Assembly: GCA_003154195.1 (NCBI GenBank)
Contig: PMCS01000029.1
Span: 208,703-272,702 of the forward strand
Source: Candidatus Omnitrophota bacterium
GTDB lineage: Bacteria; Omnitrophota; Gorgyraeia; Duberdicusellales; 4484-171
Direction: 5' to 3'
Length of the DNA: 64,000 bases
Part shown: piece by piece, positions 1 to 64,000 of the stretch
How the letters are laid out: each line of letters opens with the position of its first letter
Position numbering within the stretch: the stretch's first letter is position 1
Translations under genes and position numbers: made by a program
Notes under the pieces: generated by a model
Databases searched by the model: none
What the model was told of the DNA's origin: nothing
The model's input: only the letters and a program-made list of their open reading frames with translations

Positions 1-185
1 TTTAAAGTCCCGCCGGTGATTGAGTAAAAAGAAAAAAGAAATACGTTAATTGGCTATCAGTTGCGTAACTCGAAACGTCAATCGTCTTGCGGGTATTGTC
101 AAAATGTCGATAAACGATAACCGATAACCGTAACGAGCCGCGCAACCGAATAACGAAAGACTATTTTTATCAAAATTATTAAACC

Positions 186-1610
186 ATGGAAGACCTGATT
201 GCATTAACCGGAACGCAAATAGCGGAGCAAATAAACAACGGCAAGTTGGACGAGGGTGAGGTTTTTTCTTTTTTTCGCGGCCGGGCTAAAAAATTAAACG
301 CTTCCCTGAACAGTTTTGTCGAGATTTACGAAGAACCGGTCGGCGCAGCCGATACTCGCGGCGTGCCGATCGCGATAAAGGATAATATCTGCATAAAAGG
401 GAAAAGAATTACCTGCGCTTCCAAGATTTTAAATAGCCACCGGGCGGTTTATGATGCCACCGTAATCAACCGCCTTAAACAAGCCGGTTTTAAAATTATC
501 GGTACGGCGAATATGGATGAATTTGCTTTTGGTTCGTCCACGGAAAATTCCTGTTACGGCGTAGTAAAAAACCCCTGGGATAATTCCCGGGTCAGCGGCG
601 GTTCTTCCGGCGGCTCGGCGGCGGCGGTAGCGGCGCGCCTGGTGCCGTTCGCTCTCGGTTCGGATACCGGGGGAAGCATCCGTCAGCCCGCGGCATTGTG
701 CGGGGTGGTTGGGTTCAAGCCTACCTACGGAAGAATTTCGCGTTACGGCCTCATCGCCTTTGCTTCCAGCCTCGACCAAATCGGGCCGGTTACTACTAAT
801 ATGGTTGATTGCGCCTGGCTGCTTAACGTTTTGTGCGGCTTCGACCAATACGATTCTACCTCTTCCCAGGCCGCCGTGCCGGATTTTAATAATTCTCTGG
901 TAGATGATGTTCGGGGATTGAATATCGGTTTACCTGCCGAATATTACGGCCAGGGCTTAAATCCCGAAGTCAAAAGCCGGCTAGATGAGACAAGGGCAGT
1001 TTTTGAGAAAAAAGGCGCTAAGTTTGTTGAGATAAATCTACCGCACACGGAATACGCGGTCGCGGTTTACTATATCGTCGCCTCCAGCGAAGCAAGCTCC
1101 AATTTACAGAGGTTTGACGGTATTCGTTACGGGTTGCGTGAAAAAGCTTCCGGTTTAAAAGATGTTTATTTTCGCAGCCGCGCCGCCGGTTTCGGCGCTG
1201 AAGCGAAGCGGCGCATCCTTTTGGGGACTTACAGTTTATCCAGCGGCTACTATGACGCCTATTATGTCCGGGCGTTAAAAGTTCGCCGTCTGATTAAGGA
1301 AGATTTTGATCAGGCGTTTAAAAATGTCGATATTATTTTAACGCCTACCTCGCCGACCCCGGCGTTTAAAATCGGCGAAAAAACTCTCGATCCGTTAAGC
1401 ATGTATTTATCCGATATCTACACAATTTCGGCAAATTTAGCCGGGCTGCCCGCGGTATCGATTCCTTGTGGGTTTACTAAAGAAAATTTACCCGTGGGGA
1501 TGCAGCTGATTGGGAAAGAATTTGATGAAGCTACACTGATAAGAGCCGGATATAGTTATCAGTGCGCGACGGAGTGGCATAAATACCTGCCGCCGATGAT
1601 CGCTGATTGA
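186..1610 (+). CDS. gatA: Glutamyl-tRNA(Gln) amidotransferase subunit A (amidase signature family)
   Basis: 474 aa. Gly/Ser-rich amidase signature GGSSGGSAAAVAA. Lies immediately upstream of gatB. Confidence 0.9.
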   Translation: MEDLIALTGTQIAEQINNGKLDEGEVFSFFRGRAKKLNASLNSFVEIYEEPVGAADTRGVPIAIKDNICIKGKRITCASKILNSHRAVYDATVINRLKQAGFKIIGTANMDEFAFGSSTENSCYGVVKNPWDNSRVSGGSSGGSAAAVAARLVPFALGSDTGGSIRQPAALCGVVGFKPTYGRISRYGLIAFASSLDQIGPVTTNMVDCAWLLNVLCGFDQYDSTSSQAAVPDFNNSLVDDVRGLNIGLPAEYYGQGLNPEVKSRLDETRAVFEKKGAKFVEINLPHTEYAVAVYYIVASSEASSNLQRFDGIRYGLREKASGLKDVYFRSRAAGFGAEAKRRILLGTYSLSSGYYDAYYVRALKVRRLIKEDFDQAFKNVDIILTPTSPTPAFKIGEKTLDPLSMYLSDIYTISANLAGLPAVSIPCGFTKENLPVGMQLIGKEFDEATLIRAGYSYQCATEWHKYLPPMIAD

Positions 1611-1693
1611 AAGATGCTGATGATCGCTGATGGGATAATGAAATTAAAATTCCAACTAATATTCTGATTGTATTATCAAATGAATAAAATTAT

Positions 1694-3118
1694 ATGAATT
1701 ATCAAACCGTTATCGGCTTAGAAGTCCACGTGCAGTTGAAGACAAAATCGAAGATATTTTGTTCCTGCCCGGCTGATTTTGATGCCCCGGCTAATACTAA
1801 CATCTGCCCGGTATGCTGCGGCTATCCGGGGGTGCTGCCGGTTTTCAACAAACAGGCGTTGAAACTGGGTATTCGGGTAGCGCTGGCGCTCAGTTGTAAA
1901 ATAAATGACAGCATCTATTTCGAGCGGAAGAATTATTTTTATCCCGATTTACCCAAGAACTATCAGATTTCCCAATATAAAATGCCGCTGGGCGAGAAGG
2001 GGTATCTCGAACTTCCCGGCGGGAAAAAAATAGGGATAACCAGAGTGCATTTAGAAGAAGACGCGGGAAAACTTATCCATAAGGATAATTATTCGCTGGT
2101 GGATTTAAACCGGACCGGCACGCCGCTGTTGGAGATTGTTTCCGAACCGGATATCGCCGATACCCAGGAAGCTTATGATTATTTGACATACTTGAAATTG
2201 ACATTACAATATATCGAAGCCAGCGACTGCGATATGGAAAAAGGTAGTTTACGCTGCGACGCCAATATTTCTTTAAAGCTTAAAGAAGCCGCCGAGCTCG
2301 GCACCAAGGTCGAGCTTAAAAATATGAATTCGTTTAAGGGCGTGCGCGACGGCCTCGAGTTTGAAGAGAAGCGCCAGGCGAATTGCCTGGAAACCGGTGA
2401 GAAAATTTTTCAGGAAACCCGGCTCTGGGACGCGGAAAAATCAAAGACTTATGTGATGCGTTCCAAAGAAGAAGCGCACGATTACCGTTATTTTCCCGAG
2501 CCGGATCTGCCGGATTTTAAGGTAGCGCGGGAATTGATCGAGGAAGAAAAGAAGCATCTCGGCGAACAACCTTTGGATAAATATCGCCGGTTTACCGCCG
2601 GTTATAAATTAAGCGGGAAAGACGCTGATGTGTTTGTCCAGGATTCCTGGCTGGGTAAATTTTTTGAAGAAGCGTGCGGCCATTTTAACCGTCCCGATAA
2701 AATAGCCGGATGGCTGCTGGGGCCGTTTCTGGAACATGTTAACGAACGCGGCCGGGAAAGCATCAAGATAACGCCGCAAAATTTCGCGAAAATCATCCAG
2801 CTTTTTTGCGAAGATAAACTTAATAACCTGGCGGCTAAAAAAGTCATTGCGCTGTGTATCAATACTAATGATAGTATAGAAGGGATAATCAATAAAGAAG
2901 GTCTGGCGCAAGTTTCCGATAGCGGCGGGCTTCGGGGGTTTGTTGACGCAGCGCTGGCGGAAAATCCTAAAGTGGTAGAAGAATATCTTGCCGGTAAAGA
3001 GCAGGCGATGATGTTTCTGGTCGGCCAGGTGATGAAAAAATCGAAAGGCAAAGCCAACCCTAAAGTGACGAGGGAAATGCTGGAAGGAAAAATCAAGAAT
3101 CTCAAAAGTGATAAATAA
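1694..3118 (+). CDS. gatB: Aspartyl/glutamyl-tRNA(Asn/Gln) amidotransferase subunit B
   Basis: 474 aa. N-terminus MNYQTVIGLEVHVQLKTKSKIFC is characteristic of GatB. Forms a gatA-gatB operon arrangement. Confidence 0.9.
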   Translation: MNYQTVIGLEVHVQLKTKSKIFCSCPADFDAPANTNICPVCCGYPGVLPVFNKQALKLGIRVALALSCKINDSIYFERKNYFYPDLPKNYQISQYKMPLGEKGYLELPGGKKIGITRVHLEEDAGKLIHKDNYSLVDLNRTGTPLLEIVSEPDIADTQEAYDYLTYLKLTLQYIEASDCDMEKGSLRCDANISLKLKEAAELGTKVELKNMNSFKGVRDGLEFEEKRQANCLETGEKIFQETRLWDAEKSKTYVMRSKEEAHDYRYFPEPDLPDFKVARELIEEEKKHLGEQPLDKYRRFTAGYKLSGKDADVFVQDSWLGKFFEEACGHFNRPDKIAGWLLGPFLEHVNERGRESIKITPQNFAKIIQLFCEDKLNNLAAKKVIALCINTNDSIEGIINKEGLAQVSDSGGLRGFVDAALAENPKVVEEYLAGKEQAMMFLVGQVMKKSKGKANPKVTREMLEGKIKNLKSDK

Positions 3119-3120
3119 AA

Positions 3121-3250
3121 AACCTAAAACTTACCACCAAGGCATGAAGACACAAAGAAAAGGCAGAGTTTTTTAATTCTTAGTGCCTTAGTGGTAAATC
3201 TTTTGGTTTTATTTTTTCGGTTCTTTGTGGTAAAAATTTTATGGTTTCAA
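3121..3250. repeat. Intergenic imperfect inverted-repeat (hairpin) element, copy A of a family that recurs just upstream of start codons
   Basis: Contains ttaccaccaaggcatgaagacacaaagaaaa paired with ttagtgccttagtggtaaa / ttctttgtggtaaaaa. Homologous to 8235-8385 and 59241-59340. Ends about 20 nt before the RBS of the ctp gene. Confidence 0.6.
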
Positions 3251-3269
3251 AATAAGGAGATGAAAAAAG

Positions 3270-4568
3270 ATGAAAAATAAGATTACGGTAATAACGATTA
3301 TCGCGGCGATTATGGTGTCGGCTTACTGGGTAGGATTTTCTCTGGGCAAAGAGAGCGATAATGTTTATAAGGAACTCGATATTTTTGCCGAAGCCATGGC
3401 TTTGGTGGATCAAAAATACGCGGAAGTGAAAAAACCAAAAGAGCTGGTTTACGGCGCGATTTCCGGCCTGCTGAATTCCCTCGACGCTTACAGCCAGTTT
3501 CTCACCCCCGAAGAGCATAAAGAATTAATCACGGAAACCGAAGGAAAGTTCGGCGGCCTGGGCATTGAGATCACCATGAAAAATGGCTATGTGACGATTA
3601 TCTCTCCCCTGGAAGATACCCCGGCCTGGAAAGCGGGGCTGGAGCCGGAGGATATTATTATAAAAATAAGCGGCGAATCGACAAAAAATATTACCCTTAG
3701 CGCGGCAGTCAAGAAATTGCGCGGTGAACCGGGCACCAAAGTCGATTTAACTATCCTTAAGGCGAAACAAAGAAAACTGGAAGATATGTCGATCGTGCGC
3801 GGGCTGATCAAAATAAAGGATATAAAAAGAGCGTTGGTTCTGGAAAATAATATCGGATATGTGCGCATCGCCGAATTTAGAGAAAATACCGCCGGGGAAT
3901 TGGATAAAGCGTTGCATGATTTAAAAAAGTCCGGTTTAAAAGGTTTGATCATCGACGTGCGCAACAATCCCGGCGGATTACTTTATACTGCCATCGATGT
4001 TTCCAGCCGGTTCCTGGAAGACGGTAAAGAAATAGTTTCCACTCGGTCCCGGAGCGAACCCGAATCGATTTATAAGGCGGTGCCGGCCCCGGAAAAAGTT
4101 ACCGATATACCGCTGGTAGTTCTAATCAACAAAGGAAGCGCGTCGGGAAGCGAAATCCTAGCCGCAGCTTTGCGCGACAACAAGCGCGCGGTTCTTTTAG
4201 GCGAAACCAGCTTCGGCAAAGGGTCGGTGCAAACGATTGTGCCGCTTTCCGACGGTTCGGCGTTACGGTTGACCACGTCAAAATATTATACGCCCAATAA
4301 AATAAGTATTCATGAAAAAGGCATCGACCCCGATATCGCGGTTGCGGAAGAAACTGCCGATAAGGACAAGAAAGAAAAAACCGACGTCGTCGAAGAAGTG
4401 CAGAAAAAAATAGAGGAAATCGAGAAAAAAGAAGAAAAGAAAGACGAATTCAATTATAAAAAAGATATTCAGATAATGAGAGCGCTTGACCTTTTGAAAG
4501 GCTTGCTGGTTTTGTCTGATACCGGTAAAGAAAATAAAAAGGCATTGGCCGGTGAGCATAAAAAATAA
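3270..4568 (+). CDS. ctpA: Carboxyl-terminal processing protease (S41 peptidase with PDZ domain)
   Basis: 432 aa. N-terminal signal/TM region, a PDZ-like region, and the S41 motif context GSASGSEILAAAL. Confidence 0.8.
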   Translation: MKNKITVITIIAAIMVSAYWVGFSLGKESDNVYKELDIFAEAMALVDQKYAEVKKPKELVYGAISGLLNSLDAYSQFLTPEEHKELITETEGKFGGLGIEITMKNGYVTIISPLEDTPAWKAGLEPEDIIIKISGESTKNITLSAAVKKLRGEPGTKVDLTILKAKQRKLEDMSIVRGLIKIKDIKRALVLENNIGYVRIAEFRENTAGELDKALHDLKKSGLKGLIIDVRNNPGGLLYTAIDVSSRFLEDGKEIVSTRSRSEPESIYKAVPAPEKVTDIPLVVLINKGSASGSEILAAALRDNKRAVLLGETSFGKGSVQTIVPLSDGSALRLTTSKYYTPNKISIHEKGIDPDIAVAEETADKDKKEKTDVVEEVQKKIEEIEKKEEKKDEFNYKKDIQIMRALDLLKGLLVLSDTGKENKKALAGEHKK

Positions 4569-5560
4569 TGTTTACCATCGGTATCGAAACATCCTGCGAC
4601 GAAACCAGCTGCGCCGTTTTAAAAAACGATAAAGTCCTTTCTAATGTAACCCTATCGTCGCTAAGGCAGCATAAAAAGTACGGCGGCGTAATCCCCGAAA
4701 TCGCCACCCGGGCCCACCTTAAAAATATCGATAAAGTATTTACTGTTTCTTTAAAAGAAGCGGGGATAATCCTACACGATATAGATTTAATCGCCGTGAC
4801 CAATAAACCCGGGTTGATGGGCGCGTTGGTGATTGGTTTAAATTTTGCCAAGGCGCTGGCCGTTTCTTTAAACAAGCCGTTAATCGGGATCAACCATCTT
4901 CATGCCCACATCTTCGCGCCGTTTTTAAACAACGCCCGCCGGATAAAATTTCCCTTTATCGGTTTGATTGTTTCCGGCGGCCATAGCGAAATTTATTTAG
5001 TAAACGATTTTGATAAAATGAGATTGGTCGGCGCGACGCGCGACGATGCCTGCGGCGAGGTTTATGACAAAATCGCCCGCTTTTTGGGATTAGGCTATCC
5101 GGGGGGCCCGGTGATCGATAAACTTTTCGAGGAAAAATATAAAGACGCTTTTAAATTTAAATGCGGCAGGGTCGGTTTTGACTTAAGTTTTAGCGGGATC
5201 AAAACCGCGGTGATTTATAAAAAAGAAGAAATCGCTAAAAAAGAAAAAATAACCCCGGATATTATAAAACGTCTGATATCGTCCTTTCAGGCATCGGCAA
5301 TGAATACAATTACCCGTACCGTTGTGGAGGCTGCCGAAGAATATAAGGTTAAGAGAATCGTTTGCGGCGGTGGGGTAATCGCTAATAGATATTTACGCCG
5401 GAAACTATGTGAACAAGAAAGTGCCGGTTTTAAGATTATTCTCCCTTCTTTTGAGTACACTACCGATAATGCGGCAATGGTTGCGGGATTGGGGTTTTAC
5501 CTGTATAATAAAAAAGGCATCCAGCATGATATCGGGAAACTGGAGGCAGAGCCAAATTGA
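4568..5560 (+). CDS. tsaD: tRNA N6-adenosine threonylcarbamoyltransferase (Kae1/YgjD family)
   Basis: 330 aa. N-terminus MFTIGIETSCDETSCAVL is characteristic of TsaD. Start overlaps the ctp stop codon. Confidence 0.9.
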   Translation: MFTIGIETSCDETSCAVLKNDKVLSNVTLSSLRQHKKYGGVIPEIATRAHLKNIDKVFTVSLKEAGIILHDIDLIAVTNKPGLMGALVIGLNFAKALAVSLNKPLIGINHLHAHIFAPFLNNARRIKFPFIGLIVSGGHSEIYLVNDFDKMRLVGATRDDACGEVYDKIARFLGLGYPGGPVIDKLFEEKYKDAFKFKCGRVGFDLSFSGIKTAVIYKKEEIAKKEKITPDIIKRLISSFQASAMNTITRTVVEAAEEYKVKRIVCGGGVIANRYLRRKLCEQESAGFKIILPSFEYTTDNAAMVAGLGFYLYNKKGIQHDIGKLEAEPN

Positions 5561-5640
5561 GACAACCTAAAAACCAAGGAACCAAAAAACGGATAAACTA
5601 AGAAATTCTTAAGTTTTAGGTTTTTCAGTTTTTTGGTTTT

Positions 5641-6099
5641 TTGGTGCGAGCGAAGCGAGCAATGACTGACTTTACCACAACTCTTATTCGTATTTTATTA
5701 GCGTTTTTTTTAGGCGGAGCGATCGGCCTGGAACGTGAGAAAAAAGGCCACATCGCGGGCTTGCGCACGCATATTCTGGTGTGCCTCGGTTCCTGCCTGA
5801 TTATGCTTACCTCGATATACGTTTACGAGATTTATCAGGGTAAAGCCGGCGTTGACCCTTCGCGTATCGCCGCCGGCGTGGTTACCGGCATTGGATTCTT
5901 AGGCGCCGGCACGATTATCAGAAGCGCCAGAGGCTCGGAAGGCATCAAAGGGTTAACCACCGCGGCAAGCATCTGGGTAAGTTCCGCCATCGGCTTAGCC
6001 GTAGGCTGTGGTTATCTGAGCGGTGCGGTTGCAACCACCGTGGTAACTTTTTTAACGCTTTCTTTTTTGAAAACTATCGAGAACAAACTTCAGAAGTGA
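5641..6099 (+). CDS. MgtC/SapB family membrane protein
   Basis: 152 aa, multi-TM. Conserved MgtC N-terminal motif LGGAIGLEREKKGHIAGLRTHILVCLGSCL. Confidence 0.7.
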   Translation: MVRAKRAMTDFTTTLIRILLAFFLGGAIGLEREKKGHIAGLRTHILVCLGSCLIMLTSIYVYEIYQGKAGVDPSRIAAGVVTGIGFLGAGTIIRSARGSEGIKGLTTAASIWVSSAIGLAVGCGYLSGAVATTVVTFLTLSFLKTIENKLQK

Positions 6100-6106
6100 T
6101 AAAAAC

Positions 6107-6412
6107 ATGAAAGACAAAACTATTACTTTAAGACAGGCTTCGGAAATATTAGGCATACCGGAAAAAGAAATCATCAATCTTGCCGCCGGGGATAACATCC
6201 CCCATACAAAAATGGAAGGGGGATTTTTAAGGTTCCACCGGGAAGATATCCTCGGCGTTAAAGGGGAGATCGCGAAAAAATATAATCTTAGTTCGGAGGC
6301 AAGCGGTAAAAAAGAAAAAATAAAAAATTTTCTGTTTTTCAATGATTTTTATATTATTGGCTGGGCCGTTATTATAATTTTATTTTTTATAATTTTTAAT
6401 GAAAAAAAATAA
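6107..6412 (+). CDS. Helix-turn-helix (excisionase/MerR-like) DNA-binding domain protein with C-terminal TM segment
   Basis: 101 aa. HTH-like LRQASEILGIPEKEIINLAA. Hydrophobic C-terminus. Confidence 0.4.
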   Translation: MKDKTITLRQASEILGIPEKEIINLAAGDNIPHTKMEGGFLRFHREDILGVKGEIAKKYNLSSEASGKKEKIKNFLFFNDFYIIGWAVIIILFFIIFNEKK

Positions 6413-7067
6413 TAGAGGGTTTGTCGACCTCGGTTTTGCCAAACTTGATATTCAACGAAAAGCCCGCCGGGGATTTCCGGAAATCATCTACGCCCGCGGT
6501 AAATCCACCGGCCATTTAACCAAAATCGTCGAAGAATTTCGCAAGCATACCCCTTTTCTTCTCATTTCTAAACTGGAAGCAGGCATTTACGAAACATTAA
6601 AAAAATATTTTTCCCGTCTTGAATATTTTCCCCAGGCAAAAATAGGATTTTTAGGCCGTCCCTCAAAAAAGAAAAAAGGGCGCTGTGTTATTGTTACTGC
6701 CGGAACAAGCGATATTCCTATCGCCCAGGAAGCGGCCATATTTCTAGAATTAACCGGCAACCAGGTAGAGACGATTTACGATGTAGGCGCGGCCGGGGCC
6801 CATCGCCTTAAACCTTTCCTGGGAAAATTAAAAAAGGCGAAAGTGATTATTGTCGTGGCCGGTATGGAAGCGGCGCTTTTAAGCCTGGTCAGCGGCATGA
6901 CTAAAGCGCCGCTGATCGGCGTGCCGACCAGCGCCGGTTACGGCGCTTCCTTTAAGGGGTTGTCGGCGCTTCTGGGGATGATTAATTCCTGTTCCCTGGG
7001 CAGCGTCGTGGTCAATATCGATAACGGTCTGGGCGCCGGTTATTTCGCAAATTTGATTAATAAATAA
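6399..7067 (+). CDS. larB: Nickel-pincer cofactor biosynthesis protein LarB (PurE-like carboxylase/hydrolase)
   Basis: 222 aa. PurE-like core VIVTAGTSDIPIAQEAAIFLELTGNQVETIYDVGAAGAHRL. Adjacent to larC. Confidence 0.75.
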   Translation: MKKNNRGFVDLGFAKLDIQRKARRGFPEIIYARGKSTGHLTKIVEEFRKHTPFLLISKLEAGIYETLKKYFSRLEYFPQAKIGFLGRPSKKKKGRCVIVTAGTSDIPIAQEAAIFLELTGNQVETIYDVGAAGAHRLKPFLGKLKKAKVIIVVAGMEAALLSLVSGMTKAPLIGVPTSAGYGASFKGLSALLGMINSCSLGSVVVNIDNGLGAGYFANLINK

Positions 7068-7151
7068 TAGTACCGAGGCCTGTTGTTCGAAGATATATAT
7101 TTTAACCGGCTCAACTGGCAAAACAGGCTAAACGGGCTAAACTGGATTATG

Positions 7152-8216
7152 AACAGCATTTATTTCCACTTAATCGGCGGCGCGGCCGGGGATATGCTTT
7201 TGGTGTCATTGCTTGAGCTGGGCTGTCCCCTTGTCTATTTAAAGAAAGAACTAAAAAAACTTAATATTGGCTGCGATCTTTCTTTAAAAATTGACGAGGC
7301 CACGCCTTGCCATGTCCCCAGGAAGAAACTAATTTTTAAAGGTAAAAACTTTTCCCGGCATCAAGAAATAGTAAGAGTAATCAAAAACTCCGGGCTTGAC
7401 GGGGATATTAAAACCAAAGCCCGGGAAGTTTACGGCGTAATCGCCACAGCGGAAGAAAAAATCCACAGGACTAAAAATATTCATTACCACCATCTCGGCG
7501 AGGTTGACGCGGTCGCGGAAATCTGCGGTTTTTTCATCGCCTTAAAATATCTGGCTGTGGAGCAGGTTTATGTTTCGGTATTTCCTTTGAGCAAACCCGC
7601 TCCGGCTGTCCTGGAATTATTGCGCGGCAAAAAAATCGGCATCCGGGAAGCCGGTTACGAAAGCGTTACCCCCACTGCCGCGGCTTTGCTTAAGGAGGCG
7701 ATACAGGCTGATTTACCTTTTGCTTTTAAAAAAAGCGGTTTGGCGTTTGGCGCCGGCGGCTCGGGCGATTATCTGGCCGCTTATCTTATCGACGAAACCC
7801 CGGAAAATGATACAATCATAAAGGTTGAGGTTAACATCGACGATATGAACCCTCAGCTTTTTGAAAATTGTTTTGAAAAGCTTTTCGCCGCCGGCGCCAA
7901 AGACGTTTACCTGGAAAATATCCTGATGAAGAAATCGCGGCCGGCGTTTGTCCTGAACGTCTTGTGCGCAAAAAATAATTTTCCGGAAATACGGAAAAGT
8001 ATTTTTTCTCACACTTCAACCTTCGGAATACGTTATTTGGAGTATAAGCGCGATAAATTGCCTTATGAGTTTGTAGAAAAGAATACTAAATTCGGCAAAA
8101 TAAAATTTCGCGTCGCGCGAGGAAGGATAAAAAAAGAAACACCGGAGTATAGCGATTGTCTTTCCGCCGCCACAAAATTAAACATACCGCTGATCGATAT
8201 CTATCGGGCGCTGTGA
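7152..8216 (+). CDS. larC: Nickel-pincer cofactor biosynthesis protein LarC (DUF111 nickel insertion protein)
   Basis: ORF-track frame opens at 7083, but that N-terminal extension translates a short repeat (ggctaaac motifs). The ATG at 7152 gives MNSIYFHLIGGAAGDMLL, typical of the LarC N-terminus. Confidence 0.75.
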   Translation, partial: NSIYFHLIGGAAGDMLLVSLLELGCPLVYLKKELKKLNIGCDLSLKIDEATPCHVPRKKLIFKGKNFSRHQEIVRVIKNSGLDGDIKTKAREVYGVIATAEEKIHRTKNIHYHHLGEVDAVAEICGFFIALKYLAVEQVYVSVFPLSKPAPAVLELLRGKKIGIREAGYESVTPTAAALLKEAIQADLPFAFKKSGLAFGAGGSGDYLAAYLIDETPENDTIIKVEVNIDDMNPQLFENCFEKLFAAGAKDVYLENILMKKSRPAFVLNVLCAKNNFPEIRKSIFSHTSTFGIRYLEYKRDKLPYEFVEKNTKFGKIKFRVARGRIKKETPEYSDCLSAATKLNIPLIDIYRAL

Positions 8217-8234
8217 GTAATAAAATATTAATGA

Positions 8235-8385
8235 AAACCTAAAGATTTACCACTAAGGCACAAAGTTCACAAAGAAAAAACCAAGATTAAGGTTTTATTT
8301 TTTTGATTTTACCCAAGACGAGATATATTTTTTTCTTTGTGACGCTTAGTGCCCTTAGTGTCTTGGTGGTAAATTTTTATGGTTT
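8235..8385. repeat. Intergenic hairpin element, copy B (same family as 3121-3250)
   Basis: tttaccactaaggcacaaagttcacaaagaaaaaacc paired with ttctttgtgacgcttagtgcccttagtgtcttggtggtaaa. Ends just before the RBS GAGGGAG and the ATG at 8405. Confidence 0.6.
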
Positions 8386-8404
8386 TGTTATTGAGGGAGA
8401 AAAG

Positions 8405-10102
8405 ATGACAACTGGTTGGCTATCGGGGAAAAAAGTTATCCCGGGATTTTTGTTGGGAATAGGCATGATTATTATCGTAAATATCGCCTCTTACTATACC
8501 AATAGCGTATTTGTCCAATCTTCTAAAATGGTAGAGCGGGCGCATATAATTGTTAATAAATTTAATAATATACTAACCGACGTTGAAGATGCCGAGAGCG
8601 CCCAGCGAGGGTACATCATCACAGGTGATAAAAACTATCTAACGATTTTTAACAACGAACTTCTTAGTATTTTCCGCAACGATAGGCAATTGCGGGAATT
8701 GATTGTCGATAACAAGCAAATTGAAAAATTTATCATTTTAGAACATACAATAAGACAGGAAATCGATAGCCTTAAGGAATCAATACATTTACGCCAGGCA
8801 AAAGGATTTAATCAGGCCGCGCAGGGCATACGCGATGAATCCCGAAGAAAAATTTCCGAAGCCACTCACTATACGATAGGAGAGTTAATCGCACAAGAAG
8901 AAATTTTATTAGAAAACCGGTCGCGGGAAGCCAAGCCGCGCGGCATGATCGCTACTATTGCCGGCAGCATCGGTAGCGCGCTTGCCCTTATCCTTATCGG
9001 CATAGCTGTTTTCACACTAAGGCACCAATTGAGAGAACGCGCGCGCGCCCAGGAAAAGTCCCAGCAAATCGCCAAAGAATGGGAAACCACGTTTAATTCT
9101 ATAAAGGATATGATCTCGATCCAGGATAACAATTTTAAGTTTATTCGAGTCAACAAGGCCTACGCGAATTTTCTAAAAATGGATGAAGAGGAACTTATCG
9201 GCAGAAAATGCTATGAAGTATTTCATGCCACCGCCGCTCCCTGCCAGAACTGCGCGCAGGTAAAAGCGATCCAATCAAAACAGCCCTGCGCCATAGAATC
9301 TTTTGAGCCGCGTTTTAAACTTTACATAGAAACAACGGTTTCGCCTATTTTAAATGACCGGGGTGAAATTACGAGCAACATCCATATTATAAAAGATATT
9401 ACGGAGCGAAAAGAACTCGATAAACTAAAAGATGAATTTGTCAGTACCGTTTCTCATGAGATGCGTACGCCGCTTACTACGATAAGGGAGTCGGTATCGC
9501 AAGTCTTAGACGGTATCCTTGGCCCCATCACGGATGAACAAAAAGAATTTTTGACGATTTGCCTCAATGATTCCAACCGGCTTAAGCGCATCATCGACGA
9601 TTTGCTTGATATATCCCGCCTGGAAGCGGGAAGCTTTAAGATAAGAAAAGATAAATGCGACATCGTCGATATTGTCAAAAGCGTGAGCTCTTCTTTTTAT
9701 CCTAAAGTTAGCGCGCGCGGCCTGGAAATTAAAACATTTTTTTCCCATGAGAAAATAGAGATTGTTGCGGATAAAGATAGAATCGGCCAGATTTTAATGA
9801 ATTTAATCGGTAACGCGGTAAAATTTACTTCCGCGGGCAGTATTACCATTTCGGTTACGCAAAAAAACGATATTATCGAGTGTTCCGTTGCGGATACCGG
9901 AGTGGGCATTGGCAAAGATGATTTGCCCAAAGTTTTTACTAAATTCCAGCAGTTCGGCAGAATCGCCGGCCCGGGCGAAAAAGGCACGGGCTTGGGTCTT
10001 TCTATCGCTAAAGGGTTGGTGGAGCGCCACGGCGGGAAAATATGGGTAGAGAGCAAGCCGGGTGAAGGGACGAAATTTACATTCCAATTGCCGAGAGAAT
10101 GA
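8405..10102 (+). CDS. Sensor histidine kinase (TM, PAS domain, HisKA, HATPase_c)
   Basis: ORF-track frame opens at 8303, but that extension overlaps repeat copy B. The ATG at 8405 follows the RBS gagggagaaaag. H-box SHEMRTPLTTI, PAS-like region, and G-box GTGLGLSIAKGLVERHGG. Confidence 0.8.
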   Translation: MTTGWLSGKKVIPGFLLGIGMIIIVNIASYYTNSVFVQSSKMVERAHIIVNKFNNILTDVEDAESAQRGYIITGDKNYLTIFNNELLSIFRNDRQLRELIVDNKQIEKFIILEHTIRQEIDSLKESIHLRQAKGFNQAAQGIRDESRRKISEATHYTIGELIAQEEILLENRSREAKPRGMIATIAGSIGSALALILIGIAVFTLRHQLRERARAQEKSQQIAKEWETTFNSIKDMISIQDNNFKFIRVNKAYANFLKMDEEELIGRKCYEVFHATAAPCQNCAQVKAIQSKQPCAIESFEPRFKLYIETTVSPILNDRGEITSNIHIIKDITERKELDKLKDEFVSTVSHEMRTPLTTIRESVSQVLDGILGPITDEQKEFLTICLNDSNRLKRIIDDLLDISRLEAGSFKIRKDKCDIVDIVKSVSSSFYPKVSARGLEIKTFFSHEKIEIVADKDRIGQILMNLIGNAVKFTSAGSITISVTQKNDIIECSVADTGVGIGKDDLPKVFTKFQQFGRIAGPGEKGTGLGLSIAKGLVERHGGKIWVESKPGEGTKFTFQLPRE

Positions 10103-10356
10103 ATTATTTTCTGCTAAACTTGTAAAGAGTGTAAGAATAATTAAGGAAATTGAAAGATAAGAATTACACATGTAGGGCTTGTAGGAAATGTAGCGAAACA
10201 ATGCAAAATAATTTCTACATGTCCTAAATGCTCTACATGTAAAAATATCCTTATTTTTTTTGCGTGATGTATTGTTTTTATTAATAAACTTAGAAATACT
10301 TTTTAGGATATTAAAAACCGATATGGTGATATGTTGTATTGCAAAAGGGGGTGGAT

Positions 10357-10725
10357 ATGGCCAAAAGAATACTGGTAGTCGACGATGAAGAAAATGTCGT
10401 AAGAATGGTAAAATCACGGTTGGAATCAGGCGGATATGAAGTTATAACCGCGAGCGACGGTGAAGAGGGGTTGATTAAAGCCAGGGCGAATAAACCGGAT
10501 TTGGCGATCCTTGATATCTTAATGCCTAAGCTGGACGGCGGGAAAATGGCCGAAACGATGAAACTGAATGATGATTTGAAAAATATCCCGATAATATTTT
10601 TAACCTGTTTGGTGGAAGGGAAGGAAGTCCAGAATCGGCATATGATCGGCGGCAATCTCTTTTTAGCCAAGCCGTTTGATGGGAAAGAATTACTGGCAAT
10701 GGTGGGTAAAGTACTCGGGAAATAA
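10357..10725 (+). CDS. Stand-alone response regulator receiver (CheY-like)
   Basis: MAKRILVVDDEENV, DILMPKLDGG, LAKPF. RBS aaaggggg lies upstream of the ATG at 10357; the ORF-track start at 10339 is probably too early. Confidence 0.8.
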   Translation: MAKRILVVDDEENVVRMVKSRLESGGYEVITASDGEEGLIKARANKPDLAILDILMPKLDGGKMAETMKLNDDLKNIPIIFLTCLVEGKEVQNRHMIGGNLFLAKPFDGKELLAMVGKVLGK

Positions 10726-10885
10726 ACTGGGATAACAAATTTAAAAATTAACCTATATGCTTCCGGGCATCTATATACCGATAAAATCTCTTGCGACATT
10801 TTATCGGAATGCCTCGGAAGTCAATTCGACTACAGCCTCAATCTGCGCCCCTAGCGGGGCTTGATTTCGGCTGAGTCTCATTGAA

Positions 10886-11260
10886 ATGCCTAAGAAAATT
10901 TTAATTGTAGACGACGATAAAGATATCGTCAAGCTTATTGCTTCGCGGTTGAAAGCCAACGGCTATGATGTTGCAGCGGCCGGCGACGGCGTACAGGCAA
11001 TGACTGCGGTGAACACGGAAAACCCCGACCTTGTCATCCTTGATATAAGAATGCCGGCGGGCGGGGGATTAAGTGTTTATGAGAACCTAAAAAAATCTTT
11101 TAAAACCAGTATGATACCGATACTTTTTATGACCGCCTATTCCGAAGACCCGTTATGGATGAATATCCTGGATATGGAAGGAACAGATAATTACCTCACT
11201 AAACCCTTTGGGGCTAAAGCGCTTCTGGAAAAAGTGAAGAATATTTTTGAGGAAAAATAA
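10886..11260 (+). CDS. Stand-alone response regulator receiver (CheY-like)
   Basis: 124 aa. KILIVDDDKDIV, LDIRMPAGGG, TKPF. Confidence 0.8.
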   Translation: MPKKILIVDDDKDIVKLIASRLKANGYDVAAAGDGVQAMTAVNTENPDLVILDIRMPAGGGLSVYENLKKSFKTSMIPILFMTAYSEDPLWMNILDMEGTDNYLTKPFGAKALLEKVKNIFEEK

Positions 11261-11821
11261 AAAAATTTCACCACAGAGGGTATAGAAAAGTACCGAGGGA
11301 TGAATGATGATGGATGAAGGAAGATAGAAAACCAAAAAACTTTTGTCCTCAGATTACGCAGATTCTACAGATTGATTAACCGGATTTTTCTTTTAATATT
11401 ATCCCGATTTATATTTTTCTAAGAAATCTGTGAAATTAATAGTTTTGTAAATATAGGCTTGTTATTTTTCCTGTTTTTGTTATAATTCCCAGCTGTATTT
11501 ATATAGAGGCTAAGTTCCATCAACCAAGAGGCATTCAAATACTATGGCCATGCATATCTTCGTTTTTATCATCGTTATTTTACCATTAGTTTTGTGTTGG
11601 GTGCAAATGCTTTTAGATAAGTTTATGTAGGAATTCTTTCTTTCCCTCCGTTTAGAAAAACGTGGTAAATCGACTAAGCGTTTTTTCTTCATCTTCGATT
11701 AGGAAAAACGTGGCTTCATTGCCTGAAATCTGAGGTCGCGCTCTAAGCGCTTCCACGATTTCAGATAATTCGGCTACCAATTTTTGCTGCGTCTTAGACT
11801 TGCAAAAATTGAAGCCTCACT

Positions 11822-12145
11822 GGCGGGATAGCTCAGTCTGGTAGAGTCCCGCCTGCGCTTCGCTCGGCGGGATTAATTCAACTAAACCCGGAGTACCGGG
11901 TAAGTTTCATTGAACAAACGGCTCATACCCGCTGAAACCGATTTACCAATCGGTTTCAGAAGGGAGTATGAGGGAAGAATTCCCTCATGTAGTAGGGGTG
12001 ACAGCGACGAGCGAAGCGAGGAAGCGCCAGAGGGGCGAAGCCCCTATGGGGAACGAAGCGAAGCGAGTGACGCGAGGCTGGCGAGCCTCATAAATAAAAT
12101 ATACAGGCGAGTCCCGCCTCAAGGCGGGATCAAATCCAGTTCCCG
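11822..12145 (+). pseudogene. Degenerate/fragmented copy of the tRNA-Met gene: 5' acceptor and D arm, an anticodon stem-loop segment and a T-arm-like 3' segment, separated by unrelated insertions
   Basis: 11822-11846 matches tRNA positions 1-25 exactly (ggcgggatagctcagtctggtagag). 11916-11932 matches the anticodon arm (aaacggctcataccc). 12123-12145 resembles the T arm and 3' end (ggcgggatcaaatccagttcccg) but with a broken acceptor. The inserts carry dispersed repeat modules. Confidence 0.4.
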
Positions 12146-12207
12146 TTGATCTTTTTAATTTCTCACAATTTCTTCTTTATTATCCATTTATAGAAAAAAC
12201 GTGGTAT

Positions 12208-12281
12208 GGCGGGATAGCTCAGTCTGGTAGAGCAAACGGCTCATACCCGTTGCGCCGCTGGTTCAAATCCAGTTCCCGCCA
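12208..12281 (+). tRNA. tRNA-Met (anticodon CAT; initiator versus elongator versus Ile2 not resolved)
   Basis: Cloverleaf read by eye. Acceptor GGCGGGA/TCCCGCC, D arm GCTC-AGTCTGGTA-GAGC, anticodon arm AACGG-CTCATAC-CCGTT, T arm GCTGG-TTCAAAT-CCAGT, discriminator A. CCA is not encoded. Confidence 0.85.
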
Positions 12282-12402
12282 CGTTTTTTCTTCCCCAGTC
12301 ATATTTCCCCGTGTTGATTCCTTTTATCAAATAATCCCCCCCTTATTAGCTGATAAAAAATACGGAAAATAAGGGCTTTTAAGGTATAATAAGGTAAATA
12401 TT

Positions 12403-13152
12403 ATGATAAAAAAAATTTTTCCTCTCTTTGTGTGTTTTGCTTGTATTTATTCTCAAAATACTTTTTGTGAAAGAAAAATTTCTCCACAGGACAATACCGA
12501 CGCAAGAAAGATGTCACTTGATAAAGTACCATTAGATAAAGATGGTACTCCTATTGGCTGGAAGAAAGGTATCGAGTCAATGTGGCCGTCAGAAAAAGAT
12601 AAAAAAAGTGCCGCTAATCTTAGCGAAGAAGAATTAAAAAGTATCATCAATGAAGCTAAGAATATCTTTCAAGATATCTGGATTCCTTCATCGAACCAAA
12701 ATGGGTTTAAATATGTAAGGAAATATACGCTAGGCCCGCATAAAATTGCGTTTCAGGATTTATTAAGATGCGTGGAGTATGAAAAGAATGGATATAATAT
12801 TGTTATCTCAAGTATCCTTACCGATGCATCGAAAGGGTCGGTGGATATTAAGATAGAAAATAATAACGGCATCTTAAACGATAAAGATATAACTTCTCCA
12901 GAGCAATATATAAAAGAATTTTGCAAGATATTTCTGCGGCAAAACTTATGGACAACGGGAAAAGAAGGCCAGTCTGAGTTTTATTTTAAATTTAAAAAGA
13001 ATATATTTCATGTCTGCTATATTCCCCGCGATGAGAATAAATATTATTATGTTTATCTTTATGCCAATAATAAATTTGCAGTGTTGCAGTATACTACTAT
13101 GGATATGATGAAACCAATACCTATAAACAAATTGTGGAGAAAAACTAACTAG
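12403..13152 (+). CDS. Hypothetical secreted protein (low-GC islet gene 1)
   Basis: 249 aa. N-terminal hydrophobic signal-like segment. Markedly more AT-rich than the surrounding genes. No recognisable motif. Confidence 0.5.
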   Translation: MIKKIFPLFVCFACIYSQNTFCERKISPQDNTDARKMSLDKVPLDKDGTPIGWKKGIESMWPSEKDKKSAANLSEEELKSIINEAKNIFQDIWIPSSNQNGFKYVRKYTLGPHKIAFQDLLRCVEYEKNGYNIVISSILTDASKGSVDIKIENNNGILNDKDITSPEQYIKEFCKIFLRQNLWTTGKEGQSEFYFKFKKNIFHVCYIPRDENKYYYVYLYANNKFAVLQYTTMDMMKPIPINKLWRKTN

Positions 13153-13345
13153 AACCGGTGTCTAGATAATATCCAAAAACAAATATTAGACAAAAAGGAG
13201 GCAACTTAATACGTGGAAGTTTTACTAAATTCTAAGGCCTTACCATAGGAACCCTAAAAAATTTCCGGGCTCATACCCGTTATGTCGTCGGCTTGAAGAG
13301 TGTAGGCCGGAATCGCTAAAATTATTCAAATAAAGACAAGGGCAA

Positions 13346-14647
13346 TTGTTTTTAAAAGGATATAACAAATTGGGCAAGATATTACAAAAAATATTTATCA
13401 TATTACTTTACGCGTTTATCGCGCTGGTATTATTTCAGCAATTCTACCCCGTCAAAATTAACGACCGCGATTTGATTTATTACCCTCCGAAGGTAAAAGA
13501 TGAAGATAATGCTTATATAAAATTACTGCCTTGGTTAAAGAATATGAACGATAAGCAGCTTCGCCGCCAAATAAGGGCGTTGGCTAATAGTAGGGATTTC
13601 GATAAAACAAAAGCCGAAGAAATATTATCTTTACACCAACCCTTATTGGAAGTCTTCCATCAGGCGTTATTGTTGGATTATTTTCGTCCCCCTTCAGAAA
13701 TAGATGGTGTTTACAATAGGAAAAGTGAGGGCGAGCTATTAAAAACATTTTTTTTAAGCAGTTTGCAGGTGATTTATATAAAGAAGCTGATTAATGAGAA
13801 TAAATACCCGGAAGCTTTTTATGAGATATCGCGATTGGCTAAGTGGGCAAGGATGCTCGATGATTCCGGAGAGATTTATATTTACGGGTTGACAAACGAA
13901 AGACGGACAATCGGACTTATCCGGGAATGGGCGGAAAAAGCAAGTTTTGACAGGAAATATTACCGGGGTTTCAGGAAAGAAATAGAAAGTTTTTTGAAAA
14001 ATGGCACCACGGAAGAATTTATCAGGATTGATTATACTACGACTTTGATTTCGATGAGATTGGCATCCGGGGATAATCCCTATAATTTATACGACAAAGG
14101 AAAGATAAATAAATTTATCCCCATAAAATATATTTATAACCGGGAGGCCACGAGAAATGATCTGGCAGGATGTTACCGGCGTATTTTAGTTGCCTTGGAA
14201 GGAAACTATCGGGATATTTCTAATATTGGAGAACCTCTATTATTCAGGAATAGGCTTTTAAAAGGGTTAAGATACCTGTCCGGTAATATTGTAGGGAAAA
14301 TCCTGGTGAAAATATTGATACCGAATCATGTTCGCATGATGACCGGGGATATCCTCGAGCTGAACGCGCAGGGAAAACTTACCAAGCTATTTCTTGCCCT
14401 GAAAGATTATTATGCCGGACAAAAAACTTTGCCGAAAAATTTAGCTGTTTTAGTCCCCGATTATATCGAGGCGATTCCTAAAGACCCTTACGATAATAAA
14501 GAATTAAAATATTCCCCGAAAGAAAAGATAATTTATAGCGCCGGCTATGATATTTTAAGTACCGAAGGCTGTCTTGCCGGGGCGCATGGCAGGCATGGCT
14601 GTTCCGACGAAGCTCTGCGCATCAAATTAAATTTTGGAAGCAATTGA
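13346..14647 (+). CDS. Hypothetical protein with N-terminal TM anchor (low-GC islet gene 2)
   Basis: 433 aa, AT-rich codon usage. No recognisable motif. Confidence 0.5.
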   Translation: MFLKGYNKLGKILQKIFIILLYAFIALVLFQQFYPVKINDRDLIYYPPKVKDEDNAYIKLLPWLKNMNDKQLRRQIRALANSRDFDKTKAEEILSLHQPLLEVFHQALLLDYFRPPSEIDGVYNRKSEGELLKTFFLSSLQVIYIKKLINENKYPEAFYEISRLAKWARMLDDSGEIYIYGLTNERRTIGLIREWAEKASFDRKYYRGFRKEIESFLKNGTTEEFIRIDYTTTLISMRLASGDNPYNLYDKGKINKFIPIKYIYNREATRNDLAGCYRRILVALEGNYRDISNIGEPLLFRNRLLKGLRYLSGNIVGKILVKILIPNHVRMMTGDILELNAQGKLTKLFLALKDYYAGQKTLPKNLAVLVPDYIEAIPKDPYDNKELKYSPKEKIIYSAGYDILSTEGCLAGAHGRHGCSDEALRIKLNFGSN

Positions 14648-14688
14648 TGCAAGTATTTTAAACCAACGCATTTTTCGGGTAATATAAA

Positions 14689-15378
14689 TTAAAACTTATA
14701 CGTGACGCCGATAGCGGCTACGGGATAATATTGGTATTTTTTAACATCATCCCGCACATTATCTTTTTCCCGGTCCAGTTCGGTTAAAAAAGCCGCATTA
14801 TTTGCCAGTGTGCCATTTGCGCTTAAATCCACATGGGGAGAACCCTGGAACATTACCCCCAAATCAAAATTTATCGACCAGTTTGAATTTTTGCCAAAAG
14901 GATTGCCCCAGCCGATTCCCGCGTATGGCGCAACTTTGTTGAAATCAACTCTGCCGGTTACTGTTCCGGCCTGGGCGGCGCTATAGGTGACATTTCCTAT
15001 GTGATAGTTAGCGTTTGATTTTGCCGTCATGTCCAGTTTATTCTCATTAATAATAAGCCCGCCGCTTAAGCGCAGCCCTTGTTTGAAAGGAAACCAGTCT
15101 GCTAAAAAACTGAAAGACAAAAGCTTTAAATCCAGGCCATATTCAATATCGCCTTGTGTGCCGTTATAATTATGCGAAAAACCATTGCCTCCCACGCGGG
15201 CATTAAAATTATGGTTGAGTTTCAAAATTGCTTCCGCGCCGGGGCCCAGGGTGCTTAATTTTAATCCCGCGGCTAATTGGTCGCCGGCATAAACTTTTTC
15301 TAATCCCGTTACTAAGCAGATTGCAACTAAAACCAGAAAAATTTTTCTCATTTTTCCCTCCTTTTTACCTCTATTCAT
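14689..15378 (-). CDS. Outer-membrane beta-barrel protein (OmpA-like / porin family)
   Basis: 229 aa. Signal peptide MRKIFLVLVAICLVTGLEKVYA. Alternating amphipathic pattern. C-terminal aromatic signature ending in YKF. Confidence 0.65.
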   Translation of the reverse strand: MNRGKKEGKMRKIFLVLVAICLVTGLEKVYAGDQLAAGLKLSTLGPGAEAILKLNHNFNARVGGNGFSHNYNGTQGDIEYGLDLKLLSFSFLADWFPFKQGLRLSGGLIINENKLDMTAKSNANYHIGNVTYSAAQAGTVTGRVDFNKVAPYAGIGWGNPFGKNSNWSINFDLGVMFQGSPHVDLSANGTLANNAAFLTELDREKDNVRDDVKKYQYYPVAAIGVTYKF

Positions 15379-15499
15379 CCATATATCAAGGCGTGAAACT
15401 TCATATTAATTTACCTTATTTTCTGGGTGTTGTAAACAATCTTATGCAGTAAAATCAAAACCCCTTCCCATTCCGCTGATTTGGTATAAAATATTATTT

Positions 15500-16141
15500 A
15501 TGCTTTCTTCGGCAACGAAAATTTTAAAACTGTTTAAAAAAGAATACCCCGATCCGAAAATCGCCCTGGAATACTCTAATCCCTTAGAGCTTCTGGTGGC
15601 GACGATATTGTCCGCCCAATGCACGGACGTGCGGGTAAATATTGTCACTAAAACGCTTTTCAAAAAGTATAAAACTGCTGCTGAATATGCACGGGCTGAT
15701 TTAAAGGTTTTCGAGCAAGAGATACATTCCGCGGGATTTTATCACAGCAAAGCAAAAAATATCATCGCTGCCGCTAAGATGATTGAAGATTCCGGCGGTA
15801 AAGTTCCCGCAGCGATGGAGGAACTAATCAAGCTTCCCGGCGTGGCGCGAAAAACCGCCAATATCGTTCTCTTTGACGGATTCGGTAAAATAGAAGGGGT
15901 AGCAGTCGATACGCACGTGCTCAGGCTGTCGCAAAGGCTGGGATTGAGTAAAAACGATAGGCCGGAAAAAATTGAGCGGGATTTAATGAAGCTGTTCGAT
16001 AAAAAGGACTGGGGTATTCTCAACCATCTTCTGGTCGACCACGGCAGAAGAATTTGCGACGCTAAAAAACCCCGATGTCCGGAATGCGTGCTGCGTGATT
16101 TATGTCCTTCCCACGGTATCTTTTATCCCTCTGTAAAATAG
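15500..16141 (+). CDS. nth: Endonuclease III (HhH-GPD DNA glycosylase with 4Fe-4S cluster)
   Basis: 213 aa. LSAQCTDVRVN, HhH LPGVARKTANIVL, and the cluster motif CPECVLRDLC after RRICDAKKPRC. Confidence 0.9.
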   Translation: MLSSATKILKLFKKEYPDPKIALEYSNPLELLVATILSAQCTDVRVNIVTKTLFKKYKTAAEYARADLKVFEQEIHSAGFYHSKAKNIIAAAKMIEDSGGKVPAAMEELIKLPGVARKTANIVLFDGFGKIEGVAVDTHVLRLSQRLGLSKNDRPEKIERDLMKLFDKKDWGILNHLLVDHGRRICDAKKPRCPECVLRDLCPSHGIFYPSVK

Positions 16142-16215
16142 TTTGAGCCAAAATTACTTTCCATTCCGCGGATTATAGGATAAAATATAACAATATATTA
16201 AGATAAGAGATTAAC

Positions 16216-17637
16216 ATGAAAAATATCTACATTGCTGTATTTTTAATTTTTTCCCAAGCGCTCGCCTTGCCTTGGGCGGTTGCGCGGGATGAAGGCGAAA
16301 ATCATAAAAATAATGAAGGCCGGCTGATTACGCTTGCCGACGGCATTAAGATAGTTTCGCAAGACAGCCGGTTGATTAAAATAGCCTTTGCCGATACACA
16401 GGCGGCGATGCAGGACCTGCGCGTCGCGTTTTCTCCCCTTCTCCCCCAGGTCACTTCTTTGGTAACTGAAACCTGGCTGGTCAATCAGCCGGCGGCAAAA
16501 TTCGGCCTTTTGCGCGTCGAAAGTGCCGACCGGCAATCTCTCTCGGCCGGGGTAGCGGTATATCAAACGCTGTTTGATTTCGGCAAAAGCATTGCCGATT
16601 ATAAAAGTGCGGGAGAGATGTTGAGCGGCCGGCAGGCTAATTTAGAAATCGTGCGCCGGGCCGCGGTGCTGGAATTTATCCTGGTATACTTTGACTCTTT
16701 GGAAGCGGAAAAAATGGTTGTGGTGGCGCGAAACCAGGTTAAAAGCTTAACGGCGTTCGCCGCCGATATCGAGAATCTATATGAAGCCGGCACGGCGGTA
16801 AAAAATGATTTGCTCCCCGCGCGGGTCAGGCTTTCCGACGCGAAAGTAAAACTAATCAGCGCGCGAAATAACCGCGCGATTTACGCGGCAAGGTTTAATA
16901 ATATTCTTGCTTTGCCGCTGGGAGAAAAGGTCAGGATTCGCGATAGCCGGGTTGAGGTTGCTTATCTTCCCGGCCGCGATGAACTTTGGGAAACTGCGGC
17001 CGCAAAACGGCCGGAAATTTCTTTTATTGCCGCCCAGAAGAAAGCGTCGGCATTTCGGGAGAAATCCTTCCGGGCGCAGAATCGCCCTAAGGTCTTTGCC
17101 GAAGGCGGCTATTCCTACGCGCAAAATGAATACCAGGTGCATCAAGATAATGCTTACGTCAATGTCGGGGTAAAGTTTAATGTTTTTGACGGGCAGTTAT
17201 CCCAGGCGCAGGTTTCGAAAGAGAAGTATTTCCAGAAGCAAACCGATTTGCAAAGGGAAAAACTGGCAGAGGATATTAAATTCGAGATCGAAAGCAGTTT
17301 GTTAAATTTTAATAATGCCCTGGAAAAAACTAAAGTTAGCCGCGAGGCGCTGTCTCAGGCTCAGGAAAATGTGCGGGTTACCCGCATAAAATACAATTCC
17401 GGCAGCGCTACGACGACGGAAGTCCTGGAAGCGGTAACCCTGCAGACGTTAGCCCAGACGAATTATTATGATTCTCAGTACGATTTAAAACGCAATTACG
17501 CGCGGTTGATGTACGCGGCGGGGATGGATTTATCTTTAATTAATGAGACTTGGCCGAAATCAAGCCCGAAGTCCGTCAATTCGTTAAACGAATTGACGAG
17601 ACCTCGCCATCTATGGGATGGCGGGGGCGCAGATTGA
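16216..17637 (+). CDS. TolC-like outer membrane efflux protein (OEP family)
   Basis: 473 aa. Signal peptide and two OEP-type coiled repeats. Lies upstream of the HlyD/EmrB genes. The last ~25 codons are supplied by the 88-bp dispersed repeat, so the true C-terminus may be altered. Confidence 0.75.
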   Translation: MKNIYIAVFLIFSQALALPWAVARDEGENHKNNEGRLITLADGIKIVSQDSRLIKIAFADTQAAMQDLRVAFSPLLPQVTSLVTETWLVNQPAAKFGLLRVESADRQSLSAGVAVYQTLFDFGKSIADYKSAGEMLSGRQANLEIVRRAAVLEFILVYFDSLEAEKMVVVARNQVKSLTAFAADIENLYEAGTAVKNDLLPARVRLSDAKVKLISARNNRAIYAARFNNILALPLGEKVRIRDSRVEVAYLPGRDELWETAAAKRPEISFIAAQKKASAFREKSFRAQNRPKVFAEGGYSYAQNEYQVHQDNAYVNVGVKFNVFDGQLSQAQVSKEKYFQKQTDLQREKLAEDIKFEIESSLLNFNNALEKTKVSREALSQAQENVRVTRIKYNSGSATTTEVLEAVTLQTLAQTNYYDSQYDLKRNYARLMYAAGMDLSLINETWPKSSPKSVNSLNELTRPRHLWDGGGAD

Positions 17638-17646
17638 GGCGGTAGT
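17559..17646. repeat. 88-bp dispersed repeat, copy A (inverted partner at 28025-28112)
   Basis: Near-identical reverse complement of 28025-28112 by direct comparison. Contains the perfect palindrome gtcaattcgttaaacgaattgac. Flanked by other repeat modules (taatgagact at 17541; gggatagtcgaat at 17705). Confidence 0.8.
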
Positions 17647-17823
17647 CCAAATTAATTTAGGTTCGGGACATCCTGTACCTAAATATAGTTATTTTAGGGC
17701 AACGGGATAGTCGAATTTCCCGCCTTTGGCGGGATCCCGCTTCCTTAATATAACTATCCAGGGAGGCGGTGAACCCCTGAAGCGTTAGCGAAGGGGTTCG
17801 AGGCTAACTAAAGGAGAAAGACT

Positions 17824-18822
17824 ATGGAAGCGCCCAACCATAAAAAGACTAAACTATTGATTATTCTGGTCGCAGCCGCCGCGGTTGGCGGGTTTTTGGC
17901 CGGCGCGGCAATCATGCGGGCTTCCCGGTTTTTGGCTACGGATGACGCCTATATCGACGGCCGTACCCACATCGTAGCGTTTCGCGTTTCCGGTACCGTA
18001 AAGACGGTTTATGTCCAGGATAACCAGGCCGTCAAGCAGGGAGATTTGCTGGTTGAGCTCGATCCGGCGGATTATGAGTTAAAAGTCGGCGATGCCGCCG
18101 CTGCCCTGGACGCGGAGAAAGCCAAATTCATTGACGCGGGTGCCGGCATCAACGCTGCGGCGGCTAATTTTGATATCCAGGAAATAAATCTTAAGCAGGC
18201 TGTACTCGATAAAAACAGAGCGGAGGCTCTTTTCAAGGAAGGCGTGATTGCCGCGGAAAGGCATGAGAAAGTCCTTACCGCTTACAGCATGGCCGCGGCG
18301 CAGGTAACGGCGGCCGGCGAACAGTCAGCCCGGGCAAAGGCGACGGAAGATATCGAAAAATCTTTAGTAAAACAGAAGGGGGCGGCTCTGGGAACAGCGC
18401 GGTTAAATTTAAGTTATACTAAAATATACGCGCCTTGCGATGGTTATGTCACCAGAAAATCTGTGGAAATAGGAAATCGGGCGGCCGAGGGGCAGCCGTT
18501 GATGGCGGTGATTGCCCTGAACGATATCTGGATAACCGCTAATTATAAAGAAACGCAGTTAAGAAAAGTGAAGCCGGGCCAGAGCGTATCGATTAAGGTC
18601 GACGCTTATCCCTCTAAGCATTTTACGGGAAGGGTCGAAAGTATCATGGCCGGCACCGGCGCGGCCTTTTCGTTATTCCCGCCGGAAAACGCCCTGGGCA
18701 ATTATGTCAAAGTCGTGCAGAGGGTTCCGGTGAAAATAACGATCGATAAAAATAACGGCCAGAACCGTATCCTGCGTATCGGCATGTCCTGCGTAACGGT
18801 CATCAATACCAAAGATGAGTAA
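17824..18822 (+). CDS. HlyD/EmrA-family membrane fusion protein
   Basis: 332 aa. N-terminal TM, coiled-coil and lipoyl-like segments. YVTRKSVEIGN... is typical of EmrA periplasmic adaptors. Confidence 0.8.
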   Translation: MEAPNHKKTKLLIILVAAAAVGGFLAGAAIMRASRFLATDDAYIDGRTHIVAFRVSGTVKTVYVQDNQAVKQGDLLVELDPADYELKVGDAAAALDAEKAKFIDAGAGINAAAANFDIQEINLKQAVLDKNRAEALFKEGVIAAERHEKVLTAYSMAAAQVTAAGEQSARAKATEDIEKSLVKQKGAALGTARLNLSYTKIYAPCDGYVTRKSVEIGNRAAEGQPLMAVIALNDIWITANYKETQLRKVKPGQSVSIKVDAYPSKHFTGRVESIMAGTGAAFSLFPPENALGNYVKVVQRVPVKITIDKNNGQNRILRIGMSCVTVINTKDE

Positions 18823-20335
18823 ATGGATTGTTGCCCTATCGGTTATTCTGCCTACACTGATCGAAGTCATTGATACTTCGGTCGTTAATGTTTCTTTAGA
18901 TCACATCCGCGGCAGCCTTTCCGCCGGCCTCGATGAATCTACCTGGACGATTACCGCTTATCTTGTTTCCAACGCCATCATCATCCCTATTACCGGCTGG
19001 CTCAGCCGCGTCTTCGGCCGCAAACGGTATCTGATTTTTTCCGTAGCTCTGTTTACCGCCAGTTCCTTTATGTGCGGAGCGTCTACTACTCTGGGCATGC
19101 TGATTTTTTTTCGGATCCTGCAGGGTATCGGCGGCGGCGCGCTGCAGCCGATTTCCCAGTCAATTCTCCTGGAGGCTTTTCCGGTAGCGGAGCACGGGAT
19201 GGCCATGGCGATTTTCGGCAGCGGCGTGATGTTCGGGCCGATTATCGGGCCGATGCTGGGCGGCTGGATTACCGACAATTGGTCGTGGAACTGGATCTTT
19301 TATATTAATATCCCCATCGGCATTCTGTCGATTGTCATGATCGGCTTGTTTATCCACGACCCGGTTTATTTAAAACGCACCAAGCAAAAAATCGATTTCC
19401 GGGGGTTAGGGCTGCTTGTGGTTGGCCTGGGTGCTTTGCAGGTTGTGCTCGATAAGGGCCAGCGGGAAGATTGGTTCTCTTCGGGTTTAATCGTAAGGTT
19501 GTCGCTTGTCGCGGCGGCCTGCCTCATCGCTTTTATTATCGTGGAGCTTCGTTCTCCCGAGCCGGTGGTCAAACTGCGGTTATTTAAAAATATTTCTTTC
19601 GCCGCCGGCAACCTCGTCCAATTTTTCGCCTTTTTTGTTTTATTCGGCAGCATCGTGCTTGTTCCTATATATTTACAGCAGTTAATGGGCTATACCGCTT
19701 ATCTGGCCGGGTTAGCCCTTGCTCCCGGCGGTATTGCCACTCTTTTTTCGATGCCCCTAGTCGGGATACTGGTCGCTAAATATAATCCCAAAGGGCTTAT
19801 GGTTTTTGGCATTATCGTTACGGCGTATTCGATGCTGATTATGTCTTCCTTCAGCTTGCAGACCGATTTAGACGCGATTTTATGGTCGCGTATCGTAATG
19901 GGTTTCGGTTTAAGTTTTGTGTTTATCCCTATGGTCACCATGACTCTTTCCGGCGTCCCTAAGGAGGAGATGGGTTATGCCACCGCCATTTTTAATCTTC
20001 TGCGTAATCTCGGCGGCAGTTTCGGCGTAGCGTTTATTACCACGATAGTTGCCCGGCGCGCCCAATTCCACCAGGCGCGTTTCGCGGAAAATTTAACCCC
20101 TTTTCATCTGCCCTATCGGGCCGCCGGCCAATTTGCCGGCAGGGTATTGCAATCAAAAGGAGTTTCGCCGGCCGCGGCCGACGGCATTATTTACCAGCGC
20201 TTGATTAGAGAATCGAACATGATGGCGTTTCGCGATACATTTTTTTTCTCCGCCGTAATTATGATTTCGGTTCTGCTCCTGGTGTTTTTTCTTAAGCGGC
20301 CCAAAGGCGCGCCGGCCGTTGGAGCGATGCATTAG
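18815..20335 (+). CDS. MFS drug:H+ antiporter, DHA2/EmrB-QacA family (14 TM)
   Basis: 506 aa. MFS motif GRKRYLIFSVALF, many TMs. Start overlaps the stop of the preceding membrane fusion gene. Confidence 0.85.
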   Translation: MSKWIVALSVILPTLIEVIDTSVVNVSLDHIRGSLSAGLDESTWTITAYLVSNAIIIPITGWLSRVFGRKRYLIFSVALFTASSFMCGASTTLGMLIFFRILQGIGGGALQPISQSILLEAFPVAEHGMAMAIFGSGVMFGPIIGPMLGGWITDNWSWNWIFYINIPIGILSIVMIGLFIHDPVYLKRTKQKIDFRGLGLLVVGLGALQVVLDKGQREDWFSSGLIVRLSLVAAACLIAFIIVELRSPEPVVKLRLFKNISFAAGNLVQFFAFFVLFGSIVLVPIYLQQLMGYTAYLAGLALAPGGIATLFSMPLVGILVAKYNPKGLMVFGIIVTAYSMLIMSSFSLQTDLDAILWSRIVMGFGLSFVFIPMVTMTLSGVPKEEMGYATAIFNLLRNLGGSFGVAFITTIVARRAQFHQARFAENLTPFHLPYRAAGQFAGRVLQSKGVSPAAADGIIYQRLIRESNMMAFRDTFFFSAVIMISVLLLVFFLKRPKGAPAVGAMH

Positions 20336-20397
20336 TTTCAAAATACCATCAAGAATTTTATGAAAAACAGGATGGAAACATGAAGAAATATCAAAGC

Positions 20398-20565
20398 AAC
20401 CACAGAGGTCTCAGAGAAGAACATGCCTCTCTGGGTTCTCTGAATGATAAAGAGTATTTTCTTCAATGGGTAACCGGGAGAATAATTTAAGAGTACACAG
20501 AGGAAGAAAGAGAAAAAACCGGTAATTTTTTATATTTTAATGATTTCTCTGGAGTCTCTGTGGTT
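20398..20565. mobile_element. MITE-like / structured element with ~21-bp terminal inverted repeats (copy 1)
   Basis: Termini aaccacagaggtctcagagaa ... ttctctggagtctctgtggtt, reverse complements with 2 mismatches. Internal second inverted pair around cacagagg. Sits about 35 nt upstream of the RBS of the 20605 gene. Confidence 0.5.
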
Positions 20566-20604
20566 AACTTTTGACAGAACGATTTTTAAATTAAGGAGGG
20601 CGCT

Positions 20605-21258
20605 ATGAAAATGAAATTGTTTATCGTTTTTTGTTTCGCGCTGCTGATTGTTGTTTGCGTTGCCGTTGCTTACGCGCAAAAGGCCAAATCAATCCGGCTT
20701 CTGCCGCCGCGGCTGGATAACGCTAAACCTTTGATGCAGTCGTTAAAGGAGAGGAAGTCGGGCCGCGAATTTAGTTCCCAGGAATTGCCTTTAGCGGTGT
20801 TGTCGGATATACTCTGGGCGGCTAACGGAATAAACCGGCCGGATTCGGGGCGCCGGACCGCGCCTTCCGCCATCAACATGCAGGAGATAGATATTTATGC
20901 CGCTAAGGCCGACGGGCTTTATTTATTCGACGCTAAAGAAAACGCGCTAAACTTAATTATAGCCCAGGATTTACGGGCTTTGACCGGCAGGCAGCCGTTC
21001 GCCGCAGACGCTCCCGTCAATCTTATTTATGTCGCCGACCTGTCTAAAATGAGTAAACTATCTGAAGAAGACCGAAACTTTTACTCCGCCACCGATACCG
21101 GCTTTATCAGCGAGAATGTTTACCTGTATTGCGCCGGCGCGGGATTGGTTACGGTAGTGCGCGGCGCGGTTGACCGGCCGGCTTTGGCGAAAGCGATGGG
21201 GTTACGGACCGACCAGAAGATAATTCTTGCCCAAACCGTGGGTTATCCCAAGCAGTAG
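20605..21258 (+). CDS. Nitroreductase-family / SagB-type dehydrogenase domain protein with signal peptide
   Basis: 217 aa. Signal peptide. Nitroreductase-like LSDILWAANGINRP ... IDIYAA...GLYLFD. Confidence 0.55.
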   Translation: MKMKLFIVFCFALLIVVCVAVAYAQKAKSIRLLPPRLDNAKPLMQSLKERKSGREFSSQELPLAVLSDILWAANGINRPDSGRRTAPSAINMQEIDIYAAKADGLYLFDAKENALNLIIAQDLRALTGRQPFAADAPVNLIYVADLSKMSKLSEEDRNFYSATDTGFISENVYLYCAGAGLVTVVRGAVDRPALAKAMGLRTDQKIILAQTVGYPKQ

Positions 21259-21718
21259 AAAGAAGAAGAAAGCGGCGAGACTGGGATAGGAAAATATCCG
21301 CGTACCGTCTATCGGATTTACTTTTTTAAAAATTGTGATAGGCTGAGACGGTGCGGTAAACTTGTGAGCGCGTAAGCGTGTGAGGAAATACCTTAAAAGG
21401 GAAGATAGGGGAAAGAGGGGAATTAAAATGAAAACACCGTTAAAAGTTTCCGGCGCGATTTTTTTGCTGGTATCCCTTTTGCATATTCTACGGCTCATTT
21501 TTAAAATTCCGGTGGCCGCGGCAGGTTATACCGTGCCGATGTTTTTCAGCGTTATCGGGGCGTTGGCTGCGCTGGTTCTGGCGGTATGGATGTTCAACTC
21601 GGCCCGGCAAGGTTCGAGCGCAGTTGAACAATGAAACTAAGCCCTGCCGCGTACGGCAGACCAAGTTTCATCGGCTCGAAGGGGTTGTTAAAAAATAACT
21701 ATACCGGTAAAATAATTT

Positions 21719-22819
21719 ATGACGGACAAAGCAAAAATCCTGGTAGTTGACGACGAGCCTTTAAATATAAAACTTCTGGAGGCGAACCTTTTGTCTCAGG
21801 GTTACGATGTTGTCGCCGCATCCAGCGGCCAAGATGCTTTAAAGATTCTTGAAGAAAACGATATTGATTTAGTCCTGCTCGATGTGATGATGCCGGGCCT
21901 TGACGGCATCGAGGTAGCCAAACGTATCCGCGCCAACGAAAAAACCAGCCTCCTGCCCATAGTGCTGGTTACTTCCTTAAGAGATATTTCCGACCGCATC
22001 AAAGGCATCGAAGCCGGAAGCGACGATTTTATTTCCAAGCCCTTCGATAAAGAAGAGTTACTTGCCCGGGTAAAATCTCTGTTGCGCATAAAATATCTGC
22101 ATGAGCAATTGCGGGAAAATTATCGCAAGCTTAAATCGCTGGAAGAAATGAAAGACAGCCTTACCCATATGATTGTCCACGATTTGAATAATCCCCTGGC
22201 GATTATTTTTCTCAAATGCCAGATTTTAGCGGACAGCCTGGGAGAAAAAATTACCGCTTCACAAAAAGAAGATATCAGCGATATCCTCGTTTCGGCGCGG
22301 GAATTAAAAAGGATGATCGGCAATATCCTTGATATCAATAAAATGGAAGAGGGGCGCTTGGCGTTGCGCCGGGAAAATTTTTCCTTAACGGATTTGGCCG
22401 CCGAAGTTGCCGAAGAAATGAAAATTACGGCCGGCCCGGCAGGACAATCTTTATCGGCGCAAGCGGCTTCCGCGATGCCGGAAATGTTTGCCGATAAAGA
22501 TCTGATCCGCCGGGCGATCATCAATCTGGTGAGCAACGCTTTAAAATTCACGCCCGAAGGGGGCCATATCGATATAATCTCTTCCTTTGACCCCGCCTCT
22601 AAAAAATTACGCGTCGAGGTTAAAGACAACGGAATCGGCATACCACAGGAATATCTCCAGAAAATTTTCGATAAATTTTTTCAGATAAACCATGATCAAA
22701 TAAGAGCCGGCCGAGGGCTGGGTTTGACTTTTTGCAGACTGGTCGTGGAGGCGCATGGCGGCTCTATCTGGGTGGAAAGCCGGGAGGGAAAAGGCAGCGC
22801 TTTTATCTTTACCATATAA
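21719..22819 (+). CDS. Hybrid response regulator / histidine kinase (REC-HisKA-HATPase)
   Basis: 366 aa. REC KILVVDDEPLN ... LDVMMPGLDG, H-box THMIVHDLNNPL, G-box GRGLGLTFCRLVVEAHGG. Confidence 0.8.
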   Translation: MTDKAKILVVDDEPLNIKLLEANLLSQGYDVVAASSGQDALKILEENDIDLVLLDVMMPGLDGIEVAKRIRANEKTSLLPIVLVTSLRDISDRIKGIEAGSDDFISKPFDKEELLARVKSLLRIKYLHEQLRENYRKLKSLEEMKDSLTHMIVHDLNNPLAIIFLKCQILADSLGEKITASQKEDISDILVSARELKRMIGNILDINKMEEGRLALRRENFSLTDLAAEVAEEMKITAGPAGQSLSAQAASAMPEMFADKDLIRRAIINLVSNALKFTPEGGHIDIISSFDPASKKLRVEVKDNGIGIPQEYLQKIFDKFFQINHDQIRAGRGLGLTFCRLVVEAHGGSIWVESREGKGSAFIFTI

Positions 22820-22846
22820 AAAAATTCGTCGCTACCGTAAAGGAAT

Positions 22847-25846
22847 ATGTTTAAATTTCTATCATTGCCTGAAAGAACCCCTCCCATGCCCTCCGGCCGG
22901 TTTACCCGGCGTTATTTCCAGATTGTTTTCATCATGGCTTCCGCCGTGATCATTTCTTCCTGTACGGTTATTGTTTATTACGCTTGCCGTCGCGTTTATC
23001 AGGAAAGAGATGTTTTATTCAAACAATATTTGCGCGATAACAAAAAATATTCCAACAGTTACCTGGAAAGCATGGCCAATAATATTAATTATCTGGCCGA
23101 TACTTTATCGGAAGGCGATTCCGGCAATAAGCCGGCGGCGGATGGCGCGGATACGGATATAAGGAAACGCCTGGAAAATATTTTCGCCCCGGTTTTAAAA
23201 GCAGAAGGCGACCGCATCGCGCAAATATTCTGCAGCGATAGAAACAGCCGCAAGGTTTTCACTTTTGAAAGCAAAGATAACGAATTAAAGGTTTCCGATG
23301 ACAACGGCTCATCTGCCGGTTTAAGCTTTAATAAAAAAGTAATCCTGTCCCCCGGCGTCGTTTATATGTCCCCGGTTTTTTTAGACCGGTCCGCGGCCAT
23401 TCCGGTAAAACCTTACGTTCCGGTGGTTGAATTTTCCCGGGGCCTTTTTGACGCCGCCGGAAAACCTACCGGAGTGATCGGTATAAGATTCAGCGTCAAA
23501 AGTATTATCCGTGTCTTTCAGTCCATCAGGAGTATGCCTGACGCCGAAGTATTTATCGCCGATGCCAAAGGGTATTATTTACGTAACGGCGACAATCAAA
23601 AAGAATGGGGTGCGCCGCGCGATTTAGGTACCCGGTGGAATGTTAAGAAAGATTTCCCTTTCTATTACCGGGAAATTCTCAACCAGGAAAGCGGATTTAT
23701 TTATGACCGCGATAAAAAACAATATATATATTTTTCCAGTTTCTCTCCTTATTCCGCTTCTCAAGATAAGTGGATCGTCGCTGCTGTGGTGGCGCGGAAT
23801 AAATTTTTTACCCCTTTGTATAAAACTGCCGGCATAACAACTCTTGGTTTTTTGGCCCTGTTTTTTCTTATCTTCGCGTTGCTGCGCCACGCCGAAAACC
23901 AGATTTTAAAATACGCCGGGGAGCTGGAAGAGCAAAAAAACACGTTACAGAACAGCTACGTATTCTTACAAAGGATCATCGACAGCATGCCTAATCCCGT
24001 TTTTTACCAGGATTCTTGCGGGCAGTGCCTTGGCTGTAATATCGCTTTTCAGGATTATTTCGGGATCAAAAAAGAAACAATCATCGGCCGCCGCGTTTAT
24101 GATATCCTGCCGGTAGAAGATCCGCAAGGATTTTGCGAACAGGACGCGGCACTTTTACTGGAAGACAATAAGCGGTCGGCCGGCGCGGCTAAAGTCCGGC
24201 GCGCCGACAAAAATTTTCGCGACGTGATTTTTTATAAAGCAAGTTATCGGCAGGGCCATGGCGAGCGCAACGGCGTAGTCAGCGTCATGATCGATGTCAC
24301 CGAAAGGAATATCCTGGAGCAAAATTTAGCGCAGGCTAAGGAATCTGCCGAATCGGCCAGCCGCGCCAAAAGCGCGTTTCTGGCGGCGATGTCCCATGAA
24401 TTACGTACGCCCTTAAACGCGATTATCGGTTTTTCCGAGTTGTTGGCCGGCGAAAGTTTCGGCAAATTACTCGATAAACAAAAAGAATATATCAATGATA
24501 TTTGGAGCAGCGGCAAACATTTGCTGGCCTTGATCAACGATATCCTTGATCTTTCCAAGATCGAAGCGGGAAAATTAGAGCTGCATCTGGATGAGATTGA
24601 TTTAAAAAATATTTTGGAATCAAGTTTTGTGATGATCAAAGAAAAAGCGTATCGCCAGGGCATAGCCCTTATTCTGGACGTTGCCGACGGCATCGCAAAA
24701 GTTGAAGCCGACGAGCAGAAAATAAAACAGGTCATGTACAATCTTCTTTCCAACGCCGTAAAGTTTACCCCCCAGGGAGGAAAAATCGGCGTGGTCGCGG
24801 CAAAGTCCAGCGAAAACAATATCCTTGTTTCGGTATGGGATACGGGGATCGGCATCGAAGACAAAGACAAAGACAAGATTTTTAAGGAATTCATGCAGAT
24901 CGACAATACCCTTACCCGCCAATTCGCCGGGACCGGCCTGGGCCTGGCGCTGGTTAAAAAAATAATCGAGCTTCACGGCGGGAAAATTTGGTTCGAAAGC
25001 GCGGGGAAGAACCAGGGCGTTAAATTCAGTTTTACTATTCCGCAGATAAAATTGGACCGGCTTAGTTACGCCGGAATCGCAGGAAAAATCGATGCCGTTA
25101 AACTCAAGCCCAGCCCTTTGACGGTTTTTATGCTCCACTGGGATAATTATGACCGGTTTGCCGGCAGCGCCGACATAACAAAAATCAATAGCGCGTTTTT
25201 CGGCCTTAAGAAAGATTTCAGCGAAATTGCCCAACTCGAAGATTTTATCATTGATAACAACAATGCGATTATCGCGCTCGCCTCCCTTGATAAGAATGCC
25301 GCGCCGAAAGCGGCGAAAGCTTTTCTTCAGGAGGTAAAAAAAGCCATTTTTGATTTCGACAACAGCTTTGAGGCCGAATTCTCTTACGGATTTTCCACTT
25401 ACCCCGATGACGGGAAAAATTTTGATGAGCTGGCGCGTAAGGCAAAAGAAAATTATCTTAACGAGCGAGGCTTAAGATTGCAGAAAAGGATAATGATCAT
25501 CGATGACGAACCGGCGGTGTTAAACGCTACAAAAAATACTCTGAAGCAGTTCGGCTATAGTAACTTTGACAGCGCCTATAGCGGCGCGGACGCCCTGGGA
25601 AAAATAGAGATAAACCATCCGGAGTTGATCATCCTTGATATACAAATGCCCGGGATGAGCGGTTATGAATTTATCGGAAGGATTAAAGAGAATACCCATA
25701 CGCAGGCAATCCCGATTTTAATTATTTCCGGTTATCACGTGGAAATGGCGCGAATCAGCGAGTACATAAAAAATAAAGCTATTCCGATTCTGGGTAAACC
25801 TTTCGAAGCCAACCAGGTGGCGAAGCTGGTGTGGTATTTGTTGTAA
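22847..25846 (+). CDS. Large hybrid sensor histidine kinase (TM, Cache/PAS-like sensor, HisKA, HATPase, C-terminal REC)
   Basis: 999 aa. H-box MSHELRTPLNAIIGFSELL, G-box GTGLGLALVKKIIELHGG, C-terminal REC IMIIDDEPAV ... LDIQMPGMSG. Confidence 0.8.
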   Translation: MFKFLSLPERTPPMPSGRFTRRYFQIVFIMASAVIISSCTVIVYYACRRVYQERDVLFKQYLRDNKKYSNSYLESMANNINYLADTLSEGDSGNKPAADGADTDIRKRLENIFAPVLKAEGDRIAQIFCSDRNSRKVFTFESKDNELKVSDDNGSSAGLSFNKKVILSPGVVYMSPVFLDRSAAIPVKPYVPVVEFSRGLFDAAGKPTGVIGIRFSVKSIIRVFQSIRSMPDAEVFIADAKGYYLRNGDNQKEWGAPRDLGTRWNVKKDFPFYYREILNQESGFIYDRDKKQYIYFSSFSPYSASQDKWIVAAVVARNKFFTPLYKTAGITTLGFLALFFLIFALLRHAENQILKYAGELEEQKNTLQNSYVFLQRIIDSMPNPVFYQDSCGQCLGCNIAFQDYFGIKKETIIGRRVYDILPVEDPQGFCEQDAALLLEDNKRSAGAAKVRRADKNFRDVIFYKASYRQGHGERNGVVSVMIDVTERNILEQNLAQAKESAESASRAKSAFLAAMSHELRTPLNAIIGFSELLAGESFGKLLDKQKEYINDIWSSGKHLLALINDILDLSKIEAGKLELHLDEIDLKNILESSFVMIKEKAYRQGIALILDVADGIAKVEADEQKIKQVMYNLLSNAVKFTPQGGKIGVVAAKSSENNILVSVWDTGIGIEDKDKDKIFKEFMQIDNTLTRQFAGTGLGLALVKKIIELHGGKIWFESAGKNQGVKFSFTIPQIKLDRLSYAGIAGKIDAVKLKPSPLTVFMLHWDNYDRFAGSADITKINSAFFGLKKDFSEIAQLEDFIIDNNNAIIALASLDKNAAPKAAKAFLQEVKKAIFDFDNSFEAEFSYGFSTYPDDGKNFDELARKAKENYLNERGLRLQKRIMIIDDEPAVLNATKNTLKQFGYSNFDSAYSGADALGKIEINHPELIILDIQMPGMSGYEFIGRIKENTHTQAIPILIISGYHVEMARISEYIKNKAIPILGKPFEANQVAKLVWYLL

Positions 25847-25852
25847 AAGAAT

Positions 25853-26257
25853 ATGAAAACATGCCCGGTTTGTTTTAAAGAATTTAGCGGTAACGCCGGT
25901 ATCTGCGATGAATGCTTTATTGTAACCAGAAGAAAGAAGCTAAATGAGTTGTCGAAACGTTTCACGTTGTTGCTTTTAATCGCCGCCTTGATTTACGCCA
26001 ACAGCAAAGACATGGAGGGGGCAGGCAATTATATCCGGCGCCGGTCAAAACGAGCGGCGGCTGATTTTAGTAAATTATGGGATGCCTTGAAAGAAATGCC
26101 CCGGGATTTCCTGCGGGGCGTTAATTCACGGGACAGTTTTACCGGGGAGCCGGGTTATCTTAAGGGCCGGGGAGAACGCCCGCGCAATATATCTCCTGGC
26201 GATTTGGGAGGGGGCGGAATCGAAAATTTTACCCGGCAAGTGTATAGTGGTAATTAA
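25853..26257 (+). CDS. Hypothetical protein with N-terminal zinc-ribbon-like CxxC...CxxC
   Basis: 134 aa. CPVCFKEFSGNAGICDEC followed by a TM-like segment. Confidence 0.35.
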   Translation: MKTCPVCFKEFSGNAGICDECFIVTRRKKLNELSKRFTLLLLIAALIYANSKDMEGAGNYIRRRSKRAAADFSKLWDALKEMPRDFLRGVNSRDSFTGEPGYLKGRGERPRNISPGDLGGGGIENFTRQVYSGN

Positions 26258-26283
26258 GGTAGCGTCAAATAGAATATGAAGGC

Positions 26284-26569
26284 AACCACAGAGTTCACAG
26301 AGGGGAAATTAAACCTCTGTGTTCTCGAAGAAATGGACAAAGGCGATAAAAACACCATTGTCCATAGATATTTCTCAAAATTACTCTTAAAAAAATAAAA
26401 GATAACAGAGTTGCCAAATCATCTGACAAATTTTTATAATGTTGCTGGTTTTTGGTTTGCGTGTCCCGACTACACCAAAGTATTATTTTTTGGTCTGTTT
26501 TAAGAGTGCACAGAGGGGGGATACCATAATTCATTGATATTTAATAATTTCTCTGTGACCTCTGTGGTT
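26284..26569. mobile_element. MITE-like / structured element with ~19-bp terminal inverted repeats (copy 2 of the 20398-20565 family)
   Basis: Termini aaccacagagttcacagag ... ctctgtgacctctgtggtt, plus a nested inner inverted pair acctctgtgttctc / gagtgcacagaggg. Ends about 35 nt upstream of the RBS of the cupin gene. Confidence 0.5.
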
Positions 26570-26607
26570 TATTTTTACAAAATGATTAGATAAGGGAGGG
26601 AAGAGAT

Positions 26608-26877
26608 ATGAAGATTGAAGTAAAAAAATTGTCGGTTCAGGAAATCGAAAAACTGGGGATAAAAGATTGGCCGATCTGGGAAAAAGAAGCAAGTACTTTT
26701 GATTGGCATTATGACGAAAAAGAGATGTGTTATTTCTTGGAAGGCGATGTAGAAGTATCAACCGAAAGCGGCGAAAAAGTTAAATGTGGTAAAGGCGATT
26801 TCGTAACTTTTCCCCGGGGGTTGGCATGCAGATGGAACATTAAAAAGGCAGTCCGCAAGCATTATAAATTTGAATAA
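26608..26877 (+). CDS. Cupin-domain protein (DUF861 / cupin_3-like)
   Basis: 89 aa. Strong RBS gggaggg. Cupin beta-strands CYFLEGDVEV ... GDFVTFPRG. Confidence 0.6.
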   Translation: MKIEVKKLSVQEIEKLGIKDWPIWEKEASTFDWHYDEKEMCYFLEGDVEVSTESGEKVKCGKGDFVTFPRGLACRWNIKKAVRKHYKFE

Positions 26878-27082
26878 TTTTTATTTTTGCGGAGCGCAAG
26901 CATAGTTGCGAAAGCTTCGTGGAAATATCCTGCCCGGAGAGCGTGAAATTTTCACGGTATCCAGGCGCATCGGGATAGTCCAACTAAAGGCATTCATCAC
27001 GCCTTCGGTTTATAAATGCCTGGTGCACTGCCAAATTAATTTTTAATGGTATCATTTGCTAAAAAAGGAGGAACGCTGAAAA

Positions 27083-27898
27083 ATGTATGCGACTTACTGG
27101 AATTTAAAAAAGATGCCTTTTGAGAATACGCCTGATCCACACTTTTTGTATCGTTCCCCGCAGCATGAGGAAGCATTGGCACGAATGTTATACGCTATTC
27201 GATACCGTAAGGGAGGGGGCTTAGTTACAGGTGTCTTTGGTTGCGGAAAGACCATTCTGGTGCAGGCAATTCTTGATGAGATAAAACAAGATCGATATAA
27301 AACCGCTATTGTCAATAATCCTCAATTAGACTACGCAGAACTTTTAAGGGCAATTGTACGTAGCCTCAAGGCAATTGAGTTACCCCAGAAAAAAACCGAA
27401 CTTTCAGCAGATTATCTTTTGGAGGTTCTTAACCAAATACTCCTGAATAATATGCGTGATGGAAAAGAGACGGTAATTATTATTGATGAAGCGCATATCA
27501 TCCAGGATGAGCGTGTCTTTGAAGAATTGAGACTGCTTTTAAACTTTCAACTTAGAGAACGCTTCTTGCTCACCCTTCTTCTTTTAGGACAGCCGGAACT
27601 AAAACAGAAGATTGAAGATAATAAACAATTAGAACAACGTATCGCCGTTAAAGCCAATCTTCAGCCCTTAGATTTAGAAAATACCAAAAGATATATCGAC
27701 CATCGTTTAGCAGTAGCGGGGCAGACAGAACAGATCTTTAGTGATGGAGCGATAGGGTTAATCCAAGAAAATTCTGGAGGTATTCCCAGACGCATAAACA
27801 ATCTTTGTGATATTTGTTTGTTAAATGGTTCTGATAAAAAGGTAAGTCTAATTGATGAGGAGATAGTAACGCAGGTGGCTGAATACGAGTCTTCCTAG
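27083..27898 (+). CDS. ExeA/GspA/MshM-like AAA ATPase (AAA_16/22 family), copy 1
   Basis: 271 aa. Walker A GVFGCGKT, Walker B IIIDEAH. N-terminus YWNLKKMPFENTPDP is typical of ExeA-like proteins. Confidence 0.7.
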   Translation: MYATYWNLKKMPFENTPDPHFLYRSPQHEEALARMLYAIRYRKGGGLVTGVFGCGKTILVQAILDEIKQDRYKTAIVNNPQLDYAELLRAIVRSLKAIELPQKKTELSADYLLEVLNQILLNNMRDGKETVIIIDEAHIIQDERVFEELRLLLNFQLRERFLLTLLLLGQPELKQKIEDNKQLEQRIAVKANLQPLDLENTKRYIDHRLAVAGQTEQIFSDGAIGLIQENSGGIPRRINNLCDICLLNGSDKKVSLIDEEIVTQVAEYESS

Positions 27899-28024
27899 GG
27901 GACGCGGATGAGATGCCGGGTTATTATCTTAACTAATGAGACTTCGATTTTTCCAAGTCCCGGAGGGACGCTGGGAAAATCGGTAGTCGAATTATCTGTC
28001 GGCTAAAGAGGGAAGGTTAATTCC

Positions 28025-28112
28025 ACTACCGCCTCAATCTGCGCCCCCGCCATCCCATAGATGGCGAGGTCTCGTCAATTCGTTTAACGAATTGACGGAC
28101 TTCGGGCTTGAT
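28025..28112. repeat. 88-bp dispersed repeat, copy B (inverted relative to 17559-17646), embedded in a larger repeat-module patch at 27900-28165
   Basis: Reverse complement matches copy A except for 2 nt at one end. Flanked by the modules taatgagacttcg, ggtagtcgaat, cccggagtaccgggcaagtttcatt and cgaagtctcatt. Confidence 0.8.
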
Positions 28113-28208
28113 AATTCAACTAAGCCCGGAGTACCGGGCAAGTTTCATTACGGCGAAGTCTCATTAAAAATGTGTTGAGATATTTCAATTATGTTATAAA
28201 ATGATAAA

Positions 28209-28601
28209 TTGAGGTACGATATGCCAGCAAAGAAGAAAGTTTTCATCGCGGAAGATGAAGAGCCGGTATTCATCAGCTTAAAGAAGCTGTTGCTTTTTTC
28301 CGGGTTTGATGTTGACGGGGCAATGAACGCCCGTGAAGTCGTGCCGCAAATAAAGTCTTTTAAGCCGGACGCGATTCTTCTGGATATAAAAATGCCCGAA
28401 TTGAGCGGGTTTGAGATTTGCGCGCTGCTTAAGACGGATGGGGAAACGAAAAATATACCGATTTTTGTCCTTTCCGCGCTGGCCGGAGAAGAAGATTTGA
28501 AAAAAGCGGCAGAGCTGGGAGTTGTGGGATATTTTTCCAAACCCTATGATTATTTGAAGTTAAAGAGAGAGATCGAATCGGCAATCGATAAAGCAAAATG
28601 A
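28209..28601 (+). CDS. Stand-alone response regulator receiver
   Basis: 130 aa. KVFIAEDEEPV, LDIKMPELSG, SKPY. Confidence 0.8.
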   Translation: MRYDMPAKKKVFIAEDEEPVFISLKKLLLFSGFDVDGAMNAREVVPQIKSFKPDAILLDIKMPELSGFEICALLKTDGETKNIPIFVLSALAGEEDLKKAAELGVVGYFSKPYDYLKLKREIESAIDKAK

Positions 28602-28661
28602 AAAATATTGGAATCACAATGATAGTTTAGGCAATAAGTCGTCCCGACCGAGGAGGCTAAT

Positions 28662-29492
28662 ATTTATACCGAATACTGGGGATTAAAAAGAACGCCTTTT
28701 GAAAACATCAGCGACCCGGATTTTTTTTATTATTCCAATGAGCATAAAGAGGTCCTGGCGCGGATGAGTTATGCCGTCCAGCAAAAAAAGATGGGGGTGC
28801 TCATCACCGGCGAGCCGGGAACGGGAAAAACTTTTGTCAGCCGCGTCCTCAAAGAGATGTGCGGCAAAGACAAATGCTTTTTTATTTACATTATTAACCC
28901 GCGCCTTACGCCGATAGAATTCATCAAAGAGATTCATTACCAACTGGGCGGCAGCATCGAAACCACGACTCATTATACCAAAATGGATTATTTACGGGCG
29001 ATTCAGAAGAACCTCGAAGATTGCCGCGGCCGGGGGGTATATCCCGTGGTCATTATCGATGAAGCGCAAAGTATTCAGGGCGATGAATTGCTGGAAGAAG
29101 TGAGATTGCTGCTTAATATGCAGAGCGATAATAGCGTGTTGTTTACCTTGATTTTGCTCGGCCAGACTCAACTGGAAGAAAAAGTAGGAAAAACACCCCA
29201 GTTTGAGCAGAGGCTTTCCATAAGGTATAAGCTTTATTCTTTATCGAGAGAAGAAGCTAAGGAGTATATCGAGTACCGTCTTAAGGTAGCCGGCACCACC
29301 CGCCGTATTTTTACCGATTCGGCCTACGAGGAAATTTATGAATTTTCGCAAGGTATGCCGCGCTTAATAAATAATATCTGCGATTTATCGCTGTTAACCG
29401 GTTTTATCAAAAAACTTCAAATAATTGACCGGGACGTGGTTATCCAGGTCGCCCATGATTTGGGCAGCCGCAAAAAAGAAGAAGAACACTAG
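28662..29492 (+). CDS. ExeA/GspA-like AAA ATPase, copy 2 (probable non-ATG ATT start)
   Basis: First ATG is at 28764, but the in-frame upstream translation IYTEYWGLKRTPFENISDPDFFYYS aligns residue-for-residue with the N-terminus of copy 1 (MYATYWNLKKMPFENTPDPHFLYRS). RBS aggagg sits 6 nt before the ATT at 28662. Walker A GEPGTGKT, Walker B IIDEAQ. Confidence 0.6.
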   Translation: MYTEYWGLKRTPFENISDPDFFYYSNEHKEVLARMSYAVQQKKMGVLITGEPGTGKTFVSRVLKEMCGKDKCFFIYIINPRLTPIEFIKEIHYQLGGSIETTTHYTKMDYLRAIQKNLEDCRGRGVYPVVIIDEAQSIQGDELLEEVRLLLNMQSDNSVLFTLILLGQTQLEEKVGKTPQFEQRLSIRYKLYSLSREEAKEYIEYRLKVAGTTRRIFTDSAYEEIYEFSQGMPRLINNICDLSLLTGFIKKLQIIDRDVVIQVAHDLGSRKKEEEH

Positions 29493-29494
29493 AT

Positions 29495-29560
29495 TTTTTG
29501 CGGAGCAAAAAATATATCCGCCGGAAAATGCCGGTTTAGCGTGCGGGCATTTTTCCGGTT
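29495..29560 (+). terminator. Tandem hairpins after the ExeA-like gene (possible terminator)
   Basis: ttttttgc-ggag-gcaaaaaa, then ccggaaaatgcc...ggcatttttccgg. No strong T-run follows the second hairpin. Confidence 0.35.
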
Positions 29561-29609
29561 AATGCGAAACAATTTTTAAACGGTTGAATTTCTCCATGCC
29601 GCGAAGCGG

Positions 29610-30932
29610 ATGGAAGAGATTTTTTTGCTGCGCAAAAAAATAAATATGATAAAATTTTCCGATATTTTCGGTAAAGATGACAAAGAAAAAAAAGAGCCGG
29701 TTTCCCCGGAACCAAAGAAAGAGCATCGGCAGGAACAGGGCGGCAGCAAGATAAATTTTTTCCGCGCGTTTTTTAGAGAGGAGAAAAAAGAAGCTTCTTC
29801 GCCGAAAAAAGAAGAAGTTAAGCCGCAGGCTCCCCTGTCCGGCCCCGTAAGTTTTCCCGCCATATGTAAAAATAACGAACAAAACCAAGAAGAAAAAGAA
29901 AAGAAAGAGGATGCTTCTGCCGGTAAAGAGAAAAAACCTTCTCTTTCCGATATCGATTTTTTTTCTCTTTTCAATAATCAATCGCTTTCCAACAACGCGC
30001 CGGCAGGTTCCGGCGTGCCGAAGAAAGGCGATGGCGTATCCGGCGCAGAAGCGCCGGCCCCGTCCGATATCGACCAGATGTATAAGCAAGCCGTGATTAT
30101 CGCGCAGGATATTTTTAATTCCGATAGTAATTTGACGGAAACGCAAATGCGCCAGGTCAGTGATTTTGTCGAAAATCTTATCGATTGCATCAAAGACAAT
30201 GACCAACAATTCATGGAACGAGTTTTCAAAAATATAAGCGACGATATGCTTTTTGTTGCGCTGCATTTTGTTAATGTTTGCGTTTTGGCTTTGGAATTAG
30301 GCGTAGGATTAAACTACGCTAACTCTCAATTGTTGAGGCTCGGCATCGCGGCTTTTCTGCATGATTTGGGATTGCGCAAATACCGCGATTTGGTAAATCA
30401 AAAACGTAAACTTACCCCGGTGGAAATACATAAATTACAAAGGCATCCCCTCGACGCGTCGGAAATTATAAAAGTTCGAGGCGGCCATGTTACCAAACAG
30501 ATCGGCGAAATTATCGCGCAGCAGCACGAACGCATTGACGGTTCCGGTTACCCTCGTGGTTTAAAGAACGGCGATATCAGCGAAATGGCGCAGATAATCG
30601 GTTTAGTGGACGTTTACGAAGCGTTAACCCATAAGCGGCCCTACCGCGATAAATACACGCCGATTGAAGCGCTGAAGATTATTCTGGAAGATAAGGATAA
30701 TTTTTCGGCGCGGCTTACCAAGGCATTTATGGAAAGAATCGGATTTTATCCCAAGGGGACATTCGTCGAGCTCAACACCAAAGAAGCGGCGCAGGTTATC
30801 AAGCAGAATATCGAAATGCCTTCTTGCCCGGTCGTAAAAATTATTTATGACCTGCACGGCAAAAAAAACGAACAATCCAGAGAAATAGATTTGAGCCGGG
30901 GTACCAAGGTTTTTATTACCAAGAGTTTATAA
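29610..30932 (+). CDS. HD-GYP domain phosphodiesterase (c-di-GMP) with Lys/Glu-rich N-terminal low-complexity region
   Basis: 440 aa. HD motif AAFLHDLG. GYP motif HHERIDGSGYPRGL. The true start may be the ATG at 29646 (MIKFSDIF). Confidence 0.8.
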   Translation: MEEIFLLRKKINMIKFSDIFGKDDKEKKEPVSPEPKKEHRQEQGGSKINFFRAFFREEKKEASSPKKEEVKPQAPLSGPVSFPAICKNNEQNQEEKEKKEDASAGKEKKPSLSDIDFFSLFNNQSLSNNAPAGSGVPKKGDGVSGAEAPAPSDIDQMYKQAVIIAQDIFNSDSNLTETQMRQVSDFVENLIDCIKDNDQQFMERVFKNISDDMLFVALHFVNVCVLALELGVGLNYANSQLLRLGIAAFLHDLGLRKYRDLVNQKRKLTPVEIHKLQRHPLDASEIIKVRGGHVTKQIGEIIAQQHERIDGSGYPRGLKNGDISEMAQIIGLVDVYEALTHKRPYRDKYTPIEALKIILEDKDNFSARLTKAFMERIGFYPKGTFVELNTKEAAQVIKQNIEMPSCPVVKIIYDLHGKKNEQSREIDLSRGTKVFITKSL

Positions 30933-30937
30933 CGCAT

Positions 30938-31882
30938 ATGACAAAACACTCAACCATAAATCTTTTAATTATCATCGCGGTTATCGCCGCGATTGTATTT
31001 TTCGGGTTTAATTTTTTAAAGATGAACACAAGTTTCCAGGAGAACTTGACTTCTCTTCAGGCGGCGCTTCCCGCTGGCCATCTTAACGAATTAAAACCGG
31101 CCGAGGCAACCGGCGGGGCAGTTTCTCCTAAGGCCGTCGATAACACACCGGATGCCGCCGTAGAGCAAAAAGAACATCAGCGGCTTACCGGCGAAATAGA
31201 AAATCTTAAAAAGTCACTGGATGGTAAAGACAGTGATTTGGCGGCATTAAGAAAAGAATTGGCTGAACTGAAAACCAATTATCTGGATGCCGCCGCGCAA
31301 AAAGAAGCTTTGATTAAAGAGAAGAAAGAGCTGGCCGATGAGCTGAGCGATAAGGAAGCGGCGCTGAGTTCTTTAAGGCCGGCGCCGGATAAAGTTGCGC
31401 CCGCTCCCGAAGAGGTTGCCGCTTTAAAAAAAGAGCTTAGCGAATATAAGGATAATCTGGATAAAGTTACCGATCTTTATGAGCGCCTTACACTTCAACT
31501 AAAAAATATATCCGCCGCGCTTGCCCGAAGAGAAGAGGAAAACCGGCATAAAGAAAATCAAATCACGGAGCTGAAAGGAGAAATTTCTATCTTAAAGACC
31601 CAAGTGAGCCAGCTAAATGATTATCTACTGCAATCACAGGAGACTCACCGGGCCATTAAGGAAAAATTAAACGTGCTTAACGAGTTGGACGGTACGGTTA
31701 AAAACAATTTAGGGCAGGAAACATTAGGCAAACAACCGGATTCTTTCCGGGGAAATTTTTCGCGAGCGGCCGTCGCGCCGGAAAACACCGCTGATCTAAC
31801 CAGGCCGATGCCTTCAGGCAACAAAACCGAAGCCGAAGAATTAAAAAAGAAAGTAGAAGTGATCTTGCAGTCGGTAGAATAG
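30938..31882 (+). CDS. Membrane-anchored coiled-coil protein
   Basis: 314 aa. N-terminal TM, then long heptad-like Glu/Lys/Leu-rich region. Confidence 0.45.
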   Translation: MTKHSTINLLIIIAVIAAIVFFGFNFLKMNTSFQENLTSLQAALPAGHLNELKPAEATGGAVSPKAVDNTPDAAVEQKEHQRLTGEIENLKKSLDGKDSDLAALRKELAELKTNYLDAAAQKEALIKEKKELADELSDKEAALSSLRPAPDKVAPAPEEVAALKKELSEYKDNLDKVTDLYERLTLQLKNISAALARREEENRHKENQITELKGEISILKTQVSQLNDYLLQSQETHRAIKEKLNVLNELDGTVKNNLGQETLGKQPDSFRGNFSRAAVAPENTADLTRPMPSGNKTEAEELKKKVEVILQSVE

Positions 31883-32000
31883 AAATACTATGCGAATCAA
31901 ATCACAAATTACAAATACCAAATCCCAAATTTCCACCTTTTGCGGGATTGCGCTGAACCAGCATAATAAAGAGCGGGAAAATCCCAGTATCAAAATACAA

Positions 32001-33038
32001 ATGACCAAAACCAAAACATCTATTGTTTGGAATTTGAAATTTGGAGCTTGGAATTTATTTGGTGCTTGGTGCTTGGTGCTTGGGATTTGTATTTTTTTAC
32101 AATCGCCGGTGTTCGGCGAGGCGGATAAGGCCGATATCGCACGTCATTATCGCCTGGGGCGTATCTATTATGAAAACGGCCTTTACGAAGATGCTCAAAG
32201 AGAGTTTAAGAAGGCCATGAATGTGCCGGATAATAATATGCTTAATGATTCTGAGCAAGCGCAAATTCTACCGGCAAGAGACGTTGTCCCGCCGGCCGCT
32301 TCTCCGGCCCCGGCGCAACAAGTAAAAAATATAATGCCGGGGACGGGGACAGATGGTATAGACCATAAGATAAATAAGGAAACCCCGGCCCCCGCCGTGT
32401 TGGTTTCCCAGCCCGATGCCGTTTCTCCCGCCGGCGATTATATCATCGGGCCGGGGGATACTCTTTCCGTAAGCGTATGGGAAAACAGCGACCTTGATAA
32501 GGAAGTAATTGTCCGGCCCGACGGGAAAATTTCCTTCCCCTTAATCGACGATGCTGTTGCCGCGGGGTTGGCCATTCCTCAGTTGAGGGGAGTCATTACC
32601 GCAAAGCTCAGCGAATTTATTCGTTACCCCCAGGTAGTCGTTTCTTTAAGGGCGATCGGCGGCAATAAAATCATTGTGCTGGGCGAGGTCGGCCATCCCG
32701 GAGTTTTTTCCCTTAGCGAGCAGAAAAGCGTTCTGGAAGCGGTAGCTTTGGCCGGAGGTTTTACCAAAGACGCAGTGCTCGACAGTGTTATCGTCATAAA
32801 GGGCGGTTTAAAAAATCCGCAGGCGATGCGGGTTAATCTTACTAAAGCTTTGATCCGGGCCAATATGAAAGAAAATGTTCTCCTGGTTTCCCAGGATATC
32901 GTTTATGTTCCCAGAAGATTTATCGCCAACCTCAGTTATTTTTTAAACCAGATTCTTGACCCGATCTCCAAAGGTGCTTCTATCTATCAACAATTTCAGA
33001 CCTTGGGGGTTACAACCACCACGACCGTAACCCAATAG
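32001..33038 (+). CDS. Wza/KpsD-like polysaccharide export protein (Poly_export + SLBB domains)
   Basis: GDYIIGPGDTLSVSVWENSDL ... VRPDGKISFPLIDDAVAAGL ... IIVLGEVGHPGVF. ORF-track frame opens at 31890, but that N-terminus translates a simple-sequence inverted repeat. The ATG at 32001 gives a signal-like segment. Confidence 0.7.
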   Translation: MTKTKTSIVWNLKFGAWNLFGAWCLVLGICIFLQSPVFGEADKADIARHYRLGRIYYENGLYEDAQREFKKAMNVPDNNMLNDSEQAQILPARDVVPPAASPAPAQQVKNIMPGTGTDGIDHKINKETPAPAVLVSQPDAVSPAGDYIIGPGDTLSVSVWENSDLDKEVIVRPDGKISFPLIDDAVAAGLAIPQLRGVITAKLSEFIRYPQVVVSLRAIGGNKIIVLGEVGHPGVFSLSEQKSVLEAVALAGGFTKDAVLDSVIVIKGGLKNPQAMRVNLTKALIRANMKENVLLVSQDIVYVPRRFIANLSYFLNQILDPISKGASIYQQFQTLGVTTTTTVTQ

Positions 33039-33067
33039 TAAAGTTGTTTTGTATTTGTTATTATAAA

Positions 33068-33772
33068 ATGACCTTTTCGGTTATCATCCCTACTTACAAT
33101 GAAGAAGATGTAATTGTCGATATTATCGCTGCCGTTCGTAACGAGATATCTCCTCTCGAGGAAATTATTATCGTCGACGACAATTCCACGGATTTAACCA
33201 GGCCGCGCGTCGAGCAATTAGCGCGGGCCGACCGGAAGATTCGTTTAATCCGCCGGGATAACGAAAAAAATCTGGCTACAGCGATTGCCGAAGGGATTCG
33301 TTGCGCCGCCGGCGATTGGGTTATGTGGTTTGACGCCGATTTTTCGGCGCCGCCGGGGACACTGACCGCATTAATAAACTCGGCCTCCGGCGCCGATATT
33401 GTCGTTGCTTCCCGTTATGTCCGCGGCGGCAAAGATGCCCGGGATGATTTTTTGCGTGTTGCCGCCAGCTATATTTTTAATTGGTTCGCCCGTCTGGTCT
33501 TGCGTACTGCAGTGAAAGATTTAACCAGCGGCCAGATAATTGCCCGGCGCAGCATCTTTGACTGCCTGGCAATTAAGGGTTTATACGGCGAATATTGTAT
33601 CCGGTTTCTCTATGAGGCTTCCCGGAAAGGATTTAAAATAAAAGAAACGCCTTACGTGTATTTTTCCCGTAAAAAGGGCAAAAGCAAAACCACGGCAAGC
33701 CCGGGCCAATTCTTAAAATATTGCTTGGTATACGTCTCTGAAGTTTTTAAATTGACGCGGTCAAAATCATGA
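33068..33772 (+). CDS. Family 2 glycosyltransferase (DPM1/ArnC-like polyprenyl-phosphate sugar transferase)
   Basis: FSVIIPTYNEEDVI ... IIVDDNSTD ... DADF. ORF track starts at 33044; the ATG at 33068 is more plausible. Confidence 0.8.
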   Translation: MTFSVIIPTYNEEDVIVDIIAAVRNEISPLEEIIIVDDNSTDLTRPRVEQLARADRKIRLIRRDNEKNLATAIAEGIRCAAGDWVMWFDADFSAPPGTLTALINSASGADIVVASRYVRGGKDARDDFLRVAASYIFNWFARLVLRTAVKDLTSGQIIARRSIFDCLAIKGLYGEYCIRFLYEASRKGFKIKETPYVYFSRKKGKSKTTASPGQFLKYCLVYVSEVFKLTRSKS

Positions 33773-34944
33773 AACATAAAAGGATCATTTTACCGGCGCC
33801 GGAGCCTTATTTAAACCGGCGAAAAAAAATAATCCCCGTAAGCGCGCCCTTATTCGACGGCAACGAACTGGCTTATCTTACCCGGTGCATCAAAAGCGGA
33901 TGGATTTCTTCCCTGGGTAGTTATGTGGAAGAATTTGAAGAGCGTTTCAGCGCTTATTGCGGAGCAGGATGGGGCGTGGCTTGTTCCAGCGGGACGGCTG
34001 CTTTGCATCTGGTGCTGGCGGCCGCCGGTGTCGGCCGGGGCGATGAAGTGATTATGCCGGCATTTACCATGATTTCTACCGCCAACGCCGTCGCTTACCA
34101 GGGCGCTAAACCGGTATTGGTCGATGTCGAGCCGGATACTTTTACTATCCGTCCGGACAAAATAGAAGGAAAGATTACCAAACGCACCAGGGCGATCATC
34201 GCCGTGCATATCTACGGCCATCCCGCCGATATCGATCCCATCAAAAGAATCGCCCGCAAATATAAACTTTTGCTTATTGAAGACGCCGCCGAAGCCCATG
34301 GCGCGCGCTATAAAGGTAAACCGGCCGGCTCTTTAGCCGCCGCCGCCTGTTTTAGTTTTTACGGTAATAAAATTATTACCACCGGCGAAGGCGGAATGGT
34401 CGTTACCGGCAATAAAAAAATATACCGGCGCGCCGCTTATTTGCGCGACCTGGCTTTTTCCAGCGCGCGCCACTTCTGGCATAAAGAATTAGGATTTAAC
34501 TACCGGATGTCCAATTTGCAGGCGGCCGTAGGATTGGCCCAGTTGGAGCGGGTAGATAAACTGGTGGCGATTAAGCGCGATAACGCGCGGCGTTATACTG
34601 CCTTGCTTAAGGACATCGCCGGCATCGGGCTGCCTCCGGAGCGGCCCTGGGCAAAAAATGTATACTGGATGTACGCGGTTACCGTGGAGAAAGAATTCGG
34701 CATATCGAAAGACCGGCTGCGCGCCCGGCTTGCCCAGAACGGCATCGATACGCGTAATTTTTTCATCCCTATAAATTTACAGCCGATTTATGCCGGAATC
34801 TGCCGGGGAAATTTTCCCGTTGCCGAAGAGTTGTGCCGGAAGGGTTTTTATTTACCATCGGGTTTTAATTTAAAAAAAGATGATATCGCGTTTATCGTCA
34901 ACACCATTCGGGAAGCTCGCCTTTGTTGGTGGACTCGCCGGTAA
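33769..34944 (+). CDS. DegT/DnrJ/EryC1/StrS family PLP-dependent sugar aminotransferase (ArnB-like)
   Basis: 391 aa. Fold-type I aminotransferase motifs; FSFYGNKIITTGEGGMVVT contains the PLP lysine context. Confidence 0.85.
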   Translation: MKHKRIILPAPEPYLNRRKKIIPVSAPLFDGNELAYLTRCIKSGWISSLGSYVEEFEERFSAYCGAGWGVACSSGTAALHLVLAAAGVGRGDEVIMPAFTMISTANAVAYQGAKPVLVDVEPDTFTIRPDKIEGKITKRTRAIIAVHIYGHPADIDPIKRIARKYKLLLIEDAAEAHGARYKGKPAGSLAAAACFSFYGNKIITTGEGGMVVTGNKKIYRRAAYLRDLAFSSARHFWHKELGFNYRMSNLQAAVGLAQLERVDKLVAIKRDNARRYTALLKDIAGIGLPPERPWAKNVYWMYAVTVEKEFGISKDRLRARLAQNGIDTRNFFIPINLQPIYAGICRGNFPVAEELCRKGFYLPSGFNLKKDDIAFIVNTIREARLCWWTRR

Positions 34945-35483
34945 TTTAAAAACCCATATTGTACTGATTATAACATGTGCCGTCGGCGCTTTGCTGCGTT
35001 TCTATAAGATCGACGAACGTTGTTATTCCGGCGACGCTATCGCCTGGATACCGGTCGGCGTGCATTTTCTTAGGGATTTCGGCACGCTGTTGGCCGGCGA
35101 GGGTTTTAGCCGCGTACCGTTAAAAATCGGCCCCCTGGGAAATATTCTGTTTATACAATCAACGGGAATGTCAAAGGAAAGAATTTGTCGATAGCTGTGA
35201 CGATATTGCTTCTATCATATGTTTATGAGAAAAAAGCAAATTAAAAATAGTTGGGCTAGTTAGGTCGGTTGAGCCAGTTGTAGTGTTGGAATCTTTCAAC
35301 AGCCTCGACAGTCCCAACGGTTGAACGGGCTAAACAGGTCCAACAGGCTAAACAATCAAATGCTTCATAACCGTATCTACATTTTTTTCAGGCTTTTAAT
35401 ATCCGGAAAAATAAAATATATTTACGCGAGTTTCCGCCGCCGATTTATTTTTTATTTCCGTAAAAATTACTTCAAAAAACAAA

Positions 35484-35677
35484 TGATGGAACGAAAGGGG
35501 CATTGTCCGGGTTCAGGTCATTGCTGTGCGAAAACAATGCCCCGGTGTAAATATTTTTCCGGCGGTAAGTGCCTTGCTTATAATGAACAACCATTTTTTT
35601 GTAAAATTTTTCCCATCGACAAAAAAGATGTTATACTTAGCGATGTAAAAGGGATATGCGGGTATTGTTGGAAATAA
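35484..35677 (+). CDS. Small Cys-rich protein, YkgJ/UPF0153-like (putative Zn/Fe-binding CxxCxxCC-type)
   Basis: 64 aa from the ATG at 35484. MMERKGHCPGSGHCCAKTMPRCKYFSGGKCLAYNEQPFFCKIF...CGYCW, 8 Cys. The ORF-track 118-aa version extends upstream into a repeat region. Confidence 0.4.
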
Positions 35678-35690
35678 GCTTGTAAACAAT

Positions 35691-37154
35691 ATGAATATTA
35701 CTTTAATCAATCCTCCTTTTGAAGTGCAGGATTCAGTCGGCTCATCACGAAGCCTGAGCCTGGTTTTAAATGTAATCCCGCCGCTCGGTTTAGGCTATCT
35801 GGCGGCAGCGCTGGAAACTTCCGGTTTTTGCGTGCAAATCATCGACTTTACACTCAAGCATAACCGTAAAACTCTTTTGCGGCAAATCGCCAGCCAAAAC
35901 CCGGCCGTAATCGGCATTACCGCTTCTACGCCGATTTTTGCTTCGGCCTGCGATTTGACTAAGGTTTTGCGCAACCTTTGCCCAAAAGCATTGTTGGTAT
36001 TAGGCGGAGCGCACGTGACGGCGATGCCTGAGCCAGCCATGAAAAGCGGCTATTTTGACATCGGTGTTATCGCTGAAGGCGAAGAAACTTTTCTGGCGTT
36101 GGTTAAAAATTTAGAAGAAAAGGGAGGCGGGGGATTGGAGACTATTCCGGGCATTATTATTAAAAAAGATGATCGATGGATATTAACGCCCAAGAGAGAG
36201 TATGCTAAAAATCTTGATACCTTGCCTTTTCCCAGCCGGCATTTGCTACCGCCCCTGTCTTGTTATCAGCCCACCCCGGCTTCTTACCGTCGGCTTCCCT
36301 TAGGTATTATTATTACCAGCCGTGGCTGTCCCCATCAATGCACTTTCTGCGACCGGGCGGTCTTCGGCAATGTTTATCGGGCGCGGAGCAGCCAAAATGT
36401 TTTGGCTGAGGTCAAAGAGGTAGTAAATAAATACGGGGCGCGGGAAATCAGGTTTTTTGATGATTGTTTTACGTTAGATAAAAGACGCGTTTATGATATT
36501 TGCGCCGGCTTGCGTAAATCGAATATTAAGATACCCTGGACCTGCCTTACTACCGTTACCAGCGTTGATAAGGATTTGCTGAAAGAGATGGCTGCGGCCG
36601 GTTGCTGGCAGGTTTTATTCGGGTTAGAGTCGGGCGATGAACGGATGCTTGCCCGGCTATGTAAGGGCCCTTGTTTAGAAGATAATGTTAACGCAGTTCG
36701 TTGGGCAAAGCAAGCCGGTTTAAGCGTGCGCGCCGATTTTATCGTAGGCACTCCCGGCGAGACTAAAGAGAGTTTACAAAAAACTTTGGCGTTTACCTTG
36801 AACAACAGGCTTGACTATGCACATTTTAATAAATTTGTCCCTTACCCGGGGACAGAATTATACAAAAATTTAACCGGTGAAGGCTATCGGTTCGATTTTA
36901 ATAAACCCTGCAGTATTACCGACCATGAAAGTTTTGCCTATATCCCGCCGACTTTAGAAAAAGAATATTACGAAAATTTCCTCAATTACGCGCATCAAAA
37001 GTTTTATCTAAGGCCAGGGTATATGCTAAAGCGATTGCTGTCGATAAGGGGATGGGATGAATTTATCGGCCAGTTAAAAGGTTTTCTGTCCATAGTTTTA
37101 TTACGACGAAGTCGGAGAAAGGGTGGGATATTAAAAAATGAAATTAATCAATAA
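35691..37154 (+). CDS. B12-binding domain radical SAM protein (class B, methyltransferase-like)
   Basis: 487 aa. N-terminal cobalamin-binding Rossmann region (LGLGYLAAALETSGFCVQIID ... VIGITAS) followed by the radical SAM motif CPHQCTFC. Confidence 0.85.
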   Translation: MNITLINPPFEVQDSVGSSRSLSLVLNVIPPLGLGYLAAALETSGFCVQIIDFTLKHNRKTLLRQIASQNPAVIGITASTPIFASACDLTKVLRNLCPKALLVLGGAHVTAMPEPAMKSGYFDIGVIAEGEETFLALVKNLEEKGGGGLETIPGIIIKKDDRWILTPKREYAKNLDTLPFPSRHLLPPLSCYQPTPASYRRLPLGIIITSRGCPHQCTFCDRAVFGNVYRARSSQNVLAEVKEVVNKYGAREIRFFDDCFTLDKRRVYDICAGLRKSNIKIPWTCLTTVTSVDKDLLKEMAAAGCWQVLFGLESGDERMLARLCKGPCLEDNVNAVRWAKQAGLSVRADFIVGTPGETKESLQKTLAFTLNNRLDYAHFNKFVPYPGTELYKNLTGEGYRFDFNKPCSITDHESFAYIPPTLEKEYYENFLNYAHQKFYLRPGYMLKRLLSIRGWDEFIGQLKGFLSIVLLRRSRRKGGILKNEINQ

Positions 37155-37323
37155 GATAAAAGGCGTATTTCTTATTATTCTGGGAGCAGCCTGGATTGCT
37201 TTCGTTTATAATTTTTACACGTTTAGGCTTGAGCCGCCGTCATTGATTTCTAAGGTGGTTCTGGGTTTTATTCTGGGAGCGATAATGATGATAAACGGCA
37301 TGAGGATTTACCGAAGAAAATGA
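37138..37323 (+). CDS. Small 2-TM membrane protein
   Basis: 61 aa, hydrophobic. Overlaps both neighbouring genes by a few nt, suggesting coupling. Could be spurious. Confidence 0.3.
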   Translation: MKLINKIKGVFLIILGAAWIAFVYNFYTFRLEPPSLISKVVLGFILGAIMMINGMRIYRRK

Positions 37324-39206
37324 CGCAAAGCAAAATACCTAAAAGCATAATCATTATAACCGGATTGACCGTTTTGTTTTTGGCGATGAGGTTGCTGGTT
37401 TTATTTTCTTATCTAAACCGGCTCTATGAACCAGAGGAGCTTTATCGCGGCACAATCACCAGAGAAATCATCAAAGGCCCGTTGATGTCGCCGTGGGAAT
37501 ATTTAGATTATAAAGTAGATTATTTCCCCGGCGGCACATTGGTTGTAGGTATATTGGCGGTGCCGTTTTTTCTTTTATTCGGCCATACCTATATAAGCCT
37601 TAAATTAGTCGGCCTTGTTTTTGCCCTGGGGACTTTTTTGTTGTGGTATTTATTTATGGATAGATTTTTCAATCGTCGGACAGCGGTTATAACCGCTGCC
37701 GTGTTTCTTTTATGCATGCCGTTTTATACGATGACTTCTTTTATTACCTGGGGCTCCCATCCCGAGACAAATTTTTTTACTATCTTGAGTATATTTATTT
37801 TTTGCAATATTTTTTTAAACGCGCGGGTAAAATCCGGCGACAATATTTTTTATACCGGTTATAAAAATTTTTTCTTGTTGGGATTAATTTCCGGATTCGG
37901 CCTCTGGTTTGTGGAGACATCTCTTATCCCATTGTTATTTTTATTAATTTTTTGGTTCATTTTCGATCGGCGAGTTTTTTTAAGAAAAGTATTTTTTATT
38001 TTTTGTTTGGGGTTTATTACGGGTTTTTCACCGGCCATTTATTATGAACTGGTTTATAAAGGTAATGCCTTGGCCATAAGGGGCCAGTCTTTATTGTCGA
38101 ATATACTAGCCTGCAATATAAACGGCGCTTTGCCCAAGGCCCTGTTGCTGTTTTCGCATGATCTGCCCAATTCATTTCTTTTCGGCAATATTTTTAATTT
38201 AAACGGGAAAATATTTTCCTATCTTTATTATTTTATATTTTTGTCGGCTTTCGCTTATCTTTTTTGGATTAACCGTAAAATTATTTTTTTATCAGGAAAG
38301 GCTGCAATTTATCCGATAACCCTGAAGGAAGTCAAGGTCGCCCCCGCAGCGGTTCCTTCCGAAGTGATTATTTTAGCCTACCCGGTATTTTTTTTAAGTT
38401 GTTTCATCCTGAGTGATTACTGGATATTGTCCCCGCCCTGGGAAGATCCGTTACTTTGGCCGCATTATATTGGCTACCGCTATCTGACCCCGGCTATTCC
38501 GTTTTTTCTGGCTATTTTAGGTATCTTCGCCGGGAAGATGAAAAATAAAATTTTGTTCAGTCTTACCCTGCTTTTTGTATTAGGCCTGGGGTTGCTGGGA
38601 AATTTAAATATTATTTCGATGAAAAACTTCGGTAAATTTTTTTCCTACAAAGGATATTCTTATAATATAATCGGCGATAAAATCGGTTTTAAAATTAGCC
38701 GGGGATTAGGTAAATATATCGCGCCGTTCAATAAACTGCCGGAAAATGAAAAAATACAATTTTACGAAGGTCTGGGCACGGGAATTGCTTTGCGGATGGA
38801 GAAGTCTAAGCCGGAAACAGTTATTCGGTTTTTTGAAAAAGAAATAAATGCCCCCTATCAACCGTTTTTATACCGTGGTTGGGGGTCGCTTTTTTTTGCT
38901 AATTATCCTGATCGGCTTCGGCGGGCGTTGGCCGCAGCGAAGATCATTGAACCGCGATACCGGCCCTTTTTTTACGAAGGCTTCGGCCGAAAAGTAGAGT
39001 TTTCTAAAGACGTCTCTAAGCTACCGAATTATATCCGGGCAATAGAATTACCTTATCGTCAATTTTATTATAAAGGCTTCGGCTTTGCCGTTGGCCTTGT
39101 ATTTGGATATGATAAGCGTAAGGAAGCTGAGTTGATTGAGATCGCCGGTTCAGAATATAAAAAATTTGTCAAAGAGGGAATTGTGGAAGGCGAAACGGCC
39201 AGATGA
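37320..39206 (+). CDS. GT-C fold membrane glycosyltransferase (ArnT/PMT, GT39/83-like) with C-terminal repeat domain
   Basis: 628 aa. About 11 N-terminal TMs. C-terminal soluble domain with internal repeats YEGLG / YRGWG / YEGFG / YKGFG. No WWDYG oligosaccharyltransferase motif. Confidence 0.55.
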   Translation: MTQSKIPKSIIIITGLTVLFLAMRLLVLFSYLNRLYEPEELYRGTITREIIKGPLMSPWEYLDYKVDYFPGGTLVVGILAVPFFLLFGHTYISLKLVGLVFALGTFLLWYLFMDRFFNRRTAVITAAVFLLCMPFYTMTSFITWGSHPETNFFTILSIFIFCNIFLNARVKSGDNIFYTGYKNFFLLGLISGFGLWFVETSLIPLLFLLIFWFIFDRRVFLRKVFFIFCLGFITGFSPAIYYELVYKGNALAIRGQSLLSNILACNINGALPKALLLFSHDLPNSFLFGNIFNLNGKIFSYLYYFIFLSAFAYLFWINRKIIFLSGKAAIYPITLKEVKVAPAAVPSEVIILAYPVFFLSCFILSDYWILSPPWEDPLLWPHYIGYRYLTPAIPFFLAILGIFAGKMKNKILFSLTLLFVLGLGLLGNLNIISMKNFGKFFSYKGYSYNIIGDKIGFKISRGLGKYIAPFNKLPENEKIQFYEGLGTGIALRMEKSKPETVIRFFEKEINAPYQPFLYRGWGSLFFANYPDRLRRALAAAKIIEPRYRPFFYEGFGRKVEFSKDVSKLPNYIRAIELPYRQFYYKGFGFAVGLVFGYDKRKEAELIEIAGSEYKKFVKEGIVEGETAR

Positions 39207-39274
39207 CTTGATTTATCCTCGATTGAGATGCTTAAATCGATTTCCCAATACGCGGCGAATTTATAGTTAAATGT

Positions 39275-40954
39275 ATGTCTAAAGTTATTCTTTGTATCCC
39301 CCCTGATTACGATTATAATTTTCCCCCCTTAGGCACGCCGGTCTTACTGGGATTTCTTAAAAGCAAAGGAATTAAAGCCGGGCAGGTCGATTTAAATCTG
39401 GCTTACCGCGATTTTCTTTTATCGAAAATTAAAGGCAAGGGATTGACCGCCGGCGACAAGAAATTACTTTTGCGGCGGTTGGTAAATGATTTTTTTACCC
39501 AGCGGCTTAAAGGGCATTATTATTCCCAATTGTTACCGCGTAGGCGCGGTAAGGCCTTGGCAGATCTTCCTTACGGTAATAGCTCCAACAGCTCATTTTA
39601 TTTCACCGAGCGCCTTTTATCTTCGAAGTATCTTTTTCGTTATCTGGCGGATAAGGAGAACAATACTTTTTATCAATTCTATCTCGCCGAAAGAATTATC
39701 ACTCGTCTTAAAAAAGATAAGATTGATTTGATCGGTATTTCGGTGATCTCGCCTTCGCAGGCTATTCCGGCGCTTACTTTAGGATTATTGATAAAACAAC
39801 TTCTCCCGGATGTACATGTTAACCTCGGCGGGCAATGGGTGACATTATTCCGGGATGAACTTAAAAAACGTGATGATTTTTTTGCCTGCTTCGACAGTCT
39901 GATCGTTTTTGAGGGTGAAACGCCGCTCTATGCGTTGGTCGATGCTTGGCGTGGGAGTAAAAAGGCTTTGCCGCCCTTGGCTAACGTAATTACCCAAAAA
40001 AATAAAAAACCGTTGCTTAACCCGCGAGGCGAAGATATAAACGCTTTGGCTACGCCGGATTTTTCCGGGTTACCTTTAAACCGTTATGATTCGAGTAAGG
40101 TCACGCCGCACCTTACCTATGAGACTTCACGCGGTTGTTATTGGTCTAAGTGCGCTTATTGTGTCGATTTGCCTTTACCGAAACCGTCTTATCGGGCTAA
40201 AAGCGCCGATCGTGTTGCCGCCGAAGTCAAAGAGTTGATCAAGCGATTCGGCGTAACTGATTTGATGATGGGTGATCCCGGCATGGCGCCGCGCCAGATG
40301 CTCGAAATATCGCGCGCCTTAATCAAAAATAGCATAAAAATCAAATGGTGGACCATGGCTCGCCTTGACTCCGGGTTTAACCAGAAAATTTTTGCAACAG
40401 CTAAACAAGCCGGCCTTTTCCAGGTTAATTTCGGTTTCGAATCGGCGTGTGACCGGGTGTGCGATTTTCTCCATAAAGGCAACCGGCAGGCTATTTCTGC
40501 CCGAGTGATCCAGGATTGCGCGCAATCGGGTGTTCGGGTAGATTTGCAGACCATGATCGGTATGCCGGGGGAAACGCATGGTGACGCGATGGAAACCGTC
40601 GGTTTTTTGATCGAAAATAAAAAAGATATCGCCGCCGTGACTTTTAACATTTTTTATCTCACCCCGGGTAATTATGTCTATCACAGTCCTAGGAATTACG
40701 GGGTAAGTTTTAATAAAAATAAAGTTTTACCGTTTCAATTTTTTATTCCGTTTAAAAATAAGCATGGTATGACCGCAGACCAGGCCGGGTTCATTATGAA
40801 TGTGTATCATCAGCTTTTAGCCGGGGCTAACGCCGGAACTTCAGTCTCCAAAGACCGGCGCAAACGATTCGGAAAGGTAAGTTTTTCGCTATGCGGCGAA
40901 TCCATCGGGATCAAATGGGAAAAATACGCGTCAGGAAATATTGTGATTAAATGA
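39275..40954 (+). CDS. B12-binding domain radical SAM protein (second paralog)
   Basis: 559 aa. N-terminal B12-binding-like region and radical SAM motif CYWSKCAYC. Confidence 0.85.
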   Translation: MSKVILCIPPDYDYNFPPLGTPVLLGFLKSKGIKAGQVDLNLAYRDFLLSKIKGKGLTAGDKKLLLRRLVNDFFTQRLKGHYYSQLLPRRRGKALADLPYGNSSNSSFYFTERLLSSKYLFRYLADKENNTFYQFYLAERIITRLKKDKIDLIGISVISPSQAIPALTLGLLIKQLLPDVHVNLGGQWVTLFRDELKKRDDFFACFDSLIVFEGETPLYALVDAWRGSKKALPPLANVITQKNKKPLLNPRGEDINALATPDFSGLPLNRYDSSKVTPHLTYETSRGCYWSKCAYCVDLPLPKPSYRAKSADRVAAEVKELIKRFGVTDLMMGDPGMAPRQMLEISRALIKNSIKIKWWTMARLDSGFNQKIFATAKQAGLFQVNFGFESACDRVCDFLHKGNRQAISARVIQDCAQSGVRVDLQTMIGMPGETHGDAMETVGFLIENKKDIAAVTFNIFYLTPGNYVYHSPRNYGVSFNKNKVLPFQFFIPFKNKHGMTADQAGFIMNVYHQLLAGANAGTSVSKDRRKRFGKVSFSLCGESIGIKWEKYASGNIVIK

Positions 40955-43011
40955 GCGGACAAAATATTACGTTTTTTGAGGTAAAGGGTTTTTGCATGTG
41001 GCCATTTTTACGCGCCGGCCAAAAAATATTAATTAAAAAAATAGCCGGTTCGGAATTTAATCCCGGGGATTTGATGCTTTACCATGCCGACGGCCAGTTA
41101 CTTTGCCATCGTCTGCTGCGTAAAGAGAAAAAAAACGGTAGTTGGGTATTTTATTGCCGTCCGGATACCTCCGGCCCCGGCGGGGAACCGGTTAGTGAAA
41201 ATATGGTGGAAGGCAAAGTCGCAGCGGTGGTCAGCGCGAACAAAATAGTCGGCTTGGAAACGCCTTGGGCACGCTTCCGGGCGGTTATGATTCTATTTTT
41301 TTTGTCGCCGATTTTGGCTCATTTTAACCGACTATATAAAAAAATAAAAATTCTAAAAATATTAAAAAATAACTATTTGCTTATATTTATCCTATTGTGC
41401 GCGGCAATGGTAAGAATTTGGGGGATAGGCTTCGGATTGCCGAATACAAATTGCCGGCCGGATGAGGAACAAATCGTGGATATCGTAAAATCTCCATTGC
41501 ATAATTTTAATCCCGAAGCGTTTAATTACCCGTCCCTGTACAAATATATTAATTTTTGTTTTTATGGATTATATTTTATTTTTGGTTTATTTACCGGCAA
41601 ATATAGATTGCTGTCGGATTTTGTTAGAGAGGTTGTCGTTACAAATTATAAAGACCTTTATTTAATCAATAGGTTTCTCTCCGCGTCTTTTGGCGTGGCG
41701 ACGGTATTTATGTGCTATAAGGCAGCCGAAAGATTTTTTGATAGAAAAACTGCAATAATTTCCGCATTTTTTTTGAGTTTCGCATATCTTCACGTCAGAG
41801 ACTCTCACTTTGGAACTGTTGATGTCCCGGCAGTTTTTTTTGTTATGTGCTCCATGCTTTTTATCATAAAATCTCACCAGGATAACTTAATAAAAAACTA
41901 TATTTTATCCGGGGTATTTGCCGGGCTAGCCGCTTCTACTAAATATATCGGCATCTTATTAATTGCGCCGATGTTAATTGTTAATAGTTTAAGCCTATCT
42001 CTGACTAAAGGCGAAGATAAGGCGTTGGCGCATCCGCTTTCTCCTGCTAAAAAAATGTTGTTTTTTATAATCTTTTTTATCGCGGCCTTTTTGTTAGGGA
42101 CTCCATATGCGGTATTAGATTTTAATCATTTTATAAGCGATTACTTGGGGACAATAAAACGTTTCATCCATGGGGAAGACATCATTCTTGGTAAAGGATG
42201 GTGGTATCATTTAAGGTTTTCTTTACTGTTTGGTATGGGCTTTAGTTTATTTTTCGCATCATTAGCGGGAATCTTAGTACTTATAAAAATTAATTTTAAA
42301 AAAGCGTTTATACTATGTTCCTTTCCATTGGTATATTATGCCATAATCGGCCGGGGATATGGAGTGTTCTTGAGATATGCTATTCCGCTTGTTCCCTATC
42401 TTTGCATTACTGCCGCCGTATCCACTGTATATCTTATTAATGGTCTTGGAAAATATTTAAACCCAATCTTAAATAAAGCGGTAATGCTGATATTTCCATT
42501 TTTAATTATCTTGCCTTCGGTTTATAATATTTTACGTTTTGATATTTTGCTGTCAAAAAAGGATAATCGCTTAATCGCGGCAGAATGGATCAACAAGAAT
42601 CTTCCCGAAAGAAGTTCTATCGCAATTTTTGACTCCGGCTACGGGATCCAGCTTGCCCCGGCATCCCTGGGGTTATCGGATAAAGATATGAGCCGGTCGG
42701 ATAAAATAATAATGGATTACTTAAGAAACAATAAGATCAAAGGTTTCAACCTAGACGGTTGGAATGGCCAATCAAATATGTCAAAATATATCGTTTTAGA
42801 AGAATCGCCCCTGAAGAGATTTTGTTTAATTGATCCGGAACAGAAAGAAATTATACTAAAATCTTATTATCTTTTGGCAGAATTCAAGTCGATTAACATT
42901 GACAATAAATCTAACTGGTTTGATCAGGATGACTGTTTCTATATGCCGTTCGTGGGCTTTAAAGAAATCCAAAGACCGGGTCCAAATATCTATATCTATA
43001 AAAAGAAATGA
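40951..43011 (+). CDS. Fusion protein: N-terminal S24/S26 (LexA/signal-peptidase-like) domain with Cys in the nucleophile position, followed by a GT-C (ArnT/PMT-like) membrane glycosyltransferase
   Basis: 686 aa. N-terminus VKGFCMWPFLRAGQKILIKK ... GDLMLYHADGQLLCHRLLRK follows the G-[SC]-M-x-P ... GD ... K/R layout of S24/S26 peptidases. Then more than 10 TMs. Start overlaps the stop of the B12-rSAM gene. Confidence 0.55.
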   Translation: MSGQNITFFEVKGFCMWPFLRAGQKILIKKIAGSEFNPGDLMLYHADGQLLCHRLLRKEKKNGSWVFYCRPDTSGPGGEPVSENMVEGKVAAVVSANKIVGLETPWARFRAVMILFFLSPILAHFNRLYKKIKILKILKNNYLLIFILLCAAMVRIWGIGFGLPNTNCRPDEEQIVDIVKSPLHNFNPEAFNYPSLYKYINFCFYGLYFIFGLFTGKYRLLSDFVREVVVTNYKDLYLINRFLSASFGVATVFMCYKAAERFFDRKTAIISAFFLSFAYLHVRDSHFGTVDVPAVFFVMCSMLFIIKSHQDNLIKNYILSGVFAGLAASTKYIGILLIAPMLIVNSLSLSLTKGEDKALAHPLSPAKKMLFFIIFFIAAFLLGTPYAVLDFNHFISDYLGTIKRFIHGEDIILGKGWWYHLRFSLLFGMGFSLFFASLAGILVLIKINFKKAFILCSFPLVYYAIIGRGYGVFLRYAIPLVPYLCITAAVSTVYLINGLGKYLNPILNKAVMLIFPFLIILPSVYNILRFDILLSKKDNRLIAAEWINKNLPERSSIAIFDSGYGIQLAPASLGLSDKDMSRSDKIIMDYLRNNKIKGFNLDGWNGQSNMSKYIVLEESPLKRFCLIDPEQKEIILKSYYLLAEFKSINIDNKSNWFDQDDCFYMPFVGFKEIQRPGPNIYIYKKK

Positions 43012-44447
43012 TGGAAGTTTTTTTAAAAGAAGATCACGACGAAGCGCTGAAGATTTGGCGTAAACTAAGCGTTAAAAACCTGGATTTGGTTCATGTAGAC
43101 GCACATATTGATTTCGTAATGCATTACGCGCGCGATCCCCAGGAAATACTCGCCCAGGCGGTCAATTTAAAACAACTGAAACAAAATCTCGAGTACACAT
43201 TATCTTTCTTAGAGTATGAAAAAGATTTGGATAAACAAACCGATATCGGTAATTATATTTACCCGGCGATGCGCGAAGGCCTGGTTAAAAATTTCTGGTG
43301 GGTTATTCCCGGCGATGCCGGCTCTTTTGAGAAAAATTTTAAATTGATAAAAAGGATATTTACCCGGTCGTTTACCGGACAAAAAGTAAAATTAATACAC
43401 AAAGCAAAAGGGTTAGCTTTTATTAAGGCGTGGGGTAGGGAATTTTGGGCCTGCACTTTGGAGACCTTGCCGGTTTTTTCTCAACCTGTGCTTTTGGATA
43501 TTGATACGGATTTTTTAGTGGTCGGTGATTTATCGCGCGCCGATAATACTTGTGATATCGGCAAGCGCAGGCCCTGGATAATACCGGAGGTGTTAAGAGA
43601 AAAGTTAGCCGCAAAAATAAAAAGCCCCGTGATAACTACGATTGTTTACTCGACCAACGGCGGGTTTACGCCCATGGTTTATCGCTGTCTGGGCGATGAA
43701 TTAGCCTATAGTTTTAATCAGCAAAAATTTGCCAAAAGTTTTTGCCGTCGTCGGCAAGCCGCACAAAACTTTAAAAAATTTTTAGCTTCCGGTAAAAAAA
43801 GCGATTATTGGCGGGCGGTTGGCTTTGATCCGGCCTATCGCGACGATGACAATAATTACGGGCCGTTGTATTTGGCCAAAAACCGCTTTAACCCGGCGCA
43901 AAAAGAAGTCAAAAAAATATTTTGTGTTGATCCCAAAAATCCGGCGGCTTTAAAGAATATGGGTGTAATCTTTTTGCGAAAGAAAAAATACTTGAAAGCA
44001 TTAAACTGTTTTCATTCGCCGTTAAAACAAAAATCAATTAAAAAAGGGTTACGCGCGCAAATTATTTTCGGGTTAGCTCAGGCAAATTTTGGATTAAAAC
44101 GGTTGGATGAGGCGCAAAAATTGTTTGCTTTACATCGACGCCTTATGCCGTTGGCGGGCGCAAGCTATTATTGGGCGGCAGATATTTACCGGGTAAAAAA
44201 AGAGTATGCTTTTGCCGCCGCAAGCTACCGCCACGCTTTGCGTCTAGGCGTCGGCGGGTTGGATGTTTTAGCCAAGCTTTTAAGGGTTTCTTTTAAGCTT
44301 GGCAAGACACAAAGGGATGATATAATTGCTTATGTAAAAATGCGAACCGGTAGTTTTAAGATACCGGCTAAAGGCAGCAAGCGGGTTAAGCGGAAAATAA
44401 CGATTCTTAAGCGGTTAATGAGGGAGGCAGGGGTTTATGCAAGATAA
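43008..44447 (+). CDS. Hypothetical protein: N-terminal arginase/deacetylase-fold-like (UPF0489-like) domain with C-terminal TPR repeats
   Basis: 479 aa. LVHVDAHIDF and LLDIDTDFLVVGD resemble the DAHxD / SFDxDxxDP metal-binding motifs of ureohydrolases. C-terminal TPR-like helices. Overlaps both neighbours by 4 and 11 nt. Confidence 0.4.
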   Translation: MMEVFLKEDHDEALKIWRKLSVKNLDLVHVDAHIDFVMHYARDPQEILAQAVNLKQLKQNLEYTLSFLEYEKDLDKQTDIGNYIYPAMREGLVKNFWWVIPGDAGSFEKNFKLIKRIFTRSFTGQKVKLIHKAKGLAFIKAWGREFWACTLETLPVFSQPVLLDIDTDFLVVGDLSRADNTCDIGKRRPWIIPEVLREKLAAKIKSPVITTIVYSTNGGFTPMVYRCLGDELAYSFNQQKFAKSFCRRRQAAQNFKKFLASGKKSDYWRAVGFDPAYRDDDNNYGPLYLAKNRFNPAQKEVKKIFCVDPKNPAALKNMGVIFLRKKKYLKALNCFHSPLKQKSIKKGLRAQIIFGLAQANFGLKRLDEAQKLFALHRRLMPLAGASYYWAADIYRVKKEYAFAAASYRHALRLGVGGLDVLAKLLRVSFKLGKTQRDDIIAYVKMRTGSFKIPAKGSKRVKRKITILKRLMREAGVYAR

Positions 44448-44718
44448 AGAAATTCTGAAAAAGAATAAAAATATCGTCAGCCGCGCCATCGGCGCGGAAA
44501 CCGTGCTCTTACCGATCTGCAAAGATACTAAAGAGATGAATTGTATTTATACGCTGAATAAACCGGCGGCGCGTGTTTGGGAGCTGATTGACGGTAAACG
44601 CGGTTTAAGCCGGATTAAAAAAGATATTCTCAACGAGTTTGACGTAAACGCCGGCGAACTTGATAAGCTGATGGCGGCATTGCTGAAAGACTTAAAAGAT
44701 ATAAAAGCGGTTAATTAA
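44437..44718 (+). CDS. PqqD-family protein (stand-alone RiPP recognition element, RRE)
   Basis: 93 aa. IVSRAIGAETVLLPI ... IYTLNKPAARVWELIDGKRGLSRIKKDILNEFDV matches the PqqD-like wHTH pattern. Confidence 0.7.
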   Translation: MQDKEILKKNKNIVSRAIGAETVLLPICKDTKEMNCIYTLNKPAARVWELIDGKRGLSRIKKDILNEFDVNAGELDKLMAALLKDLKDIKAVN

Positions 44719-44734
44719 GCCGTGGGAGGAGACT

Positions 44735-44944
44735 ATGAACAAACCCAAATTTAACCCGATCGTTACCCGTGTCAAGCTTAACCCCGAACAGGCAGTTTTG
44801 GCGTGCAGTTGTTATACAACAAACAGGAAATGCCCTGCCAACGGCACCGGCGGCCGAGTTGCCAACCGGAGCATTTGCCAGACCAATGTCTGTATTAATA
44901 ACTACTGCCTAAATGGAAACTCTGCAAACAGGTCATCAACTTAG
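44735..44944 (+). CDS. Candidate RiPP precursor peptide: 23-aa leader-like N-terminus plus 46-aa Cys/Asn/Ser/Thr-rich core with six Cys
   Basis: MNKPKFNPIVTRVKLNPEQAVLA | CSCYTTNRKCPANGTGGRVANRSICQTNVCINNYCLNGNSANRSST. RBS gggagg 6 nt upstream. Located between the RRE gene and the three SPASM radical SAM genes. Confidence 0.55.
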   Translation: MNKPKFNPIVTRVKLNPEQAVLACSCYTTNRKCPANGTGGRVANRSICQTNVCINNYCLNGNSANRSST

Positions 44945-44949
44945 GGGAG

Positions 44950-46029
44950 ATGCTTGCTCACGGATTAGCCTATCTTGAAGAGAAATTTTCCGATCAGCGG
45001 CATAAGCCTATAAATGGCCAGATCGATTTGACCTATCGCTGTGACTATAACTGTCGGCATTGCTATTGTAAAGGCAGTGAAAATATCGGCCGGGAATTGA
45101 CCACGGCCCAGGTCAAAAAAGTTTTAGATGAAATATATGCCGCCGGTTGTTTCTGGCTTACCTTAACCGGCGGCGACCCCTTGATCCGGCCGGATTTTAA
45201 AGAAATTTATGCTTATGCAAAACAAAAGGGGTTTGTCGTTACGATTTTAACCAATGGTTATCGCCTTAATCGCAAGTTGGTTGATTATTTCACCAAATAC
45301 CCGCCGCTTTCAATCGATATAACCCTAAACAGTCTGGATAAACTTATCTATGAAAAAATAATTGGATTTCCCGGTAAAGCCTTATCTCGTGTGTTGGATA
45401 ATATTCAATATGCATCGCGTAAGGGTATAGCTTTAATTATTAAAGCCAATGCCCTCAAAGAGAATAAAAACCAGATCGGCAGGATTAAGCGCTGGGCGCA
45501 TAATTTGCCGGGCAAATCTAAAGAAAACCTGTTTAATTTTCGTTACGACAATGTTATCTATCCGCGCTTAGATGGCGATCTTGAGCCTTGCCGCCACAGG
45601 CTTGATCAAAAAGAGCTGGGTGTTGTTTACGGGCTTGATTCGGATATTAAAAAAGACCGGCGAAATTATTTAAAAAGGGGATTTCCTTCCGGTAAAATAC
45701 CGCATCGTCCTTTGTATTTTTGTAATACTTTCCAAACGCAATTTTTTATTGATCCGTTTGGACGGTTAAAATTTTGCCCGCATACCGACAAATTCAGTGT
45801 GGATTTACGCAAGGTTTCTTTTGTCCGGGGTTTTTATGAGGAGTTCCCTAAGCTTACAACGGTGAGATTTAAAACTAATTCGCCTTGCCGCACTTGCCGT
45901 ATTCGTAAAATGTGCCGTTCTTGCCCGGCCGCTGCCCTTGCGGAGACCGGTGATGAAGAAAAGCCGGTTGAATATTTTTGCCATATGGCGCATCAATCGG
46001 CAAAAGATACTTTGCGCCTAAAAAAATAA
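44950..46029 (+). CDS. Radical SAM / SPASM-domain peptide-modifying enzyme (maturase 1)
   Basis: 359 aa. N-terminal CDYNCRHCYC. C-terminal SPASM auxiliary-cluster motif CRTCRIRKMCRSCPAAA plus the upstream Cys pair FCNTF ... KFCP. Confidence 0.85.
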   Translation: MLAHGLAYLEEKFSDQRHKPINGQIDLTYRCDYNCRHCYCKGSENIGRELTTAQVKKVLDEIYAAGCFWLTLTGGDPLIRPDFKEIYAYAKQKGFVVTILTNGYRLNRKLVDYFTKYPPLSIDITLNSLDKLIYEKIIGFPGKALSRVLDNIQYASRKGIALIIKANALKENKNQIGRIKRWAHNLPGKSKENLFNFRYDNVIYPRLDGDLEPCRHRLDQKELGVVYGLDSDIKKDRRNYLKRGFPSGKIPHRPLYFCNTFQTQFFIDPFGRLKFCPHTDKFSVDLRKVSFVRGFYEEFPKLTTVRFKTNSPCRTCRIRKMCRSCPAAALAETGDEEKPVEYFCHMAHQSAKDTLRLKK

Positions 46030-46031
46030 AG

Positions 46032-46895
46032 ATGAAAACCGGTGCTTTTAATGATTTTTGGCAGGGTATTCACGCCGACGCGGATACCAGGCATTTACCG
46101 TTGCGGGTAATGTTTGAGTTGACTTATAAATGCAACTTTCATTGCCGGCACTGCTATGTGCCGAAAAGCTGGCGCCGCAGAAAAGAATTAAACACCAAGG
46201 AAATATTAGGTATTATTAAACAACTTAAAACGGCCGGATGTTTTTATCTGGGATTTACCGGCGGCGAAATATTTATGCGTCCGGATATCTGGAAGATTTT
46301 AGAATTTTCGCGTAAGCAGGGGATGCAGATAATTTTGTATACCAACGGTTTTCTTGTTGATAAAAAAAATGCCCGGCTTATTGCCGGTATAGGGGTAAAT
46401 AAAGTAGATATTACATTGCCGGGAATAAGTGAAAAAGTTTTTGACGGTGTCACGGGAGTTAATGGCTCGCATAAGCGGGTATTTTCAGCAATTGATTTTT
46501 TACGTCGGAATAAAATAGACCTTGGCTTTAAAACCTGTTTGCTTAAGGCTAACCATGGTGAAATCAAGGCGATCGAAGCTTTTTGTGCCGGAATTAAAGC
46601 GCCGCATCGGCTTGATGATGCGCCTGTGCCGCCGATTGACCGATTGATGGCCGATCAGGCTAAACCAACCAAGTTATTTAAGTGCGGAAGCGGAATCGCA
46701 CAGTGCGCCATAACGCCGCAGGGCCAGGTAAAATTATGTCCGTTGGTTGATTGGCCGAAGATTAAGATATCCCAGAACCAAAAATTTTATCAGATTTGGG
46801 AAAAATTGCCGGAAATGATTAAAGCCGGTAAGTGCCGCCGGCCTTGTCCGTGCACCTTAGGCCGGTTAACGGAGGAGCTATGCGCTATTCAATAA
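46032..46895 (+). CDS. Radical SAM / SPASM(twitch)-domain enzyme (maturase 2)
   Basis: ATG at 46032 lies directly after the stop of maturase 1; the ORF-track start at 45978 would overlap by 50 nt. CNFHCRHCYV; C-terminal Cys cluster CGSGIAQCAITPQGQVKLCP ... CRRPCPC. Confidence 0.8.
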   Translation: MKTGAFNDFWQGIHADADTRHLPLRVMFELTYKCNFHCRHCYVPKSWRRRKELNTKEILGIIKQLKTAGCFYLGFTGGEIFMRPDIWKILEFSRKQGMQIILYTNGFLVDKKNARLIAGIGVNKVDITLPGISEKVFDGVTGVNGSHKRVFSAIDFLRRNKIDLGFKTCLLKANHGEIKAIEAFCAGIKAPHRLDDAPVPPIDRLMADQAKPTKLFKCGSGIAQCAITPQGQVKLCPLVDWPKIKISQNQKFYQIWEKLPEMIKAGKCRRPCPCTLGRLTEELCAIQ

Positions 46896-47890
46896 ACCTC
46901 GTTAGAAAGGAGAAAATTAGCGTGGATGTGCCTGCGCATAATAAGTTATCCCCCAGGAGAGGGCGTCTTTCTAACGGGGTAAAGTTTAAGATCGCCGATA
47001 TTGTTTTTAAGCTTACCAGCCGTTATCCGGTGATTTTCAAGGATAACCGGGAGCTTTATTTGCGTAAATACGGTAATTTTATTTATCGCGGTAAACAAAA
47101 CTCTGCGATAAACATATCGGTAGATGTGGTGGAAAAATTTCCCTTTTTTCCAGGCAAAAAAGTTTTTGCGGTGTATGAAGACGGCGGTGACGAGGAGCGA
47201 TGGCGGCTTTGGGAAAACAAGAACGAATATGTTTACCATTGTCCGATCCCCGAACGAGAATCTATGGCTTTCGTTGCTAAAGATTTTTCTTCTGCCCGGG
47301 CCTATGTCCCGCCGTTTGAGGGTAGATTTGCCTGGGATATCAAGGATATTCTTTATGACCTGATGCAAGTCATGCTGATTAACTATTTTGCTTATAACAA
47401 AAACGGATTGATCTTGCATGCGGCGGCGGTCAAAGATGGGCGGCAGGCCATAGTTTTTGCCGGTAAATCCGGTAACGGCAAAAGCACTACAGCGCGGTTA
47501 TGGCATCGGTATAGTAAAGCGGTGGTTTTGAACGATGACCGGGTGATTGTGCGTAAAACTGCCAAAGATTTTTTTGCTTATAGCGGGCCATGGCATGGAG
47601 AGTTTGGCAACTCGGTAGAGGCGTTTCCTAACCAGGCCCGTTTGTGCGGTTTATTCGTTTTAGAACACGCTAAAAAAAATTTTTGTTGTACTCTTCCCAG
47701 AGAAGAAGCATTTCGAACTTTATACCCTACGCTTTTTTCGGTATTTTGGAATCGCCTGTTAATGGATAATACATTGAGTTTGTGCGAAGAGCTGATAGAT
47801 ACGGCAGCCGTTTCGCGCTTGGGATTTGTTAAGGATAAAAATATAATATCTTTTGTGAGGCAAGAATTGGATGAAAGAGATTCAGTATAA
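46880..47890 (+). CDS. HPr kinase/phosphorylase C-terminal-domain-like protein (HprK-related kinase, RiPP-associated type)
   Basis: LILHAAAVKDGRQAIVFAGKSGNGKSTTA matches the HprK P-loop region. Probable ATG at 46880 after the RBS ggagg; the ORF track opens at 46832. Confidence 0.65.
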   Translation: MRYSINLVRKEKISVDVPAHNKLSPRRGRLSNGVKFKIADIVFKLTSRYPVIFKDNRELYLRKYGNFIYRGKQNSAINISVDVVEKFPFFPGKKVFAVYEDGGDEERWRLWENKNEYVYHCPIPERESMAFVAKDFSSARAYVPPFEGRFAWDIKDILYDLMQVMLINYFAYNKNGLILHAAAVKDGRQAIVFAGKSGNGKSTTARLWHRYSKAVVLNDDRVIVRKTAKDFFAYSGPWHGEFGNSVEAFPNQARLCGLFVLEHAKKNFCCTLPREEAFRTLYPTLFSVFWNRLLMDNTLSLCEELIDTAAVSRLGFVKDKNIISFVRQELDERDSV

Positions 47891-48908
47891 GAAATTCAGT
47901 TTGGCGGCGCATTCAAACAATTTAGAGCGGGGGCGGCCCAGCTATTGTCAAATGGAGCTTACTTATGCCTGTGGTTTGCGTTGTCCGTATTGTTATGCCG
48001 GAGGATATAATTGTTCCGCGCGTATTGCCCAAGAGATGAATACGGTTGAATTAAAGAAGATCATCGATGAGTTAAAGAGCCTCGGGGTCTTGTGGGTCTG
48101 CTTTACCGGCGGCGATCCTTTAATGCGCAAGGATTTCTATGAGCTTTATACTTACGCGCGAAGACAAGGTTTCTTGATCATTGTTTTTACCAGCGGATAT
48201 TCATTGACGAAAAAACACTTGGATCTATTCAGGCGCCAGCCGCCATTTAATATTGAGATAACGCTTAATGCGGTAGAAGAAAAGCTTTATGAAAAAATAT
48301 CCGGTGTTCGCGGTTCATTCGGGAGAGTTATGGCTGCGATTGAAGCTTTGCGCCGGAATAAATTACCGCTTAAAATAAAAACGATGGTAACTACGCTAAA
48401 CTTGCATCATCTTGCCGAAATAAAAAAATATTTGCGGGGAATCGGTTTGAAATTCTATCCGGATTATTTTTTAAACTCCGGTTTTGATAACGATAGGCGC
48501 CCACTGGCATTTCAGATACCGCGGGAAGCGGTCCCCGGCCGGATAAACCCTAAAGAAAATATTTGCGCTCGAGTATCGCCAAAGGGTAAAACCAGGCCAA
48601 GCCCTTTTTTTACCTGCATTGTGGCTGCCGGAGATGGATTTCAGCTCGACCCTTACGGCAATATCTCATTGTGTTTTTCTATACGTAATCCTAAAATAAA
48701 TATTCTCGAGACAGGCATTAATTTGAGGCTAAAAAATCTAGTTAAATATTTTGCCGGATTGGATTTCAAGACCGATTCAAAATGTAAAAGTTGCGCTAAG
48801 CGGGATAAGTGCGGGTGGTGCCCGGGCAAGGCATTTGTAGAGACAGGTAGCTTGGAGAAACCAGTTGATTATTGTTGTAAATTAGTCGGGGTTTATGGGA
48901 ATCAATAA
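47871..48908 (+). CDS. Radical SAM / SPASM-domain enzyme (maturase 3)
   Basis: 345 aa. CGLRCPYCYA. C-terminal SPASM motif CKSCAKRDKCGWCPGKA. Start overlaps the stop of the kinase gene. Confidence 0.85.
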   Translation: MKEIQYKKFSLAAHSNNLERGRPSYCQMELTYACGLRCPYCYAGGYNCSARIAQEMNTVELKKIIDELKSLGVLWVCFTGGDPLMRKDFYELYTYARRQGFLIIVFTSGYSLTKKHLDLFRRQPPFNIEITLNAVEEKLYEKISGVRGSFGRVMAAIEALRRNKLPLKIKTMVTTLNLHHLAEIKKYLRGIGLKFYPDYFLNSGFDNDRRPLAFQIPREAVPGRINPKENICARVSPKGKTRPSPFFTCIVAAGDGFQLDPYGNISLCFSIRNPKINILETGINLRLKNLVKYFAGLDFKTDSKCKSCAKRDKCGWCPGKAFVETGSLEKPVDYCCKLVGVYGNQ

Positions 48909-50547
48909 AAAAGATTTACTGCTTCCGTTTAAAATAGTAGTTCGGCGGCGTTACTTAAAAAGTTGGGTTATTACAACGTTTTTGGCGCTGGTTGCCGCGG
49001 GCGCCGGGTTGGCGGTTCCTTACCTGGTCAAGTTGACGGTGGACGAGGGAATCACCAAAAAAAATCTTACATTTTTTTTACTTTTGTGTCTGGCGGCAGG
49101 GATTGTGGTTTTATCGAAATATATTTTCGATGCGATTGTATCTTTGCGCCGAACGGCCTTGATGGCAAAAATACGCTTTGACTTCAACCGCCGAGTCTTC
49201 GAAAATATGTATGCGATGCCTCAATCATGGTTTGCCAAAAAAGGCGCGGGAGAAGCGATTTACGCGATTGATAACGACAGCGCTGCGCTTATCAATATTG
49301 TCGGCGCGACCGCAAACGGGGTTTTTATTGAAGCGGTCAGTGTTATCGCCACATTGGCGATAATATTATCGCTTAATACGAAGATCGGCTTAACTGTAAT
49401 CTCGTTCCTGCCGGTGATCTACTTTTTAAGCCGTCGCCGGTTCAAAAGATTGGGCGAAATCTACAAAGATGTGGCCGGAAATGCCGAGGGGATTCTTAAT
49501 TTCTTAGAAGAAAGTTTTTGGCGTTCTTACTTGATTAAAATTTTTAATGCGGCGTCGGCTGCGGTACGCCGTTATTCGCGTTTGTTGATCAAGGATACGC
49601 GGTTAACAATAAAACGTGAACGCCAGGAAGCATGGTCGTCATTGGCCCCTGCGATCTTGCCGCTGGTTGTGACGGGTGTGATCTATATTGTGTCGGGCTA
49701 TCAGGCAATTACCGGCCATCTAAGCTTAGGCACAATTGCCGCAATCGGAGGTTATATTTATCAATTCATTTCATCTTCCAGCCAATTGCTATTTAATTGG
49801 CAAGATCTGCAACCAGGATTGATTTCTGCCCAGCGCCTTGCGCCGTTGTTAACGCCGGGCAAAGCGCATTGTACAGCCGACGAGACGCCCGCGGTGGTTT
49901 TAAGCGGTGCCATAGAAATAAGCAGATTAAATTTTTCTTATGCCGGCGGACGAGATATTTTCGACGGTTTAAATCTTGATATCCCTGCCGGTGAATATAC
50001 AGTGGTTACCGGCCCTTCGGGCTGCGGCAAGACTACTCTGTTGAATTTGATCATGCGTCTCTATCCGACGGAGAAAGGCGAGATCTTAATCGACGGCAAG
50101 AATGTAAATTCACTACCGCGATCGTTGCTGGGCACGCAGATTATTCTTTGCCCCCAGGAGCCGATGCTTTGGAATGCGACAGTTTCCGAAAATATCGCCT
50201 ATCCGGCTTTAGCTTTTAGTGAAGACGATCTAAAAAATGCTGCGGCGCTAAGCGGTGCCGATCAATTTATTTCTAATTTAGAAAAAGGCTATGAAACGAC
50301 GATCGGTGAAAACGCAACGCGCCTTTCGCAGGGTCAGAAGCAGCGTATTTCTTTATCGCGCGCTTTAATAAAGCAGCCGAAAATATTATTACTGGATGAG
50401 GCTTTTAGCGGTTTACCGGAAGAAGAGGAAACATCGATTATCGCACGGTTGCGTACGCAATTTCCCAAAATGACGATTATTGCCGCAACGCACCGGTTGG
50501 CGGGCTTAAAGAATTGTGAGCGCATTATAAAATTAGGAGCAGAGTAA
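48895..50547 (+). CDS. ABC transporter, fused permease-ATPase exporter (no N-terminal C39 peptidase domain)
   Basis: 550 aa. 6-TM region, then Walker A GPSGCGKTTLLN, signature LSQGQKQRISLSRAL, Walker B ILLLDEAFSG. Confidence 0.85.
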   Translation: MGINKKDLLLPFKIVVRRRYLKSWVITTFLALVAAGAGLAVPYLVKLTVDEGITKKNLTFFLLLCLAAGIVVLSKYIFDAIVSLRRTALMAKIRFDFNRRVFENMYAMPQSWFAKKGAGEAIYAIDNDSAALINIVGATANGVFIEAVSVIATLAIILSLNTKIGLTVISFLPVIYFLSRRRFKRLGEIYKDVAGNAEGILNFLEESFWRSYLIKIFNAASAAVRRYSRLLIKDTRLTIKRERQEAWSSLAPAILPLVVTGVIYIVSGYQAITGHLSLGTIAAIGGYIYQFISSSSQLLFNWQDLQPGLISAQRLAPLLTPGKAHCTADETPAVVLSGAIEISRLNFSYAGGRDIFDGLNLDIPAGEYTVVTGPSGCGKTTLLNLIMRLYPTEKGEILIDGKNVNSLPRSLLGTQIILCPQEPMLWNATVSENIAYPALAFSEDDLKNAAALSGADQFISNLEKGYETTIGENATRLSQGQKQRISLSRALIKQPKILLLDEAFSGLPEEEETSIIARLRTQFPKMTIIAATHRLAGLKNCERIIKLGAE

Positions 50548-52116
50548 ATGCAATTTGCGGCTTTTAAGGGTGATTTAAATATGAAACATTTTTCCCACGC
50601 TAAGGGTAAACGATTCGATTTAAATGCATCGACTTCGGTGGCCCAGCAAAAGATGCATCTTTTGGAGACGCTTAAAGGCCTGGGCACAATAGTTCCTATG
50701 GATGATGATATAAAATTAGATGATTATAAAACGCTTTGTGCGCGTCCGGATACTATCCTGGTTACTGTGCACCATGCTTTGCCTTGGGCGCAGGTTCCTC
50801 GGCGGCTCTTGCTTCATTCTTTGGGTGATTTTATGTTGACCAGTGTTTATTTTGATTACGAACACTTTGCCGGCAATACCATAAATTTAATGACCAGCCG
50901 TTTGCAGGCGCAGCGCCTTAAAGAGCATTTGAGGCAAGCTGCGCCTGGCCTTGGTGTTTTTACTCCACGCCTTAAAGTTGATAATTTTTATCCGCCAAGC
51001 CCTAAAGAAAAAATAGCGGCGCGGGAAAAAATGAAACTGGCTAAAGACACCAAGCATATTGTTTATGCCGGGCGTTGGCTTTCTAACAAAGGAATCTGCC
51101 AGGCGGTTAGGGCGCTTAATTTATGGCCGTTGTCTAATATTAAAATTTCTTTTGCCGGTAATTTTGAACCAGGATTTGTGATCAGCCAGACCGGGACGAA
51201 TCATCATACTTTTTCTTCTTATTTTGAACGCGAGGCTCTGCGGCGTAATTGCCATACGCGGTTAGATTTACTTAAAGCTCATGGCCCGCAGGCTTTGCGC
51301 GAACTATTGTGGTCGGCGGATTTATTTGTTTATCCGTCGATCCATGAAGATGAAAATTTCGGCATGGTACCGCGCGAGGCAGTATTGTGCGGCGTGCCGG
51401 TTGTGGTAACGGATTTTTGCGGTCTTGGCCAGTTAGGCCGTGGTGTCGGCGGATTACTACCCACTTACCCCACATTAGCCGGGCCGCGGTATAGCCTTAA
51501 AACTTTACGTGATTTAATGACAGAAGGATTAAAGACCACCAAAGACAAATTAAAGAAAAATATTCGTTTTGTCTTTCAAGAGTGTGACCGAATTCAAGCG
51601 CGCGCAGATTTAAAACGCGCGGCTGAAACTTTATTGCACCAACGATTAGTAAAAGATCTGCCTAAGCCTAAAGAGGCCAGGAGTGAATTGCTTGCGCGAT
51701 TATTGCGTTACGCTGACCCCGGATTTTTAGAGGCAGTGTTAGAAAAAAACAAACCCTTGCCTGAGGGGTTGCTGGTGGATGGTACAGGTTGTTATAATAA
51801 AGAATTTGCTTACCATAAATTTTTAAGTGCCATCCAGGGTTTTTATACCACAGCCGCCCAGCCGCCGCAAATTGAAGCAGGGTTGGTTTTGCGGGGATTT
51901 TTCCGCTTAGCCTTATGGCAGGAAGAAAAAGCTTTGGTCGAGAATGGTTTCCCCGGGCCGCGCGTTAAGCGTTATAGCGATAAGGATTGGCATGATTTGC
52001 TTGCCTGTGTAGAAATACAGCTTGATCAGGAGATAGTTATTTATCCGCGTACGCCCGATCAGCTGCGCCTGGCGCAGGAGTTAGTGGGGTTGGGCTATCT
52101 GGCGCCGGATAGTTGA
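50548..52116 (+). CDS. Glycosyltransferase family 1/4-like protein
   Basis: 522 aa. GT4 C-terminal motif EDENFGMVPREAVLCGVPVVVTDFCGLGQL. The start may be the ATG at 50581. Confidence 0.5.
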   Translation: MQFAAFKGDLNMKHFSHAKGKRFDLNASTSVAQQKMHLLETLKGLGTIVPMDDDIKLDDYKTLCARPDTILVTVHHALPWAQVPRRLLLHSLGDFMLTSVYFDYEHFAGNTINLMTSRLQAQRLKEHLRQAAPGLGVFTPRLKVDNFYPPSPKEKIAAREKMKLAKDTKHIVYAGRWLSNKGICQAVRALNLWPLSNIKISFAGNFEPGFVISQTGTNHHTFSSYFEREALRRNCHTRLDLLKAHGPQALRELLWSADLFVYPSIHEDENFGMVPREAVLCGVPVVVTDFCGLGQLGRGVGGLLPTYPTLAGPRYSLKTLRDLMTEGLKTTKDKLKKNIRFVFQECDRIQARADLKRAAETLLHQRLVKDLPKPKEARSELLARLLRYADPGFLEAVLEKNKPLPEGLLVDGTGCYNKEFAYHKFLSAIQGFYTTAAQPPQIEAGLVLRGFFRLALWQEEKALVENGFPGPRVKRYSDKDWHDLLACVEIQLDQEIVIYPRTPDQLRLAQELVGLGYLAPDS

Positions 52117-52988
52117 GGTTTTAAATACCCATTTTTTTGTAAAACCAGTTTTAGTCCGAATTCTTTAGCGATTTTGTGGAAATAATTTAGATCACTGCGA
52201 AAACTATTTACACTGCTTTGCTGGGTGTCGAAGATTCTGCCGCAAAATTTCTGGTATAAACCAGCTTTAACCTTTGGGCTTTTGCGTTTAAGTTTATTGA
52301 TCCACCATAAATCAAGATCATCGATTTTTTCGCTATCCTTGCGTGGAGTTGGGTTAAGGCATACTCCGCATTTAGAGCACAAGGCTTTTACTTGTTTTAG
52401 ATAGGCAGAGGGTTTTTTGCGCCACCACGGGGTGTGTATATCAAATGCAGTTTTAGTTTTTAAGATTATATCGATCGCCGCGGCAACTTCGCAGAAATAA
52501 GCGCCTTGGGGGTTGATTGAAGCACTCCAGCTATTTTGTATCCAGCAACTTTCAACGGCGTTAATATAACGGTTGCCCAGAGCTTCTTTTGAGCGCAGCA
52601 TAATTGGGGCATGAAAGATTTGCCCGTGGGTGTGATTATTGGGTAGGATAGCGCCGAAAGTATCAGCAATAATGGGCGCATATTTTTTAAAGCGTTTGTC
52701 CAGAGTGCTCCATAGGCCCAGTTTTTCTGGAGGAAACTTTTTTTGCAAGTATCGGCATATCTCTTTGAATTTTGGATGTAATAATGGTTCGCCGCCCATG
52801 ACCCCGATCATGGTCGGAGTTTTAGCGATACCCTCGACTGCCGCCTTAAAATAATCCAAATCCATCATGTACGGTTTTTTATGATGTCCGACTAAACGGG
52901 TGCAATTGGCGCAGCGATAGATGCAGGCGTTGGTGACTTCGATTTGGATTGCTTCTTTTAAGATGATCGGCTTAAGCATATCAACCAT
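52095..52988 (-). CDS. Radical SAM domain protein (fourth rSAM of the locus, minus strand)
   Basis: 297 aa. VTNACIYRCANC and GGEPLLHP. C-terminal CSKCGVC. Its 3' end overlaps the 3' end of the GT gene by 22 nt. Confidence 0.75.
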   Translation of the reverse strand: MVDMLKPIILKEAIQIEVTNACIYRCANCTRLVGHHKKPYMMDLDYFKAAVEGIAKTPTMIGVMGGEPLLHPKFKEICRYLQKKFPPEKLGLWSTLDKRFKKYAPIIADTFGAILPNNHTHGQIFHAPIMLRSKEALGNRYINAVESCWIQNSWSASINPQGAYFCEVAAAIDIILKTKTAFDIHTPWWRKKPSAYLKQVKALCSKCGVCLNPTPRKDSEKIDDLDLWWINKLKRKSPKVKAGLYQKFCGRIFDTQQSSVNSFRSDLNYFHKIAKEFGLKLVLQKNGYLKPQLSGAR

Positions 52989-53046
52989 TATAGCAAATTT
53001 TGGTTTATTTTTGTTTTAAATAGTGTAAACTATTTTCAATTAAGTT

Positions 53047-53904
53047 ATGATAGAGAAAGAAGACGACAAAAATTACGCTTATCTGGCGGCCCATTTGAAG
53101 ACACTTGAGTCCGCTAAAGAAATTCTTCACGCCTTAGAGAAGCAGGGGATCGAAGCAATAATATTAAAAGGGCTCCACCTGGCCGTTAAGATTTACGACG
53201 AGCTAAACCGTCAACCGGGATCGGATATTGATCTTTTGCTAAAGCGCGCTGACATTTTCCGCGCCGAGCCGATTTTAAACGAATTGGGCTGGCGTCCTCG
53301 CGCGCCGGTCTTGCGGGATTTGGCCGATGGTAATAAACCGTGCGCGCTTAACAGCCTGATGTTTTTTCGCCCCGATAGTCTGGTCGTGCTGCATCTACAC
53401 TGGCATATCATTAACTCGACCTGGCCGCTGAACAATTATGCCAAATCCATCAATATGGAAGAAATCTGGCAAGCGGCAACCGCCGGAACGCTTGACGGCG
53501 CGCCCATCAGAGAGTTAAAACCCGAACACCTTATCATTTATTTATGCTGCCACGGATTGATTCACTATTTTGCCAAGCCGGTTTATGTTGACGACATTAA
53601 AACCGCTCTGGTACGTTTTAAAGATAAGATCAATTGGGATTTTTTGTATGGGCAAGCCCAAGAGTGGGGCGTGCGCTGGATAGTTGACTATTGTATCAAA
53701 TATATTGAAAAACCCAGGATTGGCCGATACACTAAGACTTATTGGCGGTATTTTTTCCATGAAAAAGGGATAACCGGGAAAATGTTATTTTTGTATCGGA
53801 CGTTTTTTCCCAAAAAAATTGTTATGGCTGCCGCGCACAACTTGCCGCTTGCCCAGATTGGCTTTAAACTTTACATGGATCGTCTTGAAAACATTAGTAG
53901 ATAA
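53047..53904 (+). CDS. Nucleotidyltransferase-family protein (PF14907-like, the type recurrent in lasso/RiPP clusters)
   Basis: 285 aa. Pol-beta-like NTase motif GSDIDLLLKRAD preceded by the GL..A region. Confidence 0.5.
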   Translation: MIEKEDDKNYAYLAAHLKTLESAKEILHALEKQGIEAIILKGLHLAVKIYDELNRQPGSDIDLLLKRADIFRAEPILNELGWRPRAPVLRDLADGNKPCALNSLMFFRPDSLVVLHLHWHIINSTWPLNNYAKSINMEEIWQAATAGTLDGAPIRELKPEHLIIYLCCHGLIHYFAKPVYVDDIKTALVRFKDKINWDFLYGQAQEWGVRWIVDYCIKYIEKPRIGRYTKTYWRYFFHEKGITGKMLFLYRTFFPKKIVMAAAHNLPLAQIGFKLYMDRLENISR

Positions 53905-54300
53905 ATATGCGTTTTTGTCTTTAAAGTTGATAGATCGGGGATATTTAGCGCCGGATAAAATCGCCTGGCATAAAAATCGCTTCTTAAGCAAATATGGCTT
54001 AAGGTATCCGTTTTCCTGCAAGACTAATTTTAGCCCGAATTGTTTGGCGATCCGGTGAAAATAACTTAAGTCGGAGCGGAATTGGTTAATGTTATTTTGG
54101 TACTCGTCGAAAATCGGACCACCATACCTTTTGTACAGCCCGGCTTTGACTTCAGGGCTGGTAATTTCAGTTTGGATTGCTTCTTTTGCGACGATTGGTT
54201 TAAGCGTGTCAAATATTATAACAGATTCCGGTTTATTTTTACTACTTGATTCACGATATGTCGTAAATTGGTCATTATTTGCTTTCAAGAAAAAAATCAA
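53785..54300 (-). pseudogene. Decayed partial duplicate of the 52095-52988 radical SAM gene (internal deletion; N-terminal and C-terminal pieces fused)
   Basis: Translation FDTLKPIVAKEAIQTEIT-SPEVKAGLYKRYGGPIFDEYQ ... FRSDLSYFHRIAKQFGLKLVLQENGYLKP parallels the intact gene (MLKPIILKEAIQIEVT ... KVKAGLYQKFCGRIFDTQQ ... FRSDLNYFHKIAKEFGLKLVLQKNGYLKP). DNA at 54170-54260 matches 52945-53035. The rSAM CxxxCxxC motif is lost. Confidence 0.55.
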
Positions 54301-54541
54301 TCATTGTTCCCACGCCGAACATCCCTTTCCCGGTTAGTATAAATACACTTCGGTTTTTAGATTAGATAGGCAAAGAAATAAATATTTTTGATTAGAAATT
54401 GCTTCTTATTGTTTTATGCTATATAATATTTTATATATCCCCGGCGAAAAACTGGCTTTTTAAGGCGAGGCGTCTCGCCGCTCAGCATGACTTTACCTGG
54501 AGCTTCGGCTTTCAGGTCTAGGAGCCGTAGAAAGGTTCATT

Positions 54542-56458
54542 ATGGTTAAATACGAACTAAACTTAAGAGATTACGTAAGAATTATACGCAAGCGCAAATT
54601 TGTGATTATTGCATCTTTCTTTATTTTTGCGCTTGCGGCACACATGTATTCAAAATCAGAGACCCCTGTATACCAATCCTCCGCTACGGTCAAAGTGGAG
54701 GAGCGCAAGACCATTGCCGGGCTTCTTACCGAGTCGATTATCTATAACCCGGGCGACGTAATGGAGACCCAGACAAAAATAATCACCGGTTTCCCGGTGA
54801 TTAAACGAGCGGCGTTGGCACTGGGGCTGATTAAAGAAAGCGAGTCGCAAACGGCGATTTCGGAAGTTATCGGCAGTTTGCAATCGCAGGTAGGAACAGA
54901 GCGAATCGGCCAAACCAATATAATTAAAATCATTGTTACTTCAGGGCATCCCAAAGAGGCGATGGATATCGCGGAAGCGATTGCCCAGGCTTTTGTGGAG
55001 GAAAATTTATCGGAAAAGAATAAACAAGCCCGTACCGCCCGGCAATTTATCGAAGACCAGCTTGTGGCGTTGGCCAAAAAACTGCGCGAATCGGAAGAAG
55101 AGCTTAAAGGTTTCGGCGAACGAGGGGAGAGCGGAACCTTAACGGTTTTCGACGACGCCGACAAAAAAATGTCGGATTTGCAATTCCAATTAAGCACGCT
55201 TTTGCAAAAATATACCGATAAACATCCTAAAATTATCCAGATTAAAGAGCAAATAGCGGAACTGAGAAAACAGCTTAAAGGTTCTTCGGGAAAAGAACTT
55301 AATTATATGAGGGTTAAGCGCGATGTTGAAGCTAACCGTAAGATTTATGATATGCTTCGTGAAAGGCTCGAAGAGGTAAAAATTACCGAAGCCGAAAAAG
55401 TTCCTGATGTTTCCATAATCGACCACGCTTTATTTTCCGATGCCCCCACGGGCGGTCGTTCACGAATTGATTTATTCCTCGGCGGTATTTTAGGCCTGGT
55501 GGTTGGTCTGGTTCTTTCGTTTCTGGTAGAAACTATGGATACTTCAATCGGGACGATCGAAGATGTCGAAAGCGTGGTGAAACTGCCGATTCTGGGGGTT
55601 GTGCCTTCTATCCCCTACGAGGAAGGAAAAACCAAAGCTACATTTTTCGACAAGATTAAGCGCCGGTTTTTCAACAAAAGATTGACGGAAGCGGAGAGGA
55701 GCCGTTTATGCTTGATCAGCCATCGTCATCCCGATTCGCCGATCTCCGAGTCTTTCCGTAATTTAAAAACAAACATAAAACTTTCTTCCACTAACAAGAT
55801 GATTATGATTACCAGCGCCGGCCCCCAGGAAGGTAAGACTACGATTATCAGTAATTTGGGGATTGTCTGCGCGCAGGATGGTTTAAAAACTCTTTTAGTT
55901 TCCGCGGATTTACGCCGGCCTGCCCTGGTAAGCAGTTTCGGCGTGCCGCATAAACCGGGATTGACCGAAATCATCACCGGAACCGCTTCCCTGGATGACG
56001 CTTTGAAAAATATTTCTGATTGTTTGTTGGGGCATATGGATATCGACGAGGTTCTTAAAAATCCCGGCCTGGGATATTTATATCTTTTGCCCTCGGGAGC
56101 CCTTCCTTTTAACCCTACGGAAATCCTCGGCGCCAAAGAATTCGATATCTTAATCGCGCAATTACGGGAAAGGTTTGACGTAATTTTATTTGACGCGCCG
56201 CCGATCCTCCCTGTTGCCGACGCAAGCATCCTGGCTCCCAAGATGGACGCGACTTTGCTTTGTTATGAAATCGGCAGGACATCCCGCCACGCGTTGATCC
56301 GAGCTAAGGCGCAGCTTGAATCGACCAAAGCCAATATTTTAGGCGTAATCCTTAATCATACCAATCCGGAAACTGAATTCGCCGAAGTCTACCCGTATTA
56401 CTATAAGTACAAATATTACACCCAGGAGAAAAAAGAAGATAAGAAAAAAGATGATTAA
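54542..56458 (+). CDS. Polysaccharide co-polymerase / tyrosine autokinase (Wzc/EpsB/GumC-like BY-kinase)
   Basis: 638 aa. N-terminal TM, Wzz-type periplasmic coiled-coil region, second TM, then the CapB-like ATPase Walker A ITSAGPQEGKTTIISNLG. C-terminal Tyr cluster YPYYYKYKYY. Confidence 0.85.
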   Translation: MVKYELNLRDYVRIIRKRKFVIIASFFIFALAAHMYSKSETPVYQSSATVKVEERKTIAGLLTESIIYNPGDVMETQTKIITGFPVIKRAALALGLIKESESQTAISEVIGSLQSQVGTERIGQTNIIKIIVTSGHPKEAMDIAEAIAQAFVEENLSEKNKQARTARQFIEDQLVALAKKLRESEEELKGFGERGESGTLTVFDDADKKMSDLQFQLSTLLQKYTDKHPKIIQIKEQIAELRKQLKGSSGKELNYMRVKRDVEANRKIYDMLRERLEEVKITEAEKVPDVSIIDHALFSDAPTGGRSRIDLFLGGILGLVVGLVLSFLVETMDTSIGTIEDVESVVKLPILGVVPSIPYEEGKTKATFFDKIKRRFFNKRLTEAERSRLCLISHRHPDSPISESFRNLKTNIKLSSTNKMIMITSAGPQEGKTTIISNLGIVCAQDGLKTLLVSADLRRPALVSSFGVPHKPGLTEIITGTASLDDALKNISDCLLGHMDIDEVLKNPGLGYLYLLPSGALPFNPTEILGAKEFDILIAQLRERFDVILFDAPPILPVADASILAPKMDATLLCYEIGRTSRHALIRAKAQLESTKANILGVILNHTNPETEFAEVYPYYYKYKYYTQEKKEDKKKDD

Positions 56459-57578
56459 AAAAATCCTCCTTATCCCTCGCGCGGTGGAGATTAACGAAAA
56501 CAAAAGATTGCTGGAGGTGGGGAGGCTTCTTTCAAAAAAATATGATGTTTATATGCTTCATTGGAATAAGCCGGGGGGAAACAGCTTTATCGCCCAGGCC
56601 GGCGCCTGTTTTCGGGATATTTTTAAGACGCGCCAGGTTTTCGAAAGCAACGGCGTTCTTTTTGCGCAATACCCTTTTTTCCATCGGCCTTTTTCCGCGG
56701 TTAATATATATAATACTTCCTCCCTGCAGAAATTTATCGATGATTTCAAAATCAATGTGGTGATCAATGCGGTTAACCCTCTTTTCCCTACGCCTTTTTC
56801 CAAAAAATATAAACATATTTTTGATTTAAATGATTTGCCAGCCCGGGAAAATCAATCGCCGGAAGGCCGTTTCACTTATGAATTTGCGCGCCGCGAAGCG
56901 CAGAAAGCCGACGCCATTATCGCCGGTTCCCAGGGTCTGGTTGATTACGCGAAAGCTGCCTTTAACCGCAAAGCATATTTAATCACCAATGGGGTGAGGC
57001 TTTCCGATTTCCGTTTGGATTTCGAAGAAATAAAACGGATACGTATGGCGTTTAATCTGTTGAACAAATTTGTTATCGGCTTCAGCGGCTATCTGGGGGA
57101 ATGGGTCGACACCGATTTTCTTATTGATTTATTTTTAGAGCTAAGGAAGAAGAGCAACAGCATCGCTTTTATGATTATCGGCGAGGGGCCGCGATTAAGT
57201 AATTTAAAAAGACAGATCAAGGATAATAATTTTATTTTTATCGGCAGCCTTCCCGGCCCGAAAGTGGCGCACTATTTGTTTGCTTTAAATATCGGTATCC
57301 TTCCCTTTAAGAAGACCCCGGTGCAGGATTTAACTTTTCACGCGAAGCTGGTTGAATATACCGTCGCGAAAAAAATGGTAGTCGCCGCGCCTTTAGCGGA
57401 AGTGGCGCGCCTTAATTTCCCCAATATCGTTACCGCTGGTCTTTCGGTGGACGAATGGGTGAAAGCCATAGAACAAACGCGTTCGATGCGCTGGGATTCC
57501 GGCTGGGACGGCCTAACCGCCGGCTACGATTGGACAAAAATTTCGGAGAAGTTCGGGGAAGTTATTGAGGCGAAATAA
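56451..57578 (+). CDS. Glycosyltransferase family 1/4-like protein (putative)
   Basis: 375 aa. C-terminal half resembles the GT4 donor-binding domain (IIGEGP ... EYTVAKKMVVAAPL). Weak. Confidence 0.4.
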   Translation: MIKKILLIPRAVEINENKRLLEVGRLLSKKYDVYMLHWNKPGGNSFIAQAGACFRDIFKTRQVFESNGVLFAQYPFFHRPFSAVNIYNTSSLQKFIDDFKINVVINAVNPLFPTPFSKKYKHIFDLNDLPARENQSPEGRFTYEFARREAQKADAIIAGSQGLVDYAKAAFNRKAYLITNGVRLSDFRLDFEEIKRIRMAFNLLNKFVIGFSGYLGEWVDTDFLIDLFLELRKKSNSIAFMIIGEGPRLSNLKRQIKDNNFIFIGSLPGPKVAHYLFALNIGILPFKKTPVQDLTFHAKLVEYTVAKKMVVAAPLAEVARLNFPNIVTAGLSVDEWVKAIEQTRSMRWDSGWDGLTAGYDWTKISEKFGEVIEAK

Positions 57579-57599
57579 CTAGATAGTATAATAAGTTTT

Positions 57600-57745
57600 T
57601 TTAGGATATCAGGGGATCAGGATATCGGGATTTGGGGATTAGGGAATCGGGAGATTAGGAAAAATACCCAAGAGGCGATAGCCGGCTACCAAATATCCCA
57701 ATCTCCTCATTTCCCGATCCCGATTTCCTGATATTCCAATCCCCT
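57600..57745. repeat. Long imperfect hairpin built from GGGA(T)/ATCCC-type simple repeats
   Basis: Left arm aggatatcaggggatcaggatatcgggatttggggattagggaatcgggagattagg. Right arm cccaatctcctcatttcccgatcccgatttcctgatattccaatcccc is its approximate reverse complement. Loop is about 30 nt. Intergenic. Confidence 0.5.
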
Positions 57746-57762
57746 TTATTTAAGGAAATAAT

Positions 57763-59154
57763 ATGCCCGACATAAAGCTATCCATAATCATCCCGGTCTA
57801 TAACGAAATAAATTCGGTCATGGAGATCCTCCGTCTTGTTAAAAATGAGCGGCATAACAAGGAAATAATCATCGTTGATGACGGATCTACCGATGGCACG
57901 CGTGAATTGCTGGAGCAGATAAGCGGCGATAATATTAAAGTTTTGTTTAATGAGGAAAACCACGGCAAAGGTTATTGCCTGCGCCGCGCTATCGGCCATG
58001 CGGGAGGCGATATCACGATAATCCAGGACGCGGATTTAGAATATTATCCCGATGAATACGGCAGTCTGATTGAGAAAATTGTTGAGGGCAAGGCCGATGT
58101 GGTATACGGCAGCCGTTTCCTGGGAAGCCATCGCGTCTTTCATTTTTATCATTACCTGGGCAACATGGCGGTAAATTTAGCGGCCAATATTTTGTTGGAT
58201 GCCAATCTTACGGATTTGATGACTTGTTATAAAGCTTTCAAAACCCCTTTACTGAAAAAAATGCTTTTAAAAGCCGATCGGTTCGGGATAGAAACGGAAA
58301 TCACGGCGGAAATTTTTAAAAGAAAATACCGGGTTTACGAAACGCCGATATCCTATAACGGCAGGACGCTGGAAGAAGGTAAGAAAATAAAATGGACGGA
58401 TTTTTTCCACTGCATATATTGGCTGTTACGGGCAAGTATGCGCACGGTAGATGTCGGCCATGAAACATTATTAAAACTTACGGCGATGAAAAATAACAAT
58501 GCCTGGGTTTATGATAAAGTTAAACCGTTTTTAGGAAAAAATATTATCGAGCTTGGTTCCGGCATCGGAACAATTTCGCGCTACCTTATCGCTAGGGGCC
58601 GCAAGGTAACGCTTACGGAAATAAACGAGGAATACGCGCGATATTTACAAAGCCGTTTTTCCGCCAATCCTTCCGTGAAGATTGTAAAAGCGGATGTTTC
58701 CGGTATTGATAAAATTTTTGACGCCGGTTCTTTTGACTCAGCCGTGGGCATCAATCTTTTAGAACATATCGATAATGACGCGCAATTACTGAAGGGTATT
58801 TTTAAAATATTGACGCCGGGAGGGAAGTTGATTTTGATTGTCCCGGCGCATAAAGCGCTTTTTTCCCGGTTCGACCGCGACGTGGGGCATCAACGCCGAT
58901 ATTCTAAAAAGGAATTGACCGATAAATTAACCGAAGCTGGTTTTACCGTAGAGGCGGCGGAATACATGAATTTTTTCTCGTCGGCCGGGTGGTTTATCAA
59001 TTTCCGTATTTTTAAGATGAAACAAATGCCCAATTTTACCGTCAAGCTGCTGGATCGGTTTATTCCTTTTATCGCCTGGATTGAAAAATATATCAGGTTT
59101 CCCTTCGGCCTTTCATTATTTTTTGCCGCGCAAAAAAAAGTCATCAGTAAATAA
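57763..59154 (+). CDS. Bifunctional family 2 glycosyltransferase (DPM1/ArnC-like) / class I SAM-dependent methyltransferase fusion
   Basis: 463 aa. GT2 LSIIIPVYNE ... IIVDDGSTDGT ... DADLEY. C-terminal MT motif I NIIELGSGIGTIS. Confidence 0.75.
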   Translation: MPDIKLSIIIPVYNEINSVMEILRLVKNERHNKEIIIVDDGSTDGTRELLEQISGDNIKVLFNEENHGKGYCLRRAIGHAGGDITIIQDADLEYYPDEYGSLIEKIVEGKADVVYGSRFLGSHRVFHFYHYLGNMAVNLAANILLDANLTDLMTCYKAFKTPLLKKMLLKADRFGIETEITAEIFKRKYRVYETPISYNGRTLEEGKKIKWTDFFHCIYWLLRASMRTVDVGHETLLKLTAMKNNNAWVYDKVKPFLGKNIIELGSGIGTISRYLIARGRKVTLTEINEEYARYLQSRFSANPSVKIVKADVSGIDKIFDAGSFDSAVGINLLEHIDNDAQLLKGIFKILTPGGKLILIVPAHKALFSRFDRDVGHQRRYSKKELTDKLTEAGFTVEAAEYMNFFSSAGWFINFRIFKMKQMPNFTVKLLDRFIPFIAWIEKYIRFPFGLSLFFAAQKKVISK

Positions 59155-59240
59155 TGTGGAGTTTTGCATAACCTCTTATGGGATGAAGAGAAATAGGAGA
59201 AAACTTTTGTGCAACCGAATATAACAATAACCCCCCAAAA

Positions 59241-59340
59241 ATTTTACCACCAGGCACCAAGACACTGAAAATTTAAAAATCATATCTTTTCTTTGTGTCC
59301 TTCGTGCCTTCGTGGTTAAAATAGTTTATTCTATGGTTAA
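59241..59340. repeat. Intergenic hairpin element, copy C (family of 3121-3250 and 8235-8385)
   Basis: ttttaccaccaggcaccaagacac paired with ttctttgtgtccttcgtgccttcgtggttaaa, then atagtttattctatggtt. Confidence 0.5.
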
Positions 59341-60727
59341 AAAAAGTTTCATAAACGATTTTTTTCTCATCGGCGTTATTTTAGCGTTAACTTACCTCAT
59401 TTTTACCTTTATCGGTTTATCCCCCCATACTTTTTTTATTCTCGGCGGCCTGGCTATTTTTTTTATCGCTTTTTTCCGGACAGATTTTGCTCTCGTAGTT
59501 TTGATTTTTTCCATGCTCCTTTCCCCGGAATTCGGCGTAGGCCACGCCGGCGGAAGAGAAGTGATGGTGCGGCTCGACGATATCTTTTTATTTATTGTTT
59601 TTTTGGGATGGATGGCAAAAATGGCGGTTAGTAAAGAGCTGGGGTTGCTGCGAATTTCATCCCTTAATCTGCCAATCTTAGCGTATATCGCCGTTTGCAT
59701 AATCTCTTCTATTCTGGGGATTTTAAGAGGGGAGGTGACATTCAAGGGTAGTATTTTTTATATTTTAAAATATGTGGAATATTTTCTGGTATTTTTTATG
59801 GTAACCAATAATATACGCGATATGGAGCAGATAAAAAAATTCATTTTTTATATGATTTTTGTCTGCTTCCTTATAAGTCTCTATGCCTGGTTTTCGCATT
59901 CTTCAGGGGCCGAGCGCGTCAGCGCTCCTTTCGAAGGCAAATCCGGCGAGCCGAATACCCTGGGGGGATATTTGCTTTTACTGATAATGGTTTGTATAGG
60001 ATTATTATTAAATTTAGAGCAGAGAAATTATAAGATTTTTCTCTTTCTGGTCATTTTTTTTGCTTTTCCCGCTTTTTTGTTCACCCTTTCTCGCGGTTCG
60101 TGGCTGGGATTTATTCTCGGTTATCCGGTATTAATATTTCTTACAAAAAAAGGCAAGACGGTTCTCTTAGGTATTTTTATTATACTTCTGTTTTTATCCT
60201 CCGTAGTGTTTCCCAAATATGTATATAAAAGAGTCCAGGAGACTTTTTCTAAACGGACAGAGCGTACAATCCTGGGGAGGCGTTTCAATATCGATCCGTC
60301 TGCGGCGGCGCGTATTGATACCTGGAGAGAAGGCATAAAATTATGGAGTAAATCACCTTTCTGGGGGCATGGTGTGGGGATAGCCGGGTCCGTTGTCGAT
60401 AATGAGTATACCCGTATACTTATCGAGGTCGGCTTGATAGGGTTTGCCGCTTTTTTCTGGATTATATTAACGCTATTTAAGCATTCTTTCATAAATTTAC
60501 GCTTGCTTGAATATGATAATTTTTCCAATGGAATCATTGCCGGATTTAGTGCAGGGTTAGTGGGTCTTTTGGGGCATTGTTTAAGCGCGGGAACATTCAT
60601 CATCATAAGGATTATGGAGCCGTTTTGGTTTTTTGCGGCGATAGTAATGCTCCTTCCGGAATTAATTAATGAGACTTCGCCGAGCGCAAGCCCGGAGGGC
60701 GCAGCAGGAGGCGGTAGTGAAACTTAG
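59333..60727 (+). CDS. O-antigen ligase / Wzy-like polymerase family membrane protein
   Basis: About 12 TMs with a large loop (Wzy_C-like). ORF-track frame opens with GTG at 59312 inside the repeat; the ATG at 59333 is more plausible. Confidence 0.6.
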   Translation: MVKKSFINDFFLIGVILALTYLIFTFIGLSPHTFFILGGLAIFFIAFFRTDFALVVLIFSMLLSPEFGVGHAGGREVMVRLDDIFLFIVFLGWMAKMAVSKELGLLRISSLNLPILAYIAVCIISSILGILRGEVTFKGSIFYILKYVEYFLVFFMVTNNIRDMEQIKKFIFYMIFVCFLISLYAWFSHSSGAERVSAPFEGKSGEPNTLGGYLLLLIMVCIGLLLNLEQRNYKIFLFLVIFFAFPAFLFTLSRGSWLGFILGYPVLIFLTKKGKTVLLGIFIILLFLSSVVFPKYVYKRVQETFSKRTERTILGRRFNIDPSAAARIDTWREGIKLWSKSPFWGHGVGIAGSVVDNEYTRILIEVGLIGFAAFFWIILTLFKHSFINLRLLEYDNFSNGIIAGFSAGLVGLLGHCLSAGTFIIIRIMEPFWFFAAIVMLLPELINETSPSASPEGAAGGGSET

Positions 60728-60759
60728 ACATTTGTAAGCCGAAGGCGAAACAAATGTCT
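60726..60759 (+). terminator. Hairpin immediately after the Wzy-like gene (agacatttgt ... acaaatgtct), inside a repeat-module patch
   Basis: 10-bp perfect stem. No T-run follows. Confidence 0.25.
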
Positions 60760-60987
60760 GTAGTTGAACTATCCCCGCAAGGGGATAGTCGAATCAATGA
60801 AACTAAGTCCCGCTGTATTCGGTGGACCAAGTTTCATTGCCCGGAGCGAAGCGGAGGGGTTTGAGACTTCGCCGTAAAAAAGTCAGGCCGCTGGAAGCGG
60901 GCGTCAAGATTTTTCCCCGGACTTCATTAGGGTATAGGCAGTTATCCGGACTTTTATATTTTACTATACTGCAAGAAGTTATCCATT

Positions 60988-62718
60988 ATGAATAAAAATA
61001 TAGAGAGGTTTACGGCGACAAGCATAAAAATACTTACTATCGCCGCGATGGTATTATCGGTGTTTTCTCTTATTTTTGTTTGCCTGCCGAATAATTTGTT
61101 GCTTCCCTGGTTTACAAAATTAGCTTATATTTTTATTGATAAAGATAGAATCGCCGGCGCAGTAGATCGATTGCCGCAAGAATTGAGCCATATCATCGCG
61201 CAGCTAAAATCCCTTTTGCTTTTTTCTTCCGGCATGATTATTGCCTGGGGCTTGTTGTGGAATTATATTTTTAGAAAAAGTCTGGCTCAGCCGACCGGTA
61301 AAGAAATCGCACCGCAACAATACGCTTATTTTCCCGCGCGAATAATTGTTTTTCTTACCCCTATTGCCTTGATTTTAAGATTGGTAAATTTTAACCAGAG
61401 TTTTTGGTTTGACGAACTCAACCGTAGTTTTTTGACACTAGGATTCATCGAAAGTATTTCCAAAATAATCCTATCGGGCGTGCACGTATTTTATAGCATT
61501 GTCGGCCGTGTCTTCTTATTATTTTTCGGCCGTCACGAGTGGGCTTTCCGACTGCCGGCATTGATTTTGAGTATTGTTTCTATTTGGTCATTACCCCGAT
61601 TATCCCGGATTTTAAAAGAAAGAAGCATTGTTGTTATCAGCATTATTCTTTTTGTTTTTTCCCCGGCCCAGATAAATTTTAGCCAACAGGCAAAAGGGTA
61701 TACCGCTTTGATGTTTTTTACGATTCTCTCCAGTTATGCTTTTTTCCGGATCATTGAAGAAGACAGCAAAAATTTGTGGCGCATATACACGGTAAGCTCT
61801 ATTTTAGGGCTTTGGACGCATACTTATATGGGCATGGTGACTATCAGCCAAATTGTTACAATACTATTAGGGCTTTTTGTGTTTAAGGGTGACGATAAGA
61901 CCCACGTTCCTTTAATTGATTTTAAAACCGCCAATAAATTTTTTCTGTCCATAACACTTTCGTTCGCTTGTGTTTTTTTTCTATATTTGCCGTCATTACC
62001 GGAGTTAATTTCTTATACCTTGCGCGATTATCCCCGGCAGAATCTCGATTTAAATTTTGCTATTTCATTGTTCGATATGCTGGGTTGCCCGGGCGGTAAC
62101 ATTTATGTTTCTATCTCGTATATATTTCTATTTTTTTTAGGTATAATATTTATGTGGCGTAAAAACAAAATTTTCTGCTTATTTACCTTAAATTTATTAT
62201 TTATACCTTTATTACTGGCTAAACTGACTAAGCCGATTTACCTTTACGAGCGATTTTTTATTTTTGTGTTGCCGTTTTATCTTATTTTTTCTGCCGCCGG
62301 TATTTATGGTATAGTAACAGGCGCGCGTTTTAAGAAACCTATTTTTATCTACGGCGTTATCGTGGCCCTATTGGTTGCGGCAAATTTTTCGCCGCTTTTC
62401 GATATATTGACAAAGCCCCAGCAGGACTATCGTGCTGCCGCCGGATTTATCAAAGAAATCGCTAAGGCCGACAGAGATACGGTGATTGTTGCTCCCGGGG
62501 TTGCCGGCGCCGAAGTAAGTTTTTATTTAAATGATTACCGGGTCGTCAGGGTAAAAACGCTGCCGGAGGTTAAAAAGGTATTGTCTGATTACGCTAAGCC
62601 CGTATTTTTTATAACTTACCACTCTACTATCGATAAGGCAATTTTAGGATTTATCGAAAAGAACTATAAACCGGCAGCTTTTTATCTGTCGCGCTCGACG
62701 ATAGCGATATATAAATAA
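60988..62718 (+). CDS. Polytopic membrane protein, probable GT-C-type glycosyltransferase (third ArnT/PMT-like paralog)
   Basis: 576 aa. More than 10 TMs and a C-terminal soluble domain. Architecture similar to 37320 and 40951; family assignment is inferred, not motif-proven. Confidence 0.4.
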   Translation: MNKNIERFTATSIKILTIAAMVLSVFSLIFVCLPNNLLLPWFTKLAYIFIDKDRIAGAVDRLPQELSHIIAQLKSLLLFSSGMIIAWGLLWNYIFRKSLAQPTGKEIAPQQYAYFPARIIVFLTPIALILRLVNFNQSFWFDELNRSFLTLGFIESISKIILSGVHVFYSIVGRVFLLFFGRHEWAFRLPALILSIVSIWSLPRLSRILKERSIVVISIILFVFSPAQINFSQQAKGYTALMFFTILSSYAFFRIIEEDSKNLWRIYTVSSILGLWTHTYMGMVTISQIVTILLGLFVFKGDDKTHVPLIDFKTANKFFLSITLSFACVFFLYLPSLPELISYTLRDYPRQNLDLNFAISLFDMLGCPGGNIYVSISYIFLFFLGIIFMWRKNKIFCLFTLNLLFIPLLLAKLTKPIYLYERFFIFVLPFYLIFSAAGIYGIVTGARFKKPIFIYGVIVALLVAANFSPLFDILTKPQQDYRAAAGFIKEIAKADRDTVIVAPGVAGAEVSFYLNDYRVVRVKTLPEVKKVLSDYAKPVFFITYHSTIDKAILGFIEKNYKPAAFYLSRSTIAIYK

Positions 62719-62720
62719 TT

Positions 62721-63392
62721 ATGCAATTTATTAAAAAATACATACGGCAAATTTTTAAATCTCTTGGTTTTGAAATACATAAGATTATTGCTATCCCATG
62801 GGGCGCGGGTGATGATTTCGAACAATCATTCAATGAGGTTAATAAAAATGAATTAATTAGCTCAGGGCGTTGTTTTTTGCTCTGGCAGTTAGGAAGATAT
62901 GCATCTAAAAAAGAAGGCGATGTAGCTGAGGTCGGCGTTTATAAGGGCGGTTCGGCAAAAATTATATCTAAAATCTGTCCCAATAAAAAAATACATCTTT
63001 TTGATACATTTTCAGGAATGCCCCAGGAAACTACCGGAGTAGATCTTCATAAAAAAGGAGAGTTTAGCGATACTTCCCTGGATTTAGTAAAAACATTTCT
63101 GGCTGATTGTGTCAATGTCGTATTTCACCCCGGTTTTTTTCCTGCTACTGCCGCGACTCTCAATAATGCAAAATTTTGTTTTGTGCACGTCGATGCGGAT
63201 ATCTATCCGTCCGTTAAGAGTTCTTTGGAATTCTTTTACCATAAAATGGTTATCGGCGGTATCATAGTATTTGATGATTACAAGTGGGATATGTGTCCGG
63301 GGGTAGAAAAGGCTGTTGATGAATTTTTTAAAGATAAAGCTGAGAAGCCGATCGTAATAGAAAAATTCCAATGCATGATAATAAAAATATAG
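62721..63392 (+). CDS. TylF/MycF-family class I SAM-dependent (macrocin-type) O-methyltransferase
   Basis: 223 aa. VGVYKGGSAKIISKI ... HLFDTFSGMP ... FVHVDADIY is typical of the TylF family. Confidence 0.7.
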   Translation: MQFIKKYIRQIFKSLGFEIHKIIAIPWGAGDDFEQSFNEVNKNELISSGRCFLLWQLGRYASKKEGDVAEVGVYKGGSAKIISKICPNKKIHLFDTFSGMPQETTGVDLHKKGEFSDTSLDLVKTFLADCVNVVFHPGFFPATAATLNNAKFCFVHVDADIYPSVKSSLEFFYHKMVIGGIIVFDDYKWDMCPGVEKAVDEFFKDKAEKPIVIEKFQCMIIKI

Positions 63393-64000
63393 CTTGCAAA
63401 GATTATTACGATTACATTAATTGCCCTTTGTGTCAATCGCGCAGCAGCGTTCGTCTTTATTCGTTTGATTACAAGAAAATTTATTTTGAGTTTCCTTTTG
63501 TTTTGGTTCGGTGCAAAGACTGCGGTTTTATTTACAACCGCAACCGCCTGAAAACAGAGCAGCTTAACAAACTATATAACACCGATTATTATGTTATTGA
63601 CCCTAAGGGGTTAGAAAAAAGGTTGTGGTTCCCGGCGGTAGAAGATTATTTAAATAAGATAAGGCCTTTAGAGGAAAAAATCTCCGGCAGAAATTTTCTG
63701 GATATCGGCTGCGGCATGGGTTTCCTGCTGAAAATCTGCCGGGATAACGGCTGGACGGTTAAGGGGGTGGATGTTTCGGCTACGGCAGTGGAATATGCCG
63801 GAAAAAATCTCGGCATAAAAGTAGAACCGGGCAGGATGGAAGATGTTGATTTCGGGGAAAATAAATTTAACCTTATTTGCGCTTTGGATTTGCTCGAACA
63901 TTTGGAACAACCCCTGAAATTTATCGAGCTTTGCTACGAATTGCTGGAAAAAAACGGTATCCTGGTTATGGAAACTCCCAACGCAGGGAGTATCTATAAA
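63372..64000 (+). CDS. Class I SAM-dependent methyltransferase with N-terminal zinc-ribbon (partial; runs off the window end)
   Basis: Not in the ORF track because it is open-ended. MHDNKNIACKDYYDYINCPLCQ ... CKDCGF, then motif I LDIGCGMGFL. Confidence 0.55.

Follow-up and report, generated by a model that had tools for sequence, protein, structure and literature searches.

A conserved RiPP-type operon of uncultured Omnitrophota that probably joins a phosphopeptide module to a radical-SAM module

Popov et al. described the linear polyphosphorylated peptide (LPP) family of Bacillota (LppA/K/B/S/D/N; Nat Commun 2026, PMC13381572). [quoted passage not shown] They function without radical-SAM genes and are reported as Bacillota-restricted; LppK phosphorylates the core at Ser3 and not at the C-terminus (PMC13381572). 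The SynChlorMet (SCM) cassette was defined computationally by Haft (ScmC/ScmD/ScmE/ScmF, NCBIfam TIGR04248-TIGR04251). In the phosphorylated lasso peptides paeninodin (PadeK) and pseudomycoidin (PsmK/PsmN), an HprK-family kinase polyphosphorylates the C-terminal Ser, hexosylation follows, and a PF14907-type NTP transferase is required for the addition of hexose to the phosphate (PMC6993621). Peptide arginases of the family PF12640 (OspR, FlmR, OhkR) are known from landornamide and orphan RiPPs (PMC12703449, PMC10028609).

The window, i.e., the whole stretch of 64,000 nucleotides that was analysed, carries an operon that is real and widely conserved among uncultured Omnitrophota and makes a small Cys-containing peptide (Table 1). 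The locus as a whole is probably best explained as a single RiPP operon of an Omnitrophota-type bacterium, extending over at least 39275-53904. Judging from the sequences, the peptide is probably heavily modified and then exported; each modification is proposed from homology. All open reading frames described in an earlier note on this DNA are present where it placed them. Its view of one operon that takes in the preceding genes agrees with gene junctions that range between -20 and +26 nt from 39275 to 52116, and its RiPP-type reading is upheld by the presence of an RRE, a genuine precursor, SPASM-type maturases, an HprK-fold kinase, a PF14907 enzyme, and an exporter. The surroundings are, as it stated, a polysaccharide locus with GT2, DegT, GT4, GT-C, Wzy, and Wzz genes.

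Table 1. Predicted features of the operon and adjoining genes in the window
Feature	Position	Strand	Basis
B12-binding radical-SAM enzyme, RiPP C-methyltransferase-like, accessory	39275..40954	+	PF02310, PF04055
Signal-peptidase-I (S26B, SipW/SEC11-like) domain, archaeal/ER type	40951..41350	+	TIGR02228, SEC11A/C profile match
GT-C (PMT_2 / protein-O-mannosyltransferase-like) membrane glycosyltransferase domain	41351..43011	+	PF13231, PF02366
Putative peptide arginase-TPR fusion (Arg -> ornithine)	43008..44447	+	PF12640
Discrete PqqD-type RRE	44437..44718	+	PF05402
Precursor peptide, 69 aa	44735..44944	+	family alignment, RBS
Radical-SAM/SPASM maturase, orthogroup 1 (rSAM1)	44950..46029	+	PF04055, TIGR04085
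Radical-SAM maturase, orthogroup 2 (rSAM2), half-SPASM or twitch-like	46032..46895	+	PF04055
ScmC-family P-loop protein, HprK/PEPCK kinase fold	46922..47890	+	TIGR04249, PF27840
Radical-SAM/SPASM maturase, orthogroup 3 (rSAM3)	47871..48908	+	PF04055, TIGR04085
MsbA-like fused ABC exporter (TMD plus NBD)	48895..50547	+	PF00664, PF00005
GT4 glycosyltransferase, accessory	50548..52116	+	PF00534 E 1e-15, PF20706
Radical-SAM-like protein, CX3CX2C, membership uncertain	52095..52988	-	PF04055 28.4 bits
PF14907 nucleotidyltransferase (PsmN/LppN-type NTP transferase)	53047..53904	+	PF14907 E 5.6e-35

With LPP systems the window shares the peptidase, the RRE, the HprK-fold kinase, the PF14907 NTP transferase, and the MsbA-like exporter. 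The earlier note had associated HprK-like kinases and PF14907 enzymes mainly with lasso clusters, which needs correction, the set being that of the LPP family (PMC13381572). The likeness extends to a precursor that is conserved at the N-terminus and hypervariable at the C-terminus, a leader RRE motif aromatic-x-x-P-x-hydrophobic, and a place in capsule/exopolysaccharide loci with an adjoining tyrosine autokinase. However, the window adds three SPASM radical-SAM enzymes, a peptide arginase-TPR fusion, and a B12 radical-SAM enzyme. Its kinase is an ScmC-family protein (PF27840) without a PF07475 match, its leader contains KLNPEQAVL whereas that of LPP contains VLxHQxIxFETxxS, Cys and a C-terminal Ser/Thr are obligatory in its precursor family, and it is found in Omnitrophota and further uncultured phyla instead of Bacillota.

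The PqqD homologue, the HprK-related ScmC, and the paralogous radical-SAM/SPASM proteins recall the SynChlorMet cassette, although the window proteins match its models far under the trusted cut-offs (26 vs. 125, 17 vs. 100, and at most 72 vs. 400). There are three radical-SAM genes here and two there, and the window adds an SpI peptidase, an arginase, an NTP transferase, an ABC pump, and an identified precursor family. Since the LPP set was published in 2026 and the part made of PqqD, ScmC, and SPASM enzymes follows SynChlorMet logic, the system is an undescribed hybrid of described modules and is not unprecedented. The earlier statement that no described RiPP class is matched holds for the whole combination, which no paper found in the literature describes, but not for the modules. 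By homology, an LPP-type phosphopeptide module is likely joined here to a SynChlorMet-type radical-SAM module. Its peptide pathway was first reported in 2026, and no publication found combines it with three radical-SAM enzymes.

A discrete RRE and an ABC pump also belong to the phosphorylated lasso systems, and the C-terminal Ser/Thr, near-invariant here, is a further likeness. In contrast to them, the window contains radical-SAM enzymes, and an SpI-like peptidase probably removes the leader. As the earlier note said, no lasso cyclase or B2 cysteine protease is encoded among the genes scanned across 20605-62718; it had, however, overlooked the SpI-like peptidase domain.

The PqqD-like gene does have the proposed RRE fold. 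It scores 36.8 bits against PF05402 (cut-off 23.4), has lasso_PqqD_Bac as its best NCBIfam match, and its family profile retrieves the lasso RRE TbiB1 (E 1.8e-7) and PqqD (E 1e-4) from the PDB. The 69-aa ORF starts 16 nt after this gene (not 17, as first counted) and has its own upstream RBS, GGGAGGAG. The window precursor is composed of the leader MNKPKFNPIVTRVKLNPEQAVLA, a CSCY junction, and an N/R/S/T-rich core with the C-terminus SST, its Cys residues being at positions 24, 26, 34, 48, 53, and 59. In the family, a near-invariant leader, FxPxhTR[VI]KLNPEQAVL, leads into a junction that is either CxC or CC, after which the core is hypervariable. F6, P8, T11, K14-L22, C24, C26, and C48 are invariant in the alignments (A1 and the 92-copy set). 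Of the six Cys in the earlier description, only three are conserved in the family (C24, C26, C48). Most members have 3-4 Cys, and every precursor keeps at least three except one truncated sequence. At the C-terminus, 81 of the 92 copies have S and 10 have T (91/92 together), and 169 of 170 metagenome representatives end in S or T. With the RRE leader motif defined as in PMC13381572, [YW]xxPxh (lasso/LPP/PQQ) occurs in 17 and FxPxh in 58 of 92 leaders; a distant leader, in the L080 cluster, has YEKPVV.

The small ORF is conserved in homologous loci. Searches gave 40 close homologues of it, 92 unique copies spread over 70 genome loci, and 842 cluster representatives among 1.84 billion proteins at E<=1e-3, mostly from Omnitrophota; on these counts it is a true precursor family, far beyond chance. 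Gene order is the same in L007-L009 and across GTDB loci. PqqD, rSAM1, rSAM2, ScmC, and rSAM3 occur together in 25 loci, in one copy each except for two rSAM1 in L050 and two ScmC in L059. Single-sequence phmmer searches of 44 cluster loci found SpI in 13, the arginase in 20, the NTP transferase in 18, and the ABC gene in 24, numbers that are low partly because contigs are cut. In most loci the exporter gene comes after rSAM3. The PF14907 gene directly follows the ABC gene in L009, L010, L013, and L014, and the distant clusters L080 and L081 have it too. As judged by comparison of the loci, the precursor is co-inherited with a PqqD RRE, three SPASM-type radical-SAM orthogroups, one ScmC, an MsbA-like exporter, and a PF14907 enzyme.

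All three radical-SAM genes match PF04055 with E on the order of 1e-23 to 1e-25 (rSAM1 1e-24, rSAM2 8.5e-23, rSAM3 1.8e-23) and contain CX3CX2C, as described earlier. Each had also been described with a SPASM/twitch Cys cluster. A seven-Cys SPASM pattern is kept in 34-39 orthologues of rSAM1 (C258, C276, C313, C316, C322, C325, C344) and rSAM3 (invariant C249, C268, C305, C308, C314, C317, C336); against TIGR04085 (cut-off 27 bits), rSAM1 passes with 33.8 bits and rSAM3 falls narrowly below with 26.0. rSAM2 aligns with the first half of this model only (positions 1-41, 15.1 bits) and has invariant C218 and C236, then a C-terminal Cys cluster; by this pattern its auxiliary-cluster domain is shortened, half-SPASM or twitch-like. 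The Pfam SPASM model PF13186 was not significantly detected in any of the three. An rSAM2 start at 45978 was rejected, since gene callers give 46032. rSAM2 and rSAM3 are 25% and 32% identical to rSAM1, and the three paralogues diverged anciently.

The AF2 model of rSAM1 (pLDDT 92.4) is matched best in Foldseek by SkfB, CteB, PqqE, and SuiB; anSME and MoaA are also near, and the sugar-modifying radical-SAM enzymes DesII and BlsE are among the matches. All three proteins lie far below every NCBIfam family cut-off: the best matches (MftC, NirJ2, PqqE, AhbD) align with the N-terminal core alone, and the C-terminal parts weakly match PapB and the SCIFF maturase TIGR03974 (E 0.03). With SkfB, CteB, PapB, SuiB, and PqqE, the closest folds, they share a radical-SAM core with a C-terminal SPASM/twitch domain and a Cys-bearing peptide as the predicted substrate, and the RRE is a separate protein as in PqqE/PqqD. 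Unlike these enzymes, they have no N-terminal RRE domain, pass no family-level HMM, and occur as three obligatory paralogues per pathway. The number of Cys in precursors (3-5) does not follow that of radical-SAM genes; in the distant L080 cluster a single such gene accompanies a three-Cys peptide.

The nearness of the rSAM1 model to the thioether synthases SkfB and CteB, the Cys in the core with discrete-RRE logic, and the weak PapB and TIGR03974 matches would fit a plain sactipeptide or ranthipeptide of the SCIFF type suggested earlier, with six Cys as thioether donors and an incidental kinase and NTP transferase. This seems unlikely. No Pfam or NCBIfam model, SCIFF or other precursor models included, matches the precursor, TIGR03974 reaches 13.5 bits against a cut-off of 425, half of the six Cys are not conserved, and PqqE and SuiB, neither of them a thioether enzyme, lie just as near by fold. 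The radical-SAM genes are equalled in conservation by ScmC, the C-terminal Ser/Thr, the exporter, and PF14907, which argues that the latter are core and not incidental.

The HPr-kinase-like P-loop protein of the earlier note, whose start is best placed at GTG 46922 behind a GGAG RBS, has the fold assigned to it but does not match PF07475 (HprK_C). It matches TIGR04249 ScmC (E 4e-6), HprK_rel_B (1.5e-5), and HprK_rel_A (7e-5) weakly and carries the precomputed family PF27840. Its model (pLDDT 92.1) retrieves ATP-PEPCK and HprK/P in Foldseek with E 1e-4 to 1e-3 and low TM-scores of 0.25-0.45. H166, the Walker A motif G181-S-G-x-G-K187-S-T, and D205-D206-R207 are invariant; the PsmK D158A/D159A double mutant is inactive (PMC6993621). 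The protein is probably a peptide Ser/Thr kinase. The fused ABC exporter, correctly recognised before, is closest in NCBIfam to MsbA_lipidA (269 bits) and has no C39 peptidase domain. The suggested search for PF14907 was positive, and the translated gene shows the NTase motif GSDIDLL. The GT4 gene, which starts at the first base after the ABC stop codon, has orthologues in L007 and L010 and weaker matches in L023 and L034.

Upstream, the B12 radical-SAM gene, which the earlier note missed, overlaps the next gene by 4 nt and has as its best NCBIfam match TIGR03975, a RiPP maturation radical SAM C-methyltransferase (E 4e-30, below cut-off). Orthologues occupy the same position in L007, L009, L010, L016, and L028; in L029 and L057 they are at other places in the cluster. 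The SpI domain matches TIGR02228 sigpep_I_arch (E 2e-7), with a Pfam S24 score below cut-off, and its family profile (A5) retrieves SEC11A/C from the PDB (E 4e-8), in an alignment that brings the SM-P, HR, and GD motifs into register. H53 and R54 do not vary, and conservation of D72 is 90% or more; the nucleophile, at position 15, is a Ser in most orthologues but a Cys in the window and likewise in L007 and L010. This domain, a probable RRE-dependent leader peptidase, is a gene of its own of ~135 aa in most loci and is fused in the window to the clade-specific GT-C domain (PF13231 E 5.5e-16, PF02366 E 1e-12), which is a separate gene in L010. What had been called a TPR gene is by homology a peptide arginase-TPR fusion, scoring 33 bits against PF12640 (cut-off 27) and matching NF052474 pept_arginase with E 2e-8, at 34 bits far under its cut-off of 350. 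By the motif definitions of PMC12703449, EDHDEAL, HVDAHID, and LLDIDTDF correspond to the EEH(N/H)EAF-like, DXHXD, and LDIDLD-like motifs of OspR/FlmR/OhkR; all six Mn ligands are intact, and 19 orthologues without exception keep H10, H29, D31, H33, D35, D164, D166, and D168. The C-terminal TPR domain distinguishes it from those arginases, as does a precursor outside the types listed in PMC12703449 (NHLP, N11P, SCIFF, SCCRRSCN, DD(I/V)LF, MGXRRSSE). Core Arg density is 7.9% with and 3.0% without a neighbouring arginase (p=5e-5, phylogeny not factored in).

We assume the following pathway. PqqD would bind the leader at [F/Y/W]x(x)Pxh and hand the peptide to the other enzymes. Each radical-SAM enzyme may then make one non-redundant modification in the Cys-containing region, most likely thioether cross-links (sactionine or ranthionine-type) from the conserved Cys. 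The arginase would turn core Arg into ornithine and the B12 radical-SAM enzyme would C-methylate. ScmC may (poly)phosphorylate the conserved C-terminal Ser/Thr by analogy with PadeK/PsmK in lasso peptides; this phosphosite is a guess, since LppK acts on core Ser3. The PF14907 enzyme with GT4 and/or GT-C could add sugar to the phosphate or the Ser/Thr-rich core, the SpI-like domain would cleave off the leader in an RRE-dependent manner, as LppS does, and the ABC pump would export the product to the envelope; there it would probably work alongside the exopolysaccharide machinery encoded around the operon.

The abundance of sugar-modifying genes at the locus, DesII and BlsE among the fold matches, and the operation of LPP systems without radical-SAM genes could also mean that the peptide is an LPP-type phosphopeptide only, the radical-SAM enzymes acting on sugars or lipid-linked polysaccharide intermediates. 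We consider this quite improbable. The radical-SAM genes lie directly between precursor and exporter and accompany the precursor, PqqD, and ScmC where polysaccharide genes differ or are absent, including L081, which adjoins AbiE genes, and L080, which adjoins housekeeping genes; peptide maturases are the best fold matches, and the near-universal minimum of three Cys also argues against it. Very improbable is a sacrificial precursor of a redox cofactor (PQQ/mycofactocin-like) built from CxC-[Y/W/F] with an irrelevant tail: it would suit the discrete PqqD, the MftC, PqqE, NirJ, and AhbD matches, and the CxC plus aromatic residue as the sole invariant non-leader residues (159/170), but some genomes have many paralogous precursors in tandem arrays of up to seven, unlike cofactor genes, the CC subtype has no aromatic residue, the C-terminal Ser/Thr, exporter, leader peptidase, arginase, and NTP transferase are conserved, the cluster sits inside polysaccharide export loci, and no cofactor-dependent dehydrogenase is linked to the system.

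The joined phosphopeptide and radical-SAM modules remain the preferred reading. Convergent with the GT4 gene lies a further radical-SAM-like gene, slightly below the PF04055 cut-off of 29.5 bits, with orthologues in close relatives only (L007/L008 and L010), in which C22, C26, and C29 are conserved.

The region spanning at least 39275-53904 is read here as one RiPP operon, and its cassette is best classed, from sequence comparisons, as a hybrid: a phosphopeptide module of the linear polyphosphorylated peptide (LPP) type joined to a radical-SAM module of the SynChlorMet type (the NCBIfam ScmC/D/E/F cassette), alongside a peptide arginase and a very large, new family of precursors. The earlier note's proposal of an undescribed RiPP system was right in kind, although several of its particulars turned out to be wrong or out of date. 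All ORFs that it named are present, as established by an ORF listing and HMM scans. The intergenic junctions from 39275 to 52116 all lie within -20 to +26 nt. A scan for consensus promoters and terminators gave no excess over expectation (37 vs 44 and 34 vs 30, observed vs shuffled), so gene spacing is the basis for calling the operon.

Genes of the cassette, their positions in the window and identifying features
Gene	Position	Feature
B12 radical-SAM	39275-40954	TIGR03975, E 4e-30
SpI-GT-C protein	40951-43011	686 aa
Arginase-TPR protein	43008-44447	N-terminal PF12640, 33.0 bits vs 27
PqqD	44437-44718	PF05402, 36.8 bits vs cut-off 23.4
69-aa ORF	44735-44944	16 nt 3' of PqqD; preceded by GGGAGGAG
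rSAM1	44950-46029	PF04055
rSAM2	46032-46895	PF04055
P-loop protein (ScmC)	46922-47890	GTG start, GGAG RBS
rSAM3	47871-48908	PF04055
ABC exporter	48895-50547	MsbA-like, fused
NTP-transferase	53047-53904	PF14907, E 5.6e-35

Judged by its conservation, the 69-aa ORF represents a genuine family of precursors. A word-indexed search returned 40 homologues of 64-93 aa, and in the precursor alignment A1 the leader residues F6, P8, T11 and K14-LNPEQAVL-22 are invariant (consensus [K/R]FxPxhTR[VI]KLNPEQAVL), as are C24 and C26; C48 is a further invariant Cys within an otherwise hypervariable core, and the C-terminal residue is Ser. The expected conservation of the small ORF at syntenic loci was borne out: back-translation of the leader against GTDB species representatives collected 70 loci with 92 unique precursors, and a profile search run exhaustively over 1.84 billion representatives yielded 842 matches at E<=1e-3 (607 at E<=1e-10). 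The six Cys previously reported hold for the window copy but not for the family, in which 3-5 Cys, mostly 4, follow the leader, making the window an outlier. At the junction the 92 precursors carry either L-x-C-x-C-[Y/W/F] or L-S-C-C, which defines two subtypes. Their last residue is Ser in 81/92 and Thr in 10/92, and a Ser/Thr C-terminus is found in 169 of 170 inspected profile-search sequences, the lone exception being truncated. An aromatic-x-x-P-x-hydrophobic leader motif, recognised by lasso, LPP and PQQ RREs (PMC13381572), is represented as [YW]xxPxh in 17 and as FxPxh in 58 of the 92 copies. The peptide matches no Pfam or NCBIfam model, a literature search for NPEQAV/LNPEQA returned a single irrelevant plant paper, and no second precursor copy was found in the window.

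Two variant arrangements of the precursor gene were seen. One marine Omnitrophota MAG, JAHJHM01, holds ORFs of 240-279 aa (L032:7151-7990, L043:8868-9623 and L047:9533-10255) in which an RRE domain is followed by a K/R/E-rich low-complexity linker and then by a complete leader with its core; the three ORFs of this one genome resemble fusions of RRE and precursor. In some genomes the L-S-C-C subtype forms many paralogues, in tandem arrays of up to 7 genes and on about 10 contigs, mostly distant from any maturase gene. Such sites are L062:7927-12119, L058, L064, L068, L070, L072, L075 and L078 in MAG STF1_137, and L063, L066, L071 and L077 in MAG STB_176. The arrays resemble the multi-precursor arrangement of the prochlorosins.

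The window proteins were compared with all ORFs of related loci by phmmer, together with gene tables. The recurrent order is [B12 radical-SAM] - small S24/S26-like protein - PF12640+TPR - PqqD - precursor(s) - rSAM1 - rSAM2 - ScmC - rSAM3 - ABC - PF14907, and a Wzz/GNVR tyrosine-kinase gene frequently comes next. PqqD, ScmC and the three radical-SAM orthogroups occur together in 25 loci, 23 of which have each gene once, the exceptions being L050 with two rSAM1 genes and L059 with two ScmC genes. The modules also stay together in two distant loci. In L080, NTP_transf_5 is followed by PqqD, one radical-SAM enzyme, a 56-aa peptide (YEKPVV...EEAVLGFC...PGS), ScmC and Peptidase_S24, and L081 has SpI (a signal-peptidase-I-like domain), PqqD, a precursor, two radical-SAM enzymes, ScmC, a third radical-SAM enzyme and ABC. 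The relatives are nearly all Candidatus Omnitrophota MAGs; contigs L001-L006, from a number of metagenomes that include peat and fen, are near-identical to the window's contig, and the nearest genome representative is the fen MAG L010. The polysaccharide-locus setting described previously is confirmed, the cassette being flanked upstream by AAA_22, HD, coiled-coil, Wza-like Poly_export, GT2 and DegT genes and downstream by Wzz/tyrosine kinase, GT and Wzy genes.

The PqqD gene passes the PF05402 cut-off, as the earlier note had anticipated, and its family profile retrieves from the PDB the lasso RRE TbiB1 first (E 1.8e-7), then PqqD and the RREs of 9x8z and 9x90. The three radical-SAM enzymes, each confirmed by PF04055, are full-length paralogues with 25-32% pairwise identity and are therefore ancient and apparently non-redundant. 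All three carry CX3CX2C. For the C-terminal SPASM domain, Pfam PF13186 gave no significant match in any of them, and the question was settled by NCBIfam TIGR04085 and Cys conservation. The earlier assignment of SPASM to all three accordingly stands for rSAM1 (33.8 bits vs 27), is borderline for rSAM3 (26.0) and is partial for rSAM2, where the match stops after the model's first half; a seven-Cys SPASM pattern is conserved among rSAM1 and rSAM3 orthologues. Family-specific NCBIfam models come nowhere near cut-off for any of the three, with PapB, AlbA, SkfB and StsB all far below it. A scheme of one radical-SAM enzyme per conserved Cys was rejected, since the Cys count of the precursors ranges from 3 to 5 and L080 pairs a three-Cys peptide with a single enzyme.

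The AlphaFold2 model of rSAM1 (pLDDT 92.4) is nearest to SkfB, CteB, PqqE and SuiB (E 1e-12 to 1e-11), with anSME, MoaA and sugar-modifying enzymes slightly more distant. CteB and SuiB have an N-terminal RRE domain that is absent from the window enzymes, which fits reliance on a separate PqqD, the arrangement known from PqqE and PqqD. SCIFF identity, the kinship that the earlier note had suggested, was rejected: no SCIFF or other precursor model matches at E<=1 and TIGR03974 scores 13.5 bits vs 425. A simple thioether peptide of the SCIFF type has the fold similarity to SkfB and CteB and the conserved Cys in its favour, but fits the conservation pattern less well. A peptide-derived cofactor is likewise less consistent with the pattern of conservation. 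Action of the radical-SAM enzymes on sugars, for which the polysaccharide surroundings might be cited, also fits that pattern less well.

The ScmC protein has weak sequence matches only (TIGR04249, E 4e-6; HprK_rel_B; HprK_rel_A; PEPCK, E 0.004), and its family profile finds generic P-loop matches among PDB sequences, with HprK at E 0.29. PF27840 (ScmC), in precomputed Pfam assignments, covers the window protein and 54 of 56 listed homologues. As to the HPr-kinase-like reading of this gene, PF07475 (Hpr_kinase_C) gives no match even at E<=10, but the fold of the model (pLDDT 92.1) resembles ATP-PEPCK and HprK/P. Invariance extends to H166, to the Walker A motif G181-x-S-G-x-G-K-S-T189 and to D205-D206-R207. 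Mutating the Asp pair (D158A/D159A) abolishes the activity of the lasso kinase PsmK (PMC6993621), and D205-D206 of ScmC matches this required pair. In the lasso peptides paeninodin and pseudomycoidin the C-terminal Ser is polyphosphorylated by the kinase, and an NTP transferase is needed for placing a hexose onto the phosphate (PMC6993621). By analogy, the near-universal C-terminal Ser/Thr of the precursors points to a phosphorylation site of the lasso type. The PF14907 gene, whose assignment was upheld, carries the nucleotidyltransferase motif GSDIDLL. The cassette is not that of a lasso peptide, since both the Asn-synthetase-like cyclase (C) and the transglutaminase-like B2 protease are missing; the absence noted before extends to all genes scanned (20605-62718), and neither domain is listed in related loci.

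Three genes at the 5' end of the operon had been misread or left out. The "GT-C" protein had been taken for a plain glycosyltransferase, overlooking that its first ~135 residues are a signal peptidase I domain of the archaeal/ER type. The SpI-domain family profile A5 matches SEC11A/C (E 4e-8) with catalytic Ser, His and Asp motifs aligned, and the best NCBIfam match is sigpep_I_arch (E 2e-7). Orthologues never vary at H53 and R54 and hardly at D72; as nucleophile most of them have Ser, whereas the window, L007 and L010 have Cys. The domain is a gene of its own in most genomes, whereas in the window it is joined to a PMT_2 GT-C glycosyltransferase. The fusion is identical across the independent assemblies L001-L003, L005 and L006; L010 encodes the two parts separately and keeps the Cys.

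The "TPR" protein has an N-terminal peptide arginase domain that had been missed. PF12640 is a family of peptide arginases converting Arg to ornithine (PMC12703449), and the window protein has the motifs EDHDEAL, HVDAHID and LLDIDTDF (motif definitions from PMC12703449). Across 19 orthologues there is no variation at the ligands H10, D31, H33, D35, D164 and D166, nor at H29 and D168. NF052474 matches at E 2e-8 with a score of 34 vs a subfamily cut-off of 350. The profile search of the PDB was swamped by TPR proteins and the single sequence found only 8BRP (E 0.09); the call is based on Pfam, NCBIfam and motif conservation. Arg makes up 7.9% of the cores beside an arginase gene vs 3.0% elsewhere (Mann-Whitney p=5e-5, a statistic that ignores phylogeny). 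The B12 radical-SAM gene, absent from the system as first drawn, is nearest to RiPP C-methyltransferases.

Popov et al. (Nat Commun 2026; PMC13381572) described the LPP of Bacillota, a family said to be limited to that phylum. The conserved set, which sits within capsular polysaccharide loci, consists of the SpI-like peptidase LppS (S29, H68 and D93 essential), the discrete RRE LppB, the HprK-like kinase LppK, the uncharacterised NTP transferase LppN and the MsbA-like pump LppD; LppK polyphosphorylates one Ser, leader cleavage by LppS requires the RRE, and radical-SAM enzymes are not mentioned (PMC13381572). The window has the full set in the same kind of locus. It has a predicted counterpart of the SipW-like Ser/His/Asp peptidase, with Cys as nucleophile, and the putative core of RRE, kinase, NTP transferase and MsbA-like pump co-occurs in related loci. 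In contrast, the LPP leader YxxPxVLxHQxIxFETxxS is not found, the window family having only aromatic-x(x)-P-x-h in common with it, and LPP are modified primarily by phosphorylation and have a linear product and no other class-defining maturase, whereas here three SPASM orthogroups are obligatory neighbours. The other half of the cassette follows the logic of SynChlorMet, namely PqqD, ScmC and paralogous SPASM radical-SAM enzymes, but window proteins stay far below its trusted cut-offs (ScmC 26.2 vs 125, ScmD 17.3 vs 100, ScmE <=71.6 vs 400, ScmF <=68.2 vs 400). Literature searches found no paper on the SynChlorMet cassette or on ScmC with radical SAM, none joining HPr kinase, radical SAM, RiPP and PqqD, and nothing specific on Omnitrophota RiPPs; neither the compendium of radical-SAM RiPPs nor the paper on RRE-Finder mentions a kinase or NTP transferase as context.

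Beyond gene content and precursor architecture, which the comparisons show, we propose that the RRE would bind the leader and that the three radical-SAM enzymes would introduce distinct radical modifications, with thioethers from the conserved Cys being the most probable. Arg would be converted to Orn and one carbon methylated. ScmC would (poly)phosphorylate the C-terminal Ser/Thr, to which PF14907, with GT4 and/or GT-C, may add a sugar. The SpI domain would cut off the leader in an RRE-dependent manner, and the ABC pump would export the product to the envelope, where the neighbouring polysaccharide machinery works. An extension of this scheme, which we consider rather improbable, is that the peptide is no free secreted product but a ribosomal primer, anchor or cap covalently joined to exopolysaccharide/capsule via the phosphorylated C-terminal Ser/Thr, the NTP-transferase, GT4 and GT-C; the result would be a peptide-polysaccharide conjugate, its peptide hardened by radical-SAM cross-links and ornithines. 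Such a conjugate would explain why the Omnitrophota cassettes and the LPP/paeninodin cassettes of Bacilli both lie in polysaccharide export loci beside a Wzz-type tyrosine autokinase, why leader peptidase and GT-C glycosyltransferase are fused in the window, and why the final LPP product was not found by mass spectrometry.

Omnitrophota are an uncultured phylum of very small cells. If this proposal holds, the cassette would represent a large, essentially unexplored RiPP family with at least 842 diverged precursors, a characteristic feature of this phylum, a single MAG holding up to ~10 precursor-bearing contigs. It would tie together three hitherto separate lines, namely SynChlorMet, LPP phosphopeptides, earlier thought confined to Bacillota, and peptide arginases. 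Haft's orphan SynChlorMet cassette would gain a candidate precursor type, and peptide arginases a further kind of precursor, new to them, as well as an architecture with a fused TPR domain. With their ancient divergence, three SPASM radical-SAM enzymes in one pathway should be a promising source of new radical peptide chemistry, and the polysaccharide-locus setting in two distant phyla makes a role of the peptide with the capsule/biofilm matrix a testable question.

Several minor observations concern the surrounding DNA. The best sigma-70-like site of the region, at 44299-44326 (+) (TTGGCA, 16 nt, TG-TATAAT, 11/12 matching), lies inside the arginase-TPR gene, 110 nt 5' of PqqD, from where it might drive RRE and precursor as an internal promoter, in a scan that is overall at chance level. 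An upstream block is kept with the cassette in distant relatives (window 27083-33038, L007:1534-6145, L009:1228-3285). Its order in the window and L007 is AAA_22 ATPase(s), HD_5 phosphohydrolase, coiled-coil protein and Poly_export/SLBB (Wza-like), while L009 has the HD and AAA_22 genes only, in reversed order; this co-travelling suggests a larger envelope or EPS supra-operon. Just 5' of the cassette, a further B12 radical-SAM gene, HpnJ/BchE-like at E 5e-58, pairs with one for a 628-aa polytopic membrane protein without a Pfam match (the pair at 35691-37154 and 37320-39206), both seen only in near-identical contigs. Two neighbouring hybrid two-component proteins at 21719-25846, a response-regulator/histidine kinase and a 999-aa dCache-PAS-HisKA-HATPase-receiver protein, may regulate the downstream envelope locus. 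A 171-aa ORF at 53785-54300 (-), which overlaps the PF14907 gene at its 3' end, is a degenerate copy of the radical-SAM-like gene 52095-52988 (85 bits by phmmer); with an internal deletion and no CX3CX2C region left, it is probably what remains of a pseudogene. The sole Rfam or ARAGORN match within the 64 kb is a tRNA-Met (CAT) at 12208-12282 (+).

Follow-up and report, generated by a model that had tools for sequence, protein, structure and literature searches.

We asked whether a small open reading frame (ORF) in the window, by which we mean the whole 64-kb stretch of DNA analysed here, encodes the precursor of a RiPP, and if so, of what kind. The ORF is flanked by the gene of a PqqD-type peptide-binding protein upstream and by three radical SAM (rSAM) genes downstream, the first of which (rSAM1) follows its stop codon after a gap of 5 nt. 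Read from the sequence, it runs from an ATG (44735) over 69 codons to a TAG (44942-44944), and its translation is MNKPKFNPIVTRVKLNPEQAVLA followed by CSCYTTNRKCPANGTGGRVANRSICQTNVCINNYCLNGNSANRSST. A first-pass annotation of the locus had described a core of 46 residues after AVLA, with Cys at core positions 1, 3, 10, 25, 30 and 35, nine Asn, three N-x-S/T sequons (NGT, NRS, NRS) and the C-terminal end SST, and direct reading reproduces all of these features. Four Arg are found in the hypervariable region (aa 28-69), together with C33, C48, C53 and C58 and the terminal residues S67-S68-T69. On the + strand we found no terminator or attenuator 3' of the gene, and a search of the 64-kb window for another precursor copy found none.

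Homology searches place the ORF in a large family. An initial search recovered 40 homologues of 64-93 aa, and a profile search recovered 842 cluster representatives at E<=1e-3 (607 at E<=1e-10), the clusters being defined at 50% identity and the members being 38-93 aa long. The family is mainly found in uncultured Omnitrophota and Elusimicrobia, and all of its members come from uncultured organisms. It is characterized by a near-invariant N-terminal block, K-L-N-P-E-Q-A-V-L-x-C-x-C-[Y/W/F], and a hypervariable middle. Invariant columns in an alignment of 40 sequences are F6, P8, T11, K14-L22, C24 and C26, and the same block is present in 166/166 further family members. The scaffold of the family reads C-x-C-[YWF]-x~18-C-x~11-C-x~13-[ST], the residue right after C-x-C being Y, W or F in 204 of 225 members. 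C48, like C24 and C26, is invariant in the 40-sequence alignment and C58 is the usual fourth Cys, whereas C33 and C53 are lineage-specific extras. Outside the leader no feature is more conserved than the C-terminal residue, where Ser or Thr stands in 138/140 and 165/166 members.

To look at selection at the codon level we used 93 distinct DNA versions of a nine-codon motif, taken from loci that were retrieved by a back-translated pattern. Their entropy is 0.17, 0.04 and 1.34 bits at codon positions 1, 2 and 3, respectively. Since the variation is mostly confined to the third position, conservation acts on the protein. At the level of codon statistics this shows that the precursor gene is translated and that selection operates on its protein, and, judged on the alignments, the 69-residue ORF is a genuine gene and not a chance ORF. 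Its position beside PqqD and rSAM genes is also kept: the search of other genomes for small homologous ORFs next to rSAM genes, which the first-pass annotation had proposed as a check, found them in dozens of loci. The proposed arrangement, in which a peptide of the precursor type joins a conserved leader to a variable core and is encoded beside PqqD and SPASM rSAM genes, is thereby borne out. Precursors occur in multi-copy arrays with up to ~22 copies per genome, which together with the hypervariable cores suggests that the product is not a cofactor but a diversified molecule that is secreted or displayed on the surface. A search of the accessible literature found no description of the precursor family and no mention of the SynChlorMet cassette.

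The neighbouring genes form a cassette that recurs in several phyla, with synteny across Elusimicrobia, Omnitrophota and other metagenome-assembled genomes (MAGs). The gene order is S26-like peptidase, peptide-arginase-like protein, PqqD, precursor, rSAM, rSAM, ScmC, rSAM, ABC exporter and PF14907 protein (Table 1). Within 10 kb of the precursor in 79 loci we detected genes for PqqD in 52 (where it adjoins the precursor), rSAM enzymes in 55, ScmC in 45, the ABC exporter in 36, the arginase-like protein in 31, the S26-like protein in 28 and the PF14907 protein in 21, counts that are lower bounds because many contigs are incomplete. The cassette lies in, and recurrently beside, polysaccharide-export genes, which a simple 'secreted RiPP' picture leaves unexplained; Wzz-like (PCP) and Wza-like (OPX) proteins are recurrently linked to it.

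Table 1. Features of the precursor locus in the 64-kb window (positions count from the first nucleotide of the window).
Feature	Position	Strand	Evidence and remarks
B12-binding rSAM enzyme, accessory	39275..40954	+	PF04055, PF02310; 16/79 loci
S24/S26-fold peptidase-like domain	40951..41355	+	Cys15 at nucleophile position; invariant H53-R54, D72
Peptide-arginase-like domain fused to TPR repeats	43008..44447	+	PF12640 and TPR matches
Stand-alone PqqD-family protein, presumed RiPP recognition element (RRE)	44437..44718	+	PF05402, E = 5e-9, above gathering score
Shine-Dalgarno sequence GGGAGGAG	44724..44731	+	Read from sequence; strong RBS, 3 nt before ATG
Probable precursor peptide gene, 69 aa + stop	44735..44944	+	ORF listing, homologues, family profile, codon-level selection
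Conserved N-terminal block, aa 1-27, M.KPKF.P.VTRVKLNPEQAVL-x-C-x-C-Y	44735..44815	+	Alignment, family counts
Hypervariable region, aa 28-69	44816..44941	+	40-sequence alignment, Cys spacing, C-terminal counts
rSAM enzyme 1	44950..46029	+	PF04055, E = 1e-24; seven-Cys SPASM tail
rSAM enzyme 2, short form	46032..46895	+	PF04055, E = 8.5e-23
ScmC-family protein, P-loop kinase of HprK/PEPCK fold	46922..47890	+	
rSAM enzyme 3, full SPASM tail	47871..48908	+	PF04055, E = 1.8e-23
ABC exporter, fused TMD + NBD	48895..50547	+	PF00664, PF00005
PF14907 'uncharacterised nucleotidyltransferase', candidate PsmN-like tailoring enzyme	53047..53904	+	PF14907, E = 5.6e-35

The translations of rSAM1 and rSAM3 carry the motif CX12-13GX4C ... 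CX2CX5CX2C ... C that is typical of SPASM/twitch enzymes (CX12GX4C in rSAM1), while the C-terminal Cys motif of rSAM2, whose start codon is the one annotated in identical contigs, is reduced and twitch-like. The Pfam SPASM model does not score on any of the three at E<=0.01. Compared with the PDB, rSAM1 is nearest to SkfB and PqqE, in the core domain only; SkfB is the best match for rSAM1 and the second best for rSAM2 and rSAM3. The rSAM enzymes align to SkfB only from its residue ~100 onward and have no N-terminal RRE, which fits a separate PqqD partner. The best scores against the rSAM maturase models AlbA, SkfB, StsB, PapB and CcpM are 47-75 bits, compared to cut-offs of 300-850. The accessory B12-binding rSAM enzyme is closest to RiPP C-methyltransferases, with 105 bits for TIGR03975, which is below cut-off. 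As the first-pass annotation had stated, the ABC exporter lacks a C39 peptidase: models of peptidase-containing exporters align to it from model position ~135-160 onward.

The best-supported idea of the first-pass annotation is that the C-terminal Ser/Thr may be the target of a kinase. The hydroxyl residue is nearly universal in the family, and the neighbouring ScmC-family protein is assigned the HprK/PEPCK-type kinase fold in a fold search, so that an HprK-fold kinase gene accompanies a precursor with a C-terminal hydroxyl residue. The window precursor has Thr as this last residue, preceded by Ser at -2 and -3. Invariant features of ScmC are H166, G-x-S-G-x-G-K-S-T and D205-D206-R207. The precomputed Pfam match to PF27840 (ScmC) covers the window protein and 55/56 of its homologues, the NCBIfam model TIGR04249 gives 26 bits (cut-off 125), and the HprK_rel_A and HprK_rel_B models give 22-24 bits (cut-off 200). 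By sequence, phmmer found no match of ScmC in the PDB, and profile searches found only P-loop-level matches, with HprK at E = 0.01. In the pseudomycoidin system the HprK-like kinase PsmK, which is inactive as a D158A/D159A mutant, attaches a phosphate to the C-terminal Ser of the precursor, and PsmN then adds a hexose to this phosphate (PMC6993621). The PF14907 gene of the cassette is mostly found directly after the ABC gene, and a search of its product against the PDB gave no match.

The leader and the remaining neighbours are less uniform. The N-terminal block is presumed to comprise the leader, or RRE-recognition region, plus the invariant C24-x-C26-aromatic motif. The S24/S26-like domain noted in the first-pass annotation belongs to a peptidase-like protein of this fold that is a recurring part of the cassette. 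In the lineage of the window a GT-C glycosyltransferase (41356-43011) is joined to it, a fusion whose GT-C part was matched in close Elusimicrobia relatives only, and a second GT-C paralogue was matched in just 3 of the 79 loci. The A-x-A rule of signal peptidase I calls for small residues at -1 and -3. Around the V-L-A/C junction, position -3 is almost always V or I, and position -1 holds a small residue in roughly 84-90% of members (A/S/T/G in 140/166). However, among 18 precursors with an S26-like gene at most 6 kb away, four have W (twice), I or D at -1. The leader KPKFNPIVTRVKLNPEQ has no hydrophobic h-region, and since the invariant block continues through C-x-C-[YWF], a boundary of leader and core at A23 cannot be read from the conservation. 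Cleavage between A23 and C24 is possible but not consistently supported, being compatible with the residues of most members and contradicted by W, I or D at -1 in loci with an S26-like gene.

The arginase-like protein scores 33 bits for PF12640 (gathering score 27) and carries KEDHDEAL, VDAHID and LLDIDTDF, that is, intact metal-ligand motifs. Peptide arginases are characterized by EEH(N/H)EAF, DXHXD and LDIDLDYF (PMC12703449). The Arg content of the cores correlates with the presence of this gene, which is a new observation: with kinship ignored, cores with an adjacent arginase-like gene have a mean of 3.95 Arg and none of 21 is devoid of Arg, whereas cores without such a gene nearby have a mean of 1.59 and 10 of 46 have none. 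With its PF12640 neighbour and four core Arg, the window precursor fits an arginase substrate, the conversion to ornithine being predicted.

Thus, the ORF is likely to encode the precursor of an undescribed RiPP family, whose cassette is related to the uncharacterised SynChlorMet (Scm) cassette of Haft. We infer all of the modifications from enzyme families, with scores far below the equivalog cut-offs of the characterised enzymes. PqqD would bind the KLNPEQAVL leader and present the peptide to the maturases. The three rSAM enzymes would then act on the scaffold residues C24, C26, C48 and C58, their likeliest products being thioether crosslinks from Cys to backbone or from Cys to side chain. 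Thioether formation at the core Cys is plausible; it is one among many reactions of SPASM rSAM enzymes. Of the four core Arg, some may be turned into ornithine by the arginase-like enzyme. ScmC would phosphorylate the hydroxyl of the C-terminal Ser/Thr, and the PF14907 enzyme, perhaps together with GT4, could extend the phosphate with a sugar, in analogy to the action of PsmK and PsmN on a lasso peptide. The product would leave via the ABC exporter, and the leader might be removed on the outer face by the membrane-anchored S26-fold peptidase.

The Cys residues invite other readings. Were they disulfides or metal ligands, the rSAM enzymes would perform other chemistry, such as C-C or C-O crosslinking, epimerisation or Cys oxidation, and a tail-modified peptide would result that is stabilised by disulfides or binds metal. 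Four scaffold Cys suffice for two disulfides, the closest solved relatives of the enzymes include, besides SkfB, the C-C crosslinking PqqE, and the aromatic residue after C-x-C could be a crosslink partner. However, the Cys are invariant where all other core positions vary, which points to modified residues, and the coincidence of three rSAM paralogues with three invariant Cys in the 40-sequence alignment is suggestive. An anaerobic lifestyle and cytoplasmic maturation would moreover disfavour early disulfides, and we regard this reading as rather unlikely. The peptide had also been labelled SCIFF-like, which would make it a SCIFF/ranthipeptide in which a SCIFF-type maturase crosslinks each of six Cys in a core of ~45 residues. 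In its favour are the six Cys within the 46-residue core, the adjacent SPASM rSAM genes and the weak similarity seen to both the CteB structure 5wgg and the PapB model. SCIFF peptides are defined by six Cys in 45 residues (PMC12703449). Here, in contrast, the six Cys sit in the 46-residue core of a 69-residue peptide. The 45 residues of SCIFF peptides refer to the whole peptide, leader included. Moreover, the family conserves three or four Cys only (mode 4), and six are rare (4/140 and 5/166 members). The rSAM enzymes have no counterpart to the N-terminal RRE of SkfB and reach 54 bits with the PapB model, whose cut-off is 340. The precursor matches neither the SCIFF model TIGR03973 nor any other family, scans of the 69-aa peptide being empty in Pfam and returning no NCBIfam family at E<=0.01. 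The label of a SCIFF-like six-Cys peptide thus does not hold, and membership in the SCIFF family is highly improbable; on the same scans, other known precursor families were ruled out as well.

The first-pass annotation had further considered a glycosylated peptide. As an N-glycosylation substrate, the peptide would receive glycans at its three sequons from the neighbouring GT-C protein, acting like an oligosaccharyltransferase. This GT-C matches archaeal STT3 weakly (18.9 bits), and in the N-rich Elusimicrobia subgroup we counted 70 sequons where 47 are expected, an excess that was computed without correction for relatedness. The window peptide, however, has its three sequons against 1.9 expected from composition (shuffle p = 0.28), and outside the N-rich clade the family is depleted, with 29 sequons against 45 expected. 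Enrichment of sequons was therefore rejected as a family feature. The best matches of the GT-C are PMT and PMT_2, which are O-mannosyl/ArnT-like families, and its gene is optional, since it is missing from most loci, including the sequon-rich loci L004 and L006. N-glycosylation is thus quite improbable. A role as cofactor precursor, comparable to the peptides behind PQQ and mycofactocin, is also very unlikely; in that case a few residues would be used and the remainder discarded. The architecture, a stand-alone PqqD with PqqE/MftC-like SPASM rSAM enzymes, is the same, and mycofactocin and PqqE maturases are among the top NCBIfam matches, albeit all below cut-off. Against this, the cores are hypervariable with many paralogous copies per genome, a dedicated ABC exporter is present and downstream enzymes of the cofactor type were not found. 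In addition, the invariant residues (C-x-C, C, C and the terminal S/T) are spread along the entire peptide.

A further, improbable reading sees in the peptide the ribosomally made anchor or primer of a glycoconjugate rather than a free antibiotic-like RiPP. ScmC would supply the phosphate on the C-terminal Ser/Thr, the PF14907 enzyme and GT4 would build a phospho-linked glycan on it, joined in glycan extension by the GT-C in the lineage of the window, and the product would exit via the ABC exporter together with the Wzz-like and Wza-like proteins. If so, the ultra-small Omnitrophota and Elusimicrobia would carry on their surface a crosslinked peptide-glycan of hypervariable sequence, which might serve, for instance, in attaching to host or prey.

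Should the preferred reading of a RiPP precursor be true, it would open up a large RiPP family of 842 clusters that has no Pfam or NCBIfam model and is concentrated in uncultured Omnitrophota and Elusimicrobia, two phyla in which secondary metabolism is virtually unexplored. It would provide a substrate for the long-orphaned ScmC/SynChlorMet-type cassettes, and C-terminal phosphorylation and phospho-glycosylation would reach from lasso to radical-SAM peptides. A single pathway would combine three SPASM enzymes, a peptide arginase and a candidate S26-fold leader peptidase in which Cys replaces the Ser nucleophile. Finally, the pairing of a conserved leader with cores that are hypervariable and present in many copies is an architecture that could be used for peptide engineering.

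Among the known systems, sactipeptides and ranthipeptides (AlbA, SkfB, CteB/SCIFF, PapB) share the Cys-containing cores beside SPASM rSAM genes. Here, in contrast, the precursor matches no precursor model, the RRE is a separate protein instead of an N-terminal domain, the rSAM enzymes are three distinct paralogues, and the kinase, arginase and S26-like modules are foreign to those classes. In sactipeptide hairpins the donor Cys are grouped at the start of the core, which may be compared with the core described here. The RiPPs made with peptide arginases (OspR in landornamide; FlmR/OhkR) resemble our system in PF12640 proteins with DXHXD, EEH..EA. and DIDxD and in Arg-rich cores. The NCBIfam model of FlmR/OhkR, however, yields 31 bits against a cut-off of 350, and the domain is here fused to TPR repeats. 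The precursor types listed for peptide arginases are NHLP, Nif11, SCIFF, 'SCCRRSCN', 'DD(I/V)LF' and 'MGXRRSSE' (PMC12703449), and the window precursor appears to belong to none of them. The string SCCR occurs in no member of the precursor family, and the KLNPEQAVLSCC subfamily is a possible link to the 'SCCRRSCN' type. The 'SCCRRSCN' arginase substrates are reportedly defined in Mordhorst et al. 2020.

PQQ and mycofactocin biosynthesis (PqqD/PqqE, MftB/MftC) likewise relies on a stand-alone PqqD-family chaperone and on SPASM rSAM enzymes that have a small peptide as substrate, but their precursors are single-copy, have conserved reactive residues and yield cofactors, which differs from the hypervariable, multi-copy precursors found here with an exporter. 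The lasso peptide systems of paeninodin and pseudomycoidin, with PadeK/PsmK and PsmN, show the same combination of an HprK-fold kinase with a hydroxyl-ended precursor, of a nucleotidyltransferase-like gene with an ABC exporter, and of a PqqD-type RRE. Among the ORFs of at least 80 aa scanned between 29.6 and 63.4 kb, however, there is neither a lasso cyclase (Asn-synthetase-like) nor a B2 protease, and thus the system in the window is not a lasso peptide.

The closest likeness is to SynChlorMet, whose models are ScmD (TIGR04248), ScmC (TIGR04249) and ScmE/ScmF (TIGR04250/04251) in NCBIfam and PF27840 for ScmC in Pfam. Both cassettes join a PqqD-like protein, PqqE-like SPASM rSAM enzymes and an ScmC-family protein in one operon. 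The matches to all four Scm models are weak and far below cut-off (ScmC 26/125, ScmD 17/100, ScmE <=72/400 and ScmF <=68/400 bits). The architecture is shared, but the ScmD-, ScmE- and ScmF-like proteins are not equivalogs. SynChlorMet has two rSAM enzymes whereas the cassette described here has three, and the S26-like peptidase, the arginase-like protein and the PF14907 protein are additions. To our knowledge the Scm cassette lacks an assigned precursor; in contrast, the cassette described here comes with an explicit precursor family.

The precursor ORF, whose 69 codons translate as MNKPKFNPIVTRVKLNPEQAVLACSCYTTNRKCPANGTGGRVANRSICQTNVCINNYCLNGNSANRSST, lies 16 nt downstream of a gene for a PqqD-family protein (93 aa) and 5 nt upstream of a radical SAM gene. 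Competing minus-strand ORFs over it are only 24 and 27 aa long, and those in the other plus-strand frames (21-47 aa) have no support of their own. The features that the first-pass annotation had read from the core, the 46 residues following AVLA, are all correct: Cys at core positions 1, 3, 10, 25, 30 and 35, nine Asn, three sequons (NGT, NRS, NRS) and an SST end. It was also right that the ABC exporter has no C39 domain, and its proposal that the ORF is a precursor is borne out by the homologue family and the conserved maturation cassette.

Features of the maturation cassette and its surroundings
Feature	Position	Strand	Remark
Export-gene region	31890-33038		
Small Cys-rich ORF	35321-35677	+	just upstream of a B12-rSAM gene
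B12-dependent radical SAM enzyme (B12-rSAM)	39275-40954	+	
S26-like domain fused to PMT-type GT-C	40951-43011	+	686 aa
S24/S26-fold peptidase-like domain	40951-41355		N-terminal part of the 686-aa fusion
PF12640 arginase-like protein	43008-44447	+	with TPR repeats
Sigma-70-like promoter match	44299-44326	+	TTGGCA-16-TATAAT, upstream TG, 11/12 positions
PqqD	44437-44718	+	
Shine-Dalgarno GGGAGGAG	44724-44731	+	upstream of precursor ATG
Precursor ORF	44735-44944	+	ATG at 44735, TAG 44942-44944
rSAM1, rSAM2, ScmC, rSAM3	44950-48908	+	in that order
ABC exporter	48895-50547	+	
GT4			after ABC exporter, before minus-strand rSAM-like gene
rSAM-like protein	52095-52988	-	297 aa
PF14907 nucleotidyltransferase	53047-53904	+	
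Wzz/GNVR tyrosine-kinase-type protein			after PF14907 gene
Export-gene region	54542-56458		

The promoter-like match falls within the arginase-like gene, at its 3' end, and precedes the PqqD start by about 110 nt; it could drive a separate PqqD-precursor-rSAM transcript. The other small Cys-rich ORF (…GHCPGSGHCCAKTMPRCKYFSGGKC…GICGYCWK) had no Pfam match at E≤0.01.

A search of 5.8 billion proteins recovered 40 homologues of 64-93 aa. In their alignment residues 1-27 are nearly invariant, with F6, P8, T11, K14-L22, C24 and C26 identical in all, and the region beyond is hypervariable save for C48 and a Ser at the last or penultimate position. Searching 1.84 billion cluster representatives with a profile yielded 842 proteins at E≤1e-3, of which 607 also pass E≤1e-10; the 150 best matches listed are 38-93 aa long. 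Homologues are annotated as 'hypothetical protein' in their source records, and Pfam and NCBIfam scans of the peptide gave no matching model. Scanning one genome per species, we found 70 loci, the majority in Candidatus Omnitrophota MAGs and the remainder labelled Elusimicrobia, Planctomycetales, WOR-3, Caldisericota, Chloroflexota and others; contigs with an identical peptide derive from metagenomes of fen, peat and the like, the closest named genome being an Elusimicrobia MAG. Among 93 distinct DNA versions of K-L-N-P-E-Q-A-V-L, the entropy at codon positions 1, 2 and 3 is 0.17, 0.04 and 1.34 bits, the amino acids being fixed by ascertainment because these loci were collected by a back-translated pattern. 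As synonymous sites still vary freely, what is conserved is the protein rather than an RNA or DNA element. The sequence comparisons indicate that the ORF is a genuine gene that founds a family: a small gene, translated and selected, with a leader/core architecture and set in a conserved maturation cassette.

Recurrence was assessed by BLASTP of the window's cassette proteins against the ORFs of all 79 fetched loci carrying the precursor family. The recurrent order is S26-like / arginase-TPR / PqqD / precursor / rSAM1 / rSAM2 / ScmC (an HprK/PEPCK-fold kinase-like protein) / rSAM3 / ABC / PF14907. As many contigs end early, the counts are lower bounds: at least 52 of the 79 loci have PqqD, 55 rSAM, 45 ScmC, 36 ABC, 31 arginase-like, 28 S26-like and 21 PF14907 genes. 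A second GT-C paralogue is found in 3/79 loci and B12-rSAM in 16/79, and the GT-C half of the fusion has matches only in close Elusimicrobia relatives; GT-C and B12-rSAM are accessory. The minus-strand rSAM-like protein has the N-terminal part of the radical SAM domain only (PF04055, 28 bits, just under the gathering score); it holds the same position in Elusimicrobia-clade loci and is almost absent elsewhere (8/79 loci). Orphan precursor copies occur in tandem arrays in several genomes, and in one Omnitrophota MAG about 22 copies are spread over ten contigs, mostly at a distance from any maturase gene.

In the window the whole cassette lies inside a polysaccharide locus. Wza-type genes flank the cassette in 12/79 loci and Wzz-type genes in 9/79, under differing phylum labels and often in the order ABC / PF14907 / Wza / Wzz. 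Wza-like (OPX), Wzz/GNVR (PCP) and HD_5 domain genes recur beside the cassette in MAGs of different phyla (loci L004, L016, L019, L020, L028, L030, L040, L045, L053, L057). The Wza/Wzz linkage may be mere co-location or may reflect an outer-membrane export route; a more novel but unlikely reading is that it signals a terminal phospho-Ser/Thr priming a glycan.

Typing of 267 pooled distinct cores gave two types. The main one (225 cores) reads C-x-C-[Y/W/F]-x(~18)-C-x(~11)-C-x(~13)-[S/T]-end; the second (38 cores) is shorter and starts ...KLNPEQAVLSCC. A 'CC' subfamily (…KLNPEQAVLSCC…) with shorter cores has as many as five genes arrayed in tandem (L058, L062, L063, L064, L067-L072, L075, L078; Omnitrophota MAGs STF1_137 and STB_176). 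The modal Cys count per member is four, and six occur in only 4/140 and 5/166 members. In the window peptide C24, C26, C48 and C58 are the scaffold Cys, and C33 and C53 are extras common only to this peptide and its closest relatives; the match of six Cys in 46 residues with SCIFF is therefore a numerical coincidence. Neither the SCIFF model nor the SCIFF Cys criteria fit, so the earlier label 'SCIFF-like' and SCIFF membership are both rejected. The suggestion that a C-terminal hydroxyl residue is a candidate modification target stands, since Ser or Thr ends 138/140 and 165/166 members and the exceptions look truncated. The sequons fared differently: the window core has three against 1.9 expected by composition (p = 0.28); in the N-rich Elusimicrobia clade there are 70 against 47 expected, with relatedness ignored, and the other 114 cores have fewer than expected (29 against 45). 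This comparison rules out N-glycosylation sequons as a family feature.

The proposed AxA-type cleavage site is AVLA/C. V21-L22-A23/C24 obeys the -3/-1 rule, and 140/166 members carry A/S/T/G at position -1, but 4/18 distinct precursors with an S26-like gene nearby have W, W, I or D there, and no hydrophobic h-region was found in the leader. Because of these residues, the lacking h-region and a near-invariance that runs past A23 through C-x-C-[YWF], the site is possible rather than established, and a cut exactly at A23/C24 seems unlikely. The conserved C-x-C may be a recognition or modification site as much as 'core'.

Read from the translations, the SPASM tail is complete, with seven Cys, in rSAM1 and rSAM3 and reduced in rSAM2. 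All three enzymes start right at the CX3CX2C motif and align with SkfB only from about residue 100 on; thus they lack a fused sactisynthase-type RiPP recognition element (RRE), in place of which they presumably use the separate PqqD. Their best NCBIfam matches (NirJ, mycofactocin, PqqE, StsB, AlbA, PapB and others) all score far under the cut-offs, so that the families do not assign a reaction. The arginase-like protein contains KEDHDEAL, VDAHID and LLDIDTDF, which are counterparts of the three ligand motifs by which peptide arginases are defined (PMC12703449). Cores within 6 kb of a PF12640 arginase-like gene have a mean of 3.95 Arg (0/21 without Arg) and those with none nearby 1.59 (10/46 without Arg), phylogeny being ignored in both. 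Since the window core has four Arg, ornithine in the product is a reasonable prediction, with the chances about evenly balanced. In the S26-like domain, Cys15 takes the position of the relatives' nucleophile Ser (GFCMWP vs GFSMWP), and His53-Arg54 and Asp72 are invariant. The domain is a separate 135-aa gene in relatives; its fusion to GT-C occurs only in the window lineage and is identical in three independent assemblies (L001-L003).

Overall, the ORF is probably a precursor matured by this cassette. The leader would be bound by PqqD, and the three rSAM enzymes would modify the scaffold Cys, with thioethers as a leading but tentative guess that falls somewhat short of an even chance. The arginase-like protein would convert Arg to ornithine, B12-dependent methylation being optional, and ScmC would phosphorylate the C-terminal Ser/Thr, a step that could equally well occur or not. 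A sugar would be added by PF14907 and GT4, and the product exported by the ABC exporter. Outside, an S26-type peptidase would cleave the leader, and in the window lineage the fused GT-C may glycosylate further.

Among searchable papers, none mentions this cassette, its motif or a family of this kind; the comparison left out the orphan arginase-substrate type 'SCCRRSCN'. A lasso peptide is rejected, as neither cyclase nor B2 protease was found among the scanned ORFs of at least 80 aa from 29.6 to 63.4 kb, and so is a SynChlorMet equivalog, all four curated model scores being far under cut-off. By analogy, the system works like a radical-SAM RiPP. Its terminal-Ser tailoring logic resembles that of paeninodin and pseudomycoidin, its stand-alone PqqD is arranged as in PQQ and mycofactocin, and the window's ScmC protein sits within the wider Pfam ScmC family.

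Follow-up and report, generated by a model that had tools for sequence, protein, structure and literature searches.

A ScmC-family kinase-like protein within a predicted radical-SAM peptide maturation cassette of an Omnitrophota bacterium

The window analysed here, a 64,000-nucleotide stretch of a Candidatus Omnitrophota genome, contains an operon-like block in which a P-loop kinase-like gene is combined with radical-SAM (rSAM) enzymes, a peptide precursor and a nucleotidyltransferase (NTase). We consider it probable that this ScmC-family kinase is dedicated to a RiPP maturation cassette, and that the peptide is phosphorylated, most likely at its C-terminal Ser/Thr, and then decorated by the NTase. 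In this widespread type of operon, rSAM enzymes are combined with the enzymes known from phosphorylated lasso peptides and from linear polyphosphorylated peptides (LPP), and therefore a cross-linked, phosphate-decorated peptide is predicted. Family membership, fold, motif conservation, gene neighbourhood and a precursor family with a Ser/Thr end were computed; the chemistry and the order of the steps we infer.

The kinase-like protein

The gene at 46880..47890 (plus strand) encodes a protein of 336 aa. Its ATG is preceded by a GGAGGA Shine-Dalgarno sequence at a spacing of 5 nt, and the gene overlaps both flanking rSAM genes (46032-46895 and 47871-48908) by 16-20 nt. The P-loop segment IVFAGKSGNGKSTTARL, which a previous sequence-only reading of this DNA had picked out, is present as residues 191-207 (nt 47450-47500). 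Within it lies the Walker A motif GKSGNGKST (residues 195-203, nt 47462-47488), and the protein also has an NDDRV motif (nt 47531-47545) and an invariant His (nt 47417-47419). The protein database holds an identical protein and 55 homologues, nearly all of which carry a match to PF27840 (ScmC); this assignment, for the window kinase (identical protein P0001) as well as for the homologues, is precomputed annotation. The residues H180, G195, G200, K201, T203, D219, D220, R221 and P237 are invariant in 48 diverse relatives, and the P-loop is genuine, not a chance match.

The same reading had proposed homology to HPr kinase, a claim that stands at the level of the superfamily but not at that of the family. 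When the AF2 model of the protein (pLDDT 88, pTM 0.85) is compared with the PDB by Foldseek, the matches are exclusively PEPCK chains (E 2e-5, TMq 0.40) and HprK/P chains (E 1e-3, TMq 0.2-0.3), which places the protein at the fold level in the HprK/PEPCK P-loop superfamily. The catalytic motifs of HprK (His, Walker A GxSGxGKS and a DD pair) are all found in the window kinase, and D219/D220 correspond to the DD pair D158/D159 of PsmK, where the replacements D158A/D159A abolish phosphorylation (PMC6993621). It is not, on the other hand, a homologue of the PF07475 type: the window kinase has no match to PF02603, PF07475 or TIGR00679 (for PF07475, not even at E<=1), and it reaches no curated cutoff of any HprK-type model. 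Its NCBIfam matches, to ScmC (4.4e-6), HprK_rel_B, HprK_rel_A and PEPCK, are weak and below cutoff, and the Pfam profile search returns AAA_33 alone, sub-threshold. Among the 48 relatives, 30 match PF07475 Hpr_kinase_C (best 1.6e-5) and 17 match PEPCK_ATP. A profile of the kinase family finds HprK 1jb1 among the PDB sequences at E 1.1e-4, in an alignment that spans the His, Walker A and DD motifs, and a narrower profile gives a weaker HprK match (E 0.011). The PDB sequence searches yield mostly generic P-loop matches to ABC transporters; those to HprK are real but weak, and for the window kinase the sequence link to HprK is limited to about 60 residues round the P-loop. In the AF2 model, the N-terminal half is a beta-rich domain with a fold unlike that of HprK. 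The window protein is to be assigned to ScmC, which is catalogued as a family of its own and forms a divergent branch of the HprK/PEPCK superfamily, rather than to the PF07475-type HprK homologues. Biochemical work on a ScmC-family protein was not found in the literature searched; one retrieved paper covers lasso clusters alone.

The precursor peptide

A precursor of 69 aa with a strong ribosome-binding site is encoded at 44735..44944 (plus strand). Its leader is MNKPKFNPIVTRVKLNPEQA, and its predicted core, VLACSCY...NSANRSST, contains six Cys and ends in Ser-Ser-Thr. The leader motif is K-F-x-P-x-h...NPEQA in the window and YxxPxh...PEEA in relatives with minimal-type leaders; the leader thus appears lasso/LPP-like. 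The precursor family has a clear signature that consists of the conserved leader, three to six Cys and a C-terminal Ser or Thr. The last of these is found in 87 of 91 unique candidates (Ser in 75, Thr in 12), as against about 9% Ser and 3-4% Thr at the ends of background ORFs, and the four candidates that lack it are truncated copies. Ser/Thr/Asn and Cys are abundant in the cores, and many of the minimal type start with xxCK(T/S).

The other genes of the block

Just upstream of the precursor gene lies that of a PqqD-family RiPP recognition element (RRE; 44437..44718, plus strand), whose best NCBIfam match, lasso_PqqD_Bac, is below cutoff. Three rSAM maturases are encoded on the plus strand: rSAM/SPASM maturase 1 (44950..46029), with CxxxCxxC and a C-terminal Cys cluster; maturase 2 (46032..46895), with a shorter C-terminal Cys domain; and rSAM/SPASM maturase 3 (47871..48908). 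The three match PF04055 at E 1e-23 to 1e-25, and CxxxCxxC and CxxCx5CxxC are seen in their translations; PF13186 gives no match in them at E<=0.01. All three are paralogous to the one canonical rSAM. The kinase has rSAM/SPASM enzymes as its neighbours, as the sequence-only reading had said. The MsbA-like ABC exporter at 48895..50547 (plus strand; best NCBIfam match MsbA, E 7.6e-80) consists of a permease and an ATPase, with no C39 peptidase domain, and is followed by a GT4 glycosyltransferase (50548..52116, plus strand) that is kept in the closest relatives.

Upstream of the RRE, an archaeal/SipW-type signal-peptidase-I (SpI)-like leader peptidase domain (approximately 40951-41349) is fused to a PMT_2 GT-C glycosyltransferase (40951..43011, plus strand). 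This domain has Cys15 in place of the Ser nucleophile and scores 31 bits against TIGR02228, below the cutoff, whereas its relatives score 55-63 bits, above it. Between the fusion gene and pqqD lies a gene for a UPF0489 (FlmR_OhkR_N) and TPR protein (43008..44447, plus strand), also kept in the closest relatives. A divergent rSAM-like protein with CxxxCxxC and a weak PF04055 match (52095..52988, minus strand) is syntenic in two related loci (L001 and L007), and a B12-binding rSAM with a putative role in the pathway (39275..40954, plus strand) is syntenic in the same two and in L027; a second B12-binding rSAM (35691..37154, plus strand) is of uncertain pathway membership.

The NTase at 53047..53904 (plus strand, 285 aa) is of the Pol-beta type. 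Its match to PF14907 NTP_transf_5 (E 5.6e-35, 121.5 bits against a cutoff of 31.2) secures the family that had been suggested for it; it is not a member of an unrelated family. The segment GSDIDLLLKR (residues 58-67, nt 53218-53247) includes the DxD motif (D60/D62), which is kept in 41 of 46 sequences; a separate comparison shows D60 and D62 as invariant. The AF2 model of the NTase matches the folds of ANT(2'')-Ia and LnuA, the same structural templates that have been reported for PsmN (PMC6993621).

The peptidase, PqqD, precursor, three rSAM, kinase, exporter, GT4 and NTase genes form one operon-like block within an exopolysaccharide (EPS) locus, to which Wza-like (31890), GT2, DegT, Wzc-like (54542), GT4, Wzy (59312) and PMT_2 genes belong. 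A scan for promoters and terminators performed no better than on shuffled sequence.

Conservation across related loci

For the comparison, 80 loci were chosen by similarity to the kinase, and their genes were called with iterated HMMs built from the window proteins; the neighbourhood counts refer to the 34 non-redundant loci with at least 8 kb on both sides. All 34 contain a precursor, and 33 each have PqqD and rSAM; 26 encode the SpI-like peptidase, 20 the NTase, 16 an ABC transporter and 10 GNVR proteins. In 14 of these complete loci, there is no NTase within 10 kb. A fusion of the peptidase and the NTase occurs in eight ORFs in the full set of fetched loci, and is confirmed by Pfam in two of them (L043 and L068). 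The hosts belong to about ten non-Bacillota phyla, including Omnitrophota, Elusimicrobia, Chloroflexi, Acidobacteriota and Desulfobacterota, and proteins matching the kinase family fall into at least 3,000 clusters when grouped at 50% identity, from ten or more phyla. The cassette of Herpetosiphon giganteus (L072) is a simpler one, PqqD-rSAM-precursor-ScmC-peptidase.

The kinase belongs to the core of the cassette, a conserved set of kinase, PqqD, rSAM and precursor, rather than being an optional tailoring add-on. The idea of a phosphorylated, possibly further decorated rSAM peptide gains comparative support: the core that recurs in many phyla, the NTase-peptidase fusions and the Ser/Thr ends of the precursors are all suggestive of such a product.

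Comparison with known systems

The closest described system is the LPP cluster of Bacillota (Popov et al., Nat Commun, May 2026; PMC13381572). Its core set consists of an SpI-like peptidase, a stand-alone RRE, a kinase that resembles HprK, an NTP transferase and an exporter of the MsbA type, without an rSAM enzyme; LppK polyphosphorylates its precursor, the target being core Ser3, and activity of LppN was not seen in the heterologous host (PMC13381572). Because this family has both enzymes, the pairing of kinase and NTase outside lasso clusters, to which the sequence-only reading had drawn attention, is no longer without precedent. The window contains all five of the LPP core genes, where LppK and LppN are likened to the window enzymes by description. 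Both types of cluster are embedded in polysaccharide loci, and both have an RRE motif of the [Y/F]xxP type in the leader. The likeness to the LPP leader consensus YxxPxVLxHQxIxFETxxS is partial: it covers the YxxPxh part and the spacing from Pro to a small residue, but neither the F nor the HQ nor the remaining positions; the small residue lies 12 positions after Pro in both (Px9Fx[T/A] in LPP and P-x11-A, with Ala at P+12, in the window).

There are also differences. Cassettes of the present type have one to three dedicated rSAM/SPASM enzymes (found in 33 of the 34 loci) and a Cys-rich core, and therefore their product is probably cross-linked rather than linear as in LPP. The kinase here is a ScmC-family member; Ser/Thr ends the precursors, and in the window Ala occupies the position that corresponds to LPP Ser3; the window peptidase has Cys for the Ser nucleophile and a GT-C fusion; and the hosts are spread over the non-Bacillota phyla named above, whereas LPP is restricted to Bacillota.

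In lasso peptides the kinase phosphorylates the C-terminal Ser, and this phosphate receives a hexose from PsmN (PMC8498205, PMC6993621). The phosphorylated lasso systems (paeninodin, with PadeK, and pseudomycoidin, with PsmK/PsmN) share several elements with the window: a kinase of the HprK superfamily that has the essential DD pair, an accompanying NTase in which a DxD motif is combined with an ANT(2'')-like fold, and an RRE of the PqqD/B1 type together with a YxxP leader (K-F-x-P in leaders of the window type). The terminal Ser that is the phosphorylation site in lasso precursors has its counterpart in the Ser/Thr ends found here. The context, as had been suggested, is not that of a lasso peptide: neither an Asn-synthase-like cyclase nor a transglutaminase-like B2 protein is present among the window ORFs of at least 120 aa or in loci L001-L006, and rSAM/SPASM enzymes and the SpI-like peptidase take the place of the cyclase and the B2 cysteine protease.

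The SynChlorMet (SCM) cassette ScmC/ScmD/ScmE/ScmF (TIGR04248-04251) combines an HprK-like ScmC with a PqqD homologue and two rSAM/SPASM proteins, and the window kinase is assigned to PF27840 ScmC. SCM is a database definition, for which experimental work was not found in the literature searched. The window proteins score far below its equivalog cutoffs (ScmC, TIGR04249, 26.2 bits against 125; ScmD 17.3 against 100; ScmE 50-72 and ScmF 44-68 against 400), and therefore represent a sister group rather than the SCM cassette proper; the canonical relatives are likewise below these cutoffs.

Ranthipeptides and sactipeptides (PapB, AlbA) also involve rSAM/SPASM enzymes and a PqqD-type RRE acting on Cys-containing precursors, and a canonical relative can be aligned with the PapB model from end to end. 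All scores are, however, far below the family cutoffs, and the thioether chemistry is a prediction here. To our knowledge, the set of kinase, NTase and SpI-like peptidase is in no known ranthipeptide or sactipeptide cluster.

Proposed pathway and alternative explanations

In the pathway that we propose, the PqqD protein would bind the conserved leader of the 69-aa precursor, and the three paralogous rSAM/SPASM enzymes would cross-link the Cys-rich core, probably via thioethers. The kinase would then use ATP to phosphorylate the peptide on a Ser/Thr, most likely on its nearly invariant last residue, as the lasso-peptide HprK homologues do, and the PF14907 NTase, perhaps together with the GT4 and GT-C enzymes, may add a group to the phosphate, in the manner of PsmN in pseudomycoidin. 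The SipW-type peptidase domain is predicted to cut off the leader after ...PEQA (residue 20), and the MsbA-like pump would export the product.

The site of phosphorylation is uncertain because in LPP, the one non-lasso system that has been characterised, the kinase targets core Ser3 and not the C-terminus. The kinase might act on an internal Ser/Thr, either at a position like LPP Ser3 or in order to install a transient leaving group, so that Dha/Dhb would form and react with Cys as in class III/IV lanthipeptides; the conserved C-terminal residue would then serve another purpose, for example recognition by the rSAM enzymes or the exporter. The composition of the cores and the xxCK(T/S) start of many of them fit this explanation, but no internal Ser/Thr is as conserved as the C-terminal one, a lyase or cyclase domain is not seen in the cassette, and the dedicated rSAM/SPASM enzymes already account for the Cys chemistry. 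We regard an internal site as rather unlikely.

A second explanation, which we consider improbable, would make the ScmC protein, instead of a peptide kinase, a P-loop ATPase or phosphorylase that serves as a scaffold or chaperone for the rSAM enzymes and the RRE, activates a carboxylate or carries out phosphorolysis. Its global fold is nearer to PEPCK than to HprK, its large N-terminal beta domain is unrelated to that of HprK, and HprK itself is also a phosphorylase. Against this, the exact HprK constellation (His, GxSGxGKS/T and DD-R) is invariant, and the characterised RiPP-associated relatives PadeK, PsmK and LppK are all Ser kinases.

The kinase and the NTase could also serve the EPS pathway, for example in the phosphorylation or nucleotidylation of a sugar or lipid carrier, and be mere neighbours of the rSAM peptide genes. 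The block does sit within an EPS locus, 10 of the 34 loci have GNVR proteins within 10 kb, and about 5 kb and a minus-strand gene lie between the kinase and the NTase. However, the kinase gene overlaps rSAM genes on both sides and adjoins the precursor gene in almost every locus, also in the 24 of 34 without GNVR within 10 kb; eight ORFs join the NTase to the leader peptidase; and the LPP and lasso precedents link both enzymes to peptides. For these reasons, an exclusive role in EPS synthesis, to which we give very little weight, was rejected.

That the protein is a bona fide HPr kinase/phosphorylase regulating carbon metabolism, to which its P-loop and DD motifs might point, is refuted for practical purposes by the absence of an HprK N-terminal domain and of PF07475/TIGR00679 matches in the window protein, by its different N-terminal fold and by the tie of the family to PqqD, rSAM and precursor genes. 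No PTS gene is present among the annotated neighbours of the kinase.

Implications

The analysis links three things hitherto treated apart: ScmC, as yet an uncharacterised family; the pair of kinase and NTase seen in lasso peptides; and the newly described LPP machinery. A single module of RRE, YxxP-type leader, HprK-like kinase, PF14907 NTase and SpI-type peptidase appears to recur in all three contexts. Peptide natural products are rarely phosphorylated; in a survey from 2025 there are only a handful of examples, with no rSAM-type peptide among them (PMC12639078). With the precursor family supplied here and its clear signature, the biochemistry becomes open to direct test.

That such cassettes repeatedly lie in polysaccharide loci recalls what has been observed for LPP and paeninodin, a hint that they may act at the cell surface. 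By a speculative extension, which we think doubtful at best, a phosphate on the C-terminal Ser/Thr would be the handle used by the PF14907 enzyme, together with glycosyltransferases encoded nearby, to link the rSAM-cross-linked peptide covalently to the EPS made by the surrounding locus, giving a peptide-primed or peptide-capped polysaccharide and a large unrecognised class of RiPPs.

In the present cassettes, which occur in phyla of which few members have been cultured, the module is joined to predicted cross-linking by radical-SAM enzymes. Relatives in cultured hosts are found in Herpetosiphon giganteus and H. geysericola.

Organization of the peptide block

The + strand genes from 40951 to 52116 overlap or abut one after another, and this peptide block is embedded in a polysaccharide locus. 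It begins with a fusion of a signal peptidase I (SpI)-like domain and a PMT_2/PMT GT-C glycosyltransferase (40951-43011), whose N-terminus best matches TIGR02228 (E 1.7e-7, under cutoff), followed by a UPF0489 + TPR protein (43008-44447), the RiPP recognition element (RRE) PqqD (44437-44718; PF05402, E 5e-9; best NCBIfam match, the lasso PqqD chaperone) and a Cys-rich 69-aa precursor ORF with a strong RBS (44735-44944). The ScmC-family kinase-like gene (46880-47890) is placed between the second and third of three radical SAM (rSAM) genes (44950-46029, 46032-46895 and 47871-48908), and an MsbA-like ABC exporter lacking a peptidase domain (48895-50547) and a GT4 (50548-52116) complete the series. 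All three rSAMs match PF04055 (E 1e-23 to 1e-25), and in their translations CxxxCxxC is readable, as is a Cys cluster of the CxxCx5CxxC type at the C-terminus. A divergent rSAM-like gene on the - strand (52095-52988) sets the PF14907 nucleotidyltransferase (NTase) gene (53047-53904, +) apart from the block. The polysaccharide locus comprises genes for a Wza-like protein (from 31890), a GT2 (33044), a DegT aminotransferase (33769), a Wzz/GNVR/BY-kinase (54542), a GT4 (56451), a GT2-methyltransferase (57763), Wzy_C (59312) and PMT_2 (60988). A lasso cyclase and a B2 protease were not found among window ORFs of at least 120 aa; the sequence-only reading had rightly placed the kinase and the NTase with SPASM rSAMs and not with lasso genes.

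Just upstream of the block are two B12-binding rSAM genes (35691-37154 and 39275-40954), the second of which is syntenic in the related loci L001, L007, L027 and others; possible roles are C-methylation of the peptide and action on the polysaccharide. Between them lies a gene for a 628-aa multi-pass membrane protein without a Pfam match (37320-39206). One or more AAA_22 ATPases and an HD_5 protein flank the cassette in the window (27083-31882) and in the distant relatives L001 (1-3114) and L003 (18655-20936), joined in the window and L001 by a coiled-coil protein, and may be a conserved regulatory or accessory module of polysaccharide/peptide islands. The best sigma-70-like site of the region (44299-44326, +; TTGGCA-16-TATAAT, extended TG) precedes pqqD and the precursor by about 110 nt; the total of such sites in the region is no higher than in shuffled sequence.

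The ScmC protein

The kinase-like gene starts with ATG, is preceded by GGAGGA and encodes 336 aa, of which residues 191-207 (nt 47450-47500) are IVFAGKSGNGKSTTARL. The database contains one entry identical to the protein as well as 55 homologues, and almost all of these are assigned to Pfam PF27840, a family named 'ScmC'; a search of a Pfam copy that does not contain PF27840 gave a sub-threshold AAA_33 match alone. Its NCBIfam matches cluster at the P-loop and are weak, all under cutoff: TIGR04249 (SynChlorMet cassette protein ScmC; E 4.4e-6, 26 bits, cutoff 125), HprK-related kinase B (E 1.5e-5), HprK-related kinase A (E 7e-5) and PEPCK (E 4e-3). The family is large: with cutoffs of E<=1e-30 and E<=1e-10, a profile search of 1.84 billion representatives collected 3,286 and 13,943 clusters, respectively.

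In an alignment of 48 diverse relatives, His180, G195/G200/K201/T203 of the Walker A motif (GxSGxGKST), D219-D220-R221 and P237 are invariant, and the motifs have the order and spacing of HprK/P (His...GxSGxGKS...DD). The family profile aligns this stretch to L. casei HprK (1jb1; E 1.1e-4); 30 of the 48 relatives match PF07475 (Hpr_kinase_C; best 1.6e-5), 17 match PEPCK_ATP, and the UniRef name of a Herpetosiphon member is 'HPr kinase/phosphorylase C-terminal domain-containing protein'. The PDB matches of an AlphaFold2 model (pLDDT 88, pTM 0.85) are ATP-dependent PEPCKs (E 2e-5, TMq 0.40) and HprK/P chains (E ~1e-3), and nothing else. On the basis of motif conservation, profile matches and predicted fold, we assign the protein to the HprK/PEPCK P-loop superfamily. 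At the sequence level its own link to HprK is weak, with no match to PF07475 or TIGR00679. A bona fide HprK was rejected: the HprK N-terminal domain is absent, its place in the N-terminal half being taken by a beta-rich domain of another kind. The earlier description as an HprK-like kinase thus holds for the superfamily and not for the family, which is ScmC (PF27840) and not PF07475-type HprK.

Conservation of the cassette in related loci

At least 554 relatives turned up when one genome per GTDB species was scanned, and the 80 loci fetched from among them by kinase similarity come from Omnitrophota, Elusimicrobia, Planctomycetes, Desulfobacterota, Chloroflexi (including the cultured Herpetosiphon giganteus and H. 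geysericola), Acidobacteriota, Aminicenantes, Nitrospirae and others. The window is part of a Stordalen Mire metagenome scaffold, and its nearest genome match is an Elusimicrobia MAG (68% identity) from the same fen. Iterated HMMs built from window proteins were run on every ORF of 86 loci. In 34 non-redundant loci flanked on each side by at least 8 kb, these home-made HMMs detected, within about 10 kb of the kinase by which the loci had been selected, a precursor-like ORF in 34, PqqD and an rSAM in 33 each, an SpI-like peptidase in 26, a PF14907-like NTase in 20, an ABC exporter in 16 and a GNVR protein in 10. The kinase belongs to the core genes of the cassette and is no optional tailoring gene.

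The most frequent gene order is PqqD - rSAM/SPASM - precursor - ScmC - peptidase - NTase (- ABC). The window represents an Omnitrophota/Elusimicrobia variant with three rSAMs, which are paralogues of the single canonical one (29-36% identity over the full length, E down to 1e-75).

Precursor peptides

An HMM seeded with the 69-aa ORF retrieved 91 unique short ORFs, most of which immediately precede ScmC, and no NCBIfam model matches these peptides. The minimal type has the leader KKxYxKPxhxxVxLxPEEAVL and the core xxCK-x(10-14)-C-x(4-6)-C-x(3-5)-GS; the window type has the leader KFKPxITRVKLNPEQAVL and a core starting xCxCY, with more Cys, ending in (S/T)S or ST. The C-terminal residue is Ser in 75 and Thr in 12 of the 91, against about 9% and 3-4%, respectively, of background ORFs in the same loci; the other four are truncated copies of 38-43 aa. 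In short copies of this length (L008 8920-9051, L009 4612-4728, L017 2576-2692 and L022 3377-3496), the leader and the opening CxC of the core remain, and everything beyond, the Ser/Thr end included, is missing; such copies may represent leader-only peptides or duplicates that have decayed.

The leaders of lasso peptides and of the linear polyphosphorylated peptides (LPP) bind the RRE through YxxPxh (PMC13381572, PMC12710340), and LPP leaders carry Px9Fx[T/A] and are cut after T/A (PMC13381572). In the present family, Ala (of PEEA or PEQA) occupies the position 12 residues past the Pro, and from this spacing alone we predict cleavage after PEQA20, which would give the core VLACSCY...NRSST.

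Nucleotidyltransferase and leader peptidase

The NTase (285 aa; GSDIDLLLKR at residues 58-67) matches PF14907 with E 5.6e-35 and 121.5 bits (gathering score 31.2), which confirms the family originally proposed, and its DxD motif is invariant. With the PF27840 homologues of the kinase, this match shows that neither of the two motifs, both located where they had been reported, is a chance occurrence. An AF2 model of the NTase (pLDDT 89.8) finds LnuA and the ANT(2'') structures 5cfs and 4xje, the same two on which PsmN, the NTase of the lasso peptide pseudomycoidin, was modelled (PMC6993621). Overlapping the 3' end of the NTase gene is a 171-aa ORF (53785-54300, -), an internally deleted copy of the rSAM-like gene at 52095-52988 (67% identity over the last 61 residues, with the N-terminus matching too) and probably a gene remnant.

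Peptidases of canonical loci exceed the archaeal-type signal peptidase I cutoff of 51.85 (L050 57.2, L036 55.3 and L084 62.9 bits). The SipW-type domain of the window (40951-41349) has Cys15, in GFCMWP (40987-41004), where its relatives and the LPP peptidase LppS carry the catalytic Ser of GxSMxP; His (CHRLL) and Asp are retained, so that the domain is either a Cys-nucleophile variant or inactive. The same Ser-to-Cys site is listed for L001 5724-6140, L007 4073-4480 and L034 11129-12244.

The iterated HMM search of the fetched loci found peptidase-NTase fusions in eight ORFs. Pfam confirmed Peptidase_S24 with PF14907 in L043 (10507-12117), Peptidase_S24, GNAT and PF14907 in L068 (3892-5973), and Peptidase_S24 with GNAT in L084 (10671-11705). 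Such fusions are also listed in L012, L014, L019, L032, L033 and L050; GNAT lies between the two domains in some ORFs and adjoins the NTase in L005, and may be a further recurrent tailoring enzyme. In the Acidobacteriota loci L061 (4492-10959) and L076 (10749-17756), an S24-like domain starts a giant ORF (>2,100 aa) that also encodes DUF11 repeats and ends in a Peptidase_C25 (gingipain-like) domain; the ORF is either a single protein or a read-through artefact.

Relation to known systems and proposed pathway

For lasso precursors, that of paeninodin among them, the C-terminal Ser is the residue that HprK homologues phosphorylate (PMC8498205). In the pseudomycoidin system, PsmK D158A/D159A abolishes phosphorylation, and PsmN puts one or two hexoses on the phosphate, D134A/D136A being inactive (PMC6993621). 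The LPP of Bacillota (Popov et al., Nat Commun, May 2026) are encoded inside capsular polysaccharide loci; LppK polyphosphorylates core Ser3, LppS cuts off leaders presented by the RRE, and LppN had no activity in a heterologous host (PMC13381572). That paper does not mention radical SAM enzymes and regards LPPs as Bacillota-restricted (PMC13381572), and no rSAM-type peptide appears in a 2025 survey of phosphorylated RiPPs (PMC12639078). Our literature search yielded no work on either ScmC or the SynChlorMet cassette.

All of the LPP core set is present in the window cluster, together with dedicated rSAM/SPASM enzymes and a Cys-rich precursor, and the cluster shares the Ser/Thr C-terminus with phosphorylated lasso peptides; it is an rSAM-containing relative of both systems. 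The overall interpretation of the sequence-only reading is supported, with ScmC as the family, the kinase as a core gene, and the SCM cassette definition and LPP as prior art.

In the likeliest mechanism, the RRE would capture the leader, the rSAMs would cross-link Cys residues, ScmC would phosphorylate Ser/Thr in an ATP-dependent manner, the NTase, possibly with GT4 and GT-C, would elaborate the phosphate, the SpI-like domain would cut off the leader, and the MsbA-like pump would export the product. ScmC is probably a peptide kinase within this pathway. The case is weakened by the weak HprK link, the lack of an NTase within 10 kb in 14 of the 34 loci, the inactive LppN and the Cys15 peptidase, as well as by neighbourhood statistics drawn from home-made HMMs and kinase-selected loci. 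Should ScmC be a peptide kinase, analogy with lasso precursors would suggest the C-terminal residue as its site, from which we lean slightly away because LPP sets a precedent for the possible alternative, an internal site.

Variant loci

The rSAM-containing system has a wide distribution among poorly cultured phyla, and its precursor family is defined here. In the delta-proteobacterial loci L081 (970-2920) and L059 (9416-10567), there is no rSAM gene between PqqD and ScmC. L081, which is cut 970 nt upstream, has a three-Cys precursor in that position, and the sole precursor-like ORF of L059 is found on the opposite strand at a distance of about 9 kb. Both loci may be LPP-like variants without an rSAM, or may have their rSAM gene elsewhere. 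A 3-kb contig of a Woesearchaeota MAG (L035, 854-2262) carries a ScmC homologue with an adjoining precursor-like ORF and an rSAM, which could be a true archaeal occurrence or a binning error.
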